Shown here: positions 1-64,000 of the stretch, piece after piece
Layout of the letters: every line of letters starts with the position of its first letter
How positions within the stretch are numbered: the first letter of the stretch is position 1
DNA from: Bacteroidia bacterium
GTDB lineage: Bacteria > Bacteroidota > Bacteroidia > CAIKAF01
Assembly: GCA_016742095.1 (NCBI GenBank)
Contig: JACVCJ010000014.1
Span: 17,777-81,776 of the forward strand
Reading direction: 5' to 3'
DNA length: 64,000 bases
Program-made: the position numbers and the translations under genes
The notes under the pieces: generated by a model
The model's database searches: none
What the model was told of the DNA's origin: nothing
Seen by the model: the letters and a program-made list of their open reading frames with translations, nothing else

Positions 1-1157
1 AGCGTGGTATTTACTTCGTGCTCATAAAAGGTCCAGAGCCGTTCGCGCTGACTGAAATCGTTGTTAAAGTAGGGCAGATCGCCTCGGTCTACATGGGCTT
101 CGCGGCCATACAGCATCGAAAGGGTAACGGTATTGTTATCGTTGATAAACCAGTCCACACCGGCTTTTACCGTTGTAGCCAGCTGGGTGCGGTTCTCCTG
201 GTACTGTTGGTGAATGATGCTCCCGTTGTCGTAATAGCGGTCGGTAAATTCGTTCTTGTTCAGTATTTTCTGCCAGAGCAGGTCGCCCTGTAAGAAAAGG
301 TTGAATTTGCGGCGGCGGTAATTGAGGGAAAGTGTCGGGTTTATTTTGGGCGTAAACCGGTACTGCGGGCGAATGTCGGGCAGGTTCTCCCGCTTGCGCC
401 ACAGGGCCCCGATACCCGCGGTAAGTCCGGCCTTGCCGTTGAATCCGTCCTGTTTGTTCTTTTTCAGGATGATGTTGATGATACCCGCATTGCCGTTGGC
501 ATCGTACTTAGCTGAGGGATTGTGAATGATCTCTATACGTTCTATGGCAGAGGCCGGAATGTTATCGAGCCCGGCCTGGTTGCCGAATCCGGAGAGGGCT
601 GTCTGCCGGCCGTCGACCAGTATGGTTACCTTGTCGCTGCCCCGGATGAGTATACGATTTTCAGGGTCGATGGTCACCCCGGGCAGGTTCCGCATTACCT
701 GCAGGGCCGATCCGCCGCTCTGGCTGATGTTCTCATCGCTATGGTACGTTTTTTTATCCATGCTTTCGTTCAGCTCATCCTGTTTTCCGCTGATGGTAAC
801 CCCGCTCAGCGAAGCACTCTGTGCCGTCATCTGTATATTGCCCAGGTCCAGGAACGGACTCAGTTGTCCTGTCCGCAGGGGAAGTACCTGTGTACGGTAG
901 CCCAGGTAGGAGAACGTGAGATAATATTCGCCATAGGCGATGCCAGGGATACTGAAGAGTCCCTGTTCATCGCTTATGGTCCCTGAAACGAACGTACTGT
1001 CTGTTTCATTACGCAATACAACATTTACATACGGCATGGCCGTACCGGAAGTCTGGTCACGCAATGTGCCCGAAACGGTAACCCCCGTGGTTTGTGCCTG
1101 TAAGGTAATGCTGAACAGCCAGAGCAGAAAAAAGCCGGAAAGAACAGAAGATCGCAT
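1..1157 (-). CDS. TonB-dependent outer-membrane receptor, N-terminal part (partial; C-terminus lies beyond the left edge)
   Basis: The reverse strand reads in one open frame from an ATG at 1157 to the window edge. The translation begins MRSSVLSGFFLLWLFSITLQAQTTGVTVSGTLRDQTSGTAMPYVNVVL.., a signal peptide followed by a carboxypeptidase-regulatory-like beta-sandwich and then plug-domain-like sequence (..GSALQVMRNLPGVTIDPENRILIRGSDKVTILVDGRQ..), the typical TonB-dependent receptor start in Bacteroidota. It is absent from the ORF track because it has no stop codon inside the window. Confidence 0.75.
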   Translation of the reverse strand, partial: MRSSVLSGFFLLWLFSITLQAQTTGVTVSGTLRDQTSGTAMPYVNVVLRNETDSTFVSGTISDEQGLFSIPGIAYGEYYLTFSYLGYRTQVLPLRTGQLSPFLDLGNIQMTAQSASLSGVTISGKQDELNESMDKKTYHSDENISQSGGSALQVMRNLPGVTIDPENRILIRGSDKVTILVDGRQTALSGFGNQAGLDNIPASAIERIEIIHNPSAKYDANGNAGIINIILKKNKQDGFNGKAGLTAGIGALWRKRENLPDIRPQYRFTPKINPTLSLNYRRRKFNLFLQGDLLWQKILNKNEFTDRYYDNGSIIHQQYQENRTQLATTVKAGVDWFINDNNTVTLSMLYGREAHVDRGDLPYFNNDFSQRERLWTFYEHEVNTT

Positions 1158-1158
1158 A

Positions 1159-1575
1159 TTAATGAGCTACCGTTTTTACATATGTACCGTTTTCATCGAA
1201 AATAAGGTCTTTGTCGCCGGTTTCGGCTTCATAACTCACGTGTCCGGAGGCGTCACGGATGTGCGCGGCTTCAGTGATCTTTGTCCCGGAAAGGTTCTGT
1301 GAAATATAGGCGTGTACGGCAGCGGGCAGCGAGTCAGCCGGAATTTCATACTCGGTTTCCAGGAGTTGCCCGGAAGCGTCGAACAGGGCCGAGTATTCCT
1401 TACTGTCCATGGTAAATTCCGCTTCGAAATTTGCATCCTCTTTTTCCCATTCCGTATCGGCAGCCGCCGGAAATTGCTGACGGAATGCCGATCTTACAGC
1501 TTCGGGAACGGAATCCCCGGAGCAGGAACAGAACAGAGCCAGAAGGCTTACGGAAAGGAGCGTTTTTGTTTTCAT
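1159..1575 (-). CDS. PepSY-like / putative beta-lactamase-inhibitor-like lipoprotein
   Basis: The ORF (track 1159..1605) uses the internal ATG at 1575 (MKTKTLLSVSLLALFCSCSGD) and has a lipoprotein signal with a Cys lipobox. It is small (~138 aa), acidic and repeat-like, as PepSY-like proteins are, and such proteins are commonly encoded next to TonB receptors and two-component systems in Bacteroidota. Confidence 0.55.
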   Translation of the reverse strand: MKTKTLLSVSLLALFCSCSGDSVPEAVRSAFRQQFPAAADTEWEKEDANFEAEFTMDSKEYSALFDASGQLLETEYEIPADSLPAAVHAYISQNLSGTKITEAAHIRDASGHVSYEAETGDKDLIFDENGTYVKTVAH

Positions 1576-1637
1576 AACCTTGTATTGTATTAAATTACAA
1601 GACAAAGTTCAGGGGCAATTTCGAAGAAATCCTGAAT

Positions 1638-2927
1638 TCAGAACCTCACGCTGAAAATATGTTCTCGGGCGGCGAATGTATAGTTCAGCTGCCAGTCATA
1701 GCGCAGGGCGATCTGTTGTACAATGGCCAGTCCGAGCCCGGTACCGGGTGTTTCTGTGGAAGCACGCCCGAAGCGCCGGAACAGAGCGTCCGGGTCCAGG
1801 GCGCTGCTGCCGGAATTCCGCACCCGCAGCAGACCTTTGTGCAGGGTTATATGCAGGTTGCCGCCGTTCTTCGTGTGTCGTATGGCATTCAGAAGCAGGT
1901 TGCTGCTCAGTATCTCGGCCAGTACACGGTTCCCCCGGATATACACACCGTCTTCTATATCCGTAGATACCTGCAGCTGTTTTTCAGCAATGTGTTCCTG
2001 CAGCAGCTCAAGGCATTCCCGGGTAAGCAGGCTCAGGTCTATCGTTTCCCGCTCGCTGAACTGCCTGTTCTCGATACGGGCCAGCAGCAGCAGGTTTTTA
2101 TTGATGCGGTAGGCCCTGGTGAGTGTGCGGTTTATGGCTTCCACGGTCTCGTACTGCTCTTTGCTCAGCGCACTGCTTTGCAGCAGTATGTCCAGTTTGG
2201 AGCGGATAATGGCCAGCGGGGTCTGTAATTCGTGGGCAGCGTTCTCCGTAAATTCTTTCTGCTGGCGGAACACCGAAATGTTTTTGCCGATCAGTTCTTC
2301 CAGCTGCCGGTTCAGTTCATTAAATTCCAGCACATCGCTCTGCGGCAGACTGATGTTCTGTTCGCCCTCCAGGTTGAAGCTGCGCAGGCGCTGCAGGGTA
2401 TCGTAAAAAGGATGCCAGAAACGGAGCGAAAGCCGGCGGTTCAGCAGGATAAACCCGCCGGAAAGCAACAGGAAAAACAGCAGGGTAACGCCGGCAATGG
2501 CCAGTATGGTCTCATCGGTCTCTTCCATATTGGTTTCCAGCAACAGTCGGTAGGTACGGCCGTGAATGCGTATATAGGTACGCAGTCCGCGGAACTGTTC
2601 ACGGTCCTGCTGAAAATCATCAAAACGGATCTGGGTATAGGTACTGTCCGGCCGTACCTGTGATGCATCGGTTTCCCGGAACGAAGAACCCGGGTTTACG
2701 GCATTCCATACCAGTAGCGTGTGTTGCAGGGCCGAGTCGGACAGGGGCAATGCATTCATTTCCTGTTCGATCTTTGCCTTAATGTTCAGGTGGTGTTTAT
2801 CCAGTTCGTTCACCCAGATATAATCGACCAGGAAATAGTACACGGGTATGCTCAGCACCAGCACCAGCAGGGCGTACAGGGTAAGCGGACGTATGGTCTT
2901 GTTCAGCAGTCTGTTCATTCTTCCCAT
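1638..2927 (-). CDS. two-component sensor histidine kinase
   Basis: Two transmembrane segments are followed by an H-box (AHELQTPLAIIRS), an N-box (LLNAIRHTKNGGNLHITL) and a G-box (GTGLGLAIVQQIA). It overlaps the upstream response-regulator gene. An alternative ATG at 2918 gives the classic ATGA 4-bp overlap with the regulator's stop codon. Confidence 0.85.
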   Translation of the reverse strand: MGRMNRLLNKTIRPLTLYALLVLVLSIPVYYFLVDYIWVNELDKHHLNIKAKIEQEMNALPLSDSALQHTLLVWNAVNPGSSFRETDASQVRPDSTYTQIRFDDFQQDREQFRGLRTYIRIHGRTYRLLLETNMEETDETILAIAGVTLLFFLLLSGGFILLNRRLSLRFWHPFYDTLQRLRSFNLEGEQNISLPQSDVLEFNELNRQLEELIGKNISVFRQQKEFTENAAHELQTPLAIIRSKLDILLQSSALSKEQYETVEAINRTLTRAYRINKNLLLLARIENRQFSERETIDLSLLTRECLELLQEHIAEKQLQVSTDIEDGVYIRGNRVLAEILSSNLLLNAIRHTKNGGNLHITLHKGLLRVRNSGSSALDPDALFRRFGRASTETPGTGLGLAIVQQIALRYDWQLNYTFAAREHIFSVRF

Positions 2928-3589
2928 TTATAGCCGCTGCCGTATACGGTTTTGAGATAGGGGGCACAGCCGGCAGCGCTGAGTTTACGTTTCAGGTTTT
3001 TGATGTGTGCGTATATGAAATCGTGACTATCGAGCATATCGGCAAAATCGCCGGAAAGATGTTCGGCCAGTATACTTTTGGAAAGAACGCGGTTGCGGTT
3101 CCCGATGAAATACAGCAGCAGATCGAACTCCTTTTTGGTGAGCGGCACTTCGGTTCCGTTTACAAAAGCGTTCCTCGACAGCAGGTCGATAAACAGTTCT
3201 CCGTGTTGTATGTGATTGCTGTTGGCAAACTGTTTGCGGCGGATCAGGGAATAGATGCGGGCGGCCAGTTCGGGCAGGTGAAAGGGTTTGGCCAGGTAAT
3301 CGTCGGCCCCGGTCTGCAGGCCCTGTATTTTATCGTCGAGGGAGTCCCGGGCCGAAATAATGATCACGCCATCCTGTTTTCCCAGGCGCCGCAGTTCGTG
3401 CAGGAGGCTCATCCCTTCGCCGCCGGGCAGCATCAGGTCCAGCAGGATACAGTCGTAATCATAGGCGCTCAGCTTGTCCATGGCGGCAGAGAAAGTGGCC
3501 GCCGTTTCACAGCGGTACTGCTGGCCGGAAAGATAATCGGCCATACTGCGTGCCAGCTCGGGCTCGTCCTCTATGATCAGGATCTTCAT
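2915..3589 (-). CDS. OmpR/PhoB-family response regulator (receiver domain plus winged-helix DNA-binding domain)
   Basis: It starts MKILIIEDEPELARSMADYL with the phospho-acceptor Asp in a CILLDLMLPGGEG context, and ends in a winged-helix domain (..RVLSKSILAEHLSG...YLKTVYGSGYKWEE). Confidence 0.9.
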   Translation of the reverse strand: MKILIIEDEPELARSMADYLSGQQYRCETAATFSAAMDKLSAYDYDCILLDLMLPGGEGMSLLHELRRLGKQDGVIIISARDSLDDKIQGLQTGADDYLAKPFHLPELAARIYSLIRRKQFANSNHIQHGELFIDLLSRNAFVNGTEVPLTKKEFDLLLYFIGNRNRVLSKSILAEHLSGDFADMLDSHDFIYAHIKNLKRKLSAAGCAPYLKTVYGSGYKWEE

Positions 3590-3610
3590 ACAACGAATGT
3601 ACCGGATGAA

Positions 3611-3631
3611 TTCTGAATTTTTTCTGAATTT
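3611..3631 (-). promoter_or_regulatory. perfect tandem direct repeat TTCTGAATTT (x2, 11-bp register) 22-42 bp upstream of the response-regulator start codon; candidate OmpR-family binding site
   Basis: The copies at 3611-3620 and 3622-3631 are read directly from the sequence. The one-helical-turn spacing is typical of OmpR/PhoB direct-repeat boxes, which suggests autoregulation. Confidence 0.3.
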
Positions 3632-3762
3632 CTAAAAAATAACCCTACACTATAGGTCGCGTCGGCCCTCTTACCTCCGGACCCCGGACTTCCGGACTGG
3701 GGACTTCCGCGCCAGCCTCTTTTACCTCCGGACTTTCGGACTTCAGACTCCGGACTTTCTGA

Positions 3763-4791
3763 CTAAACCACATTCACTTCCCGTTCCAGCTCCACGCCAA
3801 AACGTTGCTGTACATCGTGCAGGATGCGTTCGCTGAGTTGCCAGATCTGGTCTCCGGAAGCCTGGCCGTAGTTTACGAGTACCAGGGCCTGTAGCTTGTG
3901 TACACCGGCATCGCCTTCGCGGAAGCCTTTCCAGCCGCTTTTTTCAATAAGCCAGCCGGCCGGTATTTTTATCGTGCCCGGTTCGGTACCCGGGAAAGAA
4001 GGCATATCCGGATGTTCGTTTTTGATGCGTTCGTATTCCGATACAGCCACGGAAGGATTCTTGAAAAAACTCCCCGCATTCCCGATCTGTGCCGGGTCGG
4101 GCAGTTTAGAGCTGCGTATATTGATCACGGCCTTGCTGATGCTCTGTACACCGGGTTCGGCCTGCATTTTTTCGAGTTCCTGTGCAATGGCGCCGTAGGC
4201 GGTATGAAAAACGGAAGGCTCTTTCTGCAGGCGCAGCGTTACACTGCCGATCACGTATTCGCCTTTATGTACGTTTTTGAATACAGAGTTGCGGTAACCG
4301 AATTTACAATCGTCCGCTGAAAAAGTATGCCATTCGCCGGTCGGGATATGACAGGCTTCCAGTTCGTGGAAAATGTCTTTCAGTTCCACGCCGTAGGCCC
4401 CGATGTTCTGCATAGGGCCGGCACCGGCCGTTCCGGGGATCAGCGACAGGTTTTCCATGCCGCCCAGGTTGCGTTCCACGGCCCAGAGCACCCACTGATG
4501 CCAGATAACGCCGGCTCCGGCACGCACCCACACCTGTTGCGCATCTTCGCGTACGATCTCAATGCCGCTCATGGTATTATGTGCGGTAAGTCCTTCCCAG
4601 TCACGCGTGAACAGGATATTGCTGCCGCCGCCCAGTATGAGCAGGGGCAGTTTTTTTTCGCGCACATAGGCCAGGGTCTCCGCCAGTTCGTCTGCCGTGG
4701 AAAAACGGCAGAATTCCCGGCTCCGGGCTTCGATCCCGAAGGTATTTAGCCTGCGCAGTGAATGATTTTTTTCCGTGATCATTGTTGGCAA
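3763..4791 (-). CDS. murB: UDP-N-acetylenolpyruvoylglucosamine reductase (MurB)
   Basis: The 342-aa product has a FAD-binding PCMH-type N-terminus (LPLLILGGGSNILF) and a MurB C-terminal domain. Confidence 0.9.
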   Translation of the reverse strand: MPTMITEKNHSLRRLNTFGIEARSREFCRFSTADELAETLAYVREKKLPLLILGGGSNILFTRDWEGLTAHNTMSGIEIVREDAQQVWVRAGAGVIWHQWVLWAVERNLGGMENLSLIPGTAGAGPMQNIGAYGVELKDIFHELEACHIPTGEWHTFSADDCKFGYRNSVFKNVHKGEYVIGSVTLRLQKEPSVFHTAYGAIAQELEKMQAEPGVQSISKAVINIRSSKLPDPAQIGNAGSFFKNPSVAVSEYERIKNEHPDMPSFPGTEPGTIKIPAGWLIEKSGWKGFREGDAGVHKLQALVLVNYGQASGDQIWQLSERILHDVQQRFGVELEREVNVV

Positions 4792-4815
4792 AATTCCTCA
4801 AAAAAATCGGCTTAC

Positions 4816-5973
4816 ATGACAAACAACTCTATTTTTGTACACAGAACTATGTCAACAGGAAGCAAAAGCATCATCGTGCCCGTGATCAACGATCTCTGTA
4901 CCGATCAGCGGGTATTGCGGCTCTGTGCCTGGTGGCACGCCCGCGGGTATGCCGTTACGCTGTACGGCCGTCTGCTGCCCGGCAGCCTGCCCATGAACGA
5001 TCTGCCCTACCGCATTGTTCGTAAAAAGCACTTTTTTAATACGGGTATGTTGTTTTACGCAGAATACTCCATTCGTTTAAGTATCTTTTTGTTACAGAAC
5101 AAAAGCGCCTGGATATGGAGCAACGACCTGGACACCCTGCCGGCCTCGGCCCTGGCCAAACGCCTTTCGCCCGGACGAAAACTCGTGTACGACTCACACG
5201 AACTCTTTACCGAAGTGCCCGAACTGCAGCACAATGCCTTCGCACGGAACGTCTGGCTTTTTTTTGAACAGTGGTGTATACCTGCTGTGGATCATGCATT
5301 CACCGTAAATAAAAGCATTGCAGATATCTATACGAAAAAATACGGCAAACCCTTCCGTATCCTGCGTAATATGCCTTACCGCCTGAAGCAGAAACCGGCT
5401 GCGACCCGTGCGGACCTCGGCTTACCTGCGGAAAAAAAGATCATCCTGCTGCAGGGGAGCGGCATCAATGTGCAACGGGGGGCTGAAGAGGCCGTGGAAG
5501 CCATGAAATACCTGCAGACAGACGCTTTGTTGCTCATCATTGGCAGCGGCGATGTGATCCCGCAGCTGAAAAGCTATGTTACGAAAAACGAACTACAGGA
5601 TAAAGTATGGTTCCTGCCCCGCAAACCCTTTTCCGAACTGCTGAAATACACCGTAAATGCCGATATCGGTCTCAGCCTCGACAAGGATACCAATCTCAAC
5701 TACCGCTATTCCCTGCCCAATAAGATATTCGATTATATACAGGCGGGCATTCCCGTACTGGTATCCGATCTGCCGGAACTGCGGCGTATCGTAACGGAAT
5801 ACAACGTGGGAGAGGTCTTACAGGAACACAGTTCCCGGCAGCTGGCCGCGCAGCTCGACACCATGCTGGCTTCCCCCGGCAGGCTGAACGAATGGCGCAC
5901 GAACGCGGAATCCGCTGCCCGCATACTCTGCCGCGAAGAAGAAGAAAAAGTACTGGAATCATTACCTTTGTAA
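4816..5973 (+). CDS. glycosyltransferase, GT-B fold (family 1/4 like)
   Basis: The ORF track starts it at 4762, but the ATGs at 4816 or 4849 avoid overlap with murB. The C-terminal half has a GT1-type motif (..ILLQGSGINVQRGAEEAVEAM... E..IPVLVSDLPELRRIV). Confidence 0.75.
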   Translation: MTNNSIFVHRTMSTGSKSIIVPVINDLCTDQRVLRLCAWWHARGYAVTLYGRLLPGSLPMNDLPYRIVRKKHFFNTGMLFYAEYSIRLSIFLLQNKSAWIWSNDLDTLPASALAKRLSPGRKLVYDSHELFTEVPELQHNAFARNVWLFFEQWCIPAVDHAFTVNKSIADIYTKKYGKPFRILRNMPYRLKQKPAATRADLGLPAEKKIILLQGSGINVQRGAEEAVEAMKYLQTDALLLIIGSGDVIPQLKSYVTKNELQDKVWFLPRKPFSELLKYTVNADIGLSLDKDTNLNYRYSLPNKIFDYIQAGIPVLVSDLPELRRIVTEYNVGEVLQEHSSRQLAAQLDTMLASPGRLNEWRTNAESAARILCREEEEKVLESLPL

Positions 5974-7152
5974 ATGAAAGAACGCATGACACAGACGATC
6001 GTATTATTTGATGACCCCGAAACCCGTGCACAGCTGCTGCCGCTCACGTTTACACGTCCGGTGGGCGATATACGCACGGGCATATATACCCAGGCCCAGC
6101 GCTGGAAACGCTTTTCCGGATGTGAGGTGTACTTTGAGACCCAGGAATATTTACGCAACAAGTTTAAACCTTTCGGGGGCAGCGATGTCTTATCTATAGA
6201 CGGAGCCATTGTGGCCACGCAGGCGTTGTGGGAACGGATCAGCAAGCTGCAGCAGGGAGAGGCCCTGTATCACGGGGATAAACGCATCGCTTTGTGTGGT
6301 GTTACGGAAAACGTACGTGTGGAGTATACCGGAGAACTGCTGGATATCCGCCGCCCCTGGGATATTTTTTCCAAAGCGGCCGAAGTGCTCGATATCGACT
6401 ATGACCTGGCCGTGAATGGCCGCCGTTCCGGTCCGCTGCCGGAAAGCAACACGCTGATCGGTCCGCCCGAGAACCTCTTTATCGAGGACGGGGCCGTTAT
6501 CGAAGGGGCCATCATCAATGTGAGCAAAGGTCCCGTTTTTATTGACCGGGATGCCGAGATCATGGAAGGCAGTATGGTACGCGGCCCATTTTACCTCGGC
6601 GAACACAGTCAGCTGAAGATGGGCGCCAAAATTTACGGGGCCTGCGTATTCGGTCCGCACGTAAAAGTGGGCGGTGAAGTGAACAACTCCGTCATCTTCG
6701 GCTACAGCAGCAAAGCCCACGACGGTTTCCTCGGAAACAGCGTACTGGGCGAATGGTGTAACCTGGGCGCCGATACCAACAACAGCAACCTCAAGAACAA
6801 CTACGCACAGGTAAAACTGTGGAGTTATGTAAAAGAGGGCTTTGTAAATACGGGTCTGCAGTTTTGCGGGCTCATCATGGCCGACCACAGCAAATGCGGT
6901 ATCAATACCATGTTCAATACAGGTACCGTGGTTGGGGTGAGCGCAAATATTTTTGGGGCGGGATTCCCCAGAAACTTCTTACCTTCGTTCTCGTGGGGCG
7001 GTCCCCAGGGAATGCAGGAATACCAGGTAAAACAGGCCGTACAGACGGCAGAGCTGGTATTTGCGCGCAGGGGCATGGTTTTTGATGATACAGAAAAAGA
7101 GCTGTTCGCCGAAATTTTTGCGCAGACAGCCCGATACAGAACCGGATTATAA
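5974..7152 (+). CDS. GlmU-like left-handed beta-helix protein (putative sugar nucleotidyltransferase / acyltransferase, DUF4954-type)
   Basis: The ATG directly follows the glycosyltransferase stop. The product has hexapeptide-repeat-rich segments (IGPPENLFIEDGAVIEGAIINVSKGPVFIDRDAEIMEGSMVRGPFYLGEHSQLKMGAKIYGACVFGPHVKVGGEVNNSVIFGY...), and its N-terminus (TIVLFDDPETRAQLLPLTFTRPV) is typical of the Bacteroidota GlmU-like family. Confidence 0.65.
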   Translation: MKERMTQTIVLFDDPETRAQLLPLTFTRPVGDIRTGIYTQAQRWKRFSGCEVYFETQEYLRNKFKPFGGSDVLSIDGAIVATQALWERISKLQQGEALYHGDKRIALCGVTENVRVEYTGELLDIRRPWDIFSKAAEVLDIDYDLAVNGRRSGPLPESNTLIGPPENLFIEDGAVIEGAIINVSKGPVFIDRDAEIMEGSMVRGPFYLGEHSQLKMGAKIYGACVFGPHVKVGGEVNNSVIFGYSSKAHDGFLGNSVLGEWCNLGADTNNSNLKNNYAQVKLWSYVKEGFVNTGLQFCGLIMADHSKCGINTMFNTGTVVGVSANIFGAGFPRNFLPSFSWGGPQGMQEYQVKQAVQTAELVFARRGMVFDDTEKELFAEIFAQTARYRTGL

Positions 7153-7168
7153 AAAACAGATGATTAAT

Positions 7169-7672
7169 ATGAAAAAGTGGATCATTATCTGGAGCCTGGC
7201 CCTGCTGGGAGTGCAACAGGCAAACGCACAACACACGGAATCGATTCCGTTCGAGTCCATCCTGCAGAAGATCTCTGCCGAAAAAGGGATCGTAGTACTG
7301 AACCTCTGGGCTACCTGGTGCAAGCCCTGTGTAACCGAACTTCCGCATTTTCAGAAATTACAGGACAGCCTTGCCGGGGCCAATTTCCAGGTGTGGCTGG
7401 GCAGCGCCGACCTTTCGGCACAGGTAAAGAACGTAGCGCCCTTCCTGGCGGCTAAGGAGCTTACCATGAGATCGTTCCATATTTCCGATGCGGGCGACTC
7501 CAACTGGATCAACAAGGCCGATCCTTCCTTCAGCGGAGCCATACCGGCCACACTGGTGTTCAGGGACGGCGTAAAAGTGGGCTTTCATGAAGGCGCCTTC
7601 AACGAAGAAGAACTGTTCACCTTTATTGCCCAGTACCGCAGCGAACGCCACGACCATAAAGATCACAAATAA
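7169..7672 (+). CDS. TlpA/ResA-like thiol-disulfide oxidoreductase (thioredoxin fold)
   Basis: There is a signal peptide (MKKWIIIWSLALLGVQQANAQ) and a WCKPC CxxC active site. The start is taken at the internal ATG at 7169 of track ORF 7061..7672. Confidence 0.75.
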   Translation: MKKWIIIWSLALLGVQQANAQHTESIPFESILQKISAEKGIVVLNLWATWCKPCVTELPHFQKLQDSLAGANFQVWLGSADLSAQVKNVAPFLAAKELTMRSFHISDAGDSNWINKADPSFSGAIPATLVFRDGVKVGFHEGAFNEEELFTFIAQYRSERHDHKDHK

Positions 7673-7698
7673 ACGTCACTAATTACAAAATAAAATAA

Positions 7699-8298
7699 AT
7701 GAAAACTGTATTCACCGTACTGATGATGAGCCTGGGACTGAGCGCCCTGGCACAGGGTTACAAAATAGGCGACAAGGTTAAGGACTTTACCCTGAAGAAC
7801 GTGGACGGCAACATGATCAGCCTGGAAACAGGCCGTGAGGCCAAGGGCGCTATCGTGGTATTTACCTGCAACCACTGTCCCTTTGCACAGGCGTACGAAC
7901 AACGTATTATCGAACTGAACGCCAGATATGCGCCGCTCGGGTATCCCGTTATCGCTATCAATCCCAACGACCCGGTAAGCGTTCCGGAAGACAGCTATGG
8001 CGAAATGCAGAAACGCGCCGCCGAAAAAGGCTACGAGTTCCCTTACCTGATCGACGAAACGCAGGAAGTGGCCAAAGCCTTCGGCGCCACACGCACGCCG
8101 CATACCTTTGTACTGCAGCTCGATAAAGGAAAATACGTGGTAAAATACATCGGCGCCATCGATAACAATACCGAAAGTGCCGAAAAAGCCACGGAGAAAT
8201 ACGTAGAAAAAGCCGTAGATGCCCTGCTGAACGGTAAAAAAGTGGAAACGACCGAGGTAAAGGCCATCGGCTGTACCATCAAATGGAAAAAAAGTTAG
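7699..8298 (+). CDS. thioredoxin-fold redoxin-family protein (CxxC = CNHC)
   Basis: It has a signal peptide and an FTCNHCPFA active-site motif in a redoxin-like ~200-aa periplasmic protein. Confidence 0.7.
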   Translation: MKTVFTVLMMSLGLSALAQGYKIGDKVKDFTLKNVDGNMISLETGREAKGAIVVFTCNHCPFAQAYEQRIIELNARYAPLGYPVIAINPNDPVSVPEDSYGEMQKRAAEKGYEFPYLIDETQEVAKAFGATRTPHTFVLQLDKGKYVVKYIGAIDNNTESAEKATEKYVEKAVDALLNGKKVETTEVKAIGCTIKWKKS

Positions 8299-8351
8299 TT
8301 AAACGATGCTAAAAGATCGATACTAACAGAAAAGCGTTGAAATATTCAGAG

Positions 8352-8384
8352 AAAGAGCTCCGTTACACAACGGAGCTTTTTTCA
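8352..8384 (+). terminator. rho-independent terminator after the thioredoxin gene
   Basis: AAAGAGCTCCGTTacacAACGGAGCTTTTTT forms an 11-12 bp stem with a 4-nt loop and a T-run. Confidence 0.6.
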
Positions 8385-8395
8385 TTTTTACACTG

Positions 8396-9757
8396 ATGAA
8401 GTCTGTAAAAAAACATATTCTACCCGTATTTGTACTCCTGCTTTTGTTTGTGGGACTGAGTTTCCTGGCGCTGATCGGTGTGGCGCAGAAAAGTACCAGT
8501 TCGCTCAAAAAAGAAAAAACATCGCTGGAGAGCAAAAAGAAATACCTGGCCAAAGAGATCGAAAAGGCCGGCAAGGAACTGAATGCCACCGCACAGAAAC
8601 AGAAAAAGACCTTAAAATACATCGACCAGCTTTCTACCAAGATCCAGTTCCGCGAAGAACTGGTGGAGACCTACCGCAGCGAGGTCTCTATACTGGAACA
8701 GGAGATCAGCGGCAACATGAAACGCAAAAAAACGCTGGAAGAACAGGAGGCCGAACTGATGAAACTGTACGGCCGTATGGTGTATTTTGCCTATAAGAAC
8801 CGCAATTCCGACGATAAATTCCTCTACGTACTGGCCTCCGACGACATGAACGAAGCTTTTTCACGGGCTTCGTACTTTAAGCGTCTGGCTTCCTTCCGCA
8901 GGGCCCAGCTCGCACAGATCAAAGGCACGCAACTGGCGCTCAGCACGGTGATCCATACCCTGGATTCGAACAAACAACAGAAAGTGAACGTGCTGCAGGC
9001 CGAAGAACAGCAGAAGACCAAACTGGAGAATGAAAAGCAGGACCAGCAGAAACTGGCCCAACAGCTCAAAGGCAAGGAAAGTGAGATCCGTAAAAAGATC
9101 AGCCGTAAGGAAACGGAACGCCAGCAGCTCGAAAATAAGATACAGGATATTGTACGTAAACTGATCGAAGAAGAGCGCAAAAAAGCAGAGGCTGCCGCGA
9201 AGAAAAAAGCTGCCGCCGCCGCTGCAAAACCGGCTGGTACGGGTTCTTCCTCATCGGGTACGGGCAGCAAACCGGCCGCATCATCATCTTCTTCGAAGCC
9301 TGCCGCAGAGGTGAACATGACCGTAACGCCCGAAACGCGTATGAAAAGCGCCTCTTTCGAAGGCAATAAGGGCAATATGCCCTGGCCGGTAGAAAAAGGA
9401 GCCATCACCGGACGTTTCGGCGTGCAGCCGCATCCGTACCTGAAAAACGTGACGGTAAAGAACGACGGTGTGGACATTACGGCGCCCGCCGGCGCTTCGG
9501 CCCGTGCCATATTCGACGGCGAAGTGAGCGGTATTTTTGCGGTGGACGGTTACGGCAAGGTCGTGATCCTGCGCCACGGCGAGTACTACACCGTATACTC
9601 CAACCTGAGTGAAGTTAACGTTAAGAAAGATACCAAAGTGAGCGCCAAACAGAAAATAGGCGCCATTATGACCGCCGAAAACGGCAAAAGTGTAATAAAT
9701 TTCCAGATACGGAAAGGCAGTGTTACACTCAATCCATCGCTCTGGCTGGCTTACTGA
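8396..9757 (+). CDS. EnvC-like murein hydrolase activator / M23 family peptidase with N-terminal coiled coil
   Basis: A signal/TM segment is followed by a long Lys/Glu/Gln-rich coiled coil and an Ala/Ser-rich linker. The C-terminal M23 (LytM) domain reads GVDITAPAGASARAIFDGEVSGIFAVDGYGKVVILRHGEYYTVYSNL. Confidence 0.8.
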   Translation: MKSVKKHILPVFVLLLLFVGLSFLALIGVAQKSTSSLKKEKTSLESKKKYLAKEIEKAGKELNATAQKQKKTLKYIDQLSTKIQFREELVETYRSEVSILEQEISGNMKRKKTLEEQEAELMKLYGRMVYFAYKNRNSDDKFLYVLASDDMNEAFSRASYFKRLASFRRAQLAQIKGTQLALSTVIHTLDSNKQQKVNVLQAEEQQKTKLENEKQDQQKLAQQLKGKESEIRKKISRKETERQQLENKIQDIVRKLIEEERKKAEAAAKKKAAAAAAKPAGTGSSSSGTGSKPAASSSSSKPAAEVNMTVTPETRMKSASFEGNKGNMPWPVEKGAITGRFGVQPHPYLKNVTVKNDGVDITAPAGASARAIFDGEVSGIFAVDGYGKVVILRHGEYYTVYSNLSEVNVKKDTKVSAKQKIGAIMTAENGKSVINFQIRKGSVTLNPSLWLAY

Positions 9758-9868
9758 TAAGGGCTTTGAGCAGTTTCTCCATGATCCTTTCCCGCAGGAA
9801 AGAAATGTACTTTTGATGGCAGAAGGATACAATGCGTGTACATTTTTCACGTTTGTACTTTCATTTTA

Positions 9869-9876
9869 TACCTTTG
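9869..9876 (+). promoter_or_regulatory. Bacteroidota sigma-A -7 element TAccTTTG (TAnnTTTG) with an upstream TTG (9852-9854) ahead of the DUF349 gene
   Basis: The motif is read directly, 25 nt upstream of the ATG at 9901. Confidence 0.4.
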
Positions 9877-9900
9877 CAATAACAGGACTCACAGAATACA

Positions 9901-11823
9901 ATGATCATGTCAGAAAACGTAAACAACGAAGCGCTGGAACCCAGGGAGCCCGTTCTGCCTGCCACCGTGCAGAAAGAGAGCGAAGAGGATAGCATTGAAG
10001 TATCTTTCGGTCACGAAGACGAACATGCTCTGATCCAGTCGCCGGTAGCCGGTCACGAAGAGGAAGAAGAGCATGCCGATGAGGAATTTCATGCCGAAAA
10101 ACTGGATCTCCGGGAACTTTTCGAGGCGTTCAAACGCATGATCTCCGATGGTTCTATCCTGAGATCCCGCAAGAATTTCAAGAATATCCGCAGCCGTTTC
10201 CAGGAACTCATCCACGACCGTGAACACGCCGCGCTGGAACAATTCCTGGCCGAAGGCGGTGAAAAAGACGATTTCGGCTTCCAGCTTTCCCGCGAGGAAA
10301 AAGAATTTAAAGAAAAACTCCGCGATACCGAAGAGCACTTCAGCGATGTAAAACGCCGCCGTGAGCAGGAACAGACGGAGAACTACCTCAAAAAGCAGGA
10401 CGTGATCCAGGAACTGAAGAACCTGATCAGCAATGAGCAGAACATCGGCCTGGTGCAGGATAAATTCCGCGAACTGCAGGACCGCTGGAACCACATCGGT
10501 CCGGTACCGCAGAGCAAGGCCGACGATATCTGGAAGACCTACCGTTTTCATGTAGATAACTATTACCAGGCGCTGAGCATACACCGCGACCTGTTCAAGG
10601 TGGAACTGCAGAAGAACCTGGCCGAAAAAGAACGTATTGTAAAAGGCGTGGAAAGCCTGCTGAAACTGGAGTCGATCAAAAAATCGCTCGAGTTCCTGCA
10701 ATCGTACCATAAACAATGGCGCGAGATCGGGCCTATTCCCAAAGCCAAGAGCGAAGACCTGTGGCAGCGTTTCAAACAGGCTACCGAGGCCGTGTACAAA
10801 CGCCGCGACGAGTTTTTTGATAAGCTGAACGAACAGCGCAAACAGAACCTCGAGTCTAAAACACAGCTGGTACACGAACTGGAAGAATGGGCCGCAAAGG
10901 AATTCCCGTCCATGAAAGATTTTAACGAGGCACAGAAAGCCCTGGACAAGATCGAGCAGCAGTGGAAAGCCATCGGCCGTGTGCCCGAAAATGTGAGTGA
11001 CGCCATCTGGGAACGTTTCCGGGAGGCCCGCCGCCGCCTGGTGGGTAAACGTCAGTCGCTCTGGAGCGAACTCAAGAACAACTGGAACGCCAACCTCGAA
11101 AAGAAAATGAAACTGGTGGAAAAGGCCGAGGAACTGGCTCAGAGCACCGACTGGAAAAATACCCCGGCCCGCTTTAAATCCTTACAGGAAGACTGGAAAA
11201 AGATCGGCGCCGTACAGCGTGAGAAAAGCGACGAGGTATGGAACCGTTTCCGTGCCGCTGCCGACGCTTTCTTCCATGCCAGGGAAGAACACCAGAAAAA
11301 TGTGCCGAACCAGGAACTGGAGAACCTGGAGAAGAAAAAGGCCGTTCTGGAACAGATAAAGGCTTACGAGCATACCGAAGACCTGCAGGAAAGTTTCCGT
11401 GCCATGGAAGAGTTCCGCAGTGCCTATAAAGCTATCGGTTTTGTGCCTTTCAAGGAGAAACAGCATATCGAAAAAGCGTTCGAGGACGCTTCTAACGAGT
11501 TCTTTGCGAAGATCAACGTAGACCCGGCCGAAAAGGAAAAGATCATCTACAAGGGAATGATCGATACCATGCTGGCCTCGGCAAACCCGTACGATGCCCT
11601 GAAGAACGAACGTACCCAGCTGCGTACCCGCATTGAAAAACTGCGGCAGGAAGTATCCCAGCTCGAAAGCAATCTTACCTTCTTTGGCAATAGCAAAAAT
11701 GCCGATGCCCTTAAAAAACCGTACGAAGAAAAGATCGAAAGGAACAAGCAGATGCTCAGCGACCTGGACATGAGACTGATCCAGGTACGTGTCGCGATCC
11801 GGCCGTTCGAAGAGAAAAAATAA
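9901..11823 (+). CDS. DUF349 repeat protein
   Basis: The 640-aa product has an acidic N-terminus and about 8 repeats of ~75 aa, each containing W(K/R/N)xIG(P/R/A)(V/I)P (WNHIGPVP, WREIGPIP, WKAIGRVP, WKKIGAVQ, YKAIGFVP), which is diagnostic for DUF349. Confidence 0.75.
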   Translation: MIMSENVNNEALEPREPVLPATVQKESEEDSIEVSFGHEDEHALIQSPVAGHEEEEEHADEEFHAEKLDLRELFEAFKRMISDGSILRSRKNFKNIRSRFQELIHDREHAALEQFLAEGGEKDDFGFQLSREEKEFKEKLRDTEEHFSDVKRRREQEQTENYLKKQDVIQELKNLISNEQNIGLVQDKFRELQDRWNHIGPVPQSKADDIWKTYRFHVDNYYQALSIHRDLFKVELQKNLAEKERIVKGVESLLKLESIKKSLEFLQSYHKQWREIGPIPKAKSEDLWQRFKQATEAVYKRRDEFFDKLNEQRKQNLESKTQLVHELEEWAAKEFPSMKDFNEAQKALDKIEQQWKAIGRVPENVSDAIWERFREARRRLVGKRQSLWSELKNNWNANLEKKMKLVEKAEELAQSTDWKNTPARFKSLQEDWKKIGAVQREKSDEVWNRFRAAADAFFHAREEHQKNVPNQELENLEKKKAVLEQIKAYEHTEDLQESFRAMEEFRSAYKAIGFVPFKEKQHIEKAFEDASNEFFAKINVDPAEKEKIIYKGMIDTMLASANPYDALKNERTQLRTRIEKLRQEVSQLESNLTFFGNSKNADALKKPYEEKIERNKQMLSDLDMRLIQVRVAIRPFEEKK

Positions 11824-11828
11824 AAGGA

Positions 11829-11855
11829 AGCCTCGCAGAAGCGGGGCTTTTTTTA
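11829..11855 (+). terminator. rho-independent terminator after the DUF349 gene
   Basis: GCCTCGCagaaGCGGGGC forms a 7-bp stem with one G-U pair, followed by TTTTTTT. Confidence 0.6.
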
Positions 11856-11861
11856 TGACTT

Positions 11862-12458
11862 TCAGGAGCGGGCAAAGCGGAGCAGGGGTACGATATCGCC
11901 GGCATCAGCAGCCCTCAGGGCATGCAGGTACGCACTGCGGGCAAGACCCTGCCGGGCCAGGTTTCCGCGACCCCAGCTGAACACCGGCTGTCCCCGGAGT
12001 TTGCTGGTGATAATATCGGCCAGCAGGCGGCTATGCCTGCCGTTCCCGTTGCAGAAACAATGTATGCTCACCAGGCGGTGCTTAAAACGCAGTGCAGCCT
12101 CGTCCGGACTGTATACCTGCATCTGCTGCCAGTACAGCGCATCGTCGAGCAGGCATTTCAGTGCGCCGGGTATCTGCCAGCGGTTTATGCCCAGGTTCTT
12201 TTCGCTCTGCCTGAATTCCCCGGCCCAGTTCCACACGTTGCCGAACATCTGCTGATGCACACGGCGTATAAAGGCTTCACTGAATACCTCTGCCGGCCGG
12301 AAAGAACGTCTCAGGGACCAGAGCATGGCCTCTTCGATATTCTGTTGTTCAAACTCGTCCAGTTCGGCATGCGTTTGTATGCCCGGGATCCGTAAACCCT
12401 CTGCCTCGCTTTCGTCCAGCGGCGTTTGTCCCGGAAGATATACAAAGCTTAATCCCAC
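11862..12458 (-). CDS. Fic/Doc-family protein of the 'mobile mystery protein B' type
   Basis: The Fic motif HxFx(D/E)GNGRxxR is present as HCFCNGNGRHSRLL. At ~198 aa, and with an HTH partner gene immediately upstream overlapping by 10 bp, it matches the mobile-mystery A/B pair architecture. Confidence 0.8.
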   Translation of the reverse strand: MGLSFVYLPGQTPLDESEAEGLRIPGIQTHAELDEFEQQNIEEAMLWSLRRSFRPAEVFSEAFIRRVHQQMFGNVWNWAGEFRQSEKNLGINRWQIPGALKCLLDDALYWQQMQVYSPDEAALRFKHRLVSIHCFCNGNGRHSRLLADIITSKLRGQPVFSWGRGNLARQGLARSAYLHALRAADAGDIVPLLRFARS

Positions 12459-12922
12459 AGTATTTTAGGCATTTCGTTCTTGAGCAGGACCGTACGTTCT
12501 TCAATGGCTTTGCGGATGCGTTGTTCGGAGTTTTCCTGGCCTTCGAGCAGCATGGTATGGGAGCTGCGGAGTACAATTTCAGTGGCCAGCTCACGGGCCT
12601 TTTGTTCAATGAGGGCATCGAGGGAGCCGCCGTTAGGTACAAAACCATACACCAGCTGCATATCCAGGGCCCGGGCCGTTTCGCGCAGGGAACGCAGGGT
12701 AATGCTGCCTTCCTGTTCGCGTTTTTCAATGTCCTGCACGCTCTGTTTACTGATGGAGAGTTTGCGCCCCAGTTGTTGCATAGACATGCCCAGGGCCGAA
12801 CGTATGGTACGTACCCAGCCCGAAGCCGGTACCGCCTGCTGCTGTACGGAGGCGAAGGACACCATTTTGTTGTTTAACTGCTGTATCTGTAAGTTTTTGC
12901 GCGACATAATTCCTGTATTCAC
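12449..12922 (-). CDS. HTH (XRE-like) DNA-binding protein of the 'mobile mystery protein A' type
   Basis: The start is a GTG at 12922 (MNTGIMS..), with an alternative ATG at 12907. The HTH segment is SALGMSMQQLGRKLSISKQSVQDIEKRE. At 157 aa it overlaps the Fic gene in an operon-like way. Confidence 0.7.
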   Translation of the reverse strand: MNTGIMSRKNLQIQQLNNKMVSFASVQQQAVPASGWVRTIRSALGMSMQQLGRKLSISKQSVQDIEKREQEGSITLRSLRETARALDMQLVYGFVPNGGSLDALIEQKARELATEIVLRSSHTMLLEGQENSEQRIRKAIEERTVLLKNEMPKILWD

Positions 12923-12943
12923 TCCTCAAAAGTACAACTATTC

Positions 12944-12970
12944 TATGACATTTGAAAATAATTTGTCATA
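12944..12970. promoter_or_regulatory. inverted repeat TATGACA-N13-TGTCATA upstream of the HTH gene; candidate operator
   Basis: It is read directly. The same GTCATA/TATGAC half-site also forms the arms of the hairpin at 12992-13019. Confidence 0.35.
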
Positions 12971-12980
12971 TAATAACTTT

Positions 12981-13019
12981 ACTTTTAATATAAAAAGTCA
13001 TACTATACTATGACTTTTT
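12981..13019 (-). terminator. hairpin downstream of the PorU-like gene, a probable terminator on the minus strand
   Basis: AAAAAGTCATActatacTATGACTTTTT forms an 11-bp stem and is followed on the minus strand by a U/A-rich tract. Confidence 0.4.
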
Positions 13020-13075
13020 GTTTCCGGGGAATAATTTTCCGGGCAGGTTCAGCCGTTCAGACATACGTTGGAAAC

Positions 13076-16000
13076 TTAGCGCATCAGGTACATTTTTCCG
13101 AATCCTTTCTTGAAGAAGGAGTCGGCCTCGGTAGCACGACGGTCGATATTTTCGCCGTTGATCTCTGTATAAGCGCGGTACAGGTAAACGCCGGAGGCCA
13201 GTTTGTTGCCGAACTCGTCGGTGCCGTCCCAGGCGTAATCGGTAATGTTGTTGCCGATGTGAATGTTGCCGAGCTCTTCCATCATGATCTCGCGTACGAT
13301 CACCCCGTTGATATTAAAGATCTGTATCTTGAAGAAAGTGGGCAGTTCGCTGCCGGTGAGTGTAAATACAAAGCGGGTAGAGGTGCTGAAGGGGTTGGGG
13401 TAATTGAGGATCTGGGTAATACTCGATTTGTTCACAATGTTGAAGCGGATCCTGTAATCGAAGGTGCCGTCGCCGTTGCCGCTGGCATTATTGGTCTTAT
13501 CGCGGGCGCGCAGCATCAGTTCGTACTGGCCGTCGGCCATGGAGAAATCCGGGCGGAATTCGAGCCGGGCATTGTTCTTGGAATTGGTGGCCGGGTAAAA
13601 ACTCACGTCGGAACCGCTCAGCGGAACGGGCACGATATTCGAACTGCCCGGGTAACGCAGGAAAACCTCGAAGCTCGACGTATCGTTCAGCAGCAGTATG
13701 GGGTTTTCGTCCTTCAGCTGGATCAGGATCACCGGTTTGGCCGATACAATGTCGCCGTCCATGATCCGTACTCCGTCAAAGGTAACGTCCAGCAGGGGAT
13801 TGATCTTGTCTTTATCAGTATAGAAAGGCCGGTCGGCCAGGTTATTGAAATGGTACTGCTCCGTAAAACGGTCGGGCCGGTCCAGCGGGTTGGCCTCGGT
13901 CCAGAGGACGTTCAGGCCCGGGTAATTCATGTTTTCGATCGTAAAAGTGTCCAGCAGGAACTGTCCCACAGTAAGGCCGTTGTACTTTTTGTAGAAATTG
14001 GTAACGGCATTGTTGCTGTTCACGATAAAGTGTTTCACAATAACGGAATCGGTATTGTAATCGCCGATGTTCTCCACGGGCATCACCAGTCGCAGCGTCT
14101 GGCCCTGTGGCAGGGTATCGGCCGCAAAGGAAAAGCCGGAACGTGCCGGGTTCAGCGATATTTCGGGCACGCCTTCGTACAGCACGTGCCAGCGCCGCAG
14201 TTGTGCCGGTGTGCGGATGCTGTCGTCCCGGGTAAAGAAACGCAGTTTCAGGTAAGGGTACTGGCTGGCATTGATGGTGTTGCCCAGGTTGAACACTTCG
14301 CCCGGAACAGGTTGCAGCGCACTGATGAGCGTGGTTTCCACGCCGCCGTTCACCCCGATGATGTCTACGGAAACGCTGTCGAAACTGGGAATTTCGGTAC
14401 TCTGCTGAAAATAGCTCATGTAATCCCAGTTTTTGGCCGGACCGATCAGCGGACTTTCGATATTCCCGAAGATCCAGTCATTTTCCAGGTCCTGGGTAAG
14501 CGTAATGGTAGCGGAAGGACTGTTCCCCACCACTTCGGCGGTAGTGGCCGGGTATCCCTTGCGGGTAAAGAAAATATAGGGCAGGTTTTGTCCGCCGGCG
14601 GCCAGCAGTTGTATGGAATCGGCGCCGAGATTGATAAAAGCATTGAGCTGATCGGGCGTAAACTGGCTGAAGTTGGTGCTCCACATGGTATAGGCCAGTA
14701 TGTAATGCCCGTTGGGAACGGTGTTGTTCAGCAGGTTCTTGAGTTGTTCACGGGAGTTATTATCGCCCTGCAGGTAGATGAAATAAGCTTCCTGGCGGTC
14801 GCGGCAGGGTAGCTGGCACTGGTTGTACTGTCCCAGGTTATAACCGCCGGTACCGGTACAGTTCGTTTTCCAGGGTTCCAGTGTAAGAGGATCGATAATG
14901 GCCACATAGATACCCGGAATGGTATTACAGGCACCATATTCCATCAGTATGCCGTCCATATCGTATTTACACTGTTCGCTCTGTGCCACGCTTACATTAC
15001 CTATGGTAACGCAGCGCAGCTGTTTGCGGTTCTCATTGAATTCGAACAGGCGCTGCGGTTCATTGTAATCGATATACGTATATTTATCGTTCCTGAACTG
15101 CGGAAAATCGGCCTGGCCCCAGCCTCGCTTGTTCACAATGTACTGGAACGAAGAATAGCGCCATTTTCCAAACGTAAGGTTCCCGGTGGTATCCACGCCT
15201 ACGCGCCAGTAAAACACGGTACTGTCGGGCATGTTCAGCTGCGGGTTCCATTGCATTACCCCGCCGGTCTGACTGATGAGCGTGTCTTTTTTCCAGCTGC
15301 TGGTAAAATAGGCATTGGTGTCTATTTCCATGCGGTAATTACGCAGGGGTGCAAAAAGATTCCCCGTTACGGCCTTTATTTTTGTGTTGGGCAGGGGCAC
15401 CACGGCAAATTCCTGCGGGTAAACGGGTATCACTTCGGCAGAGGCGATATTTACCGTTTTTACCACTTTGTTGTTGAACTCGTTCAGTTCTTCCACGAAG
15501 TTGTTCGGGTCCAGCGTAATGGTAAAGATATTGCTGCCCTGGCCGTTCACCGGATCGGTGGCGAACGTAAGCCGGAGCGTATCCGAAAACATCAGGGGCG
15601 GCAGTTTGTAGGCATAAATATCGTTGGGTTTGCCCTGTTTGGGATAATCGCGTATTACCTCGATACGCAGGGAGTCGTTCATGGCGCGGCCGTAGTTGGT
15701 TATGGCTATGGTGATATGAAAAGAATCCTGGTCGGTCGTGATCACCGCCGGACTTACCACCACGCTCTGGTCCGTGATCATGGGGTCGGGCCTGGTATAG
15801 GACATGATCTTCAGCGCCGGGTCGCCGTGGATGGAGAACTCCAGGTAGTTCAGTATGTCGAAAAAGCCGCCGTTCTGTATATACAGCTCATTTACGGACG
15901 CAGTAAGACATTCCCCGATACTTTTGGTATACATATCGCGGGAAACGTTTCGGTACCAGGTACGCGTAATGTTGAATACGGGGTTCTGCAGGCTGTATCC

Positions 16001-18100
16001 CACGGCAGAAAGGAAGGCCACGGAACCTTTTTCGGGTTCCAGCACGAAGCGTTCGCTGATGGTGGGCGTAGCCTGGAACAGGTCGCCCGAGAGGCAGGAG
16101 TTGGCCACGATCACCGGGTAACGCCCGCTGTTGTTGTAATCGGCTGGTTCTTCAATATTGATATCGAAGCCGCTGCCCGAGGCATGTCCGAAGAAGGTCA
16201 TCAGCGCTACGCCGTTATTGATGATCCCCTTGAGGCTGTCGGCCACGGTCTGTGATACCGGAGCATTGGACGATTTTCCGAAGAACAGCGCACGGCCGGC
16301 CATCGCCGAATCCTGCCAGTGCGATTTATAGGTGTCCAGGTACGATTTGAACAGGTTCTGTTCTGCCTGGCTCGATCCGCCCGCAAAATGCAGGGCCTTT
16401 TTCATCCATTCGGCAGGGTGGTTCTGTTCGTTCTGCTGTACCTTCAGCAGGTAATTGCTTACATCGGCCGGGGTACGTGCCGCCAGGCGCCCGATGGGGG
16501 TGTGATGCCTGGGCGGACTGGTATTTTCGTATACATAGTTATTGTCCGTAGGCGGATAGCCCATGGCCGGTATATAGTTCTGCGCGGCTACGGCGGGATT
16601 CAGCCGCACCTGATCGGGGAAATACGATTTGCCGATAATGAATATGGCTTTCGGTTTTATGTTCCACTGCTGCCGGGCATAGTTCAGGAAGCGGTAAATA
16701 CCCAGTGGGTGTCCGTTCATGCCGAACCCGAACTGGTCGTACAGCTCGCGCACGTCCAGAACCAGCGGATTGTAACCGCTCAGGTTGCGGTATGCGGCGT
16801 ATTGCAGGGCCTCGTTCCAGAAAAAGGATGAGGTGATCACCAGGTAATCGCGGTTGGAATACATGGCGCTGAGATCCCGGAATTTGCCCGGCAGCGCCCC
16901 GGCCGAATTCACCGGCTGTATATTGCTCACCTTGATGGTGGCGCTGTCCGACGTAAGAATACATTGCTTGTTGCCGCTGCCGCCGTTGGGTACCACCACC
17001 TGCCAGTTGCCGGAAACGTTCTGCACCTGTATACGTTTTCCGTTGCTTACATCGTACAGGTACACCTGGGAACCGAGGGCGTTAAAATTGCTGATGGACA
17101 GCGTGTATTTGGCCTGCGCCGCATTATTGGGAACATACAGTATGTGCGAACTGCGGTTGCTCAGGTTATAGGTCTGCGGAAGCAGCGCGCGCACATAGCT
17201 GAGGGCATTGCGTGTGGACGGACTGGAAGGTGCCGGGGCAAAACCTACCGAATATACATTGGCGGCGGCCGCTACCGAAGAAGCAGAGGCGTTGAGGTTG
17301 TAGCGGTTAAAGCTGAAATTGTACAGGTTGGAATCGATCTGGGCCGAACCGAACGTAACCTTGTGGTTATGGTCAAAGTTCATCAGGTTGGACGAAGGGT
17401 TCGACGCGCCTGCGGCCCACACGCTCAGGCTGGCCTGGGGCCCCGCAGTGTACATGGTGTTCTTCAGGTTGGCAAAATCGCCTGTCCAGCCCTGGTTAAT
17501 GGTTTGTGCATTGGTGTAGATGGTGGCATAGCCTTCGCCGCTCTGGTAGCGGGCGTCTTTCTGAAAACTGCTGTAAAAAGCGCCCTCGTTGTATGTGGAA
17601 CGGTAGCCCTGTTCCACCAGCGCCCAGTAAAAAGGAGAGGTGTTCCAGGCGCTGAAATTATTATCGAGCTCCGTTACGAAACGCAGCCCGAAACTGGTGC
17701 CGGTCGTAAGAAAATAAGAGGCCGTATCGGTGTACAGGTTCACTTTTTTGTTGCCCTGCCATCCCGGCTGAAAATACAGTACGGAGTCGGGCGTACCGTC
17801 GTTGCTGATGCCGAAAAAGTCGATATGATCGCCGGGATCGAACTGTCCGTCGCCCTGTCCGGCTATGTAAACGGTCTGTTGCTGTCCGCGGAAATACAGC
17901 TGAAAATACCTCGGGTCCGAACTGTTCACCGGGAAACCCGAAGCCGCGAGGGCCGCGTAGGTAATGCGGTGCATGCCTGTTTCGGTCACCTGGATCTTGT
18001 AGTAGCTCTGGTCGTACCGGATCCATTCGTTACCATATACCTGGCTGCGTGCCGCAAGAGGAAGCAGAAAAAAAAGTATATAGATCAGGTGCTTTTTCAT
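13076..18100 (-). CDS. porU: PorU-like T9SS C25-family (gingipain-like) peptidase / sortase carrying a C-terminal T9SS sorting domain
   Basis: The 1674-aa product has a signal peptide, then GNEWIRYDQSYYKIQV.., the characteristic PorU N-terminal region. A C25-peptidase-like region follows (..YLVITSSFFWNEALQYAAYRNLSGYNPLVLDVRELYDQFG..IFIIGKSY..). The last ~80 aa (..ILNYPNPFSTSTRFVFTL..GVYLYRAYTEING..) look like a T9SS C-terminal domain. A PorV-like gene is immediately adjacent. Confidence 0.6.
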   Translation of the reverse strand: MKKHLIYILFFLLPLAARSQVYGNEWIRYDQSYYKIQVTETGMHRITYAALAASGFPVNSSDPRYFQLYFRGQQQTVYIAGQGDGQFDPGDHIDFFGISNDGTPDSVLYFQPGWQGNKKVNLYTDTASYFLTTGTSFGLRFVTELDNNFSAWNTSPFYWALVEQGYRSTYNEGAFYSSFQKDARYQSGEGYATIYTNAQTINQGWTGDFANLKNTMYTAGPQASLSVWAAGASNPSSNLMNFDHNHKVTFGSAQIDSNLYNFSFNRYNLNASASSVAAAANVYSVGFAPAPSSPSTRNALSYVRALLPQTYNLSNRSSHILYVPNNAAQAKYTLSISNFNALGSQVYLYDVSNGKRIQVQNVSGNWQVVVPNGGSGNKQCILTSDSATIKVSNIQPVNSAGALPGKFRDLSAMYSNRDYLVITSSFFWNEALQYAAYRNLSGYNPLVLDVRELYDQFGFGMNGHPLGIYRFLNYARQQWNIKPKAIFIIGKSYFPDQVRLNPAVAAQNYIPAMGYPPTDNNYVYENTSPPRHHTPIGRLAARTPADVSNYLLKVQQNEQNHPAEWMKKALHFAGGSSQAEQNLFKSYLDTYKSHWQDSAMAGRALFFGKSSNAPVSQTVADSLKGIINNGVALMTFFGHASGSGFDINIEEPADYNNSGRYPVIVANSCLSGDLFQATPTISERFVLEPEKGSVAFLSAVGYSLQNPVFNITRTWYRNVSRDMYTKSIGECLTASVNELYIQNGGFFDILNYLEFSIHGDPALKIMSYTRPDPMITDQSVVVSPAVITTDQDSFHITIAITNYGRAMNDSLRIEVIRDYPKQGKPNDIYAYKLPPLMFSDTLRLTFATDPVNGQGSNIFTITLDPNNFVEELNEFNNKVVKTVNIASAEVIPVYPQEFAVVPLPNTKIKAVTGNLFAPLRNYRMEIDTNAYFTSSWKKDTLISQTGGVMQWNPQLNMPDSTVFYWRVGVDTTGNLTFGKWRYSSFQYIVNKRGWGQADFPQFRNDKYTYIDYNEPQRLFEFNENRKQLRCVTIGNVSVAQSEQCKYDMDGILMEYGACNTIPGIYVAIIDPLTLEPWKTNCTGTGGYNLGQYNQCQLPCRDRQEAYFIYLQGDNNSREQLKNLLNNTVPNGHYILAYTMWSTNFSQFTPDQLNAFINLGADSIQLLAAGGQNLPYIFFTRKGYPATTAEVVGNSPSATITLTQDLENDWIFGNIESPLIGPAKNWDYMSYFQQSTEIPSFDSVSVDIIGVNGGVETTLISALQPVPGEVFNLGNTINASQYPYLKLRFFTRDDSIRTPAQLRRWHVLYEGVPEISLNPARSGFSFAADTLPQGQTLRLVMPVENIGDYNTDSVIVKHFIVNSNNAVTNFYKKYNGLTVGQFLLDTFTIENMNYPGLNVLWTEANPLDRPDRFTEQYHFNNLADRPFYTDKDKINPLLDVTFDGVRIMDGDIVSAKPVILIQLKDENPILLLNDTSSFEVFLRYPGSSNIVPVPLSGSDVSFYPATNSKNNARLEFRPDFSMADGQYELMLRARDKTNNASGNGDGTFDYRIRFNIVNKSSITQILNYPNPFSTSTRFVFTLTGSELPTFFKIQIFNINGVIVREIMMEELGNIHIGNNITDYAWDGTDEFGNKLASGVYLYRAYTEINGENIDRRATEADSFFKKGFGKMYLMR

Positions 18101-19200
18101 TCGCTTTTCTTTTTGCCGGATTTAAGATTGAGTCCCACGCGCAACGAGAATACGTGCGAAAACAAAAAGGTACTCTGGTTGCCGAGGGAGGCCAGGGCGT
18201 AATCCACGTAAATGGTCTTTACCCGGAAACCGGCCCCGATATTGGGCTTCACCAGCCATATATCCTTGCTGCCGTCGCCTTTGCTGCGCTGGAACTGGCC
18301 TACGCCGCCCCGGATGAACACAATGTCTTTGTACCCGAATTCCACGGCGATACGCGGGTCCATACTGAGCGGTTTCCCCGCTACCAGTACGTTACGCTTG
18401 CCGTCGGTGGTAATGATCCAGTCGAGCGAGGGTCGTACAAAATACCGCTGTTTTTTATCGATCCACTGCTGGTACGAAGCTCCCAGCACGATCTGCGGCA
18501 GCGCCAGTTCCGAGGATTTACGCAGTATCTCGTTGCCGGTAAGGGCAAAGGTCTTTTCAAACGTTTCGGTGTTGTAGCTGAAGTTGGTTATCGTAGTGGT
18601 AATATCGCGCAGCAGCAGTCCTGCCCGCAGGTTCCGGTACTGGTACTGTACGCCCAGGTCCACGCCAAAGCCCCAGCCTTTACCAAATTCCCCGATGTTG
18701 CGGTGCAGCACCTTCATACTGCCGCCCACGCTGAGGCCTTTTACAGGCATCTGCCGGGCAAAGGATACAAAGAATGCATAATCGGCCACGGAAAACGCGG
18801 TGATACGGTCGTAACGGATACGTCCGTCGCTGTCGATCAGTTCCAGGGTGTTCGGGATATTGTCCACCCCGCTGCGGATCACCCCGAAACCCAGTCCGTT
18901 CTTTTCTCCGGCCTTGATGCCGATGGCCCCGAAGTCATATTTTACGATGCCGCCGAAGTGTTCATTGTGCATCAGGGAAACGTCCAGCGTACTTTTGAGC
19001 CGGGTAAGGCCCGCCGGGTTCCAGTAAATGGAAGAAGCGTCCTCGGATATGGACGTATAGGCATTGCTCATGCCCAGTGCGCGTGCATTCACCCCAATAT
19101 CGAGATAGGCATTGGTGTAGGTGTAGGTCTGGGCGCGACAAGCCGCCGCCATAAAAAAAGCGGCAAGCACAGGGTATATGTTAATGCAGATGAATTTCAC
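18097..19200 (-). CDS. porV: PorV-like (LptO) T9SS outer-membrane beta-barrel protein, FadL-like family
   Basis: The 367-aa product has a signal peptide and a conserved ..NARALGMSNAYTSISEDASSIYWNPAGL.. segment, and ends in aromatic-rich beta-strands. It overlaps the start of the PorU-like gene by 4 bp. Confidence 0.55.
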   Translation of the reverse strand: MKFICINIYPVLAAFFMAAACRAQTYTYTNAYLDIGVNARALGMSNAYTSISEDASSIYWNPAGLTRLKSTLDVSLMHNEHFGGIVKYDFGAIGIKAGEKNGLGFGVIRSGVDNIPNTLELIDSDGRIRYDRITAFSVADYAFFVSFARQMPVKGLSVGGSMKVLHRNIGEFGKGWGFGVDLGVQYQYRNLRAGLLLRDITTTITNFSYNTETFEKTFALTGNEILRKSSELALPQIVLGASYQQWIDKKQRYFVRPSLDWIITTDGKRNVLVAGKPLSMDPRIAVEFGYKDIVFIRGGVGQFQRSKGDGSKDIWLVKPNIGAGFRVKTIYVDYALASLGNQSTFLFSHVFSLRVGLNLKSGKKKSE

Positions 19201-19272
19201 AAAAATTAACCTATTGCAAATGTAGATAATGTTTTGATATGCAGCAGGCTTTTTGCGTAGGGAGGGTACAAA

Positions 19273-19668
19273 TTAACTTTTGTATGCCGGGGAACGGGGG
19301 ATCTTCCGGACGGAATGCCGGTACAGGTAACTGAAGAACAGGATGAGCCCGGCCTGCAGCACCAGGCGCAGGAAGGCGGCCCAGAGGGGCATAACATCGC
19401 TCCACAGGTGCCATATGTGCAGAGGCAGGAAGGCCAGCATCAGGCACAGGGTAAAGAACGCAGCCCGGTGGCGGGTGGCCGGCAGCAGGAAAAGGATACC
19501 CGTAAGTATCTCTGCCACACCGGAAATATAGATCCAGCAGAGCATTCCGGATAGAAAACCCTCGGAGATCTGCAGGTAAAAACCCGGTTTCAGAAAGTGC
19601 ATAGCTCCGCCCGCGATAAAAAACAGGCCGCAGACAAGACAGAGTACACGGTAAACGGAAGCGCGCAT
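19273..19668 (-). CDS. small integral membrane protein (4 TM, DoxX-like)
   Basis: The internal ATG at 19668 of track ORF 19273..19950 gives a ~131-aa protein with four hydrophobic helices. The long N-terminal extension in the track is not convincing. Confidence 0.4.
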   Translation of the reverse strand: MRASVYRVLCLVCGLFFIAGGAMHFLKPGFYLQISEGFLSGMLCWIYISGVAEILTGILFLLPATRHRAAFFTLCLMLAFLPLHIWHLWSDVMPLWAAFLRLVLQAGLILFFSYLYRHSVRKIPRSPAYKS

Positions 19669-19737
19669 CACTGGATACAGGTATTTATCCTGTAGTATAC
19701 GTAAAAAACGACCCGCAGGTTCCGGGAATACGGGAAC

Positions 19738-20892
19738 ATGTGTATCTTCGTCCCTATGCCGCGCCTTCATCTTGTATCGTTCAATATTCCGTATCCGCCG
19801 GACCAGGGCGGACTGGTGGACGTATATGCCAAAATATGTGCGCTGAAGGAGGCCGGGGCCGAAGTGGTGCTGCACTGCTACGAGTACAACCGGGCACACG
19901 CACCGGAACTGGAAAAATACTGTGCGGAAGTGCATTATTACCCGCGGCATAAGAACCTGTTCTCCCTGTTTTCCCTGCTGCCTTTCATCGTTTTCAGCCG
20001 CCGTTCGGCCACGCTGGAAAAATACCTGTCAGAAGCTAAAAATGATGAGCCGGTATTGCTCGAAGGGTTGCATACGGCCTATTACCTGGGCAAGAAAGCT
20101 CTGCAGGGTAAAAAAGTGTGGCTGCGTACGCACAATGTAGAGCACCGCTATTATGCCGGACTGGCCGATGCAGAACCCGGACTGCTGAAAAAGTGGTTCT
20201 TCCGTCTCGAAGCCTTTAAGCTGAAACGTTTCGAACCGATACTTTCGGCCGCGGACGGACTTTTCTGTATCTCGGCCGCCGATGAACAGCATTTTCGTAT
20301 ACATAACAAAAACACCAGCCTGGTTTCTGCATTCCACCTGGAGAACGAGGTGCGCTCTCAGCCCGGGCTGGGCAATTTTGCCATGTACCACGGCAGCCTC
20401 GACGTTCCCGAAAATTACCGGGCGGCGCTCTGGCTGGTGAACGAGGTCTTTGCTGAAAGTACCGTACCCCTGCACATTGTGGGCAATCGTGCTCCCGCGG
20501 CTCTGCGGGCGGCCATCGATAAACATCCGCATATACGGCTTATGGAGAACGCCGGTCCGCAGCAGATACAGGAAATGATGACGGAAGCCCAGGTGCATGT
20601 GCTGCCCACTTTCCAGGCTACGGGTATTAAACTGAAGTTGTTGCACGCACTGTTCGCGGGGCGCTTCTGCATTGTAAATCCGCCTATGGTGCTGGGCACC
20701 GGGCTGGAAGAATATTGCACCCTTGCCGGCGATGCGGCGGAAATGCGTTACCAGGTTGAAAAATACATGCAACTGCCGTTTACGGAAAGCGATCTGCAGG
20801 CACGTAAAAAACTCAATGAAAGTATATTTGCCAACCGCGTCGGCGCGCGTACGGTCTTAGCGGGTCTGGGCCTCGCTCAGGATGCCGTTTGA
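19738..20892 (+). CDS. glycosyltransferase (GT-B fold, family 1/4-like)
   Basis: The 384-aa product has a GT-B architecture. An alternative start at 19756 is possible. Confidence 0.65.
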   Translation: MCIFVPMPRLHLVSFNIPYPPDQGGLVDVYAKICALKEAGAEVVLHCYEYNRAHAPELEKYCAEVHYYPRHKNLFSLFSLLPFIVFSRRSATLEKYLSEAKNDEPVLLEGLHTAYYLGKKALQGKKVWLRTHNVEHRYYAGLADAEPGLLKKWFFRLEAFKLKRFEPILSAADGLFCISAADEQHFRIHNKNTSLVSAFHLENEVRSQPGLGNFAMYHGSLDVPENYRAALWLVNEVFAESTVPLHIVGNRAPAALRAAIDKHPHIRLMENAGPQQIQEMMTEAQVHVLPTFQATGIKLKLLHALFAGRFCIVNPPMVLGTGLEEYCTLAGDAAEMRYQVEKYMQLPFTESDLQARKKLNESIFANRVGARTVLAGLGLAQDAV

Positions 20893-21537
20893 GCAGATGA
20901 GCGTGCGCGAAGGGTAGGCCCGCAGCAGGTCATAATCGTGCGTGGCCAGCAGTACCGATGTGCCTTTGGCCGCGATGTTCACCAATAGCCGGAGTATTTC
21001 GTTCGATGTTTCGGGGTCCAGGTTACCGGTAGGTTCATCGGCCAGGATCACTTCGGGGTTGTTGAGCAGGGCACGGGCCACCACCACGCGCTGTTGTTCA
21101 CCGCCCGAAAGTTCGTGCGGGTATTTGTGCAGCTTGGTCTTCAGGTTCACGCTTTCCAGCACTTCGGCTATGCGCTTATTGATCTCCTCTTTCTGTGTAG
21201 TACCGGTGGCGCGGAGCACAAAGGCCAGGTTATCGCCCACGGTACGGTCGGTAAGCAGCTGAAAATCCTGGAAAATAATGCCGATCTTGCGGCGCAGCAT
21301 GGGCACCTGTTTTGTTTTCAGTCCGTTCAGTTCAAAGCCGGCCACGTGTGCGGTACCTTCTTCCAGGGGCAGTTCACCGTACAGGGTCTTCAGCAGTGAA
21401 CTTTTACCACTGCCGGTTTTACCTACCATATATACGAATTCTCCGTCGCTGATCTCAAATCCCACGTTTTTCAGCACCAGGTTCTTGTCCTGGTAGATCT
21501 GAACATTTTCCATTTTTATTTTGGCTGTTTCCGGCAT
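20857..21537 (-). CDS. FtsE-like ABC transporter ATP-binding protein
   Basis: It has a Walker A motif (GKTGSGKSS), an ABC signature ([15 protein letters not shown]) and a Walker B motif ([11 protein letters not shown]). At ~220 aa it is FtsE-sized, and no permease gene is adjacent. Confidence 0.8.
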
Positions 21538-21753
21538 GCTTAATGTTTTTTAACGAGGGCTTTTATATCATTCAGCCCGGTATTGAACGTTACAAAGATG
21601 AGCTTTTGCCCGGGCGGAATACAGCAGGTCCTTAAATAATTATTAAATGCAGGCCGTTGAAAAATATGCCCTTGTACAAAAGAACGCCTGAGACAGCCTG
21701 TGTACTTTTACCCCGTGAACGTGTAATCAATCAAGAAATAAACTCGATCCAGA

Positions 21754-24700
21754 ATGCGTATGAATGTTCGTAAGGTGTGGTTCTCCCTGTTGCTCATCAC
21801 TCTCTCTGCCGCCGTACAGCCTTTGCTGGCACAGCGGAGCCGTATACATACCGAGCCCGATAAATTGTATAAGGATGCCGTGGAATTGTACCAGAAAGAG
21901 AAATATGCGGCCGCCTATACCATGTTCGGCGATTTTATGGAGAACGGACGTTACGGGCAGCGCCAGAGCCTGGTAGATGCCGAGTATTTCCGTGCGGTCT
22001 GTGCTACCGAACTTTTTTACAACAATGCCGAGGGACTGCTTACGGATTTTATCCGCAGTCACCCGGAGAGCCCGCTTTCTTCCAATGCGTATTTTCACCT
22101 GGGTAAAGTGGCTTTCCGTGCCCGGGATTATAAAAAGGCCTCGCAGTATTTCGACCAGGCCGATCCCAATACGCTGAGCCGCGCCGAATGGTACGAATAC
22201 TACTACAAATCGGGCTACAGCGCCTTCGAAAATAAAGATTACAAAAAGGCCCTGAACTATTTTGTAAAGATCAAGGATGCCGAAAGCGTGTACCGCGTGC
22301 CTGCCACGTATTACTATGCGCATATCCGTTACGTGGAGCAGAACTGGAACGAAGCGCTGAAAGCCTTTAAGTCCATCGAGAACGAGAAGGCCTTCCGCGG
22401 ACTGGTGCCCTATTACATTGCCCAGATCTACTATATGCAGAAAAAGTACGAGGACGTGATCAGCTATGCACGTCCCCTGGCCGATACCGTAAAGGGCAAG
22501 AACAGCGCCAATGTGTACCGCATCCTGGCCGAAAGCTATTACAATACCGGACGTTTTAAGGAAAGCCTGGAGTTTTATGATAAATACGCCGCGCTCGATG
22601 AGCTGGACCGCCTGGGCAATTACCGCTACGGTACCGCCCTGTATAAAAGCGGTTCCTACGAGGCCGCCTATGAACGCCTGAAACTGACCGTGGCCGAGGA
22701 AGACAGTATTTCACAGACGGCCTATTACCTGCTGGCCGACTGCGCCTACCGTACCGGGGACAAACGGAAGGCCGCCGATGCCTTTAAAATGGCGTACAAG
22801 CTCAATTTCGACAAAAATATGGCCGAAGATGCCCTCTTCAACTTTGCCAAACTGAGCTACGAGACCGACTACGATCCGTACAACGAGGCCATCCGCGCGT
22901 TGAAGGACTACCTGGACAAATACCCGGAGAGCAAACGGGCCGATGAGGCCTATTCCTTCCTGGCCGAAGTATTCATGACCGTGAAAAGTTATAAGGACGC
23001 CCTGGAGACCCTGGACAAGATCAAACGCAAGGACCCGCGCCTGAAGCAGGCCCGCCAGCGTGTGGCCTTCCTGTATGGCACGCAGTTCTTCGAAGAAGGG
23101 AATTACCCCGAGGCCATCAATTATTTTAACCAGGCTTCCGCTTCGGGACTTAATGACGTGGTAACGGCCCAGAGTATCTTCTGGACGGCAGAATCGTACT
23201 ACCGTACCGGCCGCATGCGCGATGCCGAGGAAGGTTTTTCCGAGTTCCTGAATACCCCGGGCGCCATGAGCAGCGGTCTGCGCGACGACGCCTACTACAA
23301 CCTGGGCTACATCTATTTCAAGGATAAAAAGTACCCGGCTGCCGGTGTGGAATTCCGCAAGTATGCCGATAACCGCAAGGCAAGCAACCCACAGCTGGCC
23401 GCCGACGCCTATAACCGGGCGGGCGACTGCTACTATGCCCAGCGTGAATGGAGCAAGGCCCTGGAATACTACGATAAGGCCTATGCCATTAAAAAGGCCG
23501 ATCCGGATTATTCCCTGCTGCAGAAAGCCACCATACTGGGCCTGCAGAAGAAACACGGCGAAAAGATGACCCTGCTTACCAAACTGCGTACCGATTATCC
23601 CAATTCGGTGTATACCGCCGAAGCCATGTACGAAAGCGGGGTAGCGCTGCAATCCCAGGGTAAAAAGAACGAGGCTGTTACGTATTTCGAACAGGTGATA
23701 CAAAAATACCCGAACGGCCCCTTTGCCAAAAAGGCCTACCTGAAACTGGGCCTGCACTACTACAACCAGGACCAGGACGAAAAAGCCCTGAGCTACTACA
23801 AACCCGTGCTGGAGCGCTTCCCGGGTACGCCCGAAGCCGACGAGGCCATTAAATACGTAAAGTTCATTTACATAGACGAAGGCCGCATCGACGAATTCAC
23901 CGACTTTATGCGCAGCGTAAGCGGGGTGAATTATACCGAATCTTCACTCGATTCCGTGGCCTTCCGGGCCGGGGAGAACAAATACCTGGCAGGCGACTGC
24001 GCCGGTTCCATCGTGAACTTTAACCAGTACATCACCAAATTCCCGGCCGGTACTTTCATTAAAAATGCCCATTACTACCGTGCCGAATGCCTGCGCGAAC
24101 AGAAAAAGGAAAAAGAGGCCCTGGCCGATTATGAGTACCTGATCGAAAACACACCGAACGATTACCTGCTGCTGTCGCTGGAACGCGCTTCAGACATCGC
24201 CTTTAAAGAAAAGGACTGGGAACGGGTACGTAAATATGCCTACGAGAACGAACGCCTGTCCGAAAAGGCGAATGTACGCCAGACCAGCATAGAACGTATA
24301 CTGCTGGCCGAATACGAACTGGCCAACTATCCTGCGGCCGCCATCTATGCAGGCAAAGTGTACGAGAGCGATAAATCGGCCAAAGAAGTAAAAGAATACG
24401 CAGCCCTGCTGGCCGCCCGCAGTGAAACAAAGGCAGGTAATGCCACCGCCGCCGAGATCTGGTGGAAAAAACTACAGGGACAGTCGAGCGCCATCGGTGC
24501 CGAAGCCAAATACAATATCTACACGGCCATGTTTTCCCGGGGCGAATACAAACAAACGGAGAAAAAGATCCTGGCCGATGTGAACAGCCTTTCCAACTAC
24601 GGCCTGTGGATGGGTAAATCCTTTATTATCCTGGGTGATGTATATGCTAAACTCGAGAATTTTGACCAGAGCATAGCCACCCTGCAATCGGTGATCGACA

Positions 24701-24822
24701 ATGCCGAAGACGCCGCCGTAGTGGACGAAGCCCGCCTGAAACTGGAAGAAGTGAAAACGGCACAGCGGATCAGGAACCAGCCGGCCAACAATAATTTTGA
24801 ATTTGACTTAAACGGAAATTAA
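21754..24822 (+). CDS. large secreted tetratricopeptide-repeat (TPR) protein
   Basis: The 1022-aa product has a signal peptide (..LSAAVQPLLAQ) and TPR-like A/Y/L periodicity throughout (AYYNLGYIYFKDKKYPAAGVEFRKY.., EAMYESGVALQSQGKKNEAVTYFEQVIQKYP..). Confidence 0.8.
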   Translation: MRMNVRKVWFSLLLITLSAAVQPLLAQRSRIHTEPDKLYKDAVELYQKEKYAAAYTMFGDFMENGRYGQRQSLVDAEYFRAVCATELFYNNAEGLLTDFIRSHPESPLSSNAYFHLGKVAFRARDYKKASQYFDQADPNTLSRAEWYEYYYKSGYSAFENKDYKKALNYFVKIKDAESVYRVPATYYYAHIRYVEQNWNEALKAFKSIENEKAFRGLVPYYIAQIYYMQKKYEDVISYARPLADTVKGKNSANVYRILAESYYNTGRFKESLEFYDKYAALDELDRLGNYRYGTALYKSGSYEAAYERLKLTVAEEDSISQTAYYLLADCAYRTGDKRKAADAFKMAYKLNFDKNMAEDALFNFAKLSYETDYDPYNEAIRALKDYLDKYPESKRADEAYSFLAEVFMTVKSYKDALETLDKIKRKDPRLKQARQRVAFLYGTQFFEEGNYPEAINYFNQASASGLNDVVTAQSIFWTAESYYRTGRMRDAEEGFSEFLNTPGAMSSGLRDDAYYNLGYIYFKDKKYPAAGVEFRKYADNRKASNPQLAADAYNRAGDCYYAQREWSKALEYYDKAYAIKKADPDYSLLQKATILGLQKKHGEKMTLLTKLRTDYPNSVYTAEAMYESGVALQSQGKKNEAVTYFEQVIQKYPNGPFAKKAYLKLGLHYYNQDQDEKALSYYKPVLERFPGTPEADEAIKYVKFIYIDEGRIDEFTDFMRSVSGVNYTESSLDSVAFRAGENKYLAGDCAGSIVNFNQYITKFPAGTFIKNAHYYRAECLREQKKEKEALADYEYLIENTPNDYLLLSLERASDIAFKEKDWERVRKYAYENERLSEKANVRQTSIERILLAEYELANYPAAAIYAGKVYESDKSAKEVKEYAALLAARSETKAGNATAAEIWWKKLQGQSSAIGAEAKYNIYTAMFSRGEYKQTEKKILADVNSLSNYGLWMGKSFIILGDVYAKLENFDQSIATLQSVIDNAEDAAVVDEARLKLEEVKTAQRIRNQPANNNFEFDLNGN

Positions 24823-24825
24823 GCC

Positions 24826-26526
24826 ATGAAGATGTCAGCACGCATATATACAGCCGCTTTTACCTTACTGTTCCTTGCCGCAAACGCCTTTTCGCAGACT
24901 CCGTCAGACAGTGTGACCATTACCGGGGGCTATGTGCCCGAACTGCGCGCCGTGGAAAAAATCGCCACACGTCCCGAAGTGGTGGACACTTTCAGCAAAA
25001 AACTGAAACCGACCTACGATATACGGCCCCGCATCGTGGATTTTTATTACATTCCCGATACGCTGAGCGCCGCCCGTATGAAGACCGAACCGCTGAAAAA
25101 ACTGCGTCGTTTCTATGTGAAGCTCGGCTTCGGCAACTACCTTTCGCCCCTGGCCGAAGTGCGTATGAACAGTCTGCGTAGCAAGCAGTTCCAGTACGAC
25201 GTATACTATAAGTACTTTGCCAGCTACGGTAAAAAACTGTTCTTCGGCAAGAACAAACCGCAGTACGGTTACCCGGGTATCCAGGACCACGGCGGAGGCG
25301 CCAATTTTTCGTATATGCTTAAAACGCATACCCTGGGCGTGCATGCCGGTTACCAGAGCAACCAGACCCATTTTTACGGCTACGACGCTTCACAGCCCGG
25401 CCTGGACACCATCGATAAAAAGGATATCCGCCAGAACTACCAGAAGATCGACATAGCCCTCAGCTTTAAGAACAACCGCCTCTGGGACAGCACCAGACTG
25501 ATCACCGAGAACTATATACGCTATTATTATCTTTTCGACCGCTACAAGGCCTCGGAGCACGGACTGGATATCCGCAGCGACTGGCGTAAAATGGTGGCCG
25601 GTTTCTTTGTGGGCGGAGCCCTGGGCGTGGAATACTATTCCTACAGGGCCGATACCGCCACGGGACGCTCTTTCCGGGGCGGACTGGTACACATAGACCC
25701 GTACATACGCGCCGGCAAGCGCATCTGGGACGTACAGGCCGGTCTGAATATCGCCTTTGGCTATGATACGCTCACCAAATTTTACATTGCACCCAATATA
25801 CGGGCCCGGGTAAATGCCTGGAAAGAACACGTGGTGGTATATGCCGACCTTACCGGGGGCGCCTACCGCAATACCTTTGACGCCCTGCGCCGTGGCAACC
25901 CGTTCATCGTGAGCCATGTGCCCGTACGCAATGCCTATAAGCCCATTGATCTGCTGGCCGGTATCCGCGGTAAATTCGCCAAAAACTTTTACTACAACCT
26001 GGGCGGCGGTTACGAAAAGGTCTTCAACAAGGCCTTTTATATGACCGATACCACCCGTGCCCTGGGCAATTACTTTACCGTGGCCTATGACGACCTGGGT
26101 ACCGGCAAGTTGTTTGCCGAACTGGGCTACGAACGCGGCGAAGTGCTGCGCGTGGGCATGCGTGTGAACGCCTACTTCCTGGACCCGGGCAATTTTGCAA
26201 AAGCCTGGTATATGCCCCAGTACGATGCTACCCTGAGTGCCATGTACAACCTGCGCGACAAGTTTATCTTTAAGGTGGACCTGTTTTACCTCGGCGATCA
26301 GTTTGCTCCGAAGTATACGCTCGATCCCAATACCATGGTGCGCAACCTGGAAGTGGTGCGCCTGCGTAACGCCATCGACCTGAACATTGGTGCGGAATAC
26401 CGTTACAATAAACTGCTCAGTTTCTTTATACAGGGGAACAACCTGGCCGGTTTCCGCTACAACCGCTGGCTGCAGTACCCCACACAGGGCGTAAGTGTAC
26501 AGGGCGGCATAACGCTCAGCTTTTAA
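24826..26526 (+). CDS. predicted outer-membrane beta-barrel protein, co-transcribed with the TPR protein
   Basis: The start lies 3 nt after the TPR stop. The 566-aa product has a signal peptide, alternating aromatic/hydrophilic beta-strand patterns, and a C-terminal ..GGITLSF ending in Phe, as outer-membrane-protein signatures do. Confidence 0.55.
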   Translation: MKMSARIYTAAFTLLFLAANAFSQTPSDSVTITGGYVPELRAVEKIATRPEVVDTFSKKLKPTYDIRPRIVDFYYIPDTLSAARMKTEPLKKLRRFYVKLGFGNYLSPLAEVRMNSLRSKQFQYDVYYKYFASYGKKLFFGKNKPQYGYPGIQDHGGGANFSYMLKTHTLGVHAGYQSNQTHFYGYDASQPGLDTIDKKDIRQNYQKIDIALSFKNNRLWDSTRLITENYIRYYYLFDRYKASEHGLDIRSDWRKMVAGFFVGGALGVEYYSYRADTATGRSFRGGLVHIDPYIRAGKRIWDVQAGLNIAFGYDTLTKFYIAPNIRARVNAWKEHVVVYADLTGGAYRNTFDALRRGNPFIVSHVPVRNAYKPIDLLAGIRGKFAKNFYYNLGGGYEKVFNKAFYMTDTTRALGNYFTVAYDDLGTGKLFAELGYERGEVLRVGMRVNAYFLDPGNFAKAWYMPQYDATLSAMYNLRDKFIFKVDLFYLGDQFAPKYTLDPNTMVRNLEVVRLRNAIDLNIGAEYRYNKLLSFFIQGNNLAGFRYNRWLQYPTQGVSVQGGITLSF

Positions 26527-26591
26527 CAAAAAAGTAGGAAAGCTGTGTGTAACCCGTGAAAAAAATAATTCGTTAACTTAGAGTGAATCTG

Positions 26592-26599
26592 TACTTTTG
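26592..26599 (+). promoter_or_regulatory. TAnnTTTG -7 element (TActTTTG) upstream of guaA
   Basis: It is read directly, 22 nt upstream of the ATG at 26622. Confidence 0.4.
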
Positions 26600-26621
26600 C
26601 AGCCTGATTTAAACACATACC

Positions 26622-28151
26622 ATGCACCAGAAAATTCTGATTCTCGATTTCGGTTCCCAGTATACACAGTTGATAGCCCGCAGAGTACGTGAATTGAACG
26701 TATACTGCGAAATTCATCCTTTCAACCATTTCCCGGAACCCGATAAATCGGTAAAAGGGATCATTCTGAGCGGAAGTCCGCATTCGGTGCGTGAAAAAGA
26801 TTCGCCCCGTGTACCGCTGGAATCCTTTTATGCCCATGCGCCTGTGCTGGGTGTATGCTACGGGGCCCAGCTCATTGCACACGAATACGGCGGCAAGGTA
26901 GAAAAAAGCAAGGTGCGCGAGTACGGCCGTGCCAACCTGGCCAAAGTAGAAGGCAAAAGCGAACTGATGAAAGGCGTTAAAAAAGGTTCGCAGGTATGGA
27001 TGAGTCACGCCGATACCATTATGGAACTGCCCGAAGGTTTCCGGATCATTGCCGGCACTGCCGATGTTCCGGTGGCCGCCTATAAAATAAAACAACAGGA
27101 AATATACGGACTGCAGTTTCACCCGGAAGTGTATCACTCGACCGACGGACTGAAGATCCTGGGTAATTTCGTATACGATATCTGCGGCTGCAAAGGCGAC
27201 TGGACGCCGGGCTCCTTTGTGGACGAAACCGTAGAAGGTCTTAAAAAACAGCTGGGCAAAGACAAGGTGATCATGGCCCTGAGCGGCGGGGTAGACAGTA
27301 CCGTGGCCGCCCGCCTCATTCACAACGCCATCGGCAAGAACCTGTATTGCATCTTCGTGGACAACGGCCTGCTGCGCAAGAACGAATACGAGAACGTACT
27401 GCATTCCTACAAGGATTTCGGGCTGAACGTGATCGGCGTGGATGCCCGCGAGCGTTTTTACAGCAAGCTGAAAGGCGTGAGCGACCCGGAGAAGAAACGC
27501 AAGATCATCGGCGGACTGTTCATCGAGATATTCGAGGAAGAATCCAAAAAGATAAAAGGCGCCAAATGGCTGGGGCAGGGCACTATTTACCCGGACGTGA
27601 TCGAATCCGTTTCGGTAAAAGGTCCTTCGGCCACCATTAAATCGCACCACAACGTAGGCGGACTGCCCGAAAAAATGGACCTGAAGATCGTGGAACCCCT
27701 GCGTACCCTGTTCAAGGACGAAGTACGCCGCGTGGGCCGCGCCCTTAAAATATCGTCTGAATTCATCGACCGCCATCCTTTCCCCGGACCGGGACTGGCC
27801 ATACGTATCCTCGGCGATATCACGCCGGAGAAAGTACAGATCGTACAGGATGCCGACGATATTTTCATCAGCCGTCTCAAAAAAGACAAACTGTACAAGA
27901 AAGTATGGCAGGCCGGTGCTATTTTCCTGCCGGTACAGTCGGTGGGCGTAATGGGCGATGAACGTACCTACGAAAACGTGATCTGCCTGCGTGCCGTGAC
28001 CTCTACCGACGGTATGACGGCCGACTGGAGCCACCTGCCGTACGAGTTCCTGGCTGCCGTTTCCAACGAAATTATCAATAAAGTAAAAGGTGTGAACCGC
28101 GTGGTATTCGACATCAGCTCGAAGCCGCCCGCAACCATCGAATGGGAATAA
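26622..28151 (+). CDS. guaA: GMP synthase (glutamine-hydrolysing)
   Basis: The 509-aa product has a class-I glutamine amidotransferase N-terminus ([21 protein letters not shown]..), a PP-loop SGGVDSTV, and the C-terminal dimerisation domain ending ..PPATIEWE. Confidence 0.95.
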
Positions 28152-28166
28152 AACCTTTATAACCGG

Positions 28167-29810
28167 ATGAGAGTATTCTTTTTTATATTTTTCTCTATCG
28201 CCTTCGGTCTGCAGGCCCTGGCCCAGCAGGTATCGAACGTGACCGAAGTACGGAACGGCAAAAAATACTATGTGCACACTGTACAGAAAGGAGAGACCGT
28301 GTACGGCCTTACCCGCCTGTACAAAACTACGGAAGAGGCTGTTTATAAAGAGAATCCCGGTTCCCGCCAGGGCATAAAGGCCGGCGAGAAGCTGTACATC
28401 CTGTTCCCGGGTCAGCCGGAAAACAACAACAATACCCGGCTGCCGGTAGATCCGCCGCAGAAAAGTGTAAAACATACCGTACAGAAAGGGGAGACGCTCT
28501 ACGGCATCGGCAAACGCTACGGGGTTAGCGTAGACGCGCTGGTTGCGGCCAATCCGCAGGTAGAAAGCGGCCTGAAAGTGGGCGAGGTGCTTACCATCCC
28601 GGGCAGTTCACAGATCGTACTGAAAGAAGATACGCCGCCCGAAAAGGACGAAGAGCCGGAGACGCCCGTGGTGATACAGACCCCGGTGAAAGATGCCGGC
28701 AGCACCCGTATGCTGACCCGTGCGGAATGCGCCGCTTCGCCCGCCCGTAAAGACGAATACAACATTGCCGTGCTGCTGCCCCTGGGCATGGAAGCCGGTC
28801 CGCAGAACAAACAGGCGCGCATCGCTTTCCAGTTCTATGCAGGGATACGCCTGGCCATACAGAAATACGAGCCGCAGAAAGCCCGCATCAACTGGCGCTT
28901 TTTCTCCACCGGTTCCAAAATGGACGAGGCCTCGGTAAATGCCATCATTCAGAAACCCGATTTCCGCAAGTCAGACCTGATCATCGGCCCCCTCTACACC
29001 TCGGAAATGGGCCCGGTGCTCGAATATGCCGCACAGAACAAAACCCCGCTTATCAGTCCTTTTTCCCGCGGGAACGATATCCTGGAGAACAATCCCTATG
29101 TACTGAAGGCTTCACTTTCCGAAGAGACCTATACCTCGGCCGTGGCGCGTTTCCTGAACACCCGCTACAAAGCCGGCAAGGTGATCCTGCTGAATACCGG
29201 CCTCAAAAAAGACTCGGTGTTCTACCAGATGCTGCGCGATACCCTGGTGCTGAAATACCGCTTCGACAGCGTAAGCGCCAACCGCAACCTGGTGTACCTG
29301 CCCAAGGGCGGTAACGTGGCGGCTTTCGTGAAAAAAGGCGTGCCCAATATCTGTGTATATCCTACCAATAAAGAAATTACGGTCAATTCCTTCTTCTCCG
29401 GCATCAATAAAATAGGCAAAACGAACGACTTTGCCGTGCTGGGCGAGGAGTCCTGGTTCGGTTTCCGCAATTTCGACGTGGAGCATTTCAATAACTGCCG
29501 TATTCACATTCCGGTGATATATAAGACCTTCGACTGGGATTCCACGCATGCGTCCTTTATCCGGAACTTTAAAGAAGAATACAGCAGCGAACCGGAGTTT
29601 TACGCTTTTAGGGCCTACGAAACGGCCTGCCTGGCCATCGACCTGCTGGAACAGTACGGAAATGCCGCTGTGCCCTGTGTACAGTACGACGAGCGCAAGT
29701 ACCTGGTTACGCCTTTCCGCTGGCGTAAGCTGCCCAACGGCGGATTCGAAAATACGGGTATGGGCATGATGATCCTCGAAGACTATGAAATACGCTACGA
29801 GGCGTATTAA
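28167..29810 (+). CDS. LysM-domain protein with a periplasmic-binding-protein (type I) like C-terminal domain
   Basis: A signal peptide is followed by two LysM repeats (HTVQKGETVYGLTRLYKTTEEAV.., HTVQKGETLYGIGKRYGVSVDALVAANP..), a Pro/Glu linker and a ~350-aa PBP-like domain. Confidence 0.7.
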   Translation: MRVFFFIFFSIAFGLQALAQQVSNVTEVRNGKKYYVHTVQKGETVYGLTRLYKTTEEAVYKENPGSRQGIKAGEKLYILFPGQPENNNNTRLPVDPPQKSVKHTVQKGETLYGIGKRYGVSVDALVAANPQVESGLKVGEVLTIPGSSQIVLKEDTPPEKDEEPETPVVIQTPVKDAGSTRMLTRAECAASPARKDEYNIAVLLPLGMEAGPQNKQARIAFQFYAGIRLAIQKYEPQKARINWRFFSTGSKMDEASVNAIIQKPDFRKSDLIIGPLYTSEMGPVLEYAAQNKTPLISPFSRGNDILENNPYVLKASLSEETYTSAVARFLNTRYKAGKVILLNTGLKKDSVFYQMLRDTLVLKYRFDSVSANRNLVYLPKGGNVAAFVKKGVPNICVYPTNKEITVNSFFSGINKIGKTNDFAVLGEESWFGFRNFDVEHFNNCRIHIPVIYKTFDWDSTHASFIRNFKEEYSSEPEFYAFRAYETACLAIDLLEQYGNAAVPCVQYDERKYLVTPFRWRKLPNGGFENTGMGMMILEDYEIRYEAY

Positions 29811-29948
29811 GATTTCAACGTCCGGAATTCCCGCTTTTACTACACATTTTATCGGTTATTAACATATTCCTGATATAGGTTTCATGTTAAGAATTACGTA
29901 CATTTGGTATGCACGCAGATTAAGTCTTAATTTTCGTTAAATTATTCT

Positions 29949-29956
29949 TATATTTG
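29949..29956 (+). promoter_or_regulatory. TAnnTTTG -7 element (TAtaTTTG) in the AT-rich leader of the PKD/T9SS cargo gene
   Basis: It is read directly, 24 nt upstream of the GTG start at 29980. Confidence 0.4.
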
Positions 29957-29979
29957 TGTAAAGTAAAAAAGCTGAAGGC

Positions 29980-32652
29980 GTGAAAAAAAGCATAACCATT
30001 ACCGTGGCGTGCCTTGTTGTTTTATTTACAAAGCTGGATACTCAGGCACAATGTCTGAGCGGGAACTGCTTTGTGAATATTACACCGAGTGCCACTACGA
30101 TTTGTGAAGGACAGTCCGTTTCCCTGTCCGTAGATACCGGATCTGCCCTTTTGTTCAACAATTTTAATTCGCAGACACTGGGTGCGGGCTGGACCGTGAA
30201 CCCGGGTACGGTTGTTAATTACAACAATCCCTGCGGCCCCGGCATGGACGGTTCCCCACACGTATGGTTCGGTGCGCAGGCCCCGCAGGGAACGCGTTTC
30301 CTGGCAACGGTGGATTTTAACACGACCGCCGGCGGATTCATCCAGTTCGATTTTAAAATGGCCACCCAGGGCAATGGTTCGCCCTGCGAAGGCCCCGACG
30401 AAGTAGACGAAGGCGTATCGCTGCAGTATTCAAACGACTACGGCGCCACCTGGATCGATATTACCTATTTTTCTCCGGACGGTACCTTTTACCCGTCAAA
30501 TCCCTGTCCGAACTGCAGCGGGGGCGCATTTGTAGCGGGTAATCCGTTTCTGAGCTGGGCAACGTACACGTTCAATTTCCCGGCAGCCGCACAGACGCCC
30601 TGTACACGTTTTCGCTGGACACAGCCCTACAATACCTCGGCCACCAATGACCACTGGGGTATCGACAACGTACTTATTTATGCCAATATTCCGCCGGTAC
30701 CCGGTTTTGTAAACACTGCCACCTGGCTCGATACAGGCGATACCATTACCGGCCCGCGTGTGGTTTCCCCGACCGTTACCACTTCGTATATTGCTAAATT
30801 TGAGACCGGTGCCGGTACCTGCTACGATACGGTGACCATCAACGTAAATCCCAAGCCGGTGGCCAGCCTTACCGGTCCCAGCAATCTCTGCGTAAATACC
30901 CCTTATGTCTTTTCCGGGGCGGGTTCTACGGTATCTTCCGGTACCATTAATAATTACCGTTTTATTATGAATCCCAACGGTGCGACCAACCAGGTGGGGC
31001 CCAACAGTAATCTCAGTTTCACCTATCCCGTGAACGTACCTACTTTCCAGGCTTCCCTGGTGGTGACCACGGCGGCCGGCTGTTCAGATACGGCCTACCT
31101 GCCCATTACCGTTTCGCCTAAACCAGTGCCGCTGTTTACCATGCAGCCCGCCGTGTGCGAGGGTACCCTGGTGAACCTCGACGCTTCGGCGACCAATATT
31201 GCCGCTCCCGGTGTGCTCGGCTATTTTGTATGGGATACCGATGGCGATAATATCAGCGATGACTCGCTGGCCGCTAACCAGAATAGTTTCCTGGCTACAG
31301 GCCCTGGCACACACAATGTGAAACTTACGGTATACAACAGCGTGGGTTGTGCCACTTCGGTAACGCATCCCATTACCATACATCCGCAGCCGGTGGCCGA
31401 TTTTACCGCTGTACCGGGCTGTATAGGCGCTGCTGCCCAGATCACCAATAACAACTTGCAGACCGGAGTGAACTATAACTGGGATTTCGGCGACGGTACC
31501 ACACTGCTATATAACGGTGCTGCCACCGGCCATATCTACACGGCCGCAGGCTCGTACACCATCGAACTTGTGGCCGATCAGCAGGGCCTCTGTTCCGATA
31601 CCATGACGCAGACCATCAGCGTGCAGAACACCGTGGATGCGGCTTTCAGCTTTAACGACCCCTGTGACCTGAACGGTATTTTTACCGATCTTTCTACCGT
31701 GCCGCCTACTTCGGCAGGTACTATAAACAGCTGGTACTGGGACTTTGCCGACGGAAATTCGTCTGCTGTTCAGAACCCGGTGAACCTGTATACCGATAAC
31801 GGCGATTACAATGTAGTACTGATCGTGGGGACCACGGAAGGCTGCTTTGACACACTGATACAGACCGTACCACGCTATGCGAAACCGGTAGCTGACTTTG
31901 CCTTTTCGGAAGTATGCCTGGGACAGGTGTCCAAACTGGCCAATACTTCTACGGTGGCCAGCGGAACCCTGGCGCAGTACAGCTGGGACCTGGGTAACGG
32001 AGTTACGCTCAGCACACCCGACGGCGATCATTCCTACGATAATGCCGGCGCGTACCAGGTAACCCTGATCGTGGTAAGCGACAGAGGCTGCAGCGATACC
32101 GTAAGCCACAGTGTGAACGTATGGCCGGTGCCGACGGCCGATTTTACCACGTTGCCCCTGGGACAGACCACCATGCTGGAACCTACGGTTGAACTCATCG
32201 ACCAGTCTTCCGGAGCCACCGCCTGGGAGTGGTACATAAACAACGTGGGTACCTTCAACGGCCCGAACCCGGTATTCGAGTTCCCGGCCAGCGGTTCCTA
32301 TTCTATTGTACTCACCGTATCCAACCAGTACGGCTGCGAAGACCAGAAACAATCCGATTATATTGTGCTGCCTTCCTATACGTTCTACGTGCCCAACAGC
32401 TTTACGCCGAATGAAGGCGACCTGTTCAATCCCGTATTCCAGGTATACAGCAGAGGCTTGTCTACCATCGATTTCAGAGTGTTCAGCCGCTGGGGCGACC
32501 AGGTTTTCCAGAGCAGTGATCCCGAATTTATCTGGGACGGCACTTTCAAAGGGAAGGACCTGCCCCCGGATGCCTATGCCTACCGTTGCGTAACACGGGA
32601 TGTAGAAGGAAATGAGTACATTTATTACGGACATATTAATCTTATTCGCTGA
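29980..32652 (+). CDS. PKD-repeat cell-surface protein with a T9SS type-B (gliding-motility-associated) C-terminal sorting domain
   Basis: The 890-aa product starts at a GTG and has a signal peptide, several PKD-like ~85-aa repeats (..WDFGDGT.., ..WDFADGNSS.., ..WDLGNGVTLSTPDGDHSY..), and a C-terminus YTFYVPNSFTPNEGDLFNPVF...YRCVTRDVEGNEYIYYGHINLIR that matches the type-B sorting-domain pattern. Confidence 0.8.
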   Translation: MKKSITITVACLVVLFTKLDTQAQCLSGNCFVNITPSATTICEGQSVSLSVDTGSALLFNNFNSQTLGAGWTVNPGTVVNYNNPCGPGMDGSPHVWFGAQAPQGTRFLATVDFNTTAGGFIQFDFKMATQGNGSPCEGPDEVDEGVSLQYSNDYGATWIDITYFSPDGTFYPSNPCPNCSGGAFVAGNPFLSWATYTFNFPAAAQTPCTRFRWTQPYNTSATNDHWGIDNVLIYANIPPVPGFVNTATWLDTGDTITGPRVVSPTVTTSYIAKFETGAGTCYDTVTINVNPKPVASLTGPSNLCVNTPYVFSGAGSTVSSGTINNYRFIMNPNGATNQVGPNSNLSFTYPVNVPTFQASLVVTTAAGCSDTAYLPITVSPKPVPLFTMQPAVCEGTLVNLDASATNIAAPGVLGYFVWDTDGDNISDDSLAANQNSFLATGPGTHNVKLTVYNSVGCATSVTHPITIHPQPVADFTAVPGCIGAAAQITNNNLQTGVNYNWDFGDGTTLLYNGAATGHIYTAAGSYTIELVADQQGLCSDTMTQTISVQNTVDAAFSFNDPCDLNGIFTDLSTVPPTSAGTINSWYWDFADGNSSAVQNPVNLYTDNGDYNVVLIVGTTEGCFDTLIQTVPRYAKPVADFAFSEVCLGQVSKLANTSTVASGTLAQYSWDLGNGVTLSTPDGDHSYDNAGAYQVTLIVVSDRGCSDTVSHSVNVWPVPTADFTTLPLGQTTMLEPTVELIDQSSGATAWEWYINNVGTFNGPNPVFEFPASGSYSIVLTVSNQYGCEDQKQSDYIVLPSYTFYVPNSFTPNEGDLFNPVFQVYSRGLSTIDFRVFSRWGDQVFQSSDPEFIWDGTFKGKDLPPDAYAYRCVTRDVEGNEYIYYGHINLIR

Positions 32653-32667
32653 TCAGCTAAATTTCCT

Positions 32668-32675
32668 TAGATTTG
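32668..32675 (+). promoter_or_regulatory. TAnnTTTG -7 element (TAgaTTTG) upstream of the fused E1 gene
   Basis: It is read directly, 20 nt upstream of the ATG at 32696. Confidence 0.35.
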
Positions 32676-32695
32676 CTGCGTAAAATCAGCATAGG

Positions 32696-34693
32696 ATGAA
32701 CATTGACCTGCCAGAATTGGCTTTCGACAGAAAAGGCATCAGTCTCAAAGAATTAAAAAAACTGTATAAGCATCTTCTTGCACCCCGTCTTATCGAGGAG
32801 AAGATGCTTATTCTGTTACGTCAGGGCCGTATTTCCAAATGGTTCAGCGGGATCGGCCAGGAAGCCATTTCTGTAGGTACCACACTGGCGCTCGATCCCG
32901 ATGAATACATTCTGCCTATGCACCGCAACCTGGGCATGTTCACTTCGCGCGGGATCCCGTACGAAGATCTTTTTAAACAGTTCCAGGGCAAGGAAGGCGG
33001 TTTTACCAAGGGCCGTGACCGTAGTTTTCACTTCGGTACCAATGATTACCACCTGGTGGGGATGATCTCGCACCTGGGCCCGCAGCTGGGCGTAGCCGAC
33101 GGTATTGCCCTGGCCACCAGACTGAAAAAAGAAAACAAAGTTACCCTTGTGGTTACCGGTGACGGGGGTACCAGTGAAGGCGATTTTCACGAAAGCCTGA
33201 ACGTGGCTGCCGTGTGGGACCTGCCCGTGATCTTCGTGATCGAGAACAACGGCTATGGACTCAGCACCCCGAGCAACGAACAGTTCCGTTGCGACCTGCT
33301 GGCCGACCGGGCCATCGGTTACGGAATGGAAGCGGTGACCATCGACGGTAACAATATCCTGGAAGTATACAACACGACGCGCCGCCTGGCCGAAGATCTG
33401 CGCCAGAATCCGCGTCCGGTGATCCTGGAATGCATCACGTTCCGTATGCGCGGCCACGAAGAAGCCAGCGGTACCAGGTACGTACCCCAGTATCTTTTTG
33501 ATGCCTGGGCCGCTAAAGACCCGATCACGAATTACGAACAATACCTGCTTGCAGAAGGCATACTCACGGCCGATGAGGTTATGGAGATCCGGGCCGAGAT
33601 CAAAAAAGAGATCAGCGACTCGGTAGAAAAAGCCTTTGCCGTGCCTGCCGTTACCGCCAGCGACGAGACCGAACTGAACGATGTGTACGCTGCGTATACA
33701 CAACAGATAACCCCGCCCATTGCACGTACACGTGAAATGCGCTTTGTGGACGCCGTTTCCGACGGACTCCGTCAGGCCATGTACAAACACGACAACCTGG
33801 TGCTGATGGGGCAGGATATTGCCGAATACGGCGGTGTATTTAAAGTAACGGAAGGTTTCGTGGAAGAATTCGGGAAGGACCGTGTACGCAATACACCGCT
33901 CTGCGAAAGCGCCATTGTGGGTACCGCACTGGGCCTTTCCATCAGGAAAATGAAAGCCATGGTAGAGATGCAGTTCGCCGATTTTGTGACCTGCGGTTTC
34001 AACCAGATCGTGAATAACCTGGCAAAATCGCACTACCGCTGGGGACAGAACGCCGATGTGGTGGTACGCATGCCGGCCGGTGCCGGTGTGGCTGCGGGCC
34101 CCTTCCACAGCCAGAGCAACGAAGCCTGGTTTTTCCACACACCGGGCCTCAAAGTGTTCTATCCTTCTACGGCTGAAGATGCCAAAGGTATGCTGATCGC
34201 GGCTTTTGAAGATCCGAACCCCGTTGTGTTCTTCGAACATAAGGCCCTGTACCGCAGCGTGAGCGGCCAGGTGCCCGAGGGCTATTACACCGTGGAGATC
34301 GGTAAGGCCCGCCGGGTAACGGAAGGCAGCCGCGCCACCATTGTAACCTATGGTTTCGGAGTACACTGGGCCCAGGAAGAACTGGAAAAGAACGGCATCG
34401 GGGACGTAGAGATCATCGACCTGCGCACCCTGCTGCCCTGGGACAAGGAAACCGTTGCCGAAAGCGTACGCAGGACCGGCCGTGTGCTGGTACTGCACGA
34501 AGATACCGTTACAGGCGGTATCGGCGGCGAAATTGCGGCATGGATAGCCGAAAATTGTTTTGAATACCTGGATGCCCCGGTAAAACGACTGGCATCACTG
34601 GATACGCCTGTGCCCTTTGCACCGAACCTGGAATGGAATTTCCTGCCCCGGAACCGAATTGTGCATGTATTGAACGAACTATTAAATTACTAA
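32696..34693 (+). CDS. thiamine-diphosphate-dependent 2-oxoacid (branched-chain/pyruvate-type) dehydrogenase E1 component, fused alpha-beta subunits
   Basis: The 665-aa product has an E1-alpha ThDP-binding fold (..[38 protein letters not shown]..) followed by an E1-beta transketolase-like Pyr domain and C-terminal domain. Confidence 0.85.
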
Positions 34694-34703
34694 ACAAAAA
34701 CGT

Positions 34704-35684
34704 ATGGTAAGAACGGACTGGACACGTGAAGAAGTAGCTCAGATTTACAACAAACCCTTAATAGATCTGGTTTTTGAAGCGGGAAGAATTCACCGCGAAA
34801 ATTTTAACGGCAACGAGGTACAGATGAGTACGCTCCTGTCGATCAAAACGGGCGGATGTCCCGAAGATTGCGCTTACTGCCCGCAGGCGGCCCGCTATAA
34901 CACCGGTGTAAAAGGAACACCCCTGCTCAACGAAGAAGAGATACTGATGTCGGCCCTGGCGGCTAAGGCGAACGGCAGCAGCCGCTTCTGCATGGGTGCG
35001 GCCTGGCGCGAGGTAAAGGACAACCGCCATTTCGACCAGGTGGTAAGCCTCGTAAAGACCATTACCGATATGGACATGGAAGTGTGCTGCACCCTGGGCA
35101 TGCTCAACGAACACCAGGCACAGCGCCTCAAGGAAGCCGGCCTGTACGCCTACAACCACAACCTGGACACATCGCCTGAATATTACGAACACATCATTAC
35201 CACACGTACCTACGACGATCGTCTGAAAACGCTCGAGAACGTACGCAACGCCGGTATTTCGGTATGCTGCGGCGGTATCGTGGGCATGGGCGAGCAGGAG
35301 ACCGACCGTATCGGCCTGCTGCAGACCCTGGCAACCCTGCCGCGTCACCCCGAAAGTGTGCCCATTAATGCGCTGGTGTCCGTAAAAGGTACCCCGCTGG
35401 GCGAGCAGGAAAAACTGCCCTTCTGGGATATGCTCCGCTGCATTGCCACGGCCCGTATCATTATGCCGCGCAGTATGGTACGCCTCAGTGCCGGCCGTGC
35501 CGAAATGAGCCTCAGCGAGCAGTTCCTGTGCTTCCTGGCAGGCGCCAACAGCATTTTTGCCGGCGAAAAACTGCTTACCACGCCCAACCCCGAGTTCAAC
35601 AGCGATAAAGCGATGTTCGAGCTCTTTGGACTGAAAAACATGCCTGCGTTCGCGTCCTGCGAAAAAGAACAGGTAGAAGCATAA
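34704..35684 (+). CDS. bioB: biotin synthase
   Basis: A radical-SAM CPEDCAYC cluster motif sits in the BioB context (..[25 protein letters not shown]..). The product is 326 aa. Confidence 0.95.
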
Positions 35685-35688
35685 ACGT

Positions 35689-36783
35689 ATGATCCCCCGG
35701 AACCTGGAGGAAAAATTAGCGGAACGGGAGCGTGCGGGAAACGTACGCTCTCTGCCCGTTTTATACCCCGGCCTCAGCGATTTTTCGGGCAACGATTACC
35801 TGGGTTTTTCCGGTGCCCTTACAATGGACGGACATTTACCCGCCGGTTCTACCGGCAGCCGCCTCATTTCGGGCAATCACCCCGTATTTTATAAACTGGA
35901 AAACGAGATACTGCCTGACTTTCACGGTTTTGAAGCCGCCCTGTTCTTCGGTTCGGGCTACACGGCCAATACCGGGCTTTTTTCCTGCATCGCCGGACGT
36001 ACGGACACCATACTGTACGACGAAAAAGTGCATGCCAGTATCCGCGACGGCATCCGCACGGGGCTGTCGAAGGCACACGCTTTCCGCCATAATTCCCCGA
36101 AAGACCTCGAAACGCGCCTGCAACGGGCAGAAGGACAGGTGTTCGTTGCCGTGGAAAGCGTATACAGTATGGACGGTGACCTGGCTCCCCTGCGCGAAAT
36201 AGCGGCCCTGTGCGGCAGGTACAAGGCTTTCCTGATCGTAGATGAGGCCCATGCCCTGGGGGTATTCGGAAAGGGCCTGATCGATGCATACCAGCTGCAG
36301 AAAGCGGTATTTGCGGCCGTTTTTACCTACGGGAAAGCCTTTGGTGTACATGGCGCTGCGGTTTGCGGTCCGGAGATACTGAAACGTTTCCTGCTGAATT
36401 TCTCAAGACCTTTTATATACACTACGGCGCCCGCCCCGGAATCAGTACAGCGGGTGATAGATGCCTATACGCTTTTTTCTTCAGAAGAAGGACAACGCCG
36501 CTGTGCCAGGCTGAACGAACGGATCGCTTACTGGAACACAGGACCCGTTTTTAGCTATTTTTCACGAAACCCCTCGGCCATTCAATGCGTATATATAAAA
36601 GGAAACGAAGCTGCCCGTTCCCTGGAAAAAGAACTTCAGCGGGCCGGGTTCTCTGTGAAGGCCATCCTGCATCCCACCGTTGCCGAAGGGGAGGAGCGTA
36701 TACGTATTTCGCTGGGCGCTGCCCGTTCGGAAGCAGAAATTGACCGGCTGAAACAGGTAATTCATAACTTTTTTGCCTTATGA
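35689..36783 (+). CDS. bioF: 8-amino-7-oxononanoate synthase
   Basis: A 364-aa class-II PLP aminotransferase (..VESVYSMDGDLAPL.., ..TYGKAFGVHGAAVCG..) located between bioB and bioD. Confidence 0.85.
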   Translation: MIPRNLEEKLAERERAGNVRSLPVLYPGLSDFSGNDYLGFSGALTMDGHLPAGSTGSRLISGNHPVFYKLENEILPDFHGFEAALFFGSGYTANTGLFSCIAGRTDTILYDEKVHASIRDGIRTGLSKAHAFRHNSPKDLETRLQRAEGQVFVAVESVYSMDGDLAPLREIAALCGRYKAFLIVDEAHALGVFGKGLIDAYQLQKAVFAAVFTYGKAFGVHGAAVCGPEILKRFLLNFSRPFIYTTAPAPESVQRVIDAYTLFSSEEGQRRCARLNERIAYWNTGPVFSYFSRNPSAIQCVYIKGNEAARSLEKELQRAGFSVKAILHPTVAEGEERIRISLGAARSEAEIDRLKQVIHNFFAL

Positions 36784-37391
36784 ACAAACGCGGGTATTTT
36801 ATAACGGGAATCGGTACCGAGGTGGGTAAGACCATCGTAAGCGCCGTATTGTGCAAAGCCCTGGAGGCCGATTATTTCAAGCCGGTGCAATGCGGCGACC
36901 TCGACATGCCCGAAGGTGGCAAAATAAGCAGCCTGGTGCCGGGTACGTATATTCATCCCACGGTATACAGCCTGCGTGAACCGGTATCGCCACACCGCGC
37001 AGCCCGCATGGAAGGGATCGAGATCAGCCTGGACGCCATACAACTGCCGCAAAGCGATCGTATACTCATCGTGGAAGGCGCCGGCGGACTGATGGTGCCC
37101 CTGAACGACAGCCAGACCATGACCGACCTGGTCCGCAGCCTGGAACTGCCGCTCATCCTCGTGGTGAACCATTACCTGGGCAGCATCAATCACACCCTGC
37201 TTTCCCTGGGGCTTATCCGTATGCACGACCTGCCTTTTGCCGGCATTGTTTTCAACGGGAATCCCGACCCCGAAAGCGAACGCATTATTCACACCCTGAG
37301 CGGAGCAGAGATACTCGGGCATGTTTCGTATATGGATGAACTGAGCCCGGAACAGGTGACACGCGCTGCCGCGAATATTAAAATAGTATAG
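36780..37391 (+). CDS. bioD: dethiobiotin synthetase
   Basis: It has a P-loop (GYFITGIGTEVGKT) and is 203 aa. It overlaps the bioF stop by 4 bp. Confidence 0.9.
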   Translation: MNKRGYFITGIGTEVGKTIVSAVLCKALEADYFKPVQCGDLDMPEGGKISSLVPGTYIHPTVYSLREPVSPHRAARMEGIEISLDAIQLPQSDRILIVEGAGGLMVPLNDSQTMTDLVRSLELPLILVVNHYLGSINHTLLSLGLIRMHDLPFAGIVFNGNPDPESERIIHTLSGAEILGHVSYMDELSPEQVTRAAANIKIV

Positions 37392-37393
37392 TA

Positions 37394-38668
37394 ATGATCA
37401 AAGAGAACGATCACCGTTATATCTGGCATCCCTTCAGCAGCTGGTCGGCAGAACCCGATCAGGTGCCCGTAGTAAAGGGAAAGGCCGAGTTCCTGTACGA
37501 TGCAGAAGGAAAAACGTATATAGATGCTATATCGTCCTGGTGGGTAAATATCCATGGACACAGTCATCCGTACATCAACCAGAAAATAGCCGAACAGCTG
37601 GCCGAACTCGAGCATGTTATTTTTTCAGGTTTTACGCATGCACCGGCCGTGACCCTGGCCGAACGCCTGGTACAGAAAGCCGGCGGGGGCAGCGGTAAGA
37701 TATTCTTTTCCGACAATGGAAGTACTTCGGTAGAAGTAGCGCTGAAACTGGCCATCCAGTTCTGGAAGAACCGGGGCGAGCAGCGTACGGTGTTCCTTGC
37801 CTTCGAAGGCGCTTACCACGGCGATACCTTTGGCAGTATGAGCGTAAGTGAGCGCGACGTGTTCACACAGGCCTTCGAAAAACTGCTTTTTAACGTAGAA
37901 TACATTCCCCTGCCCACGGAAGAAAATATACAGGATATCCGCCGGAAACTGGCCGGTATACTGGAAGAACAGCGGGTGGCCGCTTTTATTTACGAACCCC
38001 TGGTGCAGGGCGCGGGCGGTATGCGTATGTATGCGGCGGAACACCTGCAGCAGCTGGTAACACTGGTCCGTCAGCAGGGCGTGCTGTGTATTGCTGACGA
38101 AGTGATGACCGGTTTCGGACGTACGGGTACGTTTTTTGCTTCCGACCGTCTTCCGGAACGTCCGGATATGCTGTGCATGAGCAAAGCCCTTACCGGTGGG
38201 TACCTGCCCATGGGCGCCACCTGGGTGAACGAACAGGTACTGTCGGAATTCAGGCAGGCCACGCCCGAACGTACCTTTTACCACGGACATTCCTTTACCG
38301 GTAATCCCATTGCCTGTGCGGCCGCCAACGCCTCGCTCGATCTGCTGGGCAATGCCGCCGTACAACAGGGGATAGAAGAACTGGAATTCCGCATGGTGGC
38401 CCTGGCCGATGAGTTCTCTGCACACCCGCGCCTGCAGGACGTACGCGTGTGCGGCACCATACTGGCCATGGACGTGCGCGTACCCGATGAAGGCTATTTT
38501 TATACACACCCGGTAAAGAAAATACTGTACGATACCGCCCTGGAGAACGGCGTGCTGCTGCGGCCCATGGGCAATGTACTGTACGTACTGCCCCCGTACT
38601 GCATCCGGGAAGAAAGCCTGGAACAGGTACGACAAACCCTTTATAAATGCCTCGAAAAAACTGCATAG
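37394..38668 (+). CDS. bioA: adenosylmethionine-8-amino-7-oxononanoate aminotransferase
   Basis: A 424-aa class-III aminotransferase (..IWHPFSSWS.., ..FFSDNGSTSVEVALKLA.., ..CMSKALTGGYLPMGATW..). Confidence 0.9.
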   Translation: MIKENDHRYIWHPFSSWSAEPDQVPVVKGKAEFLYDAEGKTYIDAISSWWVNIHGHSHPYINQKIAEQLAELEHVIFSGFTHAPAVTLAERLVQKAGGGSGKIFFSDNGSTSVEVALKLAIQFWKNRGEQRTVFLAFEGAYHGDTFGSMSVSERDVFTQAFEKLLFNVEYIPLPTEENIQDIRRKLAGILEEQRVAAFIYEPLVQGAGGMRMYAAEHLQQLVTLVRQQGVLCIADEVMTGFGRTGTFFASDRLPERPDMLCMSKALTGGYLPMGATWVNEQVLSEFRQATPERTFYHGHSFTGNPIACAAANASLDLLGNAAVQQGIEELEFRMVALADEFSAHPRLQDVRVCGTILAMDVRVPDEGYFYTHPVKKILYDTALENGVLLRPMGNVLYVLPPYCIREESLEQVRQTLYKCLEKTA

Positions 38669-38669
38669 C

Positions 38670-39257
38670 ATGAGAAAACACCTCCGCCGCAGCCTGCGTA
38701 TATCGCGCTATGTGGTATACCGCGAAACTCTTGTGGACTTTAAGGAACATCTCTGGGCTTTCCTGGGCTCCTTTGCGGGTATTGCGCTCATCGCCTTCCT
38801 GCAGAGCCGCTTCCTCAGCCTGGAAGATAACCTCTTCCTCATCGGTTCTTTCGGCGCCTCGGCCGTGCTGGTCTACGGCGTTATCAACAGTCCGCTGGCC
38901 CAGCCCCGCAACCTCATCGGCGGACACCTGGTATCGGCCCTGATCGGGGTCTGTGTACAGAAAACCGGGCTGGACATTCTCTGGATATCAGCCCCACTGG
39001 CGGTTTCGCTCTCTATTGTGGCCATGCAGCTTACCAAAACCCTGCATCCGCCCGGTGGCGCTACGGCGCTTATTGCCGTGATCGGTTCTGAAAAAGTAAA
39101 GGCCCTGGGCTTTTTGTATGTACTGTCCCCGGTGCTCAGCGGTTGCCTCATCCTGCTGCTGATCGCCCTGGTGGTGAACAATATTCCCCATGGCCGCCGT
39201 TACCCGACCCGCAGCCGCGTCCTCATCCGCAGAAGGCGTAAACAGCGCGTTTCCTGA
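38670..39257 (+). CDS. HPP-family integral membrane protein
   Basis: The ATG lies 1 nt after the bioA stop. The product has four TM helices and an HPPGGA motif (..LTKTLHPPGGATALIAV..). Track ORF 38574..39257 is trimmed to the ATG at 38670. Confidence 0.7.
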   Translation: MRKHLRRSLRISRYVVYRETLVDFKEHLWAFLGSFAGIALIAFLQSRFLSLEDNLFLIGSFGASAVLVYGVINSPLAQPRNLIGGHLVSALIGVCVQKTGLDILWISAPLAVSLSIVAMQLTKTLHPPGGATALIAVIGSEKVKALGFLYVLSPVLSGCLILLLIALVVNNIPHGRRYPTRSRVLIRRRRKQRVS

Positions 39258-39729
39258 ATTCCGGTTAATTAAAAAAAGCCGCGTTCCTTCCTCATAGTTT
39301 TGCCGGAGTGAAACCGTCTGTCCGCTTTATAATCGCCTGATTTTTCGTATATATATCCGTATCCGGCCCGGCATTGTATTCGATACCAAAGCCCGGGAGC
39401 AGGGACTGCTTCCGCAGGAGAATAGGGTATCCACGGAGTTGCTGACGGATCAACGCCTGAACGAAAACGGACAGGACTGCCGGCTGTATGAAGTGAAAAG
39501 CTTTTACCCGGCCGGAGGGCTGAGATCGTCCCGTAAGGAATGGCGGGGTAACTGAGTCCTGCGGCGTACCGGAACAGTGGCCCATTATGATGAGAACGGC
39601 CGCCTGGCGCATGAATAAGTGCATGTTAATATTGGGCGAAGCGTTTGAACCTACCTGTTTTTTTGCTATATTGAACGCACATCTCCAATTTCCTGGACCT
39701 GTATTGATTAATATACTAAAAATACGGTT

Positions 39730-41238
39730 ATGAAAAAAGACACCAATCGCAGACTCACTACCGCATCCGGTATTCCCTATGTTGAAAATGAGAACAGTAT
39801 GACCGCCGGGCCGCGTGGTCCCGTGCTGTTACAGGATTTTATCCTGCACGAAAAAATGGCCCACTTTAACCGGGAACGTATCCCCGAACGCGTGGTGCAT
39901 GCCAAGGGTTCCGGGGCTTTCGGAACCTTTACCGTAACAAACGATATTACAAAGTATACAAAAGCGAAAGTATTCAGTAAAATAGGGAAGGAGACGAAGG
40001 TCTTCGTACGTTTTTCCACCGTGGGCGGCGAAAAGGGCAGCGCCGATACGGAACGCGACCCGCGCGGCTTTGCCGTAAAATTCTACACGGAAGACGGCAA
40101 CTGGGACCTGGTAGGCAATAACACGCCTGTGTTTTTTATCAAGGACGCCAAGAAATTCAGCGATTTTATACATACCCAGAAGCGTGACCCGCGCACAAAC
40201 TGTAAAAGTCCTACCATGATGTGGGATTTCTGGAGCCTCAACCCCGAAAGCCTGCACCAGGTCATGATCCTGATGAGCGACCGTGGTACGCCCTATGGTT
40301 ACCGGCACATGCACGGTTTCGGCAGTCATACCTTCAGCATGATCAATAAAGAGAATGAACGGGTATGGGTAAAGTTTCACTTTAAGACCGAACAGGGTAT
40401 CAAGAATTTTACCGATAGCGAAGCCGCCGATATGAAGAGCCGGGACATGGACTTTGCACAGCGCGATCTGGTAGAGGCTATCGACAGTAAAGATTTTCCG
40501 AGATGGATGCTCAAAATACAGGTGATGACGGAAGAACAGGCAAAGGCGTTCCGCTTTAATCCCTTTGATCTGACCAAGATATGGCCGCATGCCGATTTCC
40601 CGCTCATCGACGTAGGAGTGATGGAACTGAACCAGATCCCGAAGAATTACTTTGCAGACGTGGAGCAGTCGGCTTTTGCGCCTGCACATGTAGTGGACGG
40701 AATCAGTTATTCGCCGGATAAAATGCTGCAGGGACGCATTCTTTCCTATCCGGATGCGCACCGGTACCGCCTGGGCGGCAATTACGAGCAGATACCCGTG
40801 AACCGTTGTCCGTACATGACGGCCAATTATGAGCGGGACGGCTTTATGGCCGTGAACGGCAACGGGGAAGACGATCCCAATTACTATCCGAACAGTTTCG
40901 ACGATATCTATGCCGATGAAAATTACAAACAGGCCCCCATGGAACTGGACGGAGTCATTGCCGACTGGTACGACCGGAACGCTCCCGGTGAGGATGATCA
41001 CTATACGCAACCGGGCTGGCTGTTCAACAAGGCCATGAACGATTACGACCGGCATAACCTGGTATCGAATATCGTGGGCGCCATGAGCGGTATTGACGGA
41101 CCTAAAAAAGACCTGATCGTCCACCGTCAGCTCTGTCATTTCTTCCGCGCCGATGTAGCCCTGGGAACGGCCATCGCAAAAGGACTGGGCGTAGATGTGG
41201 AAAAAGTAATGGAAGAATTGAGACACAAACCGCAATAA
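39730..41238 (+). CDS. monofunctional haem catalase (small-subunit, clade-3-like)
   Basis: The 502-aa product has RERIPERVVHAKGSGAFGTFTVT (distal His/Asn region) and ..RLFSYPDAHRYRLG.. (proximal Tyr ligand region). Confidence 0.95.
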   Translation: MKKDTNRRLTTASGIPYVENENSMTAGPRGPVLLQDFILHEKMAHFNRERIPERVVHAKGSGAFGTFTVTNDITKYTKAKVFSKIGKETKVFVRFSTVGGEKGSADTERDPRGFAVKFYTEDGNWDLVGNNTPVFFIKDAKKFSDFIHTQKRDPRTNCKSPTMMWDFWSLNPESLHQVMILMSDRGTPYGYRHMHGFGSHTFSMINKENERVWVKFHFKTEQGIKNFTDSEAADMKSRDMDFAQRDLVEAIDSKDFPRWMLKIQVMTEEQAKAFRFNPFDLTKIWPHADFPLIDVGVMELNQIPKNYFADVEQSAFAPAHVVDGISYSPDKMLQGRILSYPDAHRYRLGGNYEQIPVNRCPYMTANYERDGFMAVNGNGEDDPNYYPNSFDDIYADENYKQAPMELDGVIADWYDRNAPGEDDHYTQPGWLFNKAMNDYDRHNLVSNIVGAMSGIDGPKKDLIVHRQLCHFFRADVALGTAIAKGLGVDVEKVMEELRHKPQ

Positions 41239-41255
41239 TTCCCTTTTTCGTATAC

Positions 41256-42353
41256 ATGTTTTTATCACACTATCACTTCAGCCGCTCTGCTTATGCATAT
41301 ACTAAAATTTGCCTGCTGTTGCTGCTTCTGCCTTTGGGAAGTTCGCATGCACAGACATTAATAAGGGACGCGCTGTATTATTCGCCCACTGCCGGCCAGC
41401 TCGTTAAAATGGAACGGGAATATGCCGGAGTTACCGGCGTTCCTGAGCTGCTGTTGCTGATAGAACCCGGAAAGGATATCCGGTATCGCACGGAAAGAAC
41501 GTCTACTCATGGAGATACTGCGGTTACAGAATGGGCATACGGTCGTATACGCAGAACGCCTACCCGTGCGGAACAATTCTTGGCAGCGGATAAACAGGAG
41601 TATGGACCCGATATACGTGCGGGTTTTACAAAATTCAGTTATTACAGCGGGGACGTATTCATAGGCGATACCAGCGTACGTATCGACCCGCGTGGCGCCG
41701 GCAATTACAAAACCGTACTGGCAGGTTCCTTTATCCGGAAACTGCAGAAAAGACGCCTGGCCATCGATATTTCGCCGCAATACCGTGAATTGCAGACCAC
41801 GGAACGTTTTTACCGGCTGAACGGCCGCCTGCTGAGGGCCGAATGGCTCGATCCGGCAGGTGAACCGTATTACAGGGTACGGATGGTCTGGAAGGAACAA
41901 TCGTTGTTACGTATATACGAAACAAAGCAAAATGGGCGATTCGAAGAAGAAAGAAGCGAACTGTTGAGCTGGAATGAAGACCGCTCGGAGATCCGTGTGC
42001 AGATATTTACGGGTTCCGATGTTCCAGCGGAGGATTTCCGGCTGAAGCTCCGCAAGAACCGCGTGCGCCGCTACGATGCCGGAAACAAAAAATGGTCAGA
42101 GGAAACGCTGTATTATAAAGGCCCCGATCTGTTTACCTGGATAACGGGTACGCTGAGCGGAAAAGCGCACTATGTGCGGTACGATCTGCAGAACCCGGCC
42201 ATACCACTGATGAAACGCCGTTTTCTTGTAAAAGGCACGGTTTACATAGATAGTTATAAGTTCTACCCTTTTTCTCATACTTTGCATTCCGCTGTAAGCA
42301 GAAAGAACGGATTTTTTCAGAGTGAGGTACGGTATTATTATTATTACCAGTAG
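41256..42353 (+). CDS. hypothetical secreted protein with a Tyr-rich C-terminal tail (..VRYYYYYQ)
   Basis: The 365-aa product has a signal peptide and no recognisable catalytic motifs. YD-like short repeats (NGRLLRAEW, RRYDAGNKKW) suggest a paralog relationship with 45542..46489. Confidence 0.5.
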   Translation: MFLSHYHFSRSAYAYTKICLLLLLLPLGSSHAQTLIRDALYYSPTAGQLVKMEREYAGVTGVPELLLLIEPGKDIRYRTERTSTHGDTAVTEWAYGRIRRTPTRAEQFLAADKQEYGPDIRAGFTKFSYYSGDVFIGDTSVRIDPRGAGNYKTVLAGSFIRKLQKRRLAIDISPQYRELQTTERFYRLNGRLLRAEWLDPAGEPYYRVRMVWKEQSLLRIYETKQNGRFEEERSELLSWNEDRSEIRVQIFTGSDVPAEDFRLKLRKNRVRRYDAGNKKWSEETLYYKGPDLFTWITGTLSGKAHYVRYDLQNPAIPLMKRRFLVKGTVYIDSYKFYPFSHTLHSAVSRKNGFFQSEVRYYYYYQ

Positions 42354-42428
42354 GGGCCAGGCACATTTTACGGGATAATATATTAAGGAACCCGGATTAT
42401 TCAACAAGAGCGAAATGTTTTTACCACC

Positions 42429-42944
42429 ATGGACAAAATACCAGCCATTCAAAGTAAAATACGGGAGATCCGTAACCAGAAAGTAATACTCGATGCCGAT
42501 CTGGCAGCACTCTACGGAGTGGAAACCAAGCGCCTCAAGGAAGCCGTGCGCAGGAATATCGCGCGTTTCCCGGAGGACTTTATGTTCGAGCTCAGTGAAG
42601 AAGAGTCGGAAAGTTTGAGGACGCAATTTGCGTCCTCAAAAAAAAGAGGAGGCAGCCGCTACCATTCTTTTGCTTTTACGGAGCAGGGTGTGGCCATGCT
42701 TTCGGGTGTACTGAACACGCCCCGGGCCATAGAAGTTAACATCGGCATTATGCGGGCTTTTGTATTGATGAGGCAGTATGCACTTTCGCACAAAGATCTT
42801 ACCCATAAGCTGAAAGAGCTGGAGAAGCAGTACGATCAGCAATTCAGCGATGTGTACGAGGCTATTAATTACCTGCTGGCCAAAGACCGCGAAGAAATCG
42901 AATTCAGGGAGCGAAAAAAGATCGGATATATCAAGAACGGGTAG
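42429..42944 (+). CDS. ORF6N-domain (KilA-N-related) DNA-binding protein
   Basis: The N-terminus IQSKIREIRNQKVILDADLAALYGVETKRLKEAVRRNIARFPEDFMFELS...GGSRYHSFAFTEQGVAMLSGVLNT..AIEVNIGIMRAFV is a very good match to the ORF6N consensus. Confidence 0.8.
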   Translation: MDKIPAIQSKIREIRNQKVILDADLAALYGVETKRLKEAVRRNIARFPEDFMFELSEEESESLRTQFASSKKRGGSRYHSFAFTEQGVAMLSGVLNTPRAIEVNIGIMRAFVLMRQYALSHKDLTHKLKELEKQYDQQFSDVYEAINYLLAKDREEIEFRERKKIGYIKNG

Positions 42945-42960
42945 GCTGCATTCCGGCCAC

Positions 42961-42996
42961 AAAAAAAAGGATGCCCGTTCAGAACATCCTTTTGTA
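42961..42996. terminator. bidirectional rho-independent terminator between the convergent ORF6N gene and the long fused E1 gene
   Basis: AAAAAAAAGGATGcccgttcagaaCATCCTTTTGT has a 7-bp stem flanked by an A-run on one side and a T-run on the other. Confidence 0.5.
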
Positions 42997-43021
42997 TTGA
43001 GGTTATTGAAAATTCAACGGA

Positions 43022-45457
43022 TCATTCGAACAGAGAAGGATATACGTCCGGTTTGCATTCGTGCATCAGCTGGTAAATACCTTCACAGATATCTTCGCAG
43101 CTGGGTTTGCTGAAGTAATCGCCGTCGCTGGCATAGGCCGGGCGGTGGTCCTGGGCGCTGATGCTGCGGGCCGGGGCATCCAGGTATACAAATGCATTCT
43201 GGTCTTCCACGATCTGCTGCAGCAGGTAAGCGCTGGCGCCACCGCGTACGTCTTCGTCCACCACGACCAGGCGGTTCGTTTTCTTCACGCTCTGTGCGCA
43301 GATGCCTTCCAGGTCGAAGGGCAGCAGGGTCTGAGCGTCGATCAGTTCCACGCTGATGCCCATTTTTTCCAGTTCCGTAGCGGCCTCTTCGCATACGCGC
43401 AACGTACTTCCGTAAGAAACAACGGTAACGTCCGTGCCTTCCTTCAGAATTTCGGCCTTGCCCAGGGGCACGGTGAACTTACCGATGTTCGAAGGCATAT
43501 TTTCTTTCAGGCGGTAGCCGTTCAGAGGTTCAATTACAATGGCCGGATCGTCGGATTGCAGCAGGGTATTGTACATACCGGCCGCCTGCGTCATGTTGCG
43601 GGGTACGCAAACGTATACACCGCGTACGCTGTGCAGGATCATGCCTATGGGAGAGCCGCTGTGCCAGATACCTTCCAGGCGGTGCCCGCGGGTACTGATG
43701 ATCAGTGGTGCGCTTTGCCCGTTCTTGGTTCGGTAGCGCAGGGTTGCCAGGTCGTCACTGATGGTCTGCAGACCGTACAGCAGGTAGTCGAGGTACTGGA
43801 TCTCCGCCACGGGACGCAGTCCGCGCATGGCCATACCGATTCCCTGACCCACGATGGTCATTTCACGGATACCGGTATCGAACACGCGCATATCGCCGTG
43901 TTTTTTCTGCATGCCTTCCAGGGTCTGGTTCACGCCGCCGATACCGCCCACATCTTCGCCGAAGATGCATACTTCCGGGTGATTTTCGAGGATGTGGTCC
44001 CAGTTCTCGCGCAGTACGATGCGACCGTCGGTCTGGTTGTCGCCGTCGTATTGCGGTTTTATTTCCTTTACGCGCAGTGCCGAAAGTTTGTTCTCGGCAT
44101 AGAGGTACGCGTTGTATCTTTCTTTGTTGATCTCTTTCTGTTCGCTGAGCCAGAGGCTGAGTGCCTGGCGCTGTACGTTTTTCTCGAAACGGGTAATTTG
44201 CAGGGCTTTGCGCACGGTGCTGATCACATGGCTGCGGCCCGGATCTACCGTTTTTTCGAGCGTGGTGGCCATATCGTTCAGGCGCTCGGTCTGTGCAGAA
44301 ACCACGGCCAGGGAACGGATGGCCTGTACGGCTTCGTCCAGTTCGGCTTTGATGGCACTCTGGAACTCGGCCCAGGCTTCCTGTTTGGACGTACGTACGT
44401 GTTTTTTAGCCTCCTCTTCAATGGCGGCAACCTCTTCTTCGGTAGCCAGTCCGTGTTCGGTAAGCCAGAGCCGCATCTGGCGCAGGCAGTCGTATTCCGA
44501 TTCCCAGTCGAGGCGGTCCTTGCTTTTATAACGTTCGTGTGAGCCAGACGTGGAGTGTCCCTGTGGCTGTGTACATTCTTCTACGTGGATCAGCACGGGA
44601 ATGTGCTCCAGGCGGCAGGTGGCCACGGCTTTCTGGTAGGTTTCCACCAGTTCGCTGTAATTCCAGGCGCGGGCGTTGAAAATAAGCATGCCCGGGCCGT
44701 TCTCATCTTTCTGAAAACCACGCAGGGCTTCCGAAATACTGCCTTTGGCCGTCTGGTATTTTTTAGGTACCGAAATTCCGTACCCGTCGTCCCATACACT
44801 CATGCACAGCGGCACCTGCAATACGGTGGCGGCATTCAGGGTTTCCCAGAAATGTCCTTCGGAGGTACTGGCATCGCCGATGGTACCGAAAGCCACTTCG
44901 TTACCGTTCACGGAAAATTCCTTCAGGTCCTTCAGCTCTTTATTCTGGCGGAAATGCTTGGAGGCCAGGGCCAGACCCAGCAGACGGGGCATTTGTCCCG
45001 CAGTGGGCGAAATATCGGCCGAGGAGTTTTTATGCTGGGCGGTAGCGATACGGTTCCCGTTCTTATCCAGGAAACGTGTGGCATAGTGTCCGTTCATCTG
45101 GCGGCCGCCGGTCATGGGTTCTTTTTCGATGCTGGGATCGGCATACAACTGCGCAAAGAATTGTTTTACGGTCATCAGTCCCGCAGCCATCATAAAGGTC
45201 TGGTCGCGGTAATAGCCGCTGCGCCAGTCTCCCTTGCGGAAAACCTTGGCCAGGGCGATCTGGGCCACTTCCTTGCCGTCGCCGAAGATCCCGAATTTGG
45301 CCTTGCCGGTAAGTACTTCGCGGCGCCCCAGCAGGGAGGCCTCACGACTTTCGCAGGCAATGCGGTAGTCGTTCAGTACTTCAGACTTAAAATCCTCAAA
45401 CGTGATCTTCTCGTTATCAAGTACGTTCGTTTCTCTATATGTGTTTGATTGACTCAT
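43022..45457 (-). CDS. 2-oxoacid dehydrogenase E1 component, fused alpha/beta subunits (long ~810-aa form)
   Basis: The track begins at 45508 with a TTG start, but the ATG at 45457 (MSQSNTYRE..) is preferred. It has an E1 ThDP-binding region (..GDASTSEGHFWETLNAATVLQVPLCMSVWDDGYGISVP..) and a C-terminal transketolase-like Pyr/C domain. Confidence 0.8.
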   Translation of the reverse strand: MSQSNTYRETNVLDNEKITFEDFKSEVLNDYRIACESREASLLGRREVLTGKAKFGIFGDGKEVAQIALAKVFRKGDWRSGYYRDQTFMMAAGLMTVKQFFAQLYADPSIEKEPMTGGRQMNGHYATRFLDKNGNRIATAQHKNSSADISPTAGQMPRLLGLALASKHFRQNKELKDLKEFSVNGNEVAFGTIGDASTSEGHFWETLNAATVLQVPLCMSVWDDGYGISVPKKYQTAKGSISEALRGFQKDENGPGMLIFNARAWNYSELVETYQKAVATCRLEHIPVLIHVEECTQPQGHSTSGSHERYKSKDRLDWESEYDCLRQMRLWLTEHGLATEEEVAAIEEEAKKHVRTSKQEAWAEFQSAIKAELDEAVQAIRSLAVVSAQTERLNDMATTLEKTVDPGRSHVISTVRKALQITRFEKNVQRQALSLWLSEQKEINKERYNAYLYAENKLSALRVKEIKPQYDGDNQTDGRIVLRENWDHILENHPEVCIFGEDVGGIGGVNQTLEGMQKKHGDMRVFDTGIREMTIVGQGIGMAMRGLRPVAEIQYLDYLLYGLQTISDDLATLRYRTKNGQSAPLIISTRGHRLEGIWHSGSPIGMILHSVRGVYVCVPRNMTQAAGMYNTLLQSDDPAIVIEPLNGYRLKENMPSNIGKFTVPLGKAEILKEGTDVTVVSYGSTLRVCEEAATELEKMGISVELIDAQTLLPFDLEGICAQSVKKTNRLVVVDEDVRGGASAYLLQQIVEDQNAFVYLDAPARSISAQDHRPAYASDGDYFSKPSCEDICEGIYQLMHECKPDVYPSLFE

Positions 45458-45541
45458 AAGCGATATGTAACTGGAAACAAAAATAACTTTTTTGGCGGGT
45501 TTTGCCAACCGGAAGGCGAAAAGCTGCCTTTCGGCGGCAGA

Positions 45542-46489
45542 TCAGTATTTGTAGTAGCGGTAGCTGCTCACTTTTGCTTCCCGGTTCAGAACTCTGGTCT
45601 CACTGCTTACCCAACCGTCTGAATTATAGGTGTAAAGCAGGGGCGGCGAACACTGGTAATAGCTGAATGCTTCCACGGCGACCAGTTTTCGGTATTGCCG
45701 ATCGTATATATAGCGGCGTTCGCAGTAGGGTGATACGGCCGGGGATCCTGCCATATATGTGTTTTCCCGTATGAGGAGCCCGTCTTCATAGATCTCTTCT
45801 TTGCCTTTGCACATAACGCTGTCCCGGCCATGGTTGTTGTGCCAGTAGGTATAGGTGCGGGTATTTCCCGATGCCTGTACCGACAGGGAATCCAGCGCCG
45901 GCTCTTCCCGTATCTTTACATTCCGGTTCCGGTTGTCGAAGCTGTATTCCGTGTCTGTATCGTAGCGGTTCGAATCGAGCAGTACGGTGCCTGAATCCGA
46001 GGAAGAAAGCAGGCGGAGCCGGTGAATAAGCACCATTTCGTTCCTGGGATACAGCAGGCCTTTCAGATCGTACAATTCAGAATGGTAGTAGATGAGACGG
46101 CCCTGTACATCGTAGGTCATGCTGTCCTGTACAAACAGGTTATCGTTCCAGCGGCGCACGGCAACCAGCACCCCGGAACTGTTATAACTGAACAGAGTAG
46201 AGTCTTTTAGTGTGCGGTTTTTATGTTTCGGGTCCGGGTATACCCGGTACGTTTTCAGGATATAGCCGGCCTTGTTCAGCAGGTGTTCGGTATACTCCGT
46301 CCGGCTGTATTCAATGCGCATGCGTTGTATGCCGCTCCCGGGCAGTGCCTGCAGTATATGATGGGGAAGATCGTATACTTCGTTCAGGTCGATCCCCTCA
46401 AAACGATAGGTGGCCGGGGCAAAACGTTGCGCAAAACTCTCTGCAAATGGCAATAATGCAAGGATGAAGGCTAAAAAGTTACGGAACAT
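45542..46489 (-). CDS. hypothetical secreted protein with a Tyr-rich tail (..SSYRYYKY); a paralog-like partner of 41256..42353
   Basis: The 315-aa product has a signal peptide (MFRNFLAFILALLPFAESFAQ) and YD-repeat-like motifs (TYDVQGRLIYYHSELYD, NSDGWVSSETRV). Confidence 0.5.
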   Translation of the reverse strand: MFRNFLAFILALLPFAESFAQRFAPATYRFEGIDLNEVYDLPHHILQALPGSGIQRMRIEYSRTEYTEHLLNKAGYILKTYRVYPDPKHKNRTLKDSTLFSYNSSGVLVAVRRWNDNLFVQDSMTYDVQGRLIYYHSELYDLKGLLYPRNEMVLIHRLRLLSSSDSGTVLLDSNRYDTDTEYSFDNRNRNVKIREEPALDSLSVQASGNTRTYTYWHNNHGRDSVMCKGKEEIYEDGLLIRENTYMAGSPAVSPYCERRYIYDRQYRKLVAVEAFSYYQCSPPLLYTYNSDGWVSSETRVLNREAKVSSYRYYKY

Positions 46490-46625
46490 TGTATCGGGTG
46501 TTGTGTTCTTTCAAAGATAAGAAAACGCTGTATAGTCGCAAAACGCCCCTTGTATTGACGCAAATGCCCCCGTTTAAAAGTTCTGAGCGTACTAACTTTG
46601 TTTACGAACGTAAAAACAAAAAACG

Positions 46626-47132
46626 ATGACTAATTATCCAGACAGTATCGCCGGACTGGAACTGGCCCAGATCGGCTGGGTGGTATCCGATATCCACAAG
46701 ACAGTAAGATTTCTTTCAAACACGCTGGGTATTCGCTTCCCGGTGCCGGAGCATGTGCGGGCACAGGACCTGGGCATGACCTATTATGGCAGGGTAGTGG
46801 ACGCGGAATGGCTTACTACGCAGGCATACAACGGCGGAACGTTCATTGAACTGGTGCAGCCTGTGTCCGGCCGGAGCATGTTTCAGGATTACCTGGAACG
46901 CTATCCTGCAGGTGGCACTCAACACCTGGCCTTCCGTTTGGCGGAAGAAGGTTTTGAACGCATCACAGCGGAACTGCGGGCGCAGGGTTTTGCCGTGATC
47001 AGCGAAGTAAACCACCCGATCGCGCGTATGGCTTTTTTCGATACGTATGAAACGATGGGCGTAGCTACAGAGATCATGGGCATTACACCGGCCGGCTGGA
47101 AGGCGGTGGAGCAGATGGAAAAGAAGGGGTAG
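46626..47132 (+). CDS. VOC-family (glyoxalase/bleomycin-resistance/dioxygenase fold) protein
   Basis: The 168-aa product shows the paired beta-alpha-beta-beta-beta module pattern (..IGWVVSDIHKTVRFL.., ..GTQHLAFRLAEEGFE..). Confidence 0.7.
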   Translation: MTNYPDSIAGLELAQIGWVVSDIHKTVRFLSNTLGIRFPVPEHVRAQDLGMTYYGRVVDAEWLTTQAYNGGTFIELVQPVSGRSMFQDYLERYPAGGTQHLAFRLAEEGFERITAELRAQGFAVISEVNHPIARMAFFDTYETMGVATEIMGITPAGWKAVEQMEKKG

Positions 47133-47140
47133 GACAAAAA

Positions 47141-47179
47141 GCAAAAAAAAAGACAAGCCTTTTATCTGACCTGTCTTTC
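47141..47179 (-). terminator. rho-independent terminator immediately downstream of tRNA-Leu on the minus strand
   Basis: On the minus strand AAAGACAggtcagataaaaggcTTGTCTTT is followed by TTTTTTTTT (the + strand A-run at 47143-47151). Confidence 0.5.
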
Positions 47180-47184
47180 TGTTG

Positions 47185-47266
47185 TGACCGAGGCGGGACT
47201 TGAACCCGCACAGCTTGCGCCATACGCCCCTCAAACGTACGTGTATACCAATTTCACCACTCGGCC
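47185..47266 (-). tRNA. tRNA-Leu (anticodon GAG), type II with a long variable arm
   Basis: The minus-strand sequence folds by hand as GGCCGAG / D-arm GTG..CAC / anticodon stem TACGT:ACGTA with loop TTGAGGG / a 13-nt variable arm / T-arm GCGGG-TTCAAGT-CCCGC / CTCGGTC-A. It has a 7-bp acceptor stem, U33, GAG anticodon and purine 37. CCA is not encoded (the next bases are CA). Confidence 0.8.
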
Positions 47267-47273
47267 TTTTGCA

Positions 47274-47846
47274 TTACTCGCCTGCAACGGCGGTGCAAAT
47301 ATCGGAAAAAATTTGTTCAATTGTACCAATTCCGTTCACAACTTTTACAATTCCGCGTCGTGTGTAGTAATCTTTCAACGGAAATGTCTCATCCTTATAT
47401 ACCTGGATGCGGTTCTTAATGATGTTCTCGTCGGCATCGTCCGTGCGGCCGGAGGTGAGCGCGCGGTTCTTCAGGCGTGCGATCAGCTCTTCTTCGGTCA
47501 CTTCGAGGCTTACCACCACGTCTACCGCGCTGTTGTAATCCTTCAGCAGCAGGTCCAGCGCTTCGGCCTGGGGAATGGTACGGGGAAATCCGTCGAAAAT
47601 AAAACCTTTGGCCGTTTTATTCTTTTCCACTTCGCCGCGCAGCATGTTAATGGTTACTTCGTCGGGGACCAGCTGCCCCTTGTCGATGTAACTCTTGGCC
47701 AGTACGCCCAGTTCGGTCTCGCCTTTGATATTGGCGCGGAATATATCGCCTGTGGACAGGTGAACGAGTTCGAATTTCTCAGCCACTTTTACGGCCTGAG
47801 TGCCTTTGCCTGCGCCCGGAGGGCCGAATAGGATCACATTTAGCAT
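47274..47846 (-). CDS. adk: adenylate kinase
   Basis: It has a P-loop (GPPGAGKGTQA) with the NMP-binding and LID regions. The product is 190 aa. Confidence 0.95.
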   Translation of the reverse strand: MLNVILFGPPGAGKGTQAVKVAEKFELVHLSTGDIFRANIKGETELGVLAKSYIDKGQLVPDEVTINMLRGEVEKNKTAKGFIFDGFPRTIPQAEALDLLLKDYNSAVDVVVSLEVTEEELIARLKNRALTSGRTDDADENIIKNRIQVYKDETFPLKDYYTRRGIVKVVNGIGTIEQIFSDICTAVAGE

Positions 47847-47851
47847 GGTGT

Positions 47852-48388
47852 TCAGGAGTCTTTTAATTTATAGATGTCTTTAAGGTTTCTGCCCAATTCC
47901 TTGTAGTCGAGCCCATAGCCCACCACAAAGTCGTTTGGAATGCTGAAGCCGGGGTAATCTACGGGCAAAGAGCCCTTATAGGCGTTGGGTTTGAACAGAA
48001 GTGCAGCTATTTTAACGCTTGCTGCCTGCTTTTTCATGAGGTATTCGTGCAGAAAACCTGCCGTGAGGCCGGTGTCGATAATATCTTCCGAGATCAGTAC
48101 GTGCTTGCCTGCCAGATCGGCCTTCAGTTCGGCATCCAGGGTAATGGAGCCGGTAGATTGTGTGCTGCCGTGATACGAGCTTACCTTGATAAAGTGCAGG
48201 TAGCAGGGCATGTGCAGGTGACGTACCAGGTCGGAAGTGAACATAAAGGAACCTGTAAGCGCAGATACGATATGCAGTTCGGTATTTCCGTAATCGGCAT
48301 TGATACGGGCAGCCAGTCCGCTTACTTTCTCCCGGATGTCTGTATCATGTATATACGGTTCAAATGTCAGATCGTGTAACTGTACCAA
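47852..48388 (-). CDS. hpt: hypoxanthine(-guanine) phosphoribosyltransferase
   Basis: It has a PRPP-binding motif (VLISEDIIDTGLT). The product is 178 aa. Confidence 0.9.
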   Translation of the reverse strand: MVQLHDLTFEPYIHDTDIREKVSGLAARINADYGNTELHIVSALTGSFMFTSDLVRHLHMPCYLHFIKVSSYHGSTQSTGSITLDAELKADLAGKHVLISEDIIDTGLTAGFLHEYLMKKQAASVKIAALLFKPNAYKGSLPVDYPGFSIPNDFVVGYGLDYKELGRNLKDIYKLKDS

Positions 48389-48519
48389 AAGCGCTTAGTT
48401 TTGGCGCAAATATAACCATTTCGTAAAATTTCGGAAACGGAACAAAAAAATGTGTGTCGTTTTTGTAAAAAGAAAAATCAGAGTAGTTTTACCCCCTGAA
48501 CTAAATTTTGTTTGTACTT

Positions 48520-50262
48520 ATGGAAGAAGTAAAAAGTAAAGGACACCCCAAAGGACTCTGGTTTCTGTTCGGGACCGAGATGTGGGAACGTTTCGGATAC
48601 TACCTTATGCTGGGTATCTTTTCTCTTTATATGCTCGACGGCTGGAACAACGGCGGTATGGGCTTCGACGCTACTAAAAAATCGGATATTTACGGTACTT
48701 ACCTCGGGCTGGTATACCTTACGCCGTTCATCGGCGGACTGCTGGCCGACCGCGTACTGGGTTACCGCCGTTCCATTGTGATCGGCGGACTTATGATGTC
48801 GGCCGGGTATTTCCTCTTATCCATCCACAGCACCACTACTTTTTACCTGGCGCTGCTGTTCATTATCCTGGGTAACGGTTTCTTTAAACCGAACATCTCT
48901 ACCCTGGTGGGTAACCTGTACAGCAACGACGAGCTGAAAGACAAGAAAGACGCCGGGTACAACATCTTTTATATGGGTATCAATATCGGTGCCTTCATCT
49001 GTAACTTCGTGGCCGCTTACATGCGCATCAACTACGGCTGGGGCTATGCCTTTGCCGCTGCCGGCGTGGGTATGCTCATCGGCGTGGTGATCTTCCTTGT
49101 GGGTACTAAACACATTAAACACGTAGACCAGATCAAGCCCCTGCAGCCGGGCGATATGTCCACCGTAAAAATTCTCGGTTTTACCGTTTTCCCCATGCTT
49201 ATTTTCGGTACCCTCGGGTACTTTATCAATGGTATCACCAGCGAAACAAACCCGAACGGGAACATCCTGGGTACGGACACCAACGACGCCTTTATCTTCG
49301 GCTGTCTGCCCGTTGCCGGTTTCTTTGTATACCTGTGGCTTAAATCGAAAGACCTGGAAAAAAGATCGATCGGGGCCCTGCTGGCCGTATTTACCTGCGT
49401 GATCCTGTTCTTTGCCATCTTCCACCAGAACGGTGATGCCCTTACCGTATGGGCCGAAGATTATACCGACCGCGAAATGCCGGCTGCGGTAGATAAGGCT
49501 TTCTCGGCGGTAGACATGGTGCAGATCGTGGAAAACAACCCGATCGTACAGCAGAACGACGAGGAGTTCGCCAAGACCATCGGTGCCCTGCGTGCCGAAG
49601 AAGAGGCCATCGTGGCGGATACGCCCGACCACATCGAAGCTAAAAAAGCACTGTCGAAGAGAATCGCCCTGCTTACTTCTTCCCGTAAATATTTTAGCAA
49701 CCTGGACAAATCGAAGATCCCTGCCGAAGGCCAGAACCTGAAACTGTTCTCCACGGAACTGTACCAGTCCATCAATCCCTTCTGGGTGGTGTTCCTGACG
49801 CCGGTACTGGTGGGTGTATGGAGCTTTTTCAGAAGAAGAAAAATGGAACCGAGCACGCCCACGAAGATCGCACTGGGTCTGCTGATCACGGCCCTTTCGG
49901 CCCTGGTGATGGTAGGTGCGGTATACGCTACCAATGACCTTAGCAACAAAGCCGGCAGCTGGTGGCTGATCGCTTCCTATGGGGTAATTACCCTGGGTGA
50001 GCTCTGCCTGTCGCCGATGGGACTGTCGCTGGTCTCCAAACTGAGTCCGCCGCGTATCACGGCCCTGCTCATGGGCGGTTTCTTCCTGGCCATTTCCGTA
50101 GGTAACAAACTGGCCGGTATGCTGGGCGGTCTGTGGGAAGACATCGAACAGAAACAGAACTATTTCTACCTGAACTTCGGTCTGGTACTGGGTGCGGCCA
50201 TCATGCTGTTCATCATGCTGCCATGGCTCAACCGCGTAATGAAAGAGAAAAACGTACGTTAA
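48520..50262 (+). CDS. POT/PTR2-family proton-dependent oligopeptide transporter (MFS)
   Basis: It has a PTR2 signature (FGTEMWERFGYYLMLGIF) and ~14 TM helices with a long central loop. The ATG at 48520 is preferred over the TTG at 48508. Confidence 0.85.
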   Translation: MEEVKSKGHPKGLWFLFGTEMWERFGYYLMLGIFSLYMLDGWNNGGMGFDATKKSDIYGTYLGLVYLTPFIGGLLADRVLGYRRSIVIGGLMMSAGYFLLSIHSTTTFYLALLFIILGNGFFKPNISTLVGNLYSNDELKDKKDAGYNIFYMGINIGAFICNFVAAYMRINYGWGYAFAAAGVGMLIGVVIFLVGTKHIKHVDQIKPLQPGDMSTVKILGFTVFPMLIFGTLGYFINGITSETNPNGNILGTDTNDAFIFGCLPVAGFFVYLWLKSKDLEKRSIGALLAVFTCVILFFAIFHQNGDALTVWAEDYTDREMPAAVDKAFSAVDMVQIVENNPIVQQNDEEFAKTIGALRAEEEAIVADTPDHIEAKKALSKRIALLTSSRKYFSNLDKSKIPAEGQNLKLFSTELYQSINPFWVVFLTPVLVGVWSFFRRRKMEPSTPTKIALGLLITALSALVMVGAVYATNDLSNKAGSWWLIASYGVITLGELCLSPMGLSLVSKLSPPRITALLMGGFFLAISVGNKLAGMLGGLWEDIEQKQNYFYLNFGLVLGAAIMLFIMLPWLNRVMKEKNVR

Positions 50263-50268
50263 CATCGA

Positions 50269-51975
50269 TTGCAGATGCAGAACGAGATCACCTTAGAACA
50301 GATACAGGACTTTAAGGGAAAGTACCCCAAACAGCTGTGGTACCTTTTCCTGGTAGAAATGTGGGAGCGTTTTACCTTTTACGGTATGCGCGCCCTGCTG
50401 GCCCTGTATATCTCGCACCTGATCCTTACGGCGGATTACAAACCCGTAGCTCCGGCCGAACTGGAAAAAGTAAAGACGGAGTTCCTGAAGGAGCAGAAAG
50501 AAGAACTGAATGAAGACCATCCGCTGTATTACATCGAAACGTCTGAAATTAAGGCGCAGAGCGATGCAGAGGGGACTTCCAACAAACAGTACGGACTGAT
50601 ACAGGCCTTTATTTATGCCATGGCCTTTGTGGGCGGTATGTTTGCCGACCGAATCTTCGGTTTCCGCCGTTCGGTGTTCTGGGGCGGTGTACTGATGGCC
50701 ATCGGTACCTTTATCATGGCCGTACCGGGCGCATTTGCCTTTTACCTGGGTATTAGTATACTTATTGTGGGGAACGGTTTCTTTAAGCCCAATATTTCCA
50801 CTATGGTGGGTGGCCTATATAAAAAGGACGATCCGCGGCGAAATGCCGGTTTTTCGCTGTTCTATTCCGGTATCAATATCGGGGCGGTACTCAGCGGACT
50901 CACCATTGCGTATATAGGTACTTCGGTAAGCTGGTCGCTGGGTTTCGCGCTTTCAGGCGTGTGTATGCTCTTTGGCCTGGGACTGTTCATCTTTACGCAG
51001 AAAAAGCTGGGCCCGATCGGTCTGCCGCCGCTGAAACTACAGCGTGACGGAAGCATGAAGCCGAGCAACCGCCAGTGGCTGGTATACGTAGTGTCCCTGC
51101 TGCTGATCCCCTTCTTTTTTGTAATGGTGTATTTCCCCTTCGATATCGACTTTACCTGGCTTTTCGGGCATATCGTAAAGGAGGACGGCACACAGGAACC
51201 TTACCTGGTGCAGTTCAGCGATGTATTTATGCTGTCCATTGCCCTGCTGATCCTGGTGTACCTGGTAATTACCCTGTTCTCGGTAACGAAGGAAGAATTC
51301 GGAAAAATGGCCGTGGCCATCGTACTGATCCTGTTCTCCGTACTGTTCTGGTCCTTCTTTGAACAGGGCGGCGGTTCGCTCAACTACTTTGCCAAAGGGA
51401 ACGTGGTAAGTCACGGCCTCAATATGACCCAGGTGAACAACTCCATCAACGGGCTGTGGGTAGTACTGCTGGCACCTTTTATAGGTATGCTCTGGGTGGC
51501 GCTCAACAAACGGAGGTCAGAACCCAATACCGTGGTCAAGTTCGGCTTTGGTTTCGTATTCCTCGGCCTGGGCTTCCTGGTGTTTTACCTGAGCCGCTTT
51601 ATGGCTACCGATACCGGACTTACACCGCTGTGGACCTTCCTGGGCGCATACCTGGTGATCACCATCGGGGAGCTGTGTCTTTCACCCATCGGGCTTTCTA
51701 TGGTTACCACGCTTACGCCTTCGCGCCTGCACGGGGTAATGATGGGCACCTGGTTCCTGGCCAGCGCGTACGGACAATACGGCGCCGGTCTCATCGGTTC
51801 GGCACTTTCCAAAGTGGACGATTCCATCAAAGATCCTACCAATATGGACAAACTGATGCAGTACACCGACGGTTACCGCAGTATTGCCTATATATCCATC
51901 GCGGCGGGTATCCTGCTGGTGATCATTTCGCCGCTGCTGATCCGCCTGATGCGCGATGTGAAAAATAAAATTTAG
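50269..51975 (+). CDS. POT/PTR2-family peptide transporter, tandem paralog
   Basis: It has the same motif family (FLVEMWERFTFYGMRALL) in a 568-aa product. Confidence 0.85.
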   Translation: MQMQNEITLEQIQDFKGKYPKQLWYLFLVEMWERFTFYGMRALLALYISHLILTADYKPVAPAELEKVKTEFLKEQKEELNEDHPLYYIETSEIKAQSDAEGTSNKQYGLIQAFIYAMAFVGGMFADRIFGFRRSVFWGGVLMAIGTFIMAVPGAFAFYLGISILIVGNGFFKPNISTMVGGLYKKDDPRRNAGFSLFYSGINIGAVLSGLTIAYIGTSVSWSLGFALSGVCMLFGLGLFIFTQKKLGPIGLPPLKLQRDGSMKPSNRQWLVYVVSLLLIPFFFVMVYFPFDIDFTWLFGHIVKEDGTQEPYLVQFSDVFMLSIALLILVYLVITLFSVTKEEFGKMAVAIVLILFSVLFWSFFEQGGGSLNYFAKGNVVSHGLNMTQVNNSINGLWVVLLAPFIGMLWVALNKRRSEPNTVVKFGFGFVFLGLGFLVFYLSRFMATDTGLTPLWTFLGAYLVITIGELCLSPIGLSMVTTLTPSRLHGVMMGTWFLASAYGQYGAGLIGSALSKVDDSIKDPTNMDKLMQYTDGYRSIAYISIAAGILLVIISPLLIRLMRDVKNKI

Positions 51976-51995
51976 TATATAACTTACGTATAGAG

Positions 51996-52037
51996 AAAAA
52001 GGCCATTCCGCTACAAACGGGAGGCCTTTTCTTTTTG
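51996..52037 (+). terminator. candidate rho-independent terminator after the second POT gene
   Basis: AAAAAGGCC...GGCCTTTTCTTTTTG pairs a GGCC/GGCC stem with a T-rich tail. Confidence 0.4.
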
Positions 52038-52063
52038 TCGCTATTTACCGCTACTTTTACGCT

Positions 52064-53200
52064 ATGTTTTCTTACTGGCAAAAGAATTATTTCGCGGCTC
52101 CCTTCGATGTTACGGTGATCGGCGCGGGCATCAACGGACTGCTGGCCGCATCTTTCCTCAAAAAAAAGCATCCCGCGCTGCGTGTGGCCGTTTTCGAAAA
52201 GGGCATACTTCCCGATGGCGCTACACTGCGGAATGCCGGTTTTGCCTGTTTCGGCTCCATGACCGAACTGATGGAGGACGCCGAATTGAACGGCCGGGAG
52301 GCGGTGCTGAAGCTGCTGAAAAGTCGTTACGACGGCCTGCGTATGCTGCGCGACTGGTGCGGGGATGCAGCCATCGGGTATGAAGCCTGCGGCGGGTTTG
52401 AATTCTTTGCCCGGGACGAAAAAGAGACCCTCGAAAAGGTAAAAGAGGCCCTGCCCGGATGGAACCGCGATATCGAAGACTTCTGCGGATTGCGTAATAC
52501 TTTTGCCGACAGCAGCGCCAGGGCAGCAGAAATGGAGCTGAATGCCTGCCTGGGGCTGATCGGCAATCCATACGAAGGAGCGGTGAATTCAGCCATGCTT
52601 ATACGCACGTTGTGGCAGAAGGCCGTATCTGTTGGTGTTGAGGTATATACGAATTTTGAACTCGATCAGTACGAAACCACCGGTACCGGTTTTACACTGC
52701 GTTTCGGTAATGCTCATAAAGTGCAGACCCGCCGCCTGCTGTTCTGTACCAACGGGTACCTGCGCCACCTGCCCGGACTGAGTGACCTGGCTCCCGCACG
52801 CGGACAGGTACTGGTTACCGAACCCATACCCGGACTAAAACTGAAAGGCACTTTTCATCATCATTTCGGGTATAATTATTTCCGGGAGATCGACGGGCGT
52901 ATCCTGCTGGGTGGTGGCCGTTTCCTGGACAGGGAAGGAGAGACGGACGCAGGGCATGTACTGAACGAAAAGATACAGGATTACCTGGAAGGCCTGCTGG
53001 GCAGCATGATACTGCCGGGCCGCGACGTGCGCATCGAAACGCGCTGGGCGGGCATCATGGCTGTGGGAGAGACCAAGAGACCGATCGTAAAAAAACTGGA
53101 AGAAAATCTCTATTTCGCCGGACGCATGGGCGGTATGGGCGTAGCGTTGGGCGCACACAGCGCCAGGGAAGTCGCAGAGCTTATCGCTGAAAGCTTATAG
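52064..53200 (+). CDS. FAD-dependent oxidoreductase (DAO family)
   Basis: It has an N-terminal Rossmann dinucleotide-binding motif (VTVIGAGINGLLAASFL) and is 378 aa. Confidence 0.75.
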   Translation: MFSYWQKNYFAAPFDVTVIGAGINGLLAASFLKKKHPALRVAVFEKGILPDGATLRNAGFACFGSMTELMEDAELNGREAVLKLLKSRYDGLRMLRDWCGDAAIGYEACGGFEFFARDEKETLEKVKEALPGWNRDIEDFCGLRNTFADSSARAAEMELNACLGLIGNPYEGAVNSAMLIRTLWQKAVSVGVEVYTNFELDQYETTGTGFTLRFGNAHKVQTRRLLFCTNGYLRHLPGLSDLAPARGQVLVTEPIPGLKLKGTFHHHFGYNYFREIDGRILLGGGRFLDREGETDAGHVLNEKIQDYLEGLLGSMILPGRDVRIETRWAGIMAVGETKRPIVKKLEENLYFAGRMGGMGVALGAHSAREVAELIAESL

Positions 53201-53242
53201 CTGGCAGCTCATTTCTCTTTACTCATTCCTCCGGACTCTTCA

Positions 53243-53788
53243 CTAATTTAAATGAGGCATATCCGTAAAATTGCTCCAGATGGCGTATTCCTTGTCTTTG
53301 CGCAGCATTTTTTTCCAGTGCTGTTCGTAGCCTTCGGTATGCAGTACCTCGTTGGCGCTGGTGGTACCGGCCACCCAGGATTTATTGGCAAATTCGGCAG
53401 ACAGCTGATCGGGGTCCCAGCCCGAATAGCCGGCAAAGAACTTCACCTTATCGGGTTGGGCTTCCTTATTGTTGAGCAGTTCCTTCAGTACATCAAATTC
53501 GCCGCCCCAGTAAAGTCCGGGCAGTATTTCCACGCTGTTGGGCAGCAGATCGCCCAGGCTGTGTACATAGAACAGGTTTTCATTGCCTACCGGTCCGCCG
53601 TAATAGATACTGGCTTCAAACAGCACGTCCTTGATCAGCTCGTGCAGTTTCAGGTCGGTTTCGCGGTTGATGATAAACCCGAAGGAACCTTTATCGTTGT
53701 GTTCGGTAAGCAGTACCACGGCCTGCCTGAAGTAGGGATCATCCAAAAAAGGTGTGGCCGATATGATGTTTCCTTTCGCAATTTCCAT
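53243..53788 (-). CDS. YqgE/AlgH-family protein (UPF0301)
   Basis: It is taken as the C-terminal 181 codons of the long antisense ORF 53243..56140, starting at the ATG at 53788: MEIAKGNIISATPFLDDPYFRQAVVLLTEHNDKGSFGFIINR.. matches the AlgH family. The upstream 780 codons are rejected as antisense to the MORN-repeat gene. Confidence 0.8.
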   Translation of the reverse strand: MEIAKGNIISATPFLDDPYFRQAVVLLTEHNDKGSFGFIINRETDLKLHELIKDVLFEASIYYGGPVGNENLFYVHSLGDLLPNSVEILPGLYWGGEFDVLKELLNNKEAQPDKVKFFAGYSGWDPDQLSAEFANKSWVAGTTSANEVLHTEGYEQHWKKMLRKDKEYAIWSNFTDMPHLN

Positions 53789-53890
53789 AAATTCGCAATT
53801 TTTAACAGGGTCGCTATACAATTTTAACGATTTTGCCCGTACAAGCTTATGTGTATGCACAGAAAATTTGAACTTTTTTTCCGCAATAGT

Positions 53891-56239
53891 ATGAAACGCC
53901 TTATCCTGTTCCTTTTTACCATCATCAGCCTCTCTGTATCTGCCCAGAACGTGCAGCAGTTTTACGACTCGGGCCGCCTCCGTGCCGAAGGACCGCTTAC
54001 GGCCAACGAACGCACGGGTTTCTGGCGCGAGTTCTACGAAGAAGGCCCCCTGCGCGAGGCCGGCAATTATGAGGCCGGCAAAAAAACGGGCCTCTGGAAA
54101 GAATATTACAAAAACGGCATCCTGAAAAGCGAGATCGACCACAGCAAGGGCCTGGTGAAGATCTACAGTGAAAAAAACACGATAGAGACCATCGGTAAGC
54201 TCAAAAACGGTAAACCCGAAGGCCGCTGGACCGAGTATTACGATAACGGAAACATCCGTGAGAAAAAAAGCTACAAGGCCGGCGTACTGAACGGTACCGT
54301 GATCTCTTACCACAAGAACGGCGCCAAACAGAGCCAGTACAGCCTTAAGAACGGTCTTAAACAGGGCAGCTGGAAAATGTGGTACGAAACCGGCATGCCC
54401 ATGAACACCGGAACCTTCAAAGACAATAAAAAAACGGGGGAATGGGTGTCTTACTACCAGGACGGCAGCATTCTTACCTACGAGAATTACAGCACCGGCT
54501 ATTATACCTATTACCATGCCAACGGCGCCCTGCGCAGCGAAGGCGAAATGGATGCCGAAGGTAATAAGAACGGCAAGTTCAGCGAATTTTACCCCAACAG
54601 CCGCAAAAAAGCGACCGGCAATTATACCGATGGTGTGGAGACCGGCAAGTGGCAGACCTTCCACGAAAACGGCAAAAAGCATAAGGTGTATGAGAATGAT
54701 GAAAGCGGCAAACCCATCGACGATTACTACGAGTACGGCGAAGACGGTAAACTGCTGGAAGAACGGCATTATACCCGTACCGGAACACCCACCGGCACCT
54801 GGAAAAGCTGGTGGCCCGAAGGTGGCAAACCCCGCAGCATACACAATACCGGCAGCGGCGAAAAACAGACCTTCTGGCCCGATGGCACTCCGCAGAGCAC
54901 CGGTAACGAGCTCAACGGACAGAAACAGGGGCTCTGGATCACCTACACCCCGGAACAGAACGTGGCCGAGCGCGGAAGTTTTGTAAATAATGAAAAAGAC
55001 GGCAAATGGGAAACTTTTTACAAAGACGGCACGCCCGAAATGCAGATCGAATTCAACAAAGGCCTGCGCACCGGCACCTGGAAGAAATACTACGAGACCG
55101 GAGCGCTGCACAGCATCGAGAAATACGACAATGGCAAACCTGCCGGCAGCTGGGAATACTGGTACGAATCCGGTAAAAAACGCAGTATCGTAAATAACAA
55201 CAACGACAGTACCTGGGTCTGGTATGAAGACGGGGCCCTGAAGCTGAAAGGCAAACGCCGCGAAGGTAAAAAAGAAGGCAACTGGACCAGTTACCACCCC
55301 AACGGAAAGGTGCTGGAGATCGCCGCCTACAGGAACGATAAGCCGGACGGCACCTGGAAGACCTTTTACCAGGACGGTACGCCCGAAGGTATCTACGAAT
55401 ACCGCGATTCGCTGAGGAACGGCTTCTGGCAGTGGTTCTTCCCCTCCGGGGAGCCGGACATGAGCGGCCATTTTGAGAACGATAAACGTAACGGTCTCTG
55501 GACGCAGTACTATCCCGGCAAAATAAAACAGTTCGAAGGCAATTACAAAGACGATCTGAAGGACGGGGAGTGGACCTACTGGGACAGCACCGGCACGCTC
55601 TGGAAAAAGGGAAATTTCCTTGCGGACCTGAAACACGGTCCCTGGGAATACTGGTACGAGAACGGACAGACGGAACACAAGGGGAATTTTGTATCCGGCC
55701 GTGAAGACGGATACTTTGTATCGTATTACCCTACGGGGCAGATCGAAGACGAAGGTCATTTTTCCAACGGACTGATGCAGGGCGAATGGCGCGGATTCTT
55801 TGAGACCGGCAAACTGCGTTATGTGGCGTCCTATGCCAACGGACTGCAGAACGGCGTGTGGAAACACTGGTACGATAACGGCAAGCCCCGCGACATCATC
55901 ACCTACAAGAACGGCGTTATGGACGGTTCCTATACCACTTTTTACGAAAGCGGCTCCATACAGGAACTGGGCGAATACCGCAACGGCGCCAAATACGGCC
56001 GCTGGGAGAGCTTTTTCGGGCACGGGCCCACCGCAGGGGTCTTCAATATGAAGAACAATGTATACGACGGGGAGTTCATACGCTATTATCCCAATAAGGT
56101 GCCCCAGGTGAAAGGCAGCTACAAAATGGGCCTCAAGCACGGTAGCTGGACCTTCTATTCCAAAGACGGCAAGGAACTGAAGACCATTACCTACAACAAC
56201 GGCGAAGAGCTGCGTGTAAAAGGCAGGGGACCTTATTAG
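53891..56239 (+). CDS. secreted MORN-repeat (YwqK-like) protein, ~30 tandem repeats
   Basis: A signal peptide (MKRLILFLFTIISLSVSAQ) is followed by tandem ~23-aa repeats of the form G.W..YY.NG.L..EG.Y.(N/D)G.K.G.W (for example GLWKEYYKNGILKSE, GRWTEYYDNGNIREK, GTWKKYYETGALHSIE). Track ORF 53849..56239 is trimmed to the ATG at 53891. Confidence 0.75.
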   Translation: MKRLILFLFTIISLSVSAQNVQQFYDSGRLRAEGPLTANERTGFWREFYEEGPLREAGNYEAGKKTGLWKEYYKNGILKSEIDHSKGLVKIYSEKNTIETIGKLKNGKPEGRWTEYYDNGNIREKKSYKAGVLNGTVISYHKNGAKQSQYSLKNGLKQGSWKMWYETGMPMNTGTFKDNKKTGEWVSYYQDGSILTYENYSTGYYTYYHANGALRSEGEMDAEGNKNGKFSEFYPNSRKKATGNYTDGVETGKWQTFHENGKKHKVYENDESGKPIDDYYEYGEDGKLLEERHYTRTGTPTGTWKSWWPEGGKPRSIHNTGSGEKQTFWPDGTPQSTGNELNGQKQGLWITYTPEQNVAERGSFVNNEKDGKWETFYKDGTPEMQIEFNKGLRTGTWKKYYETGALHSIEKYDNGKPAGSWEYWYESGKKRSIVNNNNDSTWVWYEDGALKLKGKRREGKKEGNWTSYHPNGKVLEIAAYRNDKPDGTWKTFYQDGTPEGIYEYRDSLRNGFWQWFFPSGEPDMSGHFENDKRNGLWTQYYPGKIKQFEGNYKDDLKDGEWTYWDSTGTLWKKGNFLADLKHGPWEYWYENGQTEHKGNFVSGREDGYFVSYYPTGQIEDEGHFSNGLMQGEWRGFFETGKLRYVASYANGLQNGVWKHWYDNGKPRDIITYKNGVMDGSYTTFYESGSIQELGEYRNGAKYGRWESFFGHGPTAGVFNMKNNVYDGEFIRYYPNKVPQVKGSYKMGLKHGSWTFYSKDGKELKTITYNNGEELRVKGRGPY

Positions 56240-56282
56240 TTTTAGTTATATCTAAAAATATTTTTGGTTTGCCTAAAAACTA

Positions 56283-56290
56283 TACCTTTG
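56283..56290 (+). promoter_or_regulatory. TAnnTTTG motif (TAccTTTG) only 4 nt upstream of the znuA-like ATG
   Basis: It is read directly. If functional it would produce a near-leaderless transcript. Confidence 0.3.
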
Positions 56291-56294
56291 TGGT

Positions 56295-57209
56295 ATGAAG
56301 TGCGGGCGCGTTTTAACTTTTTTACTGCTTCTGACATGCCTGGCATGCAGGCCTGAGAAACGTGTACACGAGCGTTTACAGGTGGTTTGTACCACTTCGG
56401 TGATCGCCGAACCCCTTTCTGAAATTTTCGGTACCCATGCCGATGTGCGTGCCCTGATGCGTAACGGGGTGGACCCGCATTCCTACAAAGCCGGTATCCG
56501 CGACCTGGACGTACTCTCGGATGCGGATGTGGTGGTGTACAACGGTCTGCACCTCGAAGGTAAAATGGCCGAAGTGCTGGAAAGCTACGGCCGCGAAAAA
56601 CCCGTGCTGGCCATGAGTGACGGAACGGACAGGAAACACTTTCTGCAGGCAGAAGAGAACCCGGGAACCTATGATCCGCATTTCTGGTTCGATATGCAAT
56701 TGTGGAAGAACGGACTGCGTTACGTAACGCAGAACATCTGCCGCAAACAGGCCCTGGCCGATTCACAGGCCGTGTACCGGGGCATGGCGCGTTATTTTCA
56801 GCGGCTCGACAGTACCGACCGCGTGCTGCGTTCCCTGCTGGATGCCGTGCCGCAGGACCGCCGTGTGATCGTGACCAACCACGATGCCTTCCGCTATTTC
56901 GGACGTGCCTACGGCTGGGAGGTACGTGGTCTGCAGGGTATTTCCACCGTGGCTGAACCCGGCCTGAAAGATATGAACGAACTGGTCGACTTTGTCTGTG
57001 CCCGCCATATCCCGGCGGTGTTCGTGGAAAGCAACCTGAGCGATAAATCCCTGAGAGCGTTGCGTGCCGGTGCCGCCGCCCGGGGTCACCGGATCGGGCA
57101 GGGGGGCAGTCTGTATGCCGATTCCCCCGGCCCGGAAGGCAGTTACGAAGGCACCTATATCGGCATGTTATACAGTAATGTTAAAACCCTGAACCAGAGT
57201 CTGAAATGA
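56295..57209 (+). CDS. metal (Zn/Mn/Fe) ABC transporter substrate-binding lipoprotein, TroA/ZnuA-like
   Basis: It has a lipoprotein signal (LLLTCLAC) and the cluster A-I solute-binding fold with metal-ligand His in HSYKAGIRD and ..DPHFWFD.. contexts. Confidence 0.8.
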   Translation: MKCGRVLTFLLLLTCLACRPEKRVHERLQVVCTTSVIAEPLSEIFGTHADVRALMRNGVDPHSYKAGIRDLDVLSDADVVVYNGLHLEGKMAEVLESYGREKPVLAMSDGTDRKHFLQAEENPGTYDPHFWFDMQLWKNGLRYVTQNICRKQALADSQAVYRGMARYFQRLDSTDRVLRSLLDAVPQDRRVIVTNHDAFRYFGRAYGWEVRGLQGISTVAEPGLKDMNELVDFVCARHIPAVFVESNLSDKSLRALRAGAAARGHRIGQGGSLYADSPGPEGSYEGTYIGMLYSNVKTLNQSLK

Positions 57210-57967
57210 ACGCGATCGAAGTACAACAGCTCCATGTGAGCTACCAGGATAAACCGGTACTGTGGAATATTCACTTCCAGGTGCCGGCCGGCGTAAACTA
57301 TGCCATTATCGGGCCCAACGGGGCGGGTAAGACCACCCTGCTGAAGGCCCTGCTGGGCGAAGTGAAACCCGCGCTGGGCGCCGTACGTTTCTTCGGGCAT
57401 CCGCTGGACGAGGTGCGCAGCCGCGTGTCGTACGTACCGCAGCGGCAGCTGGTGGACTGGGATTTTCCGGTGAATGTGCTCGATGTGGTGCTGATGGGAC
57501 GCTATGCCTCCCGCGGACTGCTGGCCCGCATACACCGCAGCGACCGCGAACGTGCCATGGAAGCCCTGGCCTCCCTGGGTATGGTAGACCTGGCCTCGCG
57601 GCAGATATCCAAACTGAGCGGCGGACAGCAGCAGCGCGTGTTCATTGCCCGTGCCCTGGCTGCCGATGCCGACCTGTACATTATGGACGAACCTTTTGCC
57701 GGGGTTGATCTGCAAACCGAAAAGATCATCGTGGAGATACTGCACCGGCTGAAAAAAGAGGGCAAGACCACCCTTACGGTGCACCACGACCTTACCACCG
57801 TAAACGAATATTTCGACGGGGTAATTATGATCAACGGGCGCCTGGTGGCCTGCGGGCCCGTGGCCGAAACCTTCCGGCACGACAATCTTTCCGAGACCTT
57901 CGGCGGTAAACTGCCCATCCTGGAAAGCGTTATTCAGCAATCGCACAAGAACCCGGTACAAAAATGA
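57206..57967 (+). CDS. metal ABC transporter ATP-binding protein (ZnuC/YtgB-like)
   Basis: It has Walker A (GPNGAGKTT), signature (LSGGQQQRVFIARAL) and Walker B (LYIMDEPFAGVD) motifs, and overlaps the previous gene by 4 bp. Confidence 0.85.
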   Translation: MNAIEVQQLHVSYQDKPVLWNIHFQVPAGVNYAIIGPNGAGKTTLLKALLGEVKPALGAVRFFGHPLDEVRSRVSYVPQRQLVDWDFPVNVLDVVLMGRYASRGLLARIHRSDRERAMEALASLGMVDLASRQISKLSGGQQQRVFIARALAADADLYIMDEPFAGVDLQTEKIIVEILHRLKKEGKTTLTVHHDLTTVNEYFDGVIMINGRLVACGPVAETFRHDNLSETFGGKLPILESVIQQSHKNPVQK

Positions 57968-59229
57968 TATTTGCCGAAGACTATAATACACTCATCGTAG
58001 CGCTCGGCGCGGTACTGCTCAGTTCGGTATCGGCCGTTACGGGCGTGTTCGCCTACCTGCGCAAAAAGGCGCTCAGCGGCGATGTGGTGGCCCACAGCGT
58101 ATTGCCCGGCATTATACTGGCCTATATGGCCACGGGTATACGAAATCCGTTCGTGTTGTTACTGGGAGCGCTGTTTACGGGCGGACTCAGCATGCGTGTG
58201 TCTGAATGGCTCACGACAAAAGCCCGCCTGAAGGAAGATGCGGCCCTGGCCTTTACCATGTCGGTATTTTTTGCCGCCGGTATCTTCCTGATGCACTTTT
58301 TGCAGACCAGCGGCGCCCTGGCCCAGGCCGGTATACAGGATTTCCTGTTCGGTAAGGCGGCGGCGCTCTCCCTCGAAGATCTGCTCTGGCTGGGCTCGGC
58401 AGCCCTGGTGGTATTGTTGAGCGTAGTCCTGTTCTACAAACCGGTCCTCGTATTTGCCTTTTCCCCTTCTTTTGCGGCTTCGGCCGGTTTACCGGTGCGT
58501 TTTCTTTCCGTACTGCTTTCAGGTGTGCTGGTGTGGAATATTTCCATCAGTCTGCAAACCACGGGCGTGGTCATGTCGGCCGCACTGATGATCACACCGG
58601 CTGCTGCGGCCCGCTTCTGGACGGATTCTCTGAAAAAGATGTTCCTGCTTTCCGCCGTTTTTGGCGCCACGGCCGGACTTGCCGGGGCCGCCGTTTCCTA
58701 CCTGGCCGCCGATATGCCTACCGGTCCCTGGATCGTGGTGGTACTTACGCTGATCGCTTTTACGTCGTTCCTTTTTTCGCCCAAAGGGCGCGTGCGCAAA
58801 TGGTGGCAGGCCTGGTCGCACCGCCGCACCCTGGCTTTAGAGAACGTACTCAAGAACATTTACAAATACCTCGAAAGTGAGGCCGATCCCACTTATTTTA
58901 TGCCCCGGGCTGTTTCCGGTAAATACGGCATTTCCGGCGAAGAGTGGAAAAAAGGCTGGCGGCAGGCCCTGGCCCGTAACCTGGTTGTAAAAGGCAGCAA
59001 CGGGTATTTTTTTACAGAAAAAGGCCGTTCCCTGGCCGCCCGCGTGGTACGCCTGCACCGCCTCTGGGAACTCTATATCCTTAAGTACGCACGCATCCCC
59101 GAAGAATGGGTACATGCCGATGCCGAACATTTTGAACACTTTATCTCCGAAAAGATCGAAAAAGACCTGTTGCAGCTGCTCGATAACCCGGAGACCGATC
59201 CGCACCAAAAACCTATTCCCGGCTTATGA
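57964..59229 (+). CDS. metal ABC transporter permease fused to a C-terminal DtxR/MntR-like metal-dependent repressor domain (YtgC-YtgR-like fusion)
   Basis: Residues 1-~270 form an ABC-3 family permease with 8-9 TM helices. Residues ~280-421 are soluble (..TLALENVLKNIYKYLESE..GWRQALARNLVVKGSNGYFFTEKGRSLAARVVRLHRLWELYILKYARIPEEWVHADAEHFEHFIS..) and resemble the DtxR-type winged-helix plus dimerisation region. Confidence 0.75.
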   Translation: MIFAEDYNTLIVALGAVLLSSVSAVTGVFAYLRKKALSGDVVAHSVLPGIILAYMATGIRNPFVLLLGALFTGGLSMRVSEWLTTKARLKEDAALAFTMSVFFAAGIFLMHFLQTSGALAQAGIQDFLFGKAAALSLEDLLWLGSAALVVLLSVVLFYKPVLVFAFSPSFAASAGLPVRFLSVLLSGVLVWNISISLQTTGVVMSAALMITPAAAARFWTDSLKKMFLLSAVFGATAGLAGAAVSYLAADMPTGPWIVVVLTLIAFTSFLFSPKGRVRKWWQAWSHRRTLALENVLKNIYKYLESEADPTYFMPRAVSGKYGISGEEWKKGWRQALARNLVVKGSNGYFFTEKGRSLAARVVRLHRLWELYILKYARIPEEWVHADAEHFEHFISEKIEKDLLQLLDNPETDPHQKPIPGL

Positions 59230-60116
59230 ACGCATTCTGGATGATATGTACCGGTATACTGGTGGCTGTGTCCTGCAGCTCGCTGGGCAGTTTCCTGATC
59301 TTACAGCGTAAAACCATGCTGGCCGATGCCATTTCGCATGCGGTGCTGCCGGGTATTGCCCTGGCCTACCTGCTTTCGGGCAGCCGTTCGCCCTTTTTTA
59401 TGATGTTCGGAGCCTCAGTTTCAGGCGTGTTCACCGCCTTCCTGGTAGAATGGCTCGAAAAAAAGGCCGGCGTACAGACCGATTCTTCCATCGGGGTTAC
59501 CTATACCTGGCTGTTTGCCGTGGGCATTATTCTTATTTCGGCTTTTGCAGGCCAGACCGACCTGGACCAGGACTGCGTGCTCTTTGGCGAACTGGTGTAT
59601 GTCCCGCTGAACAAAGTAGAATTCGCCGGCTTCCGTATCCCGCTGCAAACCTTGCAGTTAGTGCCGGTTACGGGCCTGGTGTTTGCATTTATATGGCTGT
59701 TCTATCCCGCGCTCAAGGTATATTCCTTCGACCCTTCCTTTGCGCGTATGCGCGGCCTGCGCGGGTTGCTGCTGCATTACCTGTTCATGACGCTGGTATC
59801 GCTTACCACGGTATTTTCTTTCGAGAGTGTAGGGGCCATACTGGTGGTGGCCTTGCTGGTGGTGCCGGCCGTTACGGCGCGCATGCTTACGGGCCGTCTT
59901 TCGCTCCTGCTGCTGTACGCGGCACTTTTTGCCGTGGCCTCGGTGCTGGGCGGATACGCGGCGGCCTATGCGCTCGATAATACGCTTTCGGCCTGCATTG
60001 CCTTATGCAGCGGCCTTTATTTTGCGCTTGTATTTGGCTTAAAGCAGCTTTTTCTTCAGCGCGTTCAGAAAAAACTCTTTACCACCGGCCCCGAAGGCTC
60101 CGAAGTGCGGGTTTAA
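59226..60116 (+). CDS. metal ABC transporter permease (second permease, YtgD/ZnuB-like)
   Basis: An ABC-3 family membrane protein of 296 aa. It overlaps the previous gene by 4 bp. Confidence 0.8.
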   Translation: MNAFWMICTGILVAVSCSSLGSFLILQRKTMLADAISHAVLPGIALAYLLSGSRSPFFMMFGASVSGVFTAFLVEWLEKKAGVQTDSSIGVTYTWLFAVGIILISAFAGQTDLDQDCVLFGELVYVPLNKVEFAGFRIPLQTLQLVPVTGLVFAFIWLFYPALKVYSFDPSFARMRGLRGLLLHYLFMTLVSLTTVFSFESVGAILVVALLVVPAVTARMLTGRLSLLLLYAALFAVASVLGGYAAAYALDNTLSACIALCSGLYFALVFGLKQLFLQRVQKKLFTTGPEGSEVRV

Positions 60117-60857
60117 GGTATTTTCGGCAGAATAGGTAAGGGGCTTGCGGGTCTCGAGGGAGTACAAATCTCCGCCTGAACAGAGCAGCAGTGCATGGCC
60201 CGCGGCCGTATCCCAGATATGGGTATTCCCGAAACGGATGTACAGATCGGCCTTGCCTTCGGAAATAGCGCCGAATTTAAGCGCACTGCCCATTTTTTCT
60301 ACCTGCAGCGGGGCGATCTTCTCTGCATTTTTAAGCCAGCGGTTCTGCATGGCATTGCCTTTGGAATCGAGCGTACCACTCAGCATTACCAGTTCGTGGC
60401 GGGTACTTTCGGGAGAACAGGGCGTTATCTTTTCCGTTTCGAAATGATATTTCCATACCTGTCCGTTCTCGGTATACCAGCAGCAGTTCTTTACGGGGGA
60501 GGCAACCAGTCCGAATACGGGCACCCCTTTGCGGACCAGGGCTATATTCACGGCAAACTGGCCGTTGCGCTTCACAAATTCGCGTGTGCCGTCCAGGGGG
60601 TCCACACACCAGAACAATACGGGCGGCGTGGCCGGCATGTACATCTGTTCTTCGCTGATCACGGGTATGGACGTGGTTTCGAGTACCATGCGTATAACCG
60701 CGTCGGAAGCGGTATCGGCATCGGTAATAGGGCTGGCATCATCTTTTTTGCGTACGGAAAACTCCAGGTGGTAAACCTGCATTATTTCCTGGCAGGCAAG
60801 CTGGGCGGCAAACCGGGCAACAAAGGCGATAAAACGGAAATTTTCTTCTGCTTTCAT
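60039..60857 (-). CDS. cysQ: 3'(2'),5'-bisphosphate nucleotidase / inositol-monophosphatase family (CysQ-like)
   Basis: It has IMPase motifs (..WCVDPLDGTREF.., ..ISEGKADLYIRFG..WDTAAGHALL). The product is 272 aa. Confidence 0.7.
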   Translation of the reverse strand: MKAEENFRFIAFVARFAAQLACQEIMQVYHLEFSVRKKDDASPITDADTASDAVIRMVLETTSIPVISEEQMYMPATPPVLFWCVDPLDGTREFVKRNGQFAVNIALVRKGVPVFGLVASPVKNCCWYTENGQVWKYHFETEKITPCSPESTRHELVMLSGTLDSKGNAMQNRWLKNAEKIAPLQVEKMGSALKFGAISEGKADLYIRFGNTHIWDTAAGHALLLCSGGDLYSLETRKPLTYSAENTLNPHFGAFGAGGKEFFLNALKKKLL

Positions 60858-61834
60858 TTATTCAGGGTTTCTTCGATCAGGTATGTGAGCACCTCCTTTT
60901 CTGAAAGGCCCGCTGCCCTGATCTGCTGCGGAAGAAGACTTTCCCTTGTGAACCCGGGAATAGTATTTGCTTCCAGGAAATAAGGCACCGAATCTTTCAC
61001 GATAAAATCGATACGGACCATCCCGTTGCAATGCAGCGCCGAATACAAAACCCGCGTATACTCATTCAGTTTCAGTGTCACTTCCTGCGGCAGGCGGGCC
61101 GGTGTAATCTCACTGCTTTGCCCCTTATATTTGGCCTCGTAATCGAAAAAATCGTTGAAAGGTACAATTTCCGTCACAGGCAGGCAAATCAAATCTGCAC
61201 CCCGGCGAAAAATTCCGCATGCCACCTCGGTCCCCTGTATAAATTCTTCGAAAATAGCCGTGTTGTCGTGCTCAAAAACATGCTTCAGCGCCGCCGGGAA
61301 TTCGCTTTTCTCCCGTATCTTGTAGGTAGCCACCGAACTGCCGCCGCTGTTGGGCTTCAGGAAGCAGGGATAGCCTGTCCACTCGGTAATTTTTTCATAA
61401 TCAACGGCTTCGTTCCTTTCTATTGTCACTGCACGGGCCACCGGTACGCCCTGGGCCGCCGCCAGGTGTTTGGACACCATTTTGTTCATCGTAAGTGCGC
61501 AGTTGAGCAGTCCCGGACCTACCAGGGGCAGGTTCAGCAGGGCAAAGTAGCCCTGTAAAATGCCGTCTTCGCCGGGGGTACCGTGAATAATATTGTACAC
61601 CACATCGAACGACACCGTTTCTCCGTTCCGTTCAAACGTAAAGAAAGACCGGTTCACCGGGCGCCGTGTACCTTCGTCCTCCACGTACCAGTCCAGCCCG
61701 CGCACAACCACCAGGTAAGGCTCGTACTTATCCTTGTCGAGGCTTTGGAGCACCATGGCCGCACTGTCCATGCTTACTTCGTATTCGCCTGAATTTCCGC
61801 CGGCTATGACCGCAATTTTCTTTTTCATGTTCAC
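60854..61834 (-). CDS. ddl: D-alanine--D-alanine ligase
   Basis: The 326-aa product has an ATP-grasp fold (..KIAVIAGGNSGEYEVSMDSA.., ..GYPCFLKPNSGGSSVATYKI.., ..EANTIPGFT..). Confidence 0.9.
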   Translation of the reverse strand: MNMKKKIAVIAGGNSGEYEVSMDSAAMVLQSLDKDKYEPYLVVVRGLDWYVEDEGTRRPVNRSFFTFERNGETVSFDVVYNIIHGTPGEDGILQGYFALLNLPLVGPGLLNCALTMNKMVSKHLAAAQGVPVARAVTIERNEAVDYEKITEWTGYPCFLKPNSGGSSVATYKIREKSEFPAALKHVFEHDNTAIFEEFIQGTEVACGIFRRGADLICLPVTEIVPFNDFFDYEAKYKGQSSEITPARLPQEVTLKLNEYTRVLYSALHCNGMVRIDFIVKDSVPYFLEANTIPGFTRESLLPQQIRAAGLSEKEVLTYLIEETLNK

Positions 61835-62036
61835 TTCGGTATTTCTTACTCAAATGTACAGGGCAGAAAGGCAGTCCTGCAAGGGGCCGGAGGCATTTTA
61901 TCGGCATTTCATTGTTAACATGTTGTAAAAGGAGTTTTTTGTCTTGTAATCAATAGGTTAAGTCCCTGGTCGGGGAGCCCCGGATAAAGAACTTCGTTTT
62001 TTTTATTAGGTTTGTGCGAATAACTGAAAGACAACT

Positions 62037-62600
62037 GTGTTTAAGAAAGAGAACCTGAAGACATTCCTTATTGCATTTGTGGCGATGGCAGCCGTTTCTG
62101 TACTGCTTTTTATGGGACTGAAACTGTATACCCGCCACAGTAACAAAATACTTGTACCCGACGTTACCGATATGCAGATCGAAGAGGCCAGCGGCAAACT
62201 GGATGCCGAAGGCCTGGAAGCCGTGGTAACGGATACGATGTACATGGCTGATAAAAAGGAGTTTACCGTGCTGGATCAGAACCCTAAGTTCAACAGTGAG
62301 GTAAAATCGGGCCGTAAGGTATACCTGGTTATTTCGAGCAATGATCCGCCCGAGGTGGAAGTGCCTGACATGAAGGACCTGAGCGAGCGGGAGGCCCGTG
62401 CCCAGCTCGAAGCCCGCGGTTTTAAAGTAGGTAAAGTGATCCAGGTGCCGCAATTCGGCGGTGTACTGGGGCTTGCACATAAAGGACAGCTGATACCACC
62501 CCGCACAAAAGTACCGAAGGGTACTACAATAGATATCCGGGTTGGACGTTATACAAGCGATGATGACACAACTACCGTTCATGAAAGCAGTGAGTACTAA
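62037..62600 (+). CDS. PASTA-domain membrane protein (single N-terminal TM plus PASTA repeats)
   Basis: It starts at a GTG. The TM helix is TFLIAFVAMAAVSVLLFMGL, and the PASTA-like modules are VPDVTDMQIEEASGKLDAEGLEAVV.. and VPDMKDLSEREARAQLEARGFKVGKV... Confidence 0.7.
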   Translation: MFKKENLKTFLIAFVAMAAVSVLLFMGLKLYTRHSNKILVPDVTDMQIEEASGKLDAEGLEAVVTDTMYMADKKEFTVLDQNPKFNSEVKSGRKVYLVISSNDPPEVEVPDMKDLSEREARAQLEARGFKVGKVIQVPQFGGVLGLAHKGQLIPPRTKVPKGTTIDIRVGRYTSDDDTTTVHESSEY

Positions 62601-64000
62601 AACAGGCATCGGTTTTCTGGCCGCACTTTTCTGCGGTCTGCTTCTTTCCGGCAGCCTGCAGGCCCAGATATTTGAGGAGCCCCTCAGCTCGAACCCCCTG
62701 CTGAGTCCGGCCAAAGCTACGCCCGGGCCCAAAGTGCTTTTCCAGCCGGGTTCACAGAACTATTTTGAGCTGGATACCCTGTCACTGCCCTTCTTCGACG
62801 ATTTCAGCACCAATAAGTTCAAGGATTTTCGTCCCTATATGTACACGGGCATCACGTCCCGCTTCCAGAATTTTTACGAGGTAGACGATGTTACGCCTTA
62901 CCCGGACAGCATTTACTGGGTCAATTCACAGCCTTACAGCTATTCGGTGAATGGCGGCGGCGGTATCGACTCTGTGCTCTCTACCCAAAAGGTAAAGATC
63001 TGGGTATACGATACCATCCTGAACCCCTTTATGCGTATCGACAGCATCGAGGCCTGGGCCTACCAGCCCAAACTGGTGCTGGTGAACGGTGTGGTTACGG
63101 TGGCCACAGGCGATTACGACGGCCGTTTCTACAAAAAGGACAAGGAGTACTTCATACACCCGGTACCGGCCTGGGACCGCAGTCTGTGGGCCGATTTCTA
63201 TGTGTACCGCAATATACACATGCCCGTCAACCCGCCTACCATCGGGGTGGCTACTTTCGATGGCATCGACGAGTACGGGGCGCCGTATAATTTCCAGGAA
63301 CCCAACAGTTACGGGGTTGCCGATTACCTGACCAGTAAACCCATCGACCTGTCGGCTTTTTCTGCCGGAGACTCCCTGTACCTGAGCTTTGCCTACCAGC
63401 CGCAGGGCCTGGGCTTTTTCCCCGGTCCGCAGGACAGCCTGGTGCTGGAATTCCGGGCGCCGGGACAGCCGCTGTGGGACTACGTGTGGAGTGTACCCGG
63501 AGACGAACTGCATCCTTTCAAAAAGGTAATGATCAAACTGACCCAGGCCAAATACTTTAAAAAGGGTTTCCAGTTCCGCTTTAAAAACTACGCCGGCCTC
63601 TCGGCCAATAAGGACCACTGGATGGTAGACTACGTGTACATGAATGCCAACCGTACGCATGCCGATACCATGTTCCGCGATATTGCGCTGGTCTCGCCCC
63701 CGCCTACGATCCTGGACGTATATACGCGTATGCCTTTCCAGCAGTTCACCAAACCCGACGTGAACGAAAAATGGGAAAATAACCAGATCAGTAACCTCTG
63801 GACCAACGATATAGGCGTATATTACGAACACAGTTTCATTGGCCCGGGGAACAATGTACTTTCGGTATATCCTTTCGATAACCTGCCGGGGCAGTACGAC
63901 ACCACCTGCGTACAACCCTATGCGACCAACGGGTACGATGCCAATGTGCGCCATACCACACCGTTCTTCAGTTACGACTTTGATGTACAATGGCCGGGCG
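62581..64000 (+). CDS. large secreted hypothetical protein, N-terminal 473 codons (continues beyond the right edge)
   Basis: Hand translation from the ATG at 62581, which overlaps the PASTA gene's 3' end by 20 nt in another frame, stays open to position 64000. The product starts MKAVSTKTGIGFLAALFCGLLLSGSLQAQ.. (signal peptide), and the mature sequence is Tyr/Trp/Pro/Asp-rich. It is absent from the ORF track because no stop lies within the window. Confidence 0.5.
   Translation, partial: MKAVSTKTGIGFLAALFCGLLLSGSLQAQIFEEPLSSNPLLSPAKATPGPKVLFQPGSQNYFELDTLSLPFFDDFSTNKFKDFRPYMYTGITSRFQNFYEVDDVTPYPDSIYWVNSQPYSYSVNGGGGIDSVLSTQKVKIWVYDTILNPFMRIDSIEAWAYQPKLVLVNGVVTVATGDYDGRFYKKDKEYFIHPVPAWDRSLWADFYVYRNIHMPVNPPTIGVATFDGIDEYGAPYNFQEPNSYGVADYLTSKPIDLSAFSAGDSLYLSFAYQPQGLGFFPGPQDSLVLEFRAPGQPLWDYVWSVPGDELHPFKKVMIKLTQAKYFKKGFQFRFKNYAGLSANKDHWMVDYVYMNANRTHADTMFRDIALVSPPPTILDVYTRMPFQQFTKPDVNEKWENNQISNLWTNDIGVYYEHSFIGPGNNVLSVYPFDNLPGQYDTTCVQPYATNGYDANVRHTTPFFSYDFDVQWPG

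Follow-up and report, generated by a model that had tools for sequence, protein, structure and literature searches.

A chromosomal mobile mystery protein A/B gene pair of a Bacteroidia bacterium as a candidate class-I-like Fic toxin-antitoxin operon

The gene pair and its family

Two overlapping open reading frames, at 11862–12458 (198 aa, GTG start) and 12449–12922, were found on the minus strand of the window, that is, the whole 64,000-nucleotide stretch of DNA that was analysed. With the start of the upstream gene placed as described below, the genes and the features at their borders are as follows.

12449–12907, minus strand: gene A, mobile mystery protein A (152 aa; ATG at 12907, stop codon TAA at 12449–12451; TIGR02612 match)
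11862–12458, minus strand: gene B, mobile mystery protein B, a Fic-fold enzyme (198 aa; GTG at 12458, stop codon TGA at 11862–11864; TIGR02613 match)
12449–12458, minus strand: A/B overlap of 10 nt, GTGGGATTAA, with the stop of A lying over the start of B
11826–11855: hairpin of high G+C content with A and T runs at its sides, in the gap between B and the convergently oriented DUF349 gene

The first-pass annotation, made from the sequence alone, had proposed that the pair belongs to the mobile mystery A/B families, and profile-HMM searches bore this out. The gene A protein scored 148.8 bits against TIGR02612 (E-value 1e-43, profile positions 2–149 of 150, curated cut-off 122.6 bits) and the gene B protein 237.3 bits against TIGR02613 (E-value 1.2e-70, residues 12–197 on profile positions 2–186 of 186, curated cut-off 124.4 bits), scores which place both genes far beyond chance. 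Proteins 100% identical to these are already named mobile mystery protein A and mobile mystery protein B by NCBI. As in the rest of the family, both proteins are full-length and above the cut-offs, and the genes are adjacent with A first. Nothing essential differs, the present locus standing out locally in the GTG start of B, the length of the overlap (see below), its chromosomal site, a GC3 matching that of the host and the lack of mobile-element genes nearby. The locus is an ordinary chromosomal copy of a widespread, uncharacterised pair, for which a spread over at least 589 species was counted. That neither family has a defined function, as had been stated earlier, agrees with the few papers that were found to mention the family, those consulted listing it in tables only.

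An XRE-like HTH gene overlapping the Fic gene by 10 bp had also been described; the overlap and the HTH stand, but the start does not. A length of 152 aa is common to all close homologues of A, which fits the ATG at 12907 (MSRKNLQ...) and not the GTG at 12922, and A is therefore taken to begin at the former. The arrangement is strict, with A preceding B and an identical 10-nt overlap at 87 of 87 loci (consensus ATGGGATTAG), and this overlap is likely the site of translational coupling. It measures 10 nt in all Bacteroidota loci, in contrast to 4 nt in the copy on the Ti plasmid. A GTG start codon of B in place of ATG is found in the clade formed by L001–L007, to which the present locus belongs, and at one other locus. 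One natural fusion, P0370, is without the motif region.

Genomic setting, mobility and promoter region

The pair is flanked on one side by the convergent DUF349 gene (9901–11823) and on the other by a C25-peptidase/PorV-like gene pair, which scores as PorU2 (NF052324, 675 bits) and PorV2 (NF052325, 415 bits). Its earlier placement between a DUF349 gene and the T9SS porU/porV genes was accordingly correct for DUF349, the other neighbours being PorU2/PorV2 paralogues and not canonical PorU and PorV. A terminator-like site was located on the minus strand at 11842–11830, and the hairpin at 11826–11855 is, from its sequence, probably a bidirectional terminator. A weak tblastn match had pointed to a second Fic-like gene at 25712–25984; this proved spurious, being a shadow frame of a plus-strand ORF (566 aa), and was discarded.

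Several observations bear on how the cassette came to this site. The absence of an integrase or transposase was confirmed, none occurring in the 10 kb to either side in the syntenic relative L001, and no tRNA genes were found in positions 1–30000 of the window. The GC3 of the cassette equals that of the host, and neither GC nor GC3 shows an anomaly. In L088, from a closely related lineage that shares the gene order and has a flanking DUF349 protein of 86% identity, approximately 1 kb of the cassette has been deleted, and what is left is a 3' stub of B, still in frame; the deletion is seen in L088/L089. The deletion and its stub indicate that the cassette is dispensable, and on the question raised earlier, whether the pair is variably present among related genomes, they show that it is not universal at this locus. 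Recent horizontal transfer into the present site was rejected on these grounds (no GC or GC3 anomaly, tRNA gene or integrase, and a deletion in L088 as opposed to an insertion here), and the cassette is a long-resident chromosomal copy.

Elsewhere the family is more mobile in its associations. The cassette is present on 262 plasmids, and homologues occur on plasmids of Agrobacterium (Ti), Rhizobium, Coxiella and Vibrio as well as in integrative elements. At 13 of 82 genome loci, in other Bacteroidota, it lies directly behind an integrase/HTH_17/DUF3987 element, following genes for replication and integration; among the annotated downstream neighbours there are type III restriction-modification genes, a Piwi-domain Argonaute and RhuM. 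TIGR02613 is also listed in a published account among the defence and toxin-antitoxin cargo of Tn7-like transposons. Such company would suit an anti-phage abortive-infection system in which A represses and senses, infection frees B, and the cell is shut down before the phage matures. Matches of B to the PADLOC Fic-domain candidate PDC-S04 (71 bits, 2.6e-20) and, weakly, to SoFic (27 bits, 6e-7), both models without curated cut-offs, point the same way, as do weak matches of A to CapH and to HTH models of defence loci. PDC-S04, however, is unvalidated, and the one native-host study located reported no defence; PDC-S04 and SoFic are moreover single-gene systems (SoFic being class II, with a cis inhibitory helix), whereas A/B has an obligatory HTH partner. 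The neighbours within the window are PorU2/PorV2 and cell-envelope genes, with no defence genes among them, and across the family most of what surrounds the cassette is unrelated housekeeping genes (351 singletons in 524 neighbour ORFs; 150 neighbours spread over 156 Pfam families). A search of 50,697 phage records gave zero matches; a phage origin of the cassette was rejected accordingly, and there is no sign of phage-side use. Taken as the selected function of the pair, abortive infection is considered rather unlikely.

The region upstream of A contains a predicted promoter and a series of operator-like palindromes.

12927–12934, minus strand: predicted -7 promoter box TACTTTTG (TAnnTTTG), Bacteroidetes-type, joined to the right half of O3
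12932–12949, minus strand: predicted operator O3, GTCA-tagaatagtt-GTAC, with one mismatch to GT[CA]A-N10-T[TG]AC
12965–12982, minus strand: predicted operator O2, GTAA-agttattata-TGAC, 33 nt from O3
12997–13014, minus strand: predicted operator O1, GTCA-tagtatagta-TGAC, a near-perfect palindrome between A and T runs, 32 nt from O2

Assignment of the promoter is based on TAnnTTTG, which we take to be the Bacteroidetes -7 consensus; the box is preceded, 19 nt upstream, by a weak -33 element (TTC). Across the family, two to four phased 18-bp palindromes (GTCA-N10-TTAC) with a spacing of 33 bp occur upstream of A. In total, 202 operator-like sites were counted in 76 upstream regions, compared to 1.1 in total after shuffling of these regions and to 0.008 per 200 nt elsewhere in the same loci. 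At 43 (strict) to 62 (relaxed) of the 76 loci, such a site is joined to TAnnTTTG. The half-sites of O1 are conserved in L001 and L005, with the spacer and the T run altered. It is possible that O1 is a mere terminator of PorU2, but its half-sites agree with the operator of the family and persist in L005 despite the loss of the T run, and this explanation was set aside; O1 could nonetheless double as a weak terminator for that gene.

The Fic protein and its HTH partner

Three features within the coding sequences, each with its translation verified (the HTH by Pfam HTH_3, AF2 and Foldseek as well), are central to the interpretation.

12027–12062, minus strand: Fic loop of B, H133-C-F-C-N137-G-N-G-R141-H-S-R144 (HCFCNGNGRHSR), non-canonical, with Asn for the D/E metal ligand
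12668–12817, minus strand: HTH DNA-binding domain of A (residues 31–80)
12536–12556, minus strand: T118-M-L-L-E122-G-Q of A, a candidate in-trans inhibitory motif at the tip of a C-terminal helical hairpin

Membership of B among the Fic/Doc proteins, on which the earlier reading depended, is supported by a significant match to Pfam Fic (PF02661; 42.9 bits, 9e-11, gathering score 24). Homologues of B are nearly all 198 aa long among the matches listed. Sequence and fold matches in the PDB are Fic proteins exclusively, and the Foldseek matches, all Fic among those listed, have a probability of 0.99–1.00 in nearly all cases. The model of B is moderate (pLDDT 73), which accounts for TM values of only 0.45–0.55 to Fic structures; VbhT, at 0.55, shares the top place with BepC among the PDB fold matches listed. 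The N-terminal profile of B best matches the class I toxins VbhT, the Bep proteins and EcFicT.

The active-site motif had been reported as an intact HxFx[D/E]GNGRxxR. The string read earlier is indeed encoded and every other signature residue is present, but position 5 is Asn137 in place of D/E, and the canonical signature is thus not the one carried by B. Class I Fic toxins have HPFx(D/E)GNGRxxR where B has HxFxNGNGRxxR. In a 55-sequence alignment from Bacteroidota, H133, F135, N137, G138, N139, G140, R141 and R144 are invariant, and in the B copy of the Ti plasmid (50% identical) the loop reads HPFPNGNGRHSR, the acidic position being Asn there too. Judged by sequence, the Fic motif of B is conserved and non-canonical. 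With Asn at the acidic metal ligand, the prediction of AMPylation or phosphocholination becomes weaker than first stated; the donor or the chemistry of B may differ from classic AMPylation, and the substitution for the Mg-binding residue could mean low or different activity.

The substitution also raises the question of whether B is an enzyme at all. Asn137 replaces the acid binding the metal that bridges the alpha- and beta-phosphates, and possible inactivity of Fic variants without the acidic metal ligand has been raised by Khater and Mohanty; on such a reading B would be catalytically dead and the pair a purely DNA-binding regulatory complex. Against this, the catalytic His, the Phe, the GNGR loop and both Arg residues never vary in the alignment and recur in the 50%-identical Ti-plasmid copy, which argues for selection on catalysis, and an Asn carbonyl could still ligate Mg. 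A dead enzyme is therefore held to be very improbable. Nor is B a Doc-type protein. Doc/Phd of P1 has the Fic fold, the two-gene layout and the antitoxin-first order in common with A/B, and some Doc variants likewise have Asn at the acidic position. Doc, a kinase, has NKR for NGR and lacks the final Arg, however, whereas B has GNGR and Arg144; the Doc-type motif HxFx(D/N)(A/G)NKR without the final Arg does not describe B, and Phd is not an Xre HTH.

Fic proteins may be held inactive by an inhibitory helix, and the first-pass annotation had suggested looking for one in cis or on the HTH partner. Reading through the sequence of B gave no (S/T)xxxE(G/N), whereas TMLLEG in A fits the pattern. The only E-G in B is E20-G21, with Glu at -4, and the protein ends 12 residues past the position aligned to NmFic residue 149, which leaves it without the class III C-terminal helix; the cis inhibitory pattern of classes II and III is thus absent from B. 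There is nevertheless a segment of interest, ExEGL, in which E18 is invariant and G21 and L22 are near-invariant. It falls in a short predicted helix (16–21) just ahead of helix 30–49, the position of the inhibitory helix in class II Fic proteins, and class II CdFic aligns to the B profile from position 21 on. This would allow B to be a self-inhibited or condition-activated regulatory enzyme, inhibited, if at all, in cis through ExEGL, with A merely its transcription factor and the motif of A serving dimerisation or another contact. A further point in its favour is that the motif of A misses the strict (S/T)xxxE(G/N) in most family members. In several close homologues, on the other hand, E20 is exchanged for S, H, D or A, which is unexpected for an inhibitory glutamate, and E18 has neither S/T at -4 nor G/N at +1. 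For these reasons, an inhibitory Glu in the segment is disfavoured. The class I affinity of the N-terminal profile, and the A-first order with its fixed overlap, typical of an antitoxin-toxin pair, also speak against cis regulation, which is regarded as unlikely.

Protein A is predicted to consist of an N-terminal helix, a HipB/Xre-type HTH, a short beta segment and a C-terminal helical hairpin (AF2 model, mean pLDDT 91). Pfam HTH_3 covers residues 38–90, and the helices of the HTH run over 31–38, 43–50, 54–66 and 71–80. The best Foldseek matches of this domain are HipB, HigA2/3 and the 434 repressor, its fold being nearest to the HipB and HigA antitoxins, although the HipB-like model TIGR03070 matches weakly and under its cut-off, and A is not a member of that family. 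The likeness to HipBA extends to the several inverted-repeat, long-spacer predicted operators at the promoter. The toxin here is a Fic enzyme and not a HipA kinase, and the sequence and 33-bp phasing of the predicted operators are specific to the A/B family.

The hairpin carries the best-conserved C-terminal feature of A, [ST]-M-x-L-E-x-Q, which in the present protein includes T118-M-L-L-E122-G123. Of 117 diverse sequences, 107 have the M, 107 the L, 107 the E and 105 the Q, and M119, L121 and E122 are among 14 near-invariant columns. The remaining positions are looser, with T/S at -4 from the Glu in 83 of the 117 and the residue at +1 being D (47), N (22), G (16) or another; in the Ti-plasmid protein an Ala follows the Glu directly. 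A strict fit is consequently confined to a minority of these sequences. The motif sits in a loop of lower AF2 confidence (117–126), between helices 96–116 and 127–145, and low pLDDT at the hairpin tip is expected of a segment that becomes ordered upon binding. It resembles the verified inhibitory motifs of VbhA (ASQRLEG) and FicA (ASRRLEG), with which TMLLEG shares [ST]-x-x-L-E-G, although in the A family D or N mostly stands in the position of the final Gly. The mechanism of these motifs is described in PMC3667792, and their E-to-G mutants have been deposited in the PDB.

No homology of the C-terminal domain to the known Fic antitoxins (VbhA, FicA, BiaA) was detected. Alignment of its profile with VbhA and FicA by hhalign gave a probability of 0.4%, and PDB profile searches with full-length A and with residues 94–152 returned no antitoxin match, the C-terminal domain matching no PDB chain. 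What ties A to VbhA and FicA is a resemblance over six residues of motif.

A proposed Fic toxin-antitoxin module

The layout had been read at first as a Fic effector with an HTH antitoxin or regulator, and the conserved A-first overlap, the operator-like palindromes, the HipB/HigA-like HTH and the inhibitory-like motif of A all agree with it. Xre-Fic/Doc pairs have already been counted as candidate toxin-antitoxin systems (Makarova et al., 2009). The explanation that we favour, and hold to be reasonably probable, is that A/B is a class-I-like Fic toxin-antitoxin operon. Like VbhT/VbhA of Bartonella and FicT/FicA (EcFic/YhfG) of E. coli, it joins a small Fic protein of approximately 200 aa to a partner encoded directly upstream of the Fic gene. 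It differs in that A is a protein of 152 aa with an N-terminal HTH, whereas VbhA and FicA are helical peptides of approximately 55–62 aa to which no homology is detectable.

In such an operon, dimers of A would bind the palindromes through the HipB-like HTH and repress their own transcription, and translation of B would be coupled to that of A, such that B is never made without A. The C-terminal hairpin of A would dock on B, with Glu122 of T-M-L-L-E-G occupying the site of the nucleotide gamma-phosphate and keeping B inactive, a role modelled on Glu24 of VbhA and Glu28 of FicA. Were A to disappear, whether by proteolysis, by shut-off of its expression or together with the element, the freed B would attach a nucleotide-derived group to an essential target, with growth arrest as the outcome. 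By analogy, this target may be GyrB/ParE, as for FicT, or EF-Tu, as for Doc and SoFic. The abortive-infection explanation overlaps with the toxin-antitoxin operon to such a degree that the selected function is the main difference between the two.

A bolder proposal is that A/B represents a fourth mode of Fic control, in which an HTH fused to a convergent Glu plug couples repression to a block of the active site, HxFxNGNGRxxR works with another chemistry or donor than Mg-ATP AMPylation, and the whole serves as an abortive-infection or addiction device in more than 500 species of Bacteroidota and on Ti and Coxiella plasmids. We put this forward as speculative, and doubt that it holds in full.

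As a locus the pair is unremarkable and has been annotated before; it belongs to a large family for which the searchable literature holds no experimental characterisation. The fixed 10-nt overlap, the 18-bp predicted operator in 33-bp phase, the Glu at the hairpin tip and the invariant Asn make this family concretely and cheaply testable. If the Asn variant uses no other donor or target, A/B would be one more subfamily of Fic toxin-antitoxin systems; if it does use another, the known range of Fic chemistry would be extended.

Family assignment and layout of the locus

Searches against curated models supported the suggestion of the first-pass annotation that the two genes belong to the mobile mystery A/B family. 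The Fic protein (B) matched TIGR02613 (mobile mystery protein B) over its full length with 237.3 bits (curated cut-off 124.4), and its partner (A) matched TIGR02612 (mobile mystery protein A) with 148.8 bits (cut-off 122.6); Pfam assigned an HTH_3 domain to A and a Fic/DOC domain to B (9e-11). For both A and B, NCBI already lists a 100% identical protein of the same name from a Bacteroidia MAG. The locus is genuine, was rightly recognised and had been annotated before; the family to which it belongs is uncharacterised. In the literature searched this family receives only passing mention, for example as a table entry, and 22 Fic/Doc-Xre pairs were already among the candidate toxin-antitoxin systems of Makarova et al. 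(2009).

The pair consists of two minus-strand open reading frames flanked by a convergent DUF349 gene on one side and a large C25-peptidase gene on the other, and the 10-nt overlap described earlier was seen between the A stop and the B start (GTGGGATTAA).

Genes and features of the locus
9901-11823, plus strand: DUF349 gene, convergent with B
about 11826-11855: hairpin of high G+C content, bordered by runs of A and T, between B and DUF349
12458 to 11862, minus strand: B, 198 aa, GTG start
12907-12449, minus strand: A, 152 aa, ATG at 12907 (MSRKNLQ...)
13076-18100, minus strand: C25-peptidase gene, scoring as PorU2 (NF052324, 675 bits)
18097-19200, minus strand: PorV2 gene (NF052325, 415 bits)

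Besides the Fic motif, treated below, two details of the earlier description were revised. A GTG at 12922, previously taken as the start of A, is a possible alternative, but the start was placed at the ATG since close homologues are all 152 aa and begin at the equivalent position. The flanking genes named porU and porV score far too low for the canonical PorU and PorV models to accept them and were reassigned to the paralogous PorU2 and PorV2 families. A further B-like gene at 25712-25984 (minus strand; tblastn 24% over 92 aa, E 0.016) was rejected as spurious, as it is a shadow frame of a plus-strand 566-aa ORF (24826-26526).

Proposed operon coupling and upstream palindromes

The layout was compared across 87 loci, comprising 80 species representatives, taken from a scan with at least 589 stretches encoding a relative of B, and 7 close relatives. 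Every one of the 87 has A immediately 5' of B, and the two genes overlap by 10 nt throughout (consensus ATGGGATTAG); B starts with ATG at 78 loci and with GTG at eight, seven of which belong to the window's clade. Upstream of A, nearly all loci carry 18-bp palindromes of the form GT[C/A]A-N10-T[T/G]AC with an A/T-rich, TATA-like centre. In 76 upstream regions of 200 nt there were 202 such sites, compared with 0.008 per 200 nt elsewhere in the same loci and 1.1 sites in total in shuffles. Successive palindromes are 33 bp (98/127) or 32 bp (17/127) apart, which is three helical turns. At 43 (strict) to 62 (relaxed) of the 76 loci, one palindrome is fused to TAnnTTTG, which we take to be the Bacteroidetes -7 promoter box.

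Candidate operators upstream of A in the window
12997-13014: O1
12965-12982: O2
12932-12949: O3, one mismatch in the right half, fused to TACTTTTG at 12927-12934

In the Ti-plasmid copy (L093:3300-4564, Agrobacterium fabrum pTi_CFBP6549) the two genes overlap by 4 nt and the palindromes upstream are of another type (TGATnATCA), as one would expect were every A lineage to bind an operator of its own. Beside this copy lies a DUF3991/toprim gene, encoded on the other strand and running into the 3' end of B. Judged from sequence, the A-B layout is that of a putative autorepressed, translationally coupled type II toxin-antitoxin operon, its multiple operators being reminiscent of hipBA.

The active site of B and a candidate inhibitory motif in A

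The active-site loop of B translates as H133-C-F-C-N137-G-N-G-R-H-S-R144. In the published Fic signature, HxFx(D/E)GNGRxxR, the acidic residue helps to bind a metal bridging the alpha- and beta-phosphates (PMC3667792, PMC4454073). The motif had been described as intact, and this holds for the His, Phe, GNGR and both Arg, but the D/E is replaced by Asn137. This Asn is invariant in an alignment of 55 Bacteroidota homologues and is also present in the Agrobacterium Ti-plasmid copy (HPFPNGNGRHSR), which is 50% identical; Khater and Mohanty (PMC4454073) list five motif groups, and HxxxNGNGRxxR is not among them. As the catalytic His, Phe, GNGR loop and both Arg are invariant in B homologues, the site looks to be under selection for catalysis; compared with classic AMPylation, it may differ in its donor or in its dependence on metal.

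PDB sequence matches of B were Fic proteins only (FICD about 1e-8 to 1e-10, NmFic about 1e-7). Its AF2 model was of moderate confidence (pLDDT 73), and all Foldseek matches were Fic structures (TM 0.45-0.55), with VbhT and BepC highest. When residues 1-80 were used as a profile, the class I toxins VbhT, Bep proteins and EcFicT ranked first (E 0.007). B lacks the class III C-terminal inhibitory helix, since it ends only 12 residues past the position aligned with NmFic residue 149. An N-terminal ExEGL is conserved, with E18 invariant and both G21 and L22 conserved to at least 90%. A cis inhibitory glutamate is disfavoured, since the Glu beside the Gly (E20) is replaced by S, H, D or A in a number of close homologues.

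Whether an inhibitory helix is present in cis or on the HTH partner had been raised earlier as a point to check. The published motif (S/T)xxxE(G/N) was not found in the sequence of B, but a segment of the window's A does fit it. The AF2 model of A is confident (pLDDT 91).

Elements of A (AF2 model)
3-22: helix
31-80: Xre-type HTH, followed by an extended segment
96-116 and 127-145: helices of a C-terminal hairpin, with the tip (117-126) at lower confidence

A fold search matched the HTH part alone, the best matches being HipB, HigA2/3 and 434 repressors. Among 117 diverse family representatives (35-64% identity, drawn from 1.8 billion cluster representatives), a single cluster stands out as strongly conserved within the C-terminal half, namely [T/S/N]-M-x-L-E-[D/N/G]-Q, with M, L and E each retained in 107/117 and Q in 105/117; M119, L121 and E122 are three of the 14 near-invariant columns across the whole of A. 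In the window the cluster reads T118-M-L-L-E122-G-Q (12536-12556), of which T118-M-L-L-E122-G fits the inhibitory motif. In the family as a whole, the Glu is followed by D or N more often than by G, and in the Ti-plasmid copy by Ala.

PDB entries of the two class I antitoxins with known structures, VbhA (...ALASQRLEGLEP...) and EcFicA/YhfG (...FQASRRLEGVEM...), each include an E-to-G mutant, and [ST]-x-x-L-E-G is common to both and to the window's A, a likeness that is clear but short. An hhalign comparison of the C-terminal profile of A with VbhA and FicA gave no homology, and PDB profile searches with A gave no antitoxin match. From this motif likeness, Glu122 of A would most likely plug the active site of B in trans.

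Unusual architectures were also observed. Four proteins (P0241, 1366 aa; P0242, 1083 aa; P0296; P0312) carry 5 to 14 tandem mobile-mystery-A HTH segments per polypeptide, corresponding to query residues about 10-97. P0370 (315 aa) is an apparent natural fusion of A (1 to about 125) with B (from about 35), in which the motif of A has degenerated to TAELSD and the FEQINIE helix of B is directly preceded by a new S-I-T-T-E-G. The fusion may be genuine or may stem from a frameshift or an assembly error. P0259 (256 aa) is a full-length A with a tail like a minimal nucleotidyltransferase (…DIDILVEF…), which suggests that HTH partners of the A type may occur with MNT-type modules as well.

Ancestry, mobility and probable role of the cassette

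There is no sign of recent transfer into this locus. GC3 of A (0.63) and B (0.67) equals that of the neighbours (0.62-0.70), window 1-30000 contains no tRNA gene, the 10 kb on either side in the syntenic relative L001 contain no integrase, and relatives with A at 91-96% identity retain the pair at the same site. Variable presence among relatives, raised earlier, was borne out by a related lineage (L088/L089) that lacks the cassette and keeps the flanking gene order (DUF349 86% identical), with only 269 bp between DUF349 and PorU2. L088:10057-10145 (window 11841-11929) retains roughly the last 23 codons of B in frame (YLHALRAADAGDMALLSGFARS and stop; 72/89 nt identical), and L088:10206-10232 (window 12927-12953) a remnant of the promoter-proximal O3 box (21/27 nt identical). 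These rule out an empty insertion site and indicate deletion of about 1 kb of a shared ancestral cassette. Judging from these remnants, the pair is ancestral at this locus, and dispensable.

At other loci the surroundings differ widely: of 524 neighbouring ORFs, 351 are singletons, and 150 neighbours are spread over 156 Pfam families. The cassette directly follows a DUF3987/BT4734-N protein at 13 of 82 loci, most of which have HTH_17 (excisionase-like) and tyrosine-integrase genes preceding that gene. Homologues of B at about 50% identity occur on 262 plasmids (Agrobacterium 100, Rhizobium 51, Coxiella 19, Vibrio 18), and none was found in 50,697 phage records. At five loci (L019 and four other genome loci) the cassette or its island adjoins mnmE, which may be a recurrent integration site in Bacteroidota.

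Downstream genes annotated in the integrase elements include type III restriction-modification, Piwi-domain Argonaute and RhuM. B scores 71 bits against the PADLOC Fic candidate PDC-S04, which is unvalidated and gave no defence in the single native-host test found. An abortive-infection role for the cassette, although compatible with a toxin-antitoxin reading, seems rather unlikely.

Among characterised systems, VbhTA and FicTA, both class I Fic modules, come closest in mechanism; the cassette differs from them in having a partner of 152 aa that is fused to an HTH and has no detectable homology to VbhA or FicA, and a catalytic loop with Asn where D/E is expected. On balance, A-B is probably a class-I-like Fic toxin-antitoxin operon with HTH-mediated autorepression. 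Such a locus is unsurprising to a specialist, and its worth lies in the testable details.

Follow-up and report, generated by a model that had tools for sequence, protein, structure and literature searches.

The minus strand of the 64-kb window (the whole stretch of Bacteroidia bacterium DNA analyzed here, 64,000 nucleotides) carries a gene for a PorV-type protein followed by one for a very long PorU-like peptidase. In the canonical PorU-PorV systems (P. gingivalis PG0026/PG0027, F. johnsoniae Fjoh_1556/1555; models NF033707/NF033710; PDB 6za2, 6h3i) porU comes first and encodes a shorter protein, as the first-pass annotation of this DNA stated and as the control loci bear out: metagenome controls carry porU (1243–1250 aa) and then porV (388–395 aa), and U-then-V order is seen in controls L085 and L086 and on the P0066 contig. 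The locus raises the question of what the inverted pair is, for which two readings had been proposed: a bona fide sortase with extra domains, or a C25 cargo protease hitch-hiking beside porV.

Results

Both genes, porV2 (18097..19200, minus strand, 367 aa, GTG start) and porU2 (13076..18100, minus strand, 1674 aa, ATG start), are real, and the 367-aa PorV-type, FadL-like barrel and the 1674-aa protein described by the first-pass annotation were recovered as open reading frames. The 4-bp overlap that it reported between them is visible at the junction, GCGAATGAAAAAG, where the porV2 stop codon TGA overlaps the porU2 ATG (ATGA), and the same 4-bp overlap is present at locus L002. The arrangement is read as a translationally coupled two-gene operon, which is probable as part of the overall explanation of porV2-porU2 discussed below. 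Promoter and terminator scans gave counts at chance level, and no record with a sequence identical to that of the window protein was retrieved.

The pair was compared with curated models. PorU2 scores 674.7 bits (cutoff 450, E 2e-202) against NCBIfam NF052324 (PorU_rel_Nterm, "putative T9SS sortase PorU2"), with residues 6–877 aligned on model positions 5–879 of 879, and 193.9 bits against the canonical PorU model NF033707, below its cutoff of 420 and over model positions 5–733 of 1095 only. PorV2, a PorV-fold, FadL-like outer-membrane β-barrel with a signal peptide followed by a near-invariant Gln, matches NF052325 (PorVQ2, "putative type IX sorting system protein PorV2") over its full length with 414.7 bits (cutoff 325, E 2.6e-124). 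It falls below the cutoffs of canonical PorV (NF033710, 30.7 bits, cutoff 250) and PorQ (NF033711, 55.2 bits, cutoff 220), and passes that of the PorV/PorQ superfamily model NF033709; its sequence is intermediate between PorV and PorQ, the PorQ score being the higher (55 versus 31 bits). NF052324 and NF052325 are equivalog models, both passed by a wide margin, and the former spans residues 1–879 only, leaving the C-terminal architecture outside the curated definition. The RefSeq name PorU2 is already attached to homologue P0050 (Marinigracilibium pacificum). The porV2-porU2 pair is hence an ordinary member of the PorV2 (NF052325) and PorU2 (NF052324) families, showing no difference from them; both families are already curated in databases as "putative". 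The large protein does not score as a generic C25 peptidase only, and its catalytic dyad is present. Neither proposed reading fits quite: the sortase with extra domains fails NF033707 and its partner fails the PorV and PorQ models, and the hitch-hiking cargo protease is contradicted by the PorU2 and PorV2 model matches, by a pairing conserved in 76 of 84 loci, and by the combination of a PorU-type N-terminal region and C-terminal domain (CTD) with the lack of Propeptide_C25.

The N-terminal half of PorU2 follows the PorU plan. A signal peptide (residues 1–19 of porU2, minus strand) and an invariant Gln20 precede a PorU-type N-terminal region (residues 21–418; 16847..18040, minus strand) defined by region HMM and profile alignment. 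The PorU-like N-terminus noted earlier, GNEWIRYDQSYYKIQV, corresponds to residues 23–38 of this protein; the region HMM matches the canonical PorU-like proteins P0062–P0071 with E 1e-9 to 1e-22, the alignment of the PorU2 family profile with PorU 6za2 starts at residue 40, and Q20 and W26 are invariant among aligned PorU2 homologues. The C25 core was likewise rightly identified by the first-pass annotation, together with the T9SS CTD (Pfam Peptidase_C25 at residues 419–764, TIGR04183 at 1567–1646). The catalytic domain (15809..16846, minus strand; PF01364, E 1e-56) contains the dyad His639 (16184–16186) and Cys669 (16094–16096), both on the minus strand with codons confirmed by translation, and both invariant in the 30 sequences aligned. 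Counterparts of the dyad are His211/Cys244 in RgpB and the catalytic Cys in PorU, with FFGHAS of PorU2 matching GHGS of RgpB and GHGG of PorU, and NSC matching VAC and ATC, respectively, in the profile alignment. Among PDB entries, the family profile matches P. gingivalis PorU 6za2 best (E 1.6e-19), at both ends of the protein; profiles were needed, as PorU2 and PorV2 used as single-sequence queries found nothing in the PDB. Pfam returned no match to Propeptide_C25 (PF08126) in PorU2. Conserved residues extend along the whole PorU2 length in 30–45 homologues, down to 26% identity.

The extra length lies beyond the peptidase. A first CARDB-like β-sandwich (residues 787–879; 15464..15742, minus strand; Pfam CARDB 27.6 bits, cutoff 22.7) has no match in the canonical PorU-like proteins P0062–P0071. 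It is followed by four PorU2-specific domains, all on the minus strand: D1 (residues ~887–997; 15110..15442), a β-sandwich defined by AF2 model and region HMM, the latter matching PorU2-type proteins only; D2 (residues ~998–1207; 14480..15109), an α/β domain of FAM3/ILEI/POMGnT1-stem fold with six Cys; and D3 (~1208–1312), a β-sandwich, with D4 (~1313–1432), a second CARDB-like β-sandwich, which together occupy 13805..14479. The AF2 model of PorU2 residues 878–1674 has a mean pLDDT of 88.9. An Ig-like domain common to PorU, D5 (residues ~1433–1557; 13430..13804, minus strand), stands before the CTD. Relative to canonical PorU, the protein hence gains about 660 aa of additional domains (CARDB, β-sandwich, FAM3/ILEI-like α/β, β-sandwich and second CARDB) and keeps the N-terminal region, the C25 domain with its dyad, the penultimate Ig domain and the long CTD. 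The net excess of some 400 aa previously estimated is right, and is the balance of these ~660 aa against a shorter canonical linker and ~140 N-terminal residues that canonical PorU-like P0062–P0071 have and PorU2 lacks (P. gingivalis PorU is also without such an extension). The accompanying description of an N/S/T-rich middle did not hold, the N/S/T content resembling that of the rest of the protein, and domain parsing replaces the supposed insert with a series of separately folded domains that follows the peptidase. With a D1–D4 query, 611 clusters or more are matched at E ≤ 1e-30, and in full-length matches the D1–D4 block always lies at residues ~870–1470 of 1630–1750-aa proteins.

Within this block, D2 has the β-β-α fold of FAM3 and the POMGnT1 stem, shared with the FAM3/ILEI/POMGnT1 stem ('GG') domain family PF15711, which includes phage tail carbohydrate-binding modules. 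Pfam ILEI (PF15711, gathering score 27 bits) does not match D2 of this locus, and passes at the aligned position in homologues P0043 (36.7) and P0044 (42.0). Sugars, GlcNAc among them, are ligands of the FAM3/POMGnT1-stem fold (PMC9802357, PMC9437275). Among the POMGnT1 sugar-binding residues considered (Arg129, Asp179 and Arg207), Asp179 probably falls, by position, in the FAM3 'YDD' stretch; the PorU2 residues aligned with this stretch are not conserved, and glycan binding by D2 is therefore uncertain. A literature search conducted mostly without subscription-journal papers found no earlier report of a FAM3/ILEI domain in a T9SS component.

PorU2 ends in a long PorU-type T9SS CTD (residues ~1562–1674; 13079..13417, minus strand), recognized by TIGR04183 (T9SS type A sorting domain; residues 1567–1646) at 23 bits, exactly the cutoff, and by a PorU2 CTD HMM. 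Canonical PorU CTDs score 53–73 bits with this HMM, ordinary cargo CTDs no more than 14 bits, and the ~113-aa length is comparable to the 105–108 aa of the uncleaved PorU CTD (PMC11285876). Judged by these sequence comparisons, the CTD is PorU-type and not cargo-type. The CTDs of PorU and PorZ are reported to remain uncleaved, bound to PorV and PorQ (PMC10202324, PMC11285876).

The inverted order reported for this locus is confirmed and turns out to be common to the family rather than peculiar to this genome, as 76 of the 84 related loci have V2 before U2. Clustering of flank ORFs over the 84 loci left porV2 and porU2 as the only two conserved genes of the neighborhood and revealed no third conserved partner gene; tyrosyl-tRNA synthetase, present in 33 loci, was read as lineage synteny. 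Some Ferruginibacter loci have two PorU2 paralogues around one PorV2, and in 4 of 82 loci PorU2 occurs without PorV2 within ~3–6 kb upstream, which counts against the porV2-porU2 explanation. The family fills more than 600 clusters when proteins are grouped at 50% identity; about 56 full-length homologues measure roughly 1640–1750 aa, and full-length homologues occur in at least 563 GTDB species, largely Chitinophagales, Flavobacteriales (such as Crocinitomicaceae and Fluviicola), Cytophagales and Sphingobacteriales, with some Bacteroidales. Searches with tblastn detected no canonical PorU or PorV near PorU2 in the 64-kb window or in 88 loci; canonical porQ and porZ are likewise absent from the window and from all flanks, which counts against the accessory-pair reading discussed below. 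A literature search for PorU2/PorV2 and for a second or paralogous PorU found no paper on the family, the five apparent PorU2/PorV2 matches being artefacts, such as a 'PorU' that carries the superscript citation number 2.

Discussion

The porV2-porU2 pair is best interpreted, with somewhat better than even confidence, as a second, accessory T9SS sortase-like pair, putatively acting as a surface-anchored peptidase or transpeptidase on some T9SS cargo; the sortase or peptidase role is drawn from homology. In the proposed mechanism, PorU2 and PorV2 would be exported by Sec, and the CTD of PorU2 would direct it through the T9SS across the outer membrane. The CTD would stay uncleaved and dock on the cognate barrel PorV2, as PorU does on PorV and PorZ on PorQ, displaying the enzyme at the cell surface on a β-sandwich stalk. 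There, PorU2 may cleave a subset of T9SS cargo and perhaps transfer it to an acceptor, and the FAM3-like domain may help in binding a glycan that serves as acceptor or a substrate that is glycosylated. The pair would most likely work alongside canonical PorU/PorV encoded elsewhere. A resemblance to PorZ-PorQ is apparent in that an uncleaved-CTD surface protein would be held by a cognate PorV-family barrel, and the FAM3-like domain of PorU2 could conceivably echo PorZ, which presents the glycan A-LPS to PorU. PorZ, however, is non-catalytic and is built of β-propellers, whereas the model of PorU2 residues 878–1674 contains no predicted propeller, and PorV2 scores below the PorQ cutoff (220). 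A more ambitious version of this reading, which must be considered speculative and rather unlikely, would make PorV2-PorU2 a self-contained second attachment machine, in which a PorU head with its own FAM3/POMGnT1-stem-like acceptor-recognition module attaches a dedicated cargo subset to a surface glycan different from that used by canonical PorU. With such a module of its own, PorU2 would therefore have no need of PorZ or PorQ.

The domain composition of PorU2 could also be taken to indicate that the protein is itself cargo, a surface or secreted C25 protease or adhesin with a lectin-like domain and external substrates, for which PorV2 would be just the dedicated shuttle or anchor, as PorP/SprF-like barrels are for type B cargo encoded next to them. 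Cognate cargo/barrel gene pairs are established for type B substrates (PMC12618676), a carbohydrate-binding-type fold accompanied by several Ig/CARDB domains is typical of adhesins and gingipain-like proteases, and the expansion to two PorU2 paralogues around one PorV2 in some Ferruginibacter is more effector-like. PorU2 and the C25 cargo proteases, gingipains included (RgpB 1cvr, Kgp 4rbm), have the C25 fold and the aligned His/Cys in common, and these proteases are T9SS-dependent. The similarity is weak (E ~1e-6), and PorU2 differs from them in its lack of Propeptide_C25, its specifically PorU-like N-terminal region and CTD, and its conserved barrel partner. Furthermore, domain architecture varies very little among more than 600 clusters, a constancy that effectors do not usually show, and NCBI curators modelled PorU2 as a sortase paralogue. 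On balance, a cargo identity for PorU2 appears unlikely.

Less probable still is that PorV2-PorU2 replaces canonical PorU/PorV as the only sortase/shuttle pair of the organism, which is what the bona fide sortase of the first-pass annotation would amount to. The dyad, the PorU-type ends and the PorV-fold partner are all in place, and the window contains no canonical porU/porV, but this absence means little because 64 kb is a small part of the genome. That the curators added a '2' to the names and built separate HMMs, and that the canonical models give low scores, points instead to a paralogue; PorV2 lies far below the PorV model, and the conserved job of PorV is docking to the SprA/Sov translocon; and canonical PorU is reported in reviews as a general T9SS component. 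Lastly, a decaying or inactive duplicate devoid of an enzymatic role is extremely improbable, given the intact 1674-aa ORF, the invariant dyad and the whole-length conservation in 30–45 homologues, and nothing specific speaks in its favor.

For this locus, membership in the family mainly removes the puzzle, since the pair is typical of a widespread second copy for which reversed order and extra length are normal. What is currently modelled for T9SS cargo attachment derives from one PorU/PorV/PorQ/PorZ complex, studied in a few model organisms. Should the pair be a second sortase, one equipped with a glycan-type domain of its own, these bacteria would have two routes for sorting secreted proteins to the surface, which would bear on the prediction of cell-bound versus released enzymes.

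Two further genes of the window were considered in the context of T9SS. A TPR protein at 21754–24822 was a weak candidate for PorW/SprE (73 bits versus 250), and was dismissed as generic TPR similarity. A type B CTD protein at 29980–32652 represents T9SS cargo in this organism, and was counted in favor of the porV2-porU2 explanation.

Family assignment and conservation of the gene pair

On the minus strand, the porV2 ORF (18097..19200, 367 aa, GTG start) lies directly upstream of the porU2 ORF (13076..18100, 1674 aa, ATG start), and at their junction, GAATGAAAAAG, the TGA stop of porV2 overlaps the ATG of porU2 by 4 bp, which suggests that the two genes are translationally coupled. PorU2 carries the motif GNEWIRYDQSYYKIQV at residues 23-38, Pfam matches to Peptidase_C25 (residues 419-764, E 1e-56) and CARDB (787-879), and an NCBIfam match to the T9SS type A sorting domain (1567-1646) scoring exactly at the cutoff; no Propeptide_C25 domain was found by Pfam. 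These ORFs, overlap, motif and domain matches confirm the description given in the first-pass annotation, that of a PorV-type gene overlapping by 4 bp the gene for a 1674-aa PorU-like protein. Upstream of porV2, a 225-aa ORF (19273-19950, minus strand) probably holds only a MauE/DoxX-like membrane protein gene of ~127-130 aa, as called in the related loci L084, L087 and L088; this gene is not conserved beside the pair in more distant loci.

PorU2 matches the NCBIfam model NF052324 (putative type IX secretion system sortase PorU2) with 674.7 bits (cutoff 450, residues 6-877) and scores 193.9 bits against the canonical PorU model NF033707, below its cutoff of 420. PorV2 matches NF052325 (putative type IX sorting system protein PorV2; 414.7 bits, cutoff 325) and passes a broad PorV/PorQ subfamily model (98.3 vs. 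90), and it fails the canonical PorV (30.7 vs. 250) and PorQ (55.2 vs. 220) models. PorU2 is also the existing RefSeq name of the Marinigracilibium pacificum homologue (P0050), and on these scores and this name the pair is assigned to a curated, paralogous PorU2/PorV2 family, for which a literature search returned no experimental work. Neither of the two readings initially offered, a bona fide sortase with extra domains or a C25 cargo protease beside porV, quite fits this outcome: a classical sortase pair is ruled out by the sub-cutoff NF033707, PorV and PorQ scores, and a generic C25 protease by an NF052324 score above cutoff together with a partner above that of NF052325.

The family is widespread. 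Among the matches listed in the protein search there are ~56 full-length PorU2 homologues, mostly of 1640-1750 aa, and a survey in which each GTDB species was represented by one genome identified relatives in at least 563 species, largely of Chitinophagales, Flavobacteriales (e.g. Crocinitomicaceae, Fluviicola), Sphingobacteriales and Cytophagales, with some Bacteroidales; the best (96 % identity) is a MAG that bears the label Flavobacteriales bacterium Poolcontrole_22. In tblastn searches, 73 loci have a PorV2 homologue immediately upstream of PorU2 in the same orientation, three further loci show a more complex layout, and just 4 of the 82 loci with enough upstream sequence lack one. Clustering of flanking ORFs recovered PorU2 in 84 loci and PorV2 in 76, with no other gene conserved, so the module is a two-gene unit; the next-largest cluster, tyrosyl-tRNA synthetase (33 loci), was rejected as a third partner and reflects lineage synteny. 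The reversed gene order and unusual length remarked on in the first-pass annotation are both present, but they are hallmarks of the family and not peculiarities of this locus. The gene pair is real, the puzzle of its order and length is already explained by family membership, and the locus is a typical representative of both curated families, of modest weight alone, while the family is a reasonable target for T9SS specialists.

In three loci from Ferruginibacter and Bacteroidota MAGs (L053, L080, L082), the layout is U2a - V2 - U2b: beside the pair stands an additional, divergent PorU2 paralogue with 27-31 % identity to the query. Three MAGs bearing the pair (L005, L006, L027) go under the name 'Candidatus Competibacteraceae', which is a family of Gammaproteobacteria; the probable cause is mislabelling or mis-binning of contigs from Bacteroidota.

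Relationship to canonical PorU

The catalytic dyad was located by alignment, with His639 and Cys669 invariant in 30 PorU2 members within the motifs FFGHxS and NxC. In the profile comparison with PDB entries, the His aligns to GHGS in RgpB and to GHGG in PorU, and the Cys to the catalytic Cys of both. The top PDB match of the family profile is P. gingivalis PorU (6za2, E 1.6e-19), covering the N-terminal region and C25, with a separate second match to the last Ig domain and CTD; gingipains R and K rank next (E ~1e-6). Region HMMs indicate that PorU2 and the canonical PorU-like proteins P0062-P0071 have in common the N-terminal region (21-418), C25 and the CTD, whereas the latter lack the first CARDB and residues 887-1432 of PorU2 and possess ~140 additional N-terminal residues, an extension also missing from P. 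gingivalis PorU, which aligns from residue 40. An HMM of the PorU2 CTD gives canonical PorU CTDs 53-73 bits, and ordinary cargo CTDs of the same loci reach no more than 14 bits; the domain spans ~113 residues, comparable to the 105-108 aa reported for the uncleaved PorU CTD (PMC11285876). This comparison, newly made here, shows the CTD sequence to be of the PorU type.

Metagenome contigs with canonical genes, taken as controls, have the classical order of a gldJ-like gene, porU (1243-1250 aa) and porV (388-395 aa, Pfam PorV). On a JGI metagenome contig (L003, 9597-17237), a porP/sprF gene adjoins a tandem pair of C25 genes of the canonical PorU-like kind (1251 and 1268 aa, ~40 % mutual identity).

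Extra domains of PorU2

The region beyond the first CARDB was parsed with an AlphaFold2 model of residues 878-1674 (45 input sequences, mean pLDDT 88.9), which resolves six domains: a beta-sandwich (D1, ~887-997), an alpha/beta domain with six cysteines (D2, ~998-1207), a second beta-sandwich (D3, ~1208-1312), a CARDB-like sandwich (D4, ~1313-1432), an Ig-like domain (D5, ~1433-1557) and the CTD (~1562-1674). This predicted parse of the PorU2-specific block, including a putative FAM3/ILEI-like domain, is newly found here. For the FAM3-type fold of D2, sequence evidence agrees with structure, but is weaker. Pfam ILEI (PF15711) is above threshold in two PorU2 homologues (P0043, P0044) at the position aligned to D2, sub-threshold in two more, and without a match in the D2 encoded by the window itself; searched against the PDB, a profile built from D2 alone has FAM3C, FAM3A and POMGnT1 within its top five (E 0.5-1.2). 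GlcNAc and other sugars are bound by this fold in POMGnT1, FAM3 proteins and phage tail modules (PMC9802357, PMC9437275), and glycan binding by D2 is plausible, although the FAM3 'YDD' stretch, which judging by position probably holds the key sugar-binding Asp, is not conserved in PorU2.

A search of residues 887-1432 against 1.84 billion representative proteins yielded at least 611 clusters at E<=1e-30 and 1229 at E<=1e-10, and in full-length matches the block always lies at ~870-1470 of 1630-1750-aa proteins; as judged from these matches, it is a signature of PorU2. Four homologues (P0052, P0054, P0057, P0058) combine a PorU2-type N-terminus, C25 and CARDB with different C-terminal halves, which in P0057 include PKD and a CHU_C domain of type B and in others lack D4/D5, and such variants may be the reason why the NCBIfam model spans just the first 879 residues.

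A model for PorU2/PorV2 function

Beside what was observed for PorU2 and PorV2 (parts in common with PorU, fold assignments, dyad and gene coupling), the precedents of PorU/PorV and PorZ/PorQ (PMC10202324) suggest a mechanism for the pair. Both proteins would be exported by Sec, and the CTD would direct PorU2 through the T9SS and, remaining uncleaved, dock it on PorV2 as its cognate barrel. Immediately following the signal peptide, PorU2 has an invariant Gln (Gln20) and PorV2 a nearly invariant one, which fits the N-terminal pyroglutamate habitual in Bacteroidota. The main alternative, that PorU2 is itself an effector protease or adhesin with a private shuttle, would fit both the cognate cargo/barrel pairs established for type B substrates and the expansion of PorU2 paralogues in Ferruginibacter, and is considered rather unlikely. 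Under the sortase-like mechanism, surface PorU2 would process a subset of T9SS cargo, with the FAM3-like domain possibly recognising either an acceptor glycan or a substrate that is glycosylated.

Genomic context

Canonical porU, porV, porQ and porZ are absent from the 64-kb window and all fetched flanks. The organism has a T9SS, since one gene of the window (29980-32652, plus strand, 890 aa; TIGR04131 41.5 bits, cutoff 35) codes for a cargo protein with a type B CTD. A 1022-aa TPR protein (21754-24822, plus strand) with a strong YbgF/CpoB-type repeat signal, syntenic in L084 and L087, was rejected as PorW/SprE, its sub-threshold score (73 bits vs. 250) being judged generic TPR similarity.

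Between porU2 and a DUF349 gene lies a 'mobile mystery protein A/B' pair (11862-12922, minus strand; TIGR02612 HTH antitoxin-like and TIGR02613 Fic-like), whose absence from the same position in L084, where PorU2 is 87 % identical, suggests that a toxin-antitoxin-like cassette was inserted here recently. A 796-aa adhesin-like ORF (53849-56239, plus strand; LIC20035-family repeats, 190.5 bits, below the cutoff of 250) is overlapped by a 965-aa antisense ORF (53243-56140, minus strand) that is probably over-extended, its YqgE/AlgH match being confined to the C-terminal ~180 residues (783-965) at the 3' end, ~53243-53800. Two genes each encode fused E1 alpha and beta subunits of a 2-oxoacid dehydrogenase (32696-34693, plus strand, 665 aa; 43022-45508, minus strand, 828 aa).

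Follow-up and report, generated by a model that had tools for sequence, protein, structure and literature searches.

A conserved TPR protein and plug-less barrel gene pair of Bacteroidota as a possible outer-membrane arm of a Tol-Pal-like envelope machine

Introduction

TonB-dependent transporters, such as FyuA, FhuA and BtuB, are composed of a 22-strand outer-membrane β-barrel (PF00593) and a plug domain (PF07715). The TonB boxes of the E. coli proteins read DTITVTA in FhuA and DTLVVTA in BtuB. In the Tol system, TolA pulls the N-terminus of TolB, and in Proteobacteria Tol-Pal comes with the TPR protein CpoB (YbgF). Periplasmic TPR scaffolds are coupled to outer-membrane barrels in AlgK-AlgE, PgaA, BcsC, PelB-PelC and Slam. 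In the envelope of Bacteroidota, the TPR proteins PorW/SprE and BamD are outer-membrane lipoproteins.

A survey published in 2025 reported neither identifiable tol-pal loci nor pal genes in Bacteroidetes, and noted that further outer-membrane-stabilising systems are still to be found (PMC12204202). PorE (PG1058), a single lipoprotein with a CpoB-like TPR part, a propeller and an OmpA-like domain, was the sole candidate of that survey, proposed to act in these bacteria as a fused CpoB-TolB-Pal-like tether between the outer membrane and the peptidoglycan (PMC12204202). The 'Type S' SusC-like transporters of Bacteroides are lid-less proteins of ~770 aa, encoded in carbohydrate-utilisation clusters, and their TBDT-type barrels have a reduced or absent plug and are missed by Pfam (bioRxiv 10.1101/2025.11.13.688124).

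Here, we describe a two-gene operon found in a 64-kb stretch of Bacteroidia DNA, which is referred to as the window. It encodes a 1022-aa periplasmic TPR scaffold and a 566-aa outer-membrane barrel.

Results

The gene pair is conserved among Bacteroidota

The TPR gene (21754..24822, + strand) is followed directly by the barrel gene (24826..26526, + strand). Both ORFs start with ATG and agree in size, position and strand with an earlier note on this DNA, and the 3-nt gap described there is present; the junction reads TAA-GCC-ATG and keeps the frame. Both proteins have an N-terminal signal peptide, and we saw no lipobox cysteine in the sequence of either. The signal peptide of the TPR protein covers aa 1-26 (...PLLA/Q; 21754..21831, + strand) and that of the barrel aa 1-23 (...AFS/Q; 24826..24894, + strand), with the cleavage sites predicted from the sequences. 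The AQ at positions 26-27 of the TPR protein is conserved in an alignment of 71 orthologues, and 39 of 40 diverse barrel homologues have Q at position 24. Both mature proteins probably start with Q.

Of the representatives of clusters formed at 50% identity, 2,883 are relatives of the barrel at E ≤ 1e-30; for the TPR protein, the same threshold gave at least 823 full-length relatives (1000-1060 aa). By these homologue numbers, both ORFs are far beyond chance. In a scan of a genome collection with an alignment of 11 closer barrel sequences, which samples the closer relatives only, 80 loci with barrel identities of 28-98% were compared, and 77 of them had the TPR gene directly upstream of the barrel gene in the same orientation. 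The gap between the two genes ranged from an overlap to about 200 nt in those loci, which is consistent with a single operon. The pair is conserved across many Bacteroidota. The carriers obtained by cluster-member look-up were metagenome-assembled genomes only; a cultured carrier, Chryseolinea, surfaced only when a divergent family member was used for the search.

The TPR protein is a long array of CpoB-type modules

The 1022-aa protein consists almost entirely of TPRs. Pfam TPR_16 matched with 135.7 bits, as did many further TPR models, in agreement with the secreted TPR protein that had been proposed earlier. Six stretches matched the NCBIfam model of the CpoB TPR domain (tol_pal_ybgF, TIGR02795; 201 bits, cutoff 90.1). 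This subtype of TPR is common, and its presence is no proof of a CpoB-like role. With the full-length CpoB model (NF008068), the score was 49.6 bits (cutoff 383). CpoB is a protein of ~260 aa having an N-terminal coiled-coil and one TPR domain, whereas the protein described here is about 4-fold longer and has no coiled-coil.

In the structural model, residues 401-1008 form an unbroken array of helical hairpins (pLDDT >90). The C-terminal tail (24754..24819, + strand) is disordered (pLDDT <50 in the fused-chain model described below), charged, and contains the hydrophobic motif NFEFDL. Of the 71 TPR orthologues, 59% have a φ-x-φ-x-[FML] pattern within their final 60 residues, compared to 19% of shuffled tails.

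The barrel has a TonB-dependent transporter fold but no plug

The model of the 566-aa protein was a confident β-barrel (mean pLDDT 81, pTM 0.76), and most of the barrel part exceeded 90 in a second model, that of a fused chain. Together with the C-terminus, ...GGITLSF, this bears out the earlier prediction of an outer-membrane barrel. The barrel domain (aa 96-566; 25111..26523, + strand; ending ...LSF) has ~22-24 strands by DSSP in both models and short extracellular loops, and it is a 22-strand C-terminal β-barrel of the TonB-dependent transporter fold. The plug domain (PF07715, ~130-150 aa), on the other hand, had no match in any of 40 diverse family members. In its place, only ~70 periplasmic residues (aa 24-95; 24895..25110, + strand) precede strand 1, with pLDDT <50 in both models.

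PF00593 (TonB_dep_Rec) also did not match any of the 40 members, and the barrel had no Pfam or NCBIfam match even at E ≤ 1. A profile of the whole-barrel alignment searched against PDB sequences gave a single match, at E 0.009, to strands of PfeA. The statement of the earlier note that neither protein has a named-family motif is correct for the barrel, and for the TPR protein it is correct only insofar as the matches are to generic and CpoB-type TPRs. In databases, the members of the barrel family are named 'hypothetical' or, misleadingly, 'TonB-dependent receptor'.

We concluded that the barrel is derived from the TonB-dependent transporter fold and has lost the plug. That a plug-less barrel of 22-24 strands needs something to close its pore speaks against the role proposed below.

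The N-terminal extension carries a conserved linear motif

The extension is disordered yet conserved. Its mean column conservation is 0.44, compared to 0.37-0.50 in the barrel itself. It contains a conserved linear motif at aa 29-55 (24910..24990, + strand), the first part of which reads D-S-V-T-I-T-G; an N-terminal [EDQ]-[VI]-x-[VI]-[VT]-[GK] pattern is conserved. Positions 30, 32, 36 and 40 are hydrophobic in 93-97% of the sequences, P38 and P50 are conserved in 93% each and K45 in 90%. By eye, this first part is similar to the TonB boxes of E. coli FhuA and BtuB. When the N-terminal region was searched as a profile against PDB sequences, nothing significant and no transporter came up, so the TonB-box idea stays a lead.

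The two proteins may be in physical contact, and modelling of the complex had been proposed as a check. We modelled TPR residues 401-1022 and the mature barrel as one fused chain in AlphaFold with a block-diagonal alignment; the TPR part of this chain thus begins after residues 1-400, which are better conserved. This gave two confident domains joined by a disordered linker, with a pTM of 0.51; therefore, no docking of the tails is predicted. Neither the N-terminal tail of the barrel nor the TPR tail docked confidently onto the modelled parts.

An FtsE-like gene adjoins the pair in the clade of the window

The gene upstream of the pair encodes an ABC ATPase of 226 aa and is divergently transcribed (20857..21537, − strand; Pfam ABC_tran, 119 bits). 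FtsE (TIGR02673) is its best family with 248.2 bits, just below the cutoff of 264.85, and the next family scored 177.8, about 70 bits lower; hence we call it FtsE-like. This agrees with the divergent FtsE-like ATPase of the earlier note, and so does the lack of a partner permease, which we found neither adjoining the gene nor among the scanned ORFs of the window. The 216 bp between the divergent genes (21538..21753) presumably hold a shared promoter region. Sigma-70 and terminator scans gave no more sites than expected by chance, and this promoter role is inferred because the promoter types of Bacteroidota are outside the scope of the scanning tool.

In 55-56 loci, tblastn placed a divergent ftsE-like orthologue at a distance of 136-640 bp from the start of the TPR gene; ORF clustering gave 53 of 65 informative loci. 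This gene adjoins the pair in about 85% of the informative loci of the window's own clade. The other recurrent neighbours in this clade are of housekeeping type, namely gyrB, glycosyltransferases and a small gene of 164 aa; in about 23 of the 80 loci, GT4-type glycosyltransferases (clusters 5 and 7) are immediate neighbours of the ftsE-like gene. The adjacency of the pair to ftsE and gyrB could be an inherited housekeeping gene order having no functional meaning.

Motor genes follow the pair in Cytophagales-type loci

ExbB and ExbD were absent within 8 kb of the pair in the 80 window-clade loci and also from the 64-kb window. The link to a motor therefore rests on another clade, Cytophagales. 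In all five Cytophagales-type loci (L081-L085, including that of the cultured Chryseolinea sp. H1M3-3), four co-oriented genes come after the pair, separated by 2-120 nt. They encode a bitopic SPOR-domain protein, a MotA_ExbB protein, an ExbD and a TonB-like protein. Beyond this block, gene content varies among the loci.

The SPOR protein reached or exceeded the Pfam cutoff of 21 bits in four of the five orthologues (21.4-26.3), and the orthologue at this position in Chryseolinea had no Pfam SPOR match even at E ≤ 1. The ExbB-family protein scored higher with TolQ (92.2 bits) than with ExbB (49.9 bits). In the TonB-like protein, an N-terminal membrane helix is accompanied by a linker rich in Pro, Lys and Glu and by a weak C-terminal TonB match. 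The TolQ, ExbB, ExbD and TonB matches are all under the curated cutoffs. Pal (OmpA-like lipoprotein) and TolB (β-propeller) were absent from the conserved neighbours in both clades.

With SPOR in Cytophagales and FtsE in the clade of the window, the pair therefore has two independent division-linked neighbours in two clades.

Discussion

A role of the pair as the outer-membrane end of an undescribed Tol-Pal-like division and envelope machine is suggested, though not proven, by the conserved neighbours, and we favour this reading tentatively. An inner-membrane TolQ/ExbB-ExbD motor would power an envelope-spanning system with the pair as its outer-membrane arm. A TonB/TolA-like transducer may grasp the N-terminal motif at the tip of the ~70-residue flexible periplasmic tail of the barrel, and the long TPR array may span the periplasm and bring in partners, much as CpoB recruits peptidoglycan synthases. 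The system might work at the division site, where the outer membrane would be tethered or invaginated during septum formation, and would be functionally analogous to Tol-Pal, of which neither a locus nor a pal gene has been found in this phylum.

The likeness to Tol-Pal consists of the CpoB-type TPR modules, the TolQ-like motor protein, ExbD/TolR and TonB/TolA-like protein encoded next to the pair in Cytophagales, the division-associated neighbours (SPOR, FtsE-like) and, as proposed here, a force transducer that would pull an N-terminal box of a partner on the outer-membrane side. Unlike Tol-Pal, the present system has no Pal, no TolB β-propeller and no OmpA-like peptidoglycan-binding domain; its outer-membrane partner is an integral barrel, and its motor matches are sub-threshold. 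It differs from PorE, a candidate answer to the same question that also has a CpoB-like TPR part, in being made of two proteins, one of them an integral barrel, with neither the propeller nor the OmpA-like domain. From TonB-dependent transporters it differs in the ~70 disordered residues instead of a plug, the short extracellular loops, the absence of PF00593 and PF07715 matches (0/40 members), the 1,000-residue TPR partner and a context of housekeeping and division genes rather than of nutrient uptake. A stronger form of the proposal is that the pair, the SPOR protein and the TolQ-like/ExbD/TonB-like motor are the Tol-Pal counterpart of Bacteroidota: PMF-driven, coupling septal peptidoglycan to constriction of the outer membrane, with the plug-less barrel taking the place of Pal/TolB and coordination in the periplasm provided by the giant CpoB-like TPR array. 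We regard this form as doubtful.

The transporter fold, the TonB-box-like N-terminus and the ExbB-ExbD-TonB-like genes in the same operon in Cytophagales would also fit a nutrient channel, that is, a reduced TonB-dependent or passive transporter for which the TPR protein is the periplasmic receiver or chaperone; some database entries do call family members 'TonB-dependent receptor'. Small sugars are imported by natural TBDT-type barrels whose plug is reduced or lost and which PF00593 does not detect (bioRxiv 10.1101/2025.11.13.688124). These 'Type S' proteins share the barrel type, the plug reduction and the invisibility to Pfam with the present family, but lack both a TPR partner and any SPOR/FtsE/motor context. 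We found no carbohydrate-active enzyme, SusD, binding protein or inner-membrane importer among the conserved neighbours, which, apart from the FtsE-like ATPase, are recurrently housekeeping genes. Known uptake systems make no use of a 1,000-residue TPR partner or a SPOR protein, and the short extracellular loops leave little room for a substrate-binding site, all of which makes a nutrient channel unlikely. A TPR scaffold with a barrel is the hallmark of export or surface-assembly systems of the AlgK-AlgE, PgaA, BcsC, PelB-PelC or Slam kind, in which a polymer, lipoprotein or protein would be passed to the barrel. A wide plug-less barrel could pass a polymer, and the GT4-type glycosyltransferases beside the ftsE-like gene would be in keeping with this. 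Synthase-dependent exporters (AlgE/AlgK, PgaA, BcsC, PelB) have a barrel of 16-18 strands and an operon with a polymer synthase, an arrangement that is not found here, and we consider an export channel quite unlikely.

The remaining readings start from sub-threshold matches of the TPR protein. BamD/YfiO models (NCBIfam TIGR03302, 78.1 bits in two stretches; Pfam YfiO, 34.3 bits) and a housekeeping context that fits an essential envelope function would agree with an accessory pair for outer-membrane biogenesis, BamD-like or LptD-like. The TIGR03302 score is under the cutoff of 81.4, and a 1022-aa protein that is no lipoprotein differs from BamD, a lipoprotein of ~250-300 aa; a BAM subunit is rejected, and a biogenesis accessory in general appears improbable. 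The leading idea of the earlier note was a PorW/SprE-like scaffold and partner barrel of the T9SS. The porU/porV genes that it saw nearby do exist (13076..19200, − strand), as PorU2/PorV2 paralogues located 2.5 kb upstream, and a CHU_C cargo gene is present downstream. The PorW/SprE match (NF052312) is weak, with 73.4 bits against a cutoff of 250, and PorW/SprE, like BamD, has another length and context. The signal peptide of the TPR protein has no cysteine and hence no lipobox, PorU/PorV adjacency was limited to two of the 80 loci (the closest relatives), and the linkage check gave no T9SS gene among the conserved neighbours of either clade. We reject this reading as highly improbable. The interpretation offered by the note, a possible uncharacterised outer-membrane assembly or secretion-accessory complex, is partly supported, its T9SS and BAM versions being rejected.

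In the literature searched, we found no description of a plug-less TBDT-plus-TPR system or of SPOR/ExbB clusters in Bacteroidetes. The pair has no Pfam or NCBIfam family model of its own, and the barrel family merits one in protein-family databases. Even without a role in division, the combination of a natural plug-less barrel of 22-24 strands and a 1,000-residue TPR scaffold is new as an outer-membrane architecture, and how its pore is closed and what passes through or pulls on the barrel are worth knowing. Major commensals of the gut, pathogens and polymer degraders of the environment are found among the Bacteroidota, and how these bacteria constrict and stabilise their outer membrane in division is the question at stake, which the pair makes testable. 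If the Tol-Pal-like reading is true, a transporter barrel would have been turned into a mechanical anchor, as an intermediate between the Ton and Tol systems.

Organization of the TPR-barrel gene pair

The TPR gene (21754..24822, +; ORF of 1022 aa) and the barrel gene (24826..26526, +; ORF of 566 aa) lie exactly where the earlier note had placed them, and are separated by a 3-nt gap (junction TAA-GCC-ATG). Both products have an N-terminal signal peptide devoid of a lipobox cysteine. A glutamine directly follows the signal peptide in each protein (window 21829-21834 and 24892-24897) and is probably the first residue of both mature chains; in the barrel family this residue (Q24) is kept in 39 of 40 diverse homologues. 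N-terminal pyroglutamate formation is a known habit of Bacteroidota, and the glutamine start of both mature proteins fits this habit.

Upstream of the TPR gene and divergent from it is an ABC ATPase of 226 aa (20857..21537, −), for which FtsE is the best family (248.2 bits, cutoff 264.85; next family 177.8 bits). No permease for this ATPase was found adjacent to it or among the window ORFs scanned, in agreement with the earlier description of an FtsE-like ATPase lacking its partner. A GT4-type glycosyltransferase gene (19738-20892, +) is convergent with the ftsE-like gene, overlapping its 3' end by ∼36 nt; of this ORF and the one overlapping it on the opposite strand (20029-20772, −), only the former has a family match. 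The genes at 13076..19200 (−), which had been called porU/porV, are indeed nearby, but they were identified as PorU2/PorV2 (NF052324, 674.7 bits; NF052325, 414.7 bits), which are paralogous to the sortase and shuttle of the T9SS. PorU2 (1674 aa) terminates in a T9SS sorting domain (Por_Secre_tail, aa 1567-1646). The pair is followed on its 3' side by guaA and by genes for a LysM protein and a PKD/CHU_C cargo protein.

The TPR protein is closest to CpoB-type repeats

Pfam matches of the TPR protein were to TPR models only. Its best NCBIfam match was the CpoB/YbgF TPR-domain model TIGR02795 (201 bits over six stretches, cutoff 90.1). The scores remained below cutoff for the models of BamD (78.1 bits, cutoff 81.4), PorW/SprE (73.4 bits, cutoff 250), full-length CpoB (49.6 bits, cutoff 383) and CHU_0125 (26.1 bits, cutoff 620). 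In the predicted model, residues 401-1008 form an unbroken array of helical hairpins (pLDDT >90), and the N-terminal half is the better conserved one. The final ∼20 residues (window 24754-24819, +) make up a charged tail predicted to be disordered. The tails are Glu/Lys-rich, and a phi-x-phi-x-[FML] motif (NFEFDL in the window) was present in those of 59% of 71 orthologues compared to 19% of shuffled tails; variants among the orthologues of L003-L080 (loci of the window's clade) include MKIEFKE and IKVEFEG. In many lineages a second motif, DKDLF/QKKLF, comes after the first one. At least 823 full-length relatives (1000-1060 aa) were found, named only 'tetratricopeptide repeat protein' or 'TolA-binding protein' (JGI).

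The barrel has a transporter-like fold and a TonB-box-like N-terminal motif

Neither the barrel nor any of 40 diverse homologues had a Pfam or NCBIfam match, even at E<=1. The AlphaFold2 model built from the 40-sequence alignment had a mean pLDDT of 81 and a pTM of 0.76, and a second model placed most of the barrel above pLDDT 90. DSSP assigned about 22-24 transmembrane strands, connected by short loops, between residue 96 and the C-terminus (...GGITLSF). Foldseek agreed with a transporter fold (BtuB, E 1e-14), and the sequence profile gave a faint match to PfeA, in its C-terminal strands (E 0.009).

The plug of such transporters comprises ∼150 residues. In contrast to TonB-type transporters, the barrel has residues 24-95 alone at the plug position. 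This extension is predicted to be disordered (pLDDT <50 in both models), and its conservation equals that of the barrel (0.44 versus 0.37-0.50). At its tip is the motif [EDQ]29-[VI]30-x-[VI]32-[VT]-[GK]-x-[YF]36-x-P38-x-[IVL]40-x-[DE]-A-x-K45-[IL]...P50-x-[IV]-x-D54-[TS], with key positions 90-97% conserved. The TonB boxes of E. coli FhuA and BtuB read DTITVTA and DTLVVTA, respectively. The start of the barrel motif, D-S-V-T-I-T-G in the window, looks like these boxes, a resemblance that we regard as a lead. A profile of the N-terminal region found no transporter among PDB sequences.

Distribution and gene context in the window's clade

When 1.84 billion cluster representatives were searched with a profile, 2,883 relatives of the barrel were returned at E<=1e-30. 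The members are named 'hypothetical protein' and occasionally 'TonB-dependent receptor'. Scanning the GTDB species genomes with a pattern gave 297 confirmed stretches, and the best 80 of them were used for gene context. All 80 are from metagenome-assembled Bacteroidota (labelled Flavobacteriales, Bacteroidales, Bacteroidia, Sphingobacteriaceae or 'Chitinophaga'); L001, of Flavobacteriales, shares 98% identity with the window. Seeding a search with a divergent member extended the family to Cytophagales such as the cultured Chryseolinea sp. H1M3-3 and C. lacunae.

A full-length TPR orthologue was located immediately 5' of the barrel on the same strand in 77 of the 80 loci, with gaps ranging from an overlap to about 200 nt; in the remaining three the contig is cut at the barrel. 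The divergent FtsE-like ATPase adjoins the TPR gene, 136-640 bp from its start, in 55-56 loci by tblastn, and in 53 of the 65 loci with enough upstream sequence by ORF clustering. Beyond this gene the recurrent neighbours are housekeeping genes only. gyrB is 3' of the pair in at least 21 loci, and murB, mdh and TerC were read among the neighbours from sequence rather than from a family scan. GT4 glycosyltransferases occupy the position of the window's 19738-20892 gene in ∼23 of the 80 loci. A small 164-aa gene, taken on sequence only to be a putative DNA methyltransferase, is 5' of the pair in 16 loci. PorU2/PorV2 adjoin the pair in only two of the 80, the closest relatives, and the LysM gene only in the three closest loci.

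A putative motor accompanies the pair in Cytophagales-type loci

The five Cytophagales-type loci examined (L081-L085) all have one block in common, transcribed in a single direction: rhomboid, holA, the TPR gene (product of 1008-1044 aa), the barrel gene (558-569 aa), a gene for a bitopic protein (227-288 aa), MotA_ExbB, ExbD and a gene for a protein of 277-315 aa. Gaps within the block are 2-120 nt, and the genes past it differ among the loci. The bitopic protein has a C-terminal SPOR domain in four of the five orthologues (21.4-26.3 bits, cutoff 21). The Chryseolinea orthologue gave no Pfam SPOR match even at E<=1, and was read as a putative SPOR protein from its C-terminal sequence. The ExbB-family protein scored higher with TolQ (92.2 bits) than with ExbB (49.9 bits), both below cutoffs. 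In the last protein (12991-13938 in the Chryseolinea locus L081), an N-terminal membrane helix is followed by a Pro/Lys/Glu-rich linker, and the match to TonB C-terminal models is weak (15.9-19.1 bits, below cutoffs). Up to 8 kb from the pair, loci of the window's clade contained no SPOR, MotA_ExbB, ExbD or TonB-like gene, and none was found anywhere in the window.

On the 5' side of these blocks a conserved protein of 153-158 aa precedes the rhomboid protease and holA; a Pfam scan of its L081 copy gave no family match. A sigma-54 activator and a hybrid histidine kinase are encoded on the strand opposite the block in L081-L085.

Other genes in the window

An unusual transporter-sensor fusion is encoded at 57964-59229 (+), where an ABC-3 (ZnuB-like) permease carries at its C-terminus the metal-binding domain of iron-dependent repressors (Fe_dep_repr_C, 77.8 bits), within a znuA-ABC-permease-permease operon (56295-60116). 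At 53243-56239, a MORN_2-repeat protein (796 aa, +) is overlapped by an antisense ORF of 965 aa. The family match of the latter (AlgH-like) is limited to aa 797-948, so this ORF is probably an artefactual extension of a short, real algH-like gene. Tandem POT/PTR2-family peptide transporter genes (584 and 568 aa) are at 48508-51975 (+). Two separate fused E1-dehydrogenase/transketolase-type genes are present (32696-34693, +, 665 aa; 43022-45508, −, 828 aa), the former followed on its 3' side by biotin-synthesis-like genes (radical SAM/BATS, aminotransferases). Cell-wall-related genes include those of the LysM protein (547 aa, 28167-29810, +) and an M23 peptidase (453 aa, 8396-9757, +); murB (3763-4791) and ddl (60854-61834) are also within the window.

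A possible Ton/Tol-type division system

SPOR domains recognise septal peptidoglycan by binding its denuded glycan, FtsE is an ATPase of the divisome, and CpoB couples peptidoglycan synthesis to Tol-driven outer-membrane constriction. TonB and TolA each capture short N-terminal strand motifs on outer-membrane-side partners. We propose that the pair would form the outer-membrane part of an envelope system that is associated with division and draws its energy from a motor of the Ton/Tol type. Three observations argue for this: the composition of the pair, which joins TPRs of the CpoB type to a barrel descended from a transporter, with a flexible tail that ends in a box-like tip; the occurrence of two division-linked neighbours, independent of each other, in two clades; and a TolQ-like motor in one clade. 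We infer every functional step of this proposal. The motor and TonB-like assignments are putative, scoring below curated thresholds, and the motor linkage was seen in a clade other than that of the window. The ftsE and gyrB adjacencies might be inherited gene order. A fused-chain model, which covered the mature barrel and the part of the TPR protein that follows its 400 conserved N-terminal residues, showed no confident docking (pTM 0.51).

The earlier note was right in regarding the pair as an uncharacterised outer-membrane complex; its secretion and assembly framing, on the other hand, found no support. Proximity to PorU2/PorV2 would suit a T9SS accessory, but this is linkage without conservation. 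A role as a BAM or Lpt accessory is countered by the fact that the known Flavobacterium BAM subunits are other proteins. The pair could also be a TPR-plus-barrel exporter or a Slam-like translocon; however, similarity of the barrel is weak, a synthase is lacking and glycosyltransferases are neighbours in a minority of loci only. A reduced nutrient channel is a further rival, comparable to the 'Type S' SusC-like transporters, which lack a lid and have a reduced plug, but the pair has no uptake-related neighbours.

A 2025 analysis reported that Bacteroidetes have no tol-pal loci and no pal, and proposed the tether candidate PorE as a possible Tol-Pal substitute, with other systems remaining to be revealed (PMC12204202). 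We found no description of the TPR-barrel pair in the literature searched. The pair combines known parts into a new variant, and its connection to an unsettled problem of Bacteroidota envelope biology can be tested.
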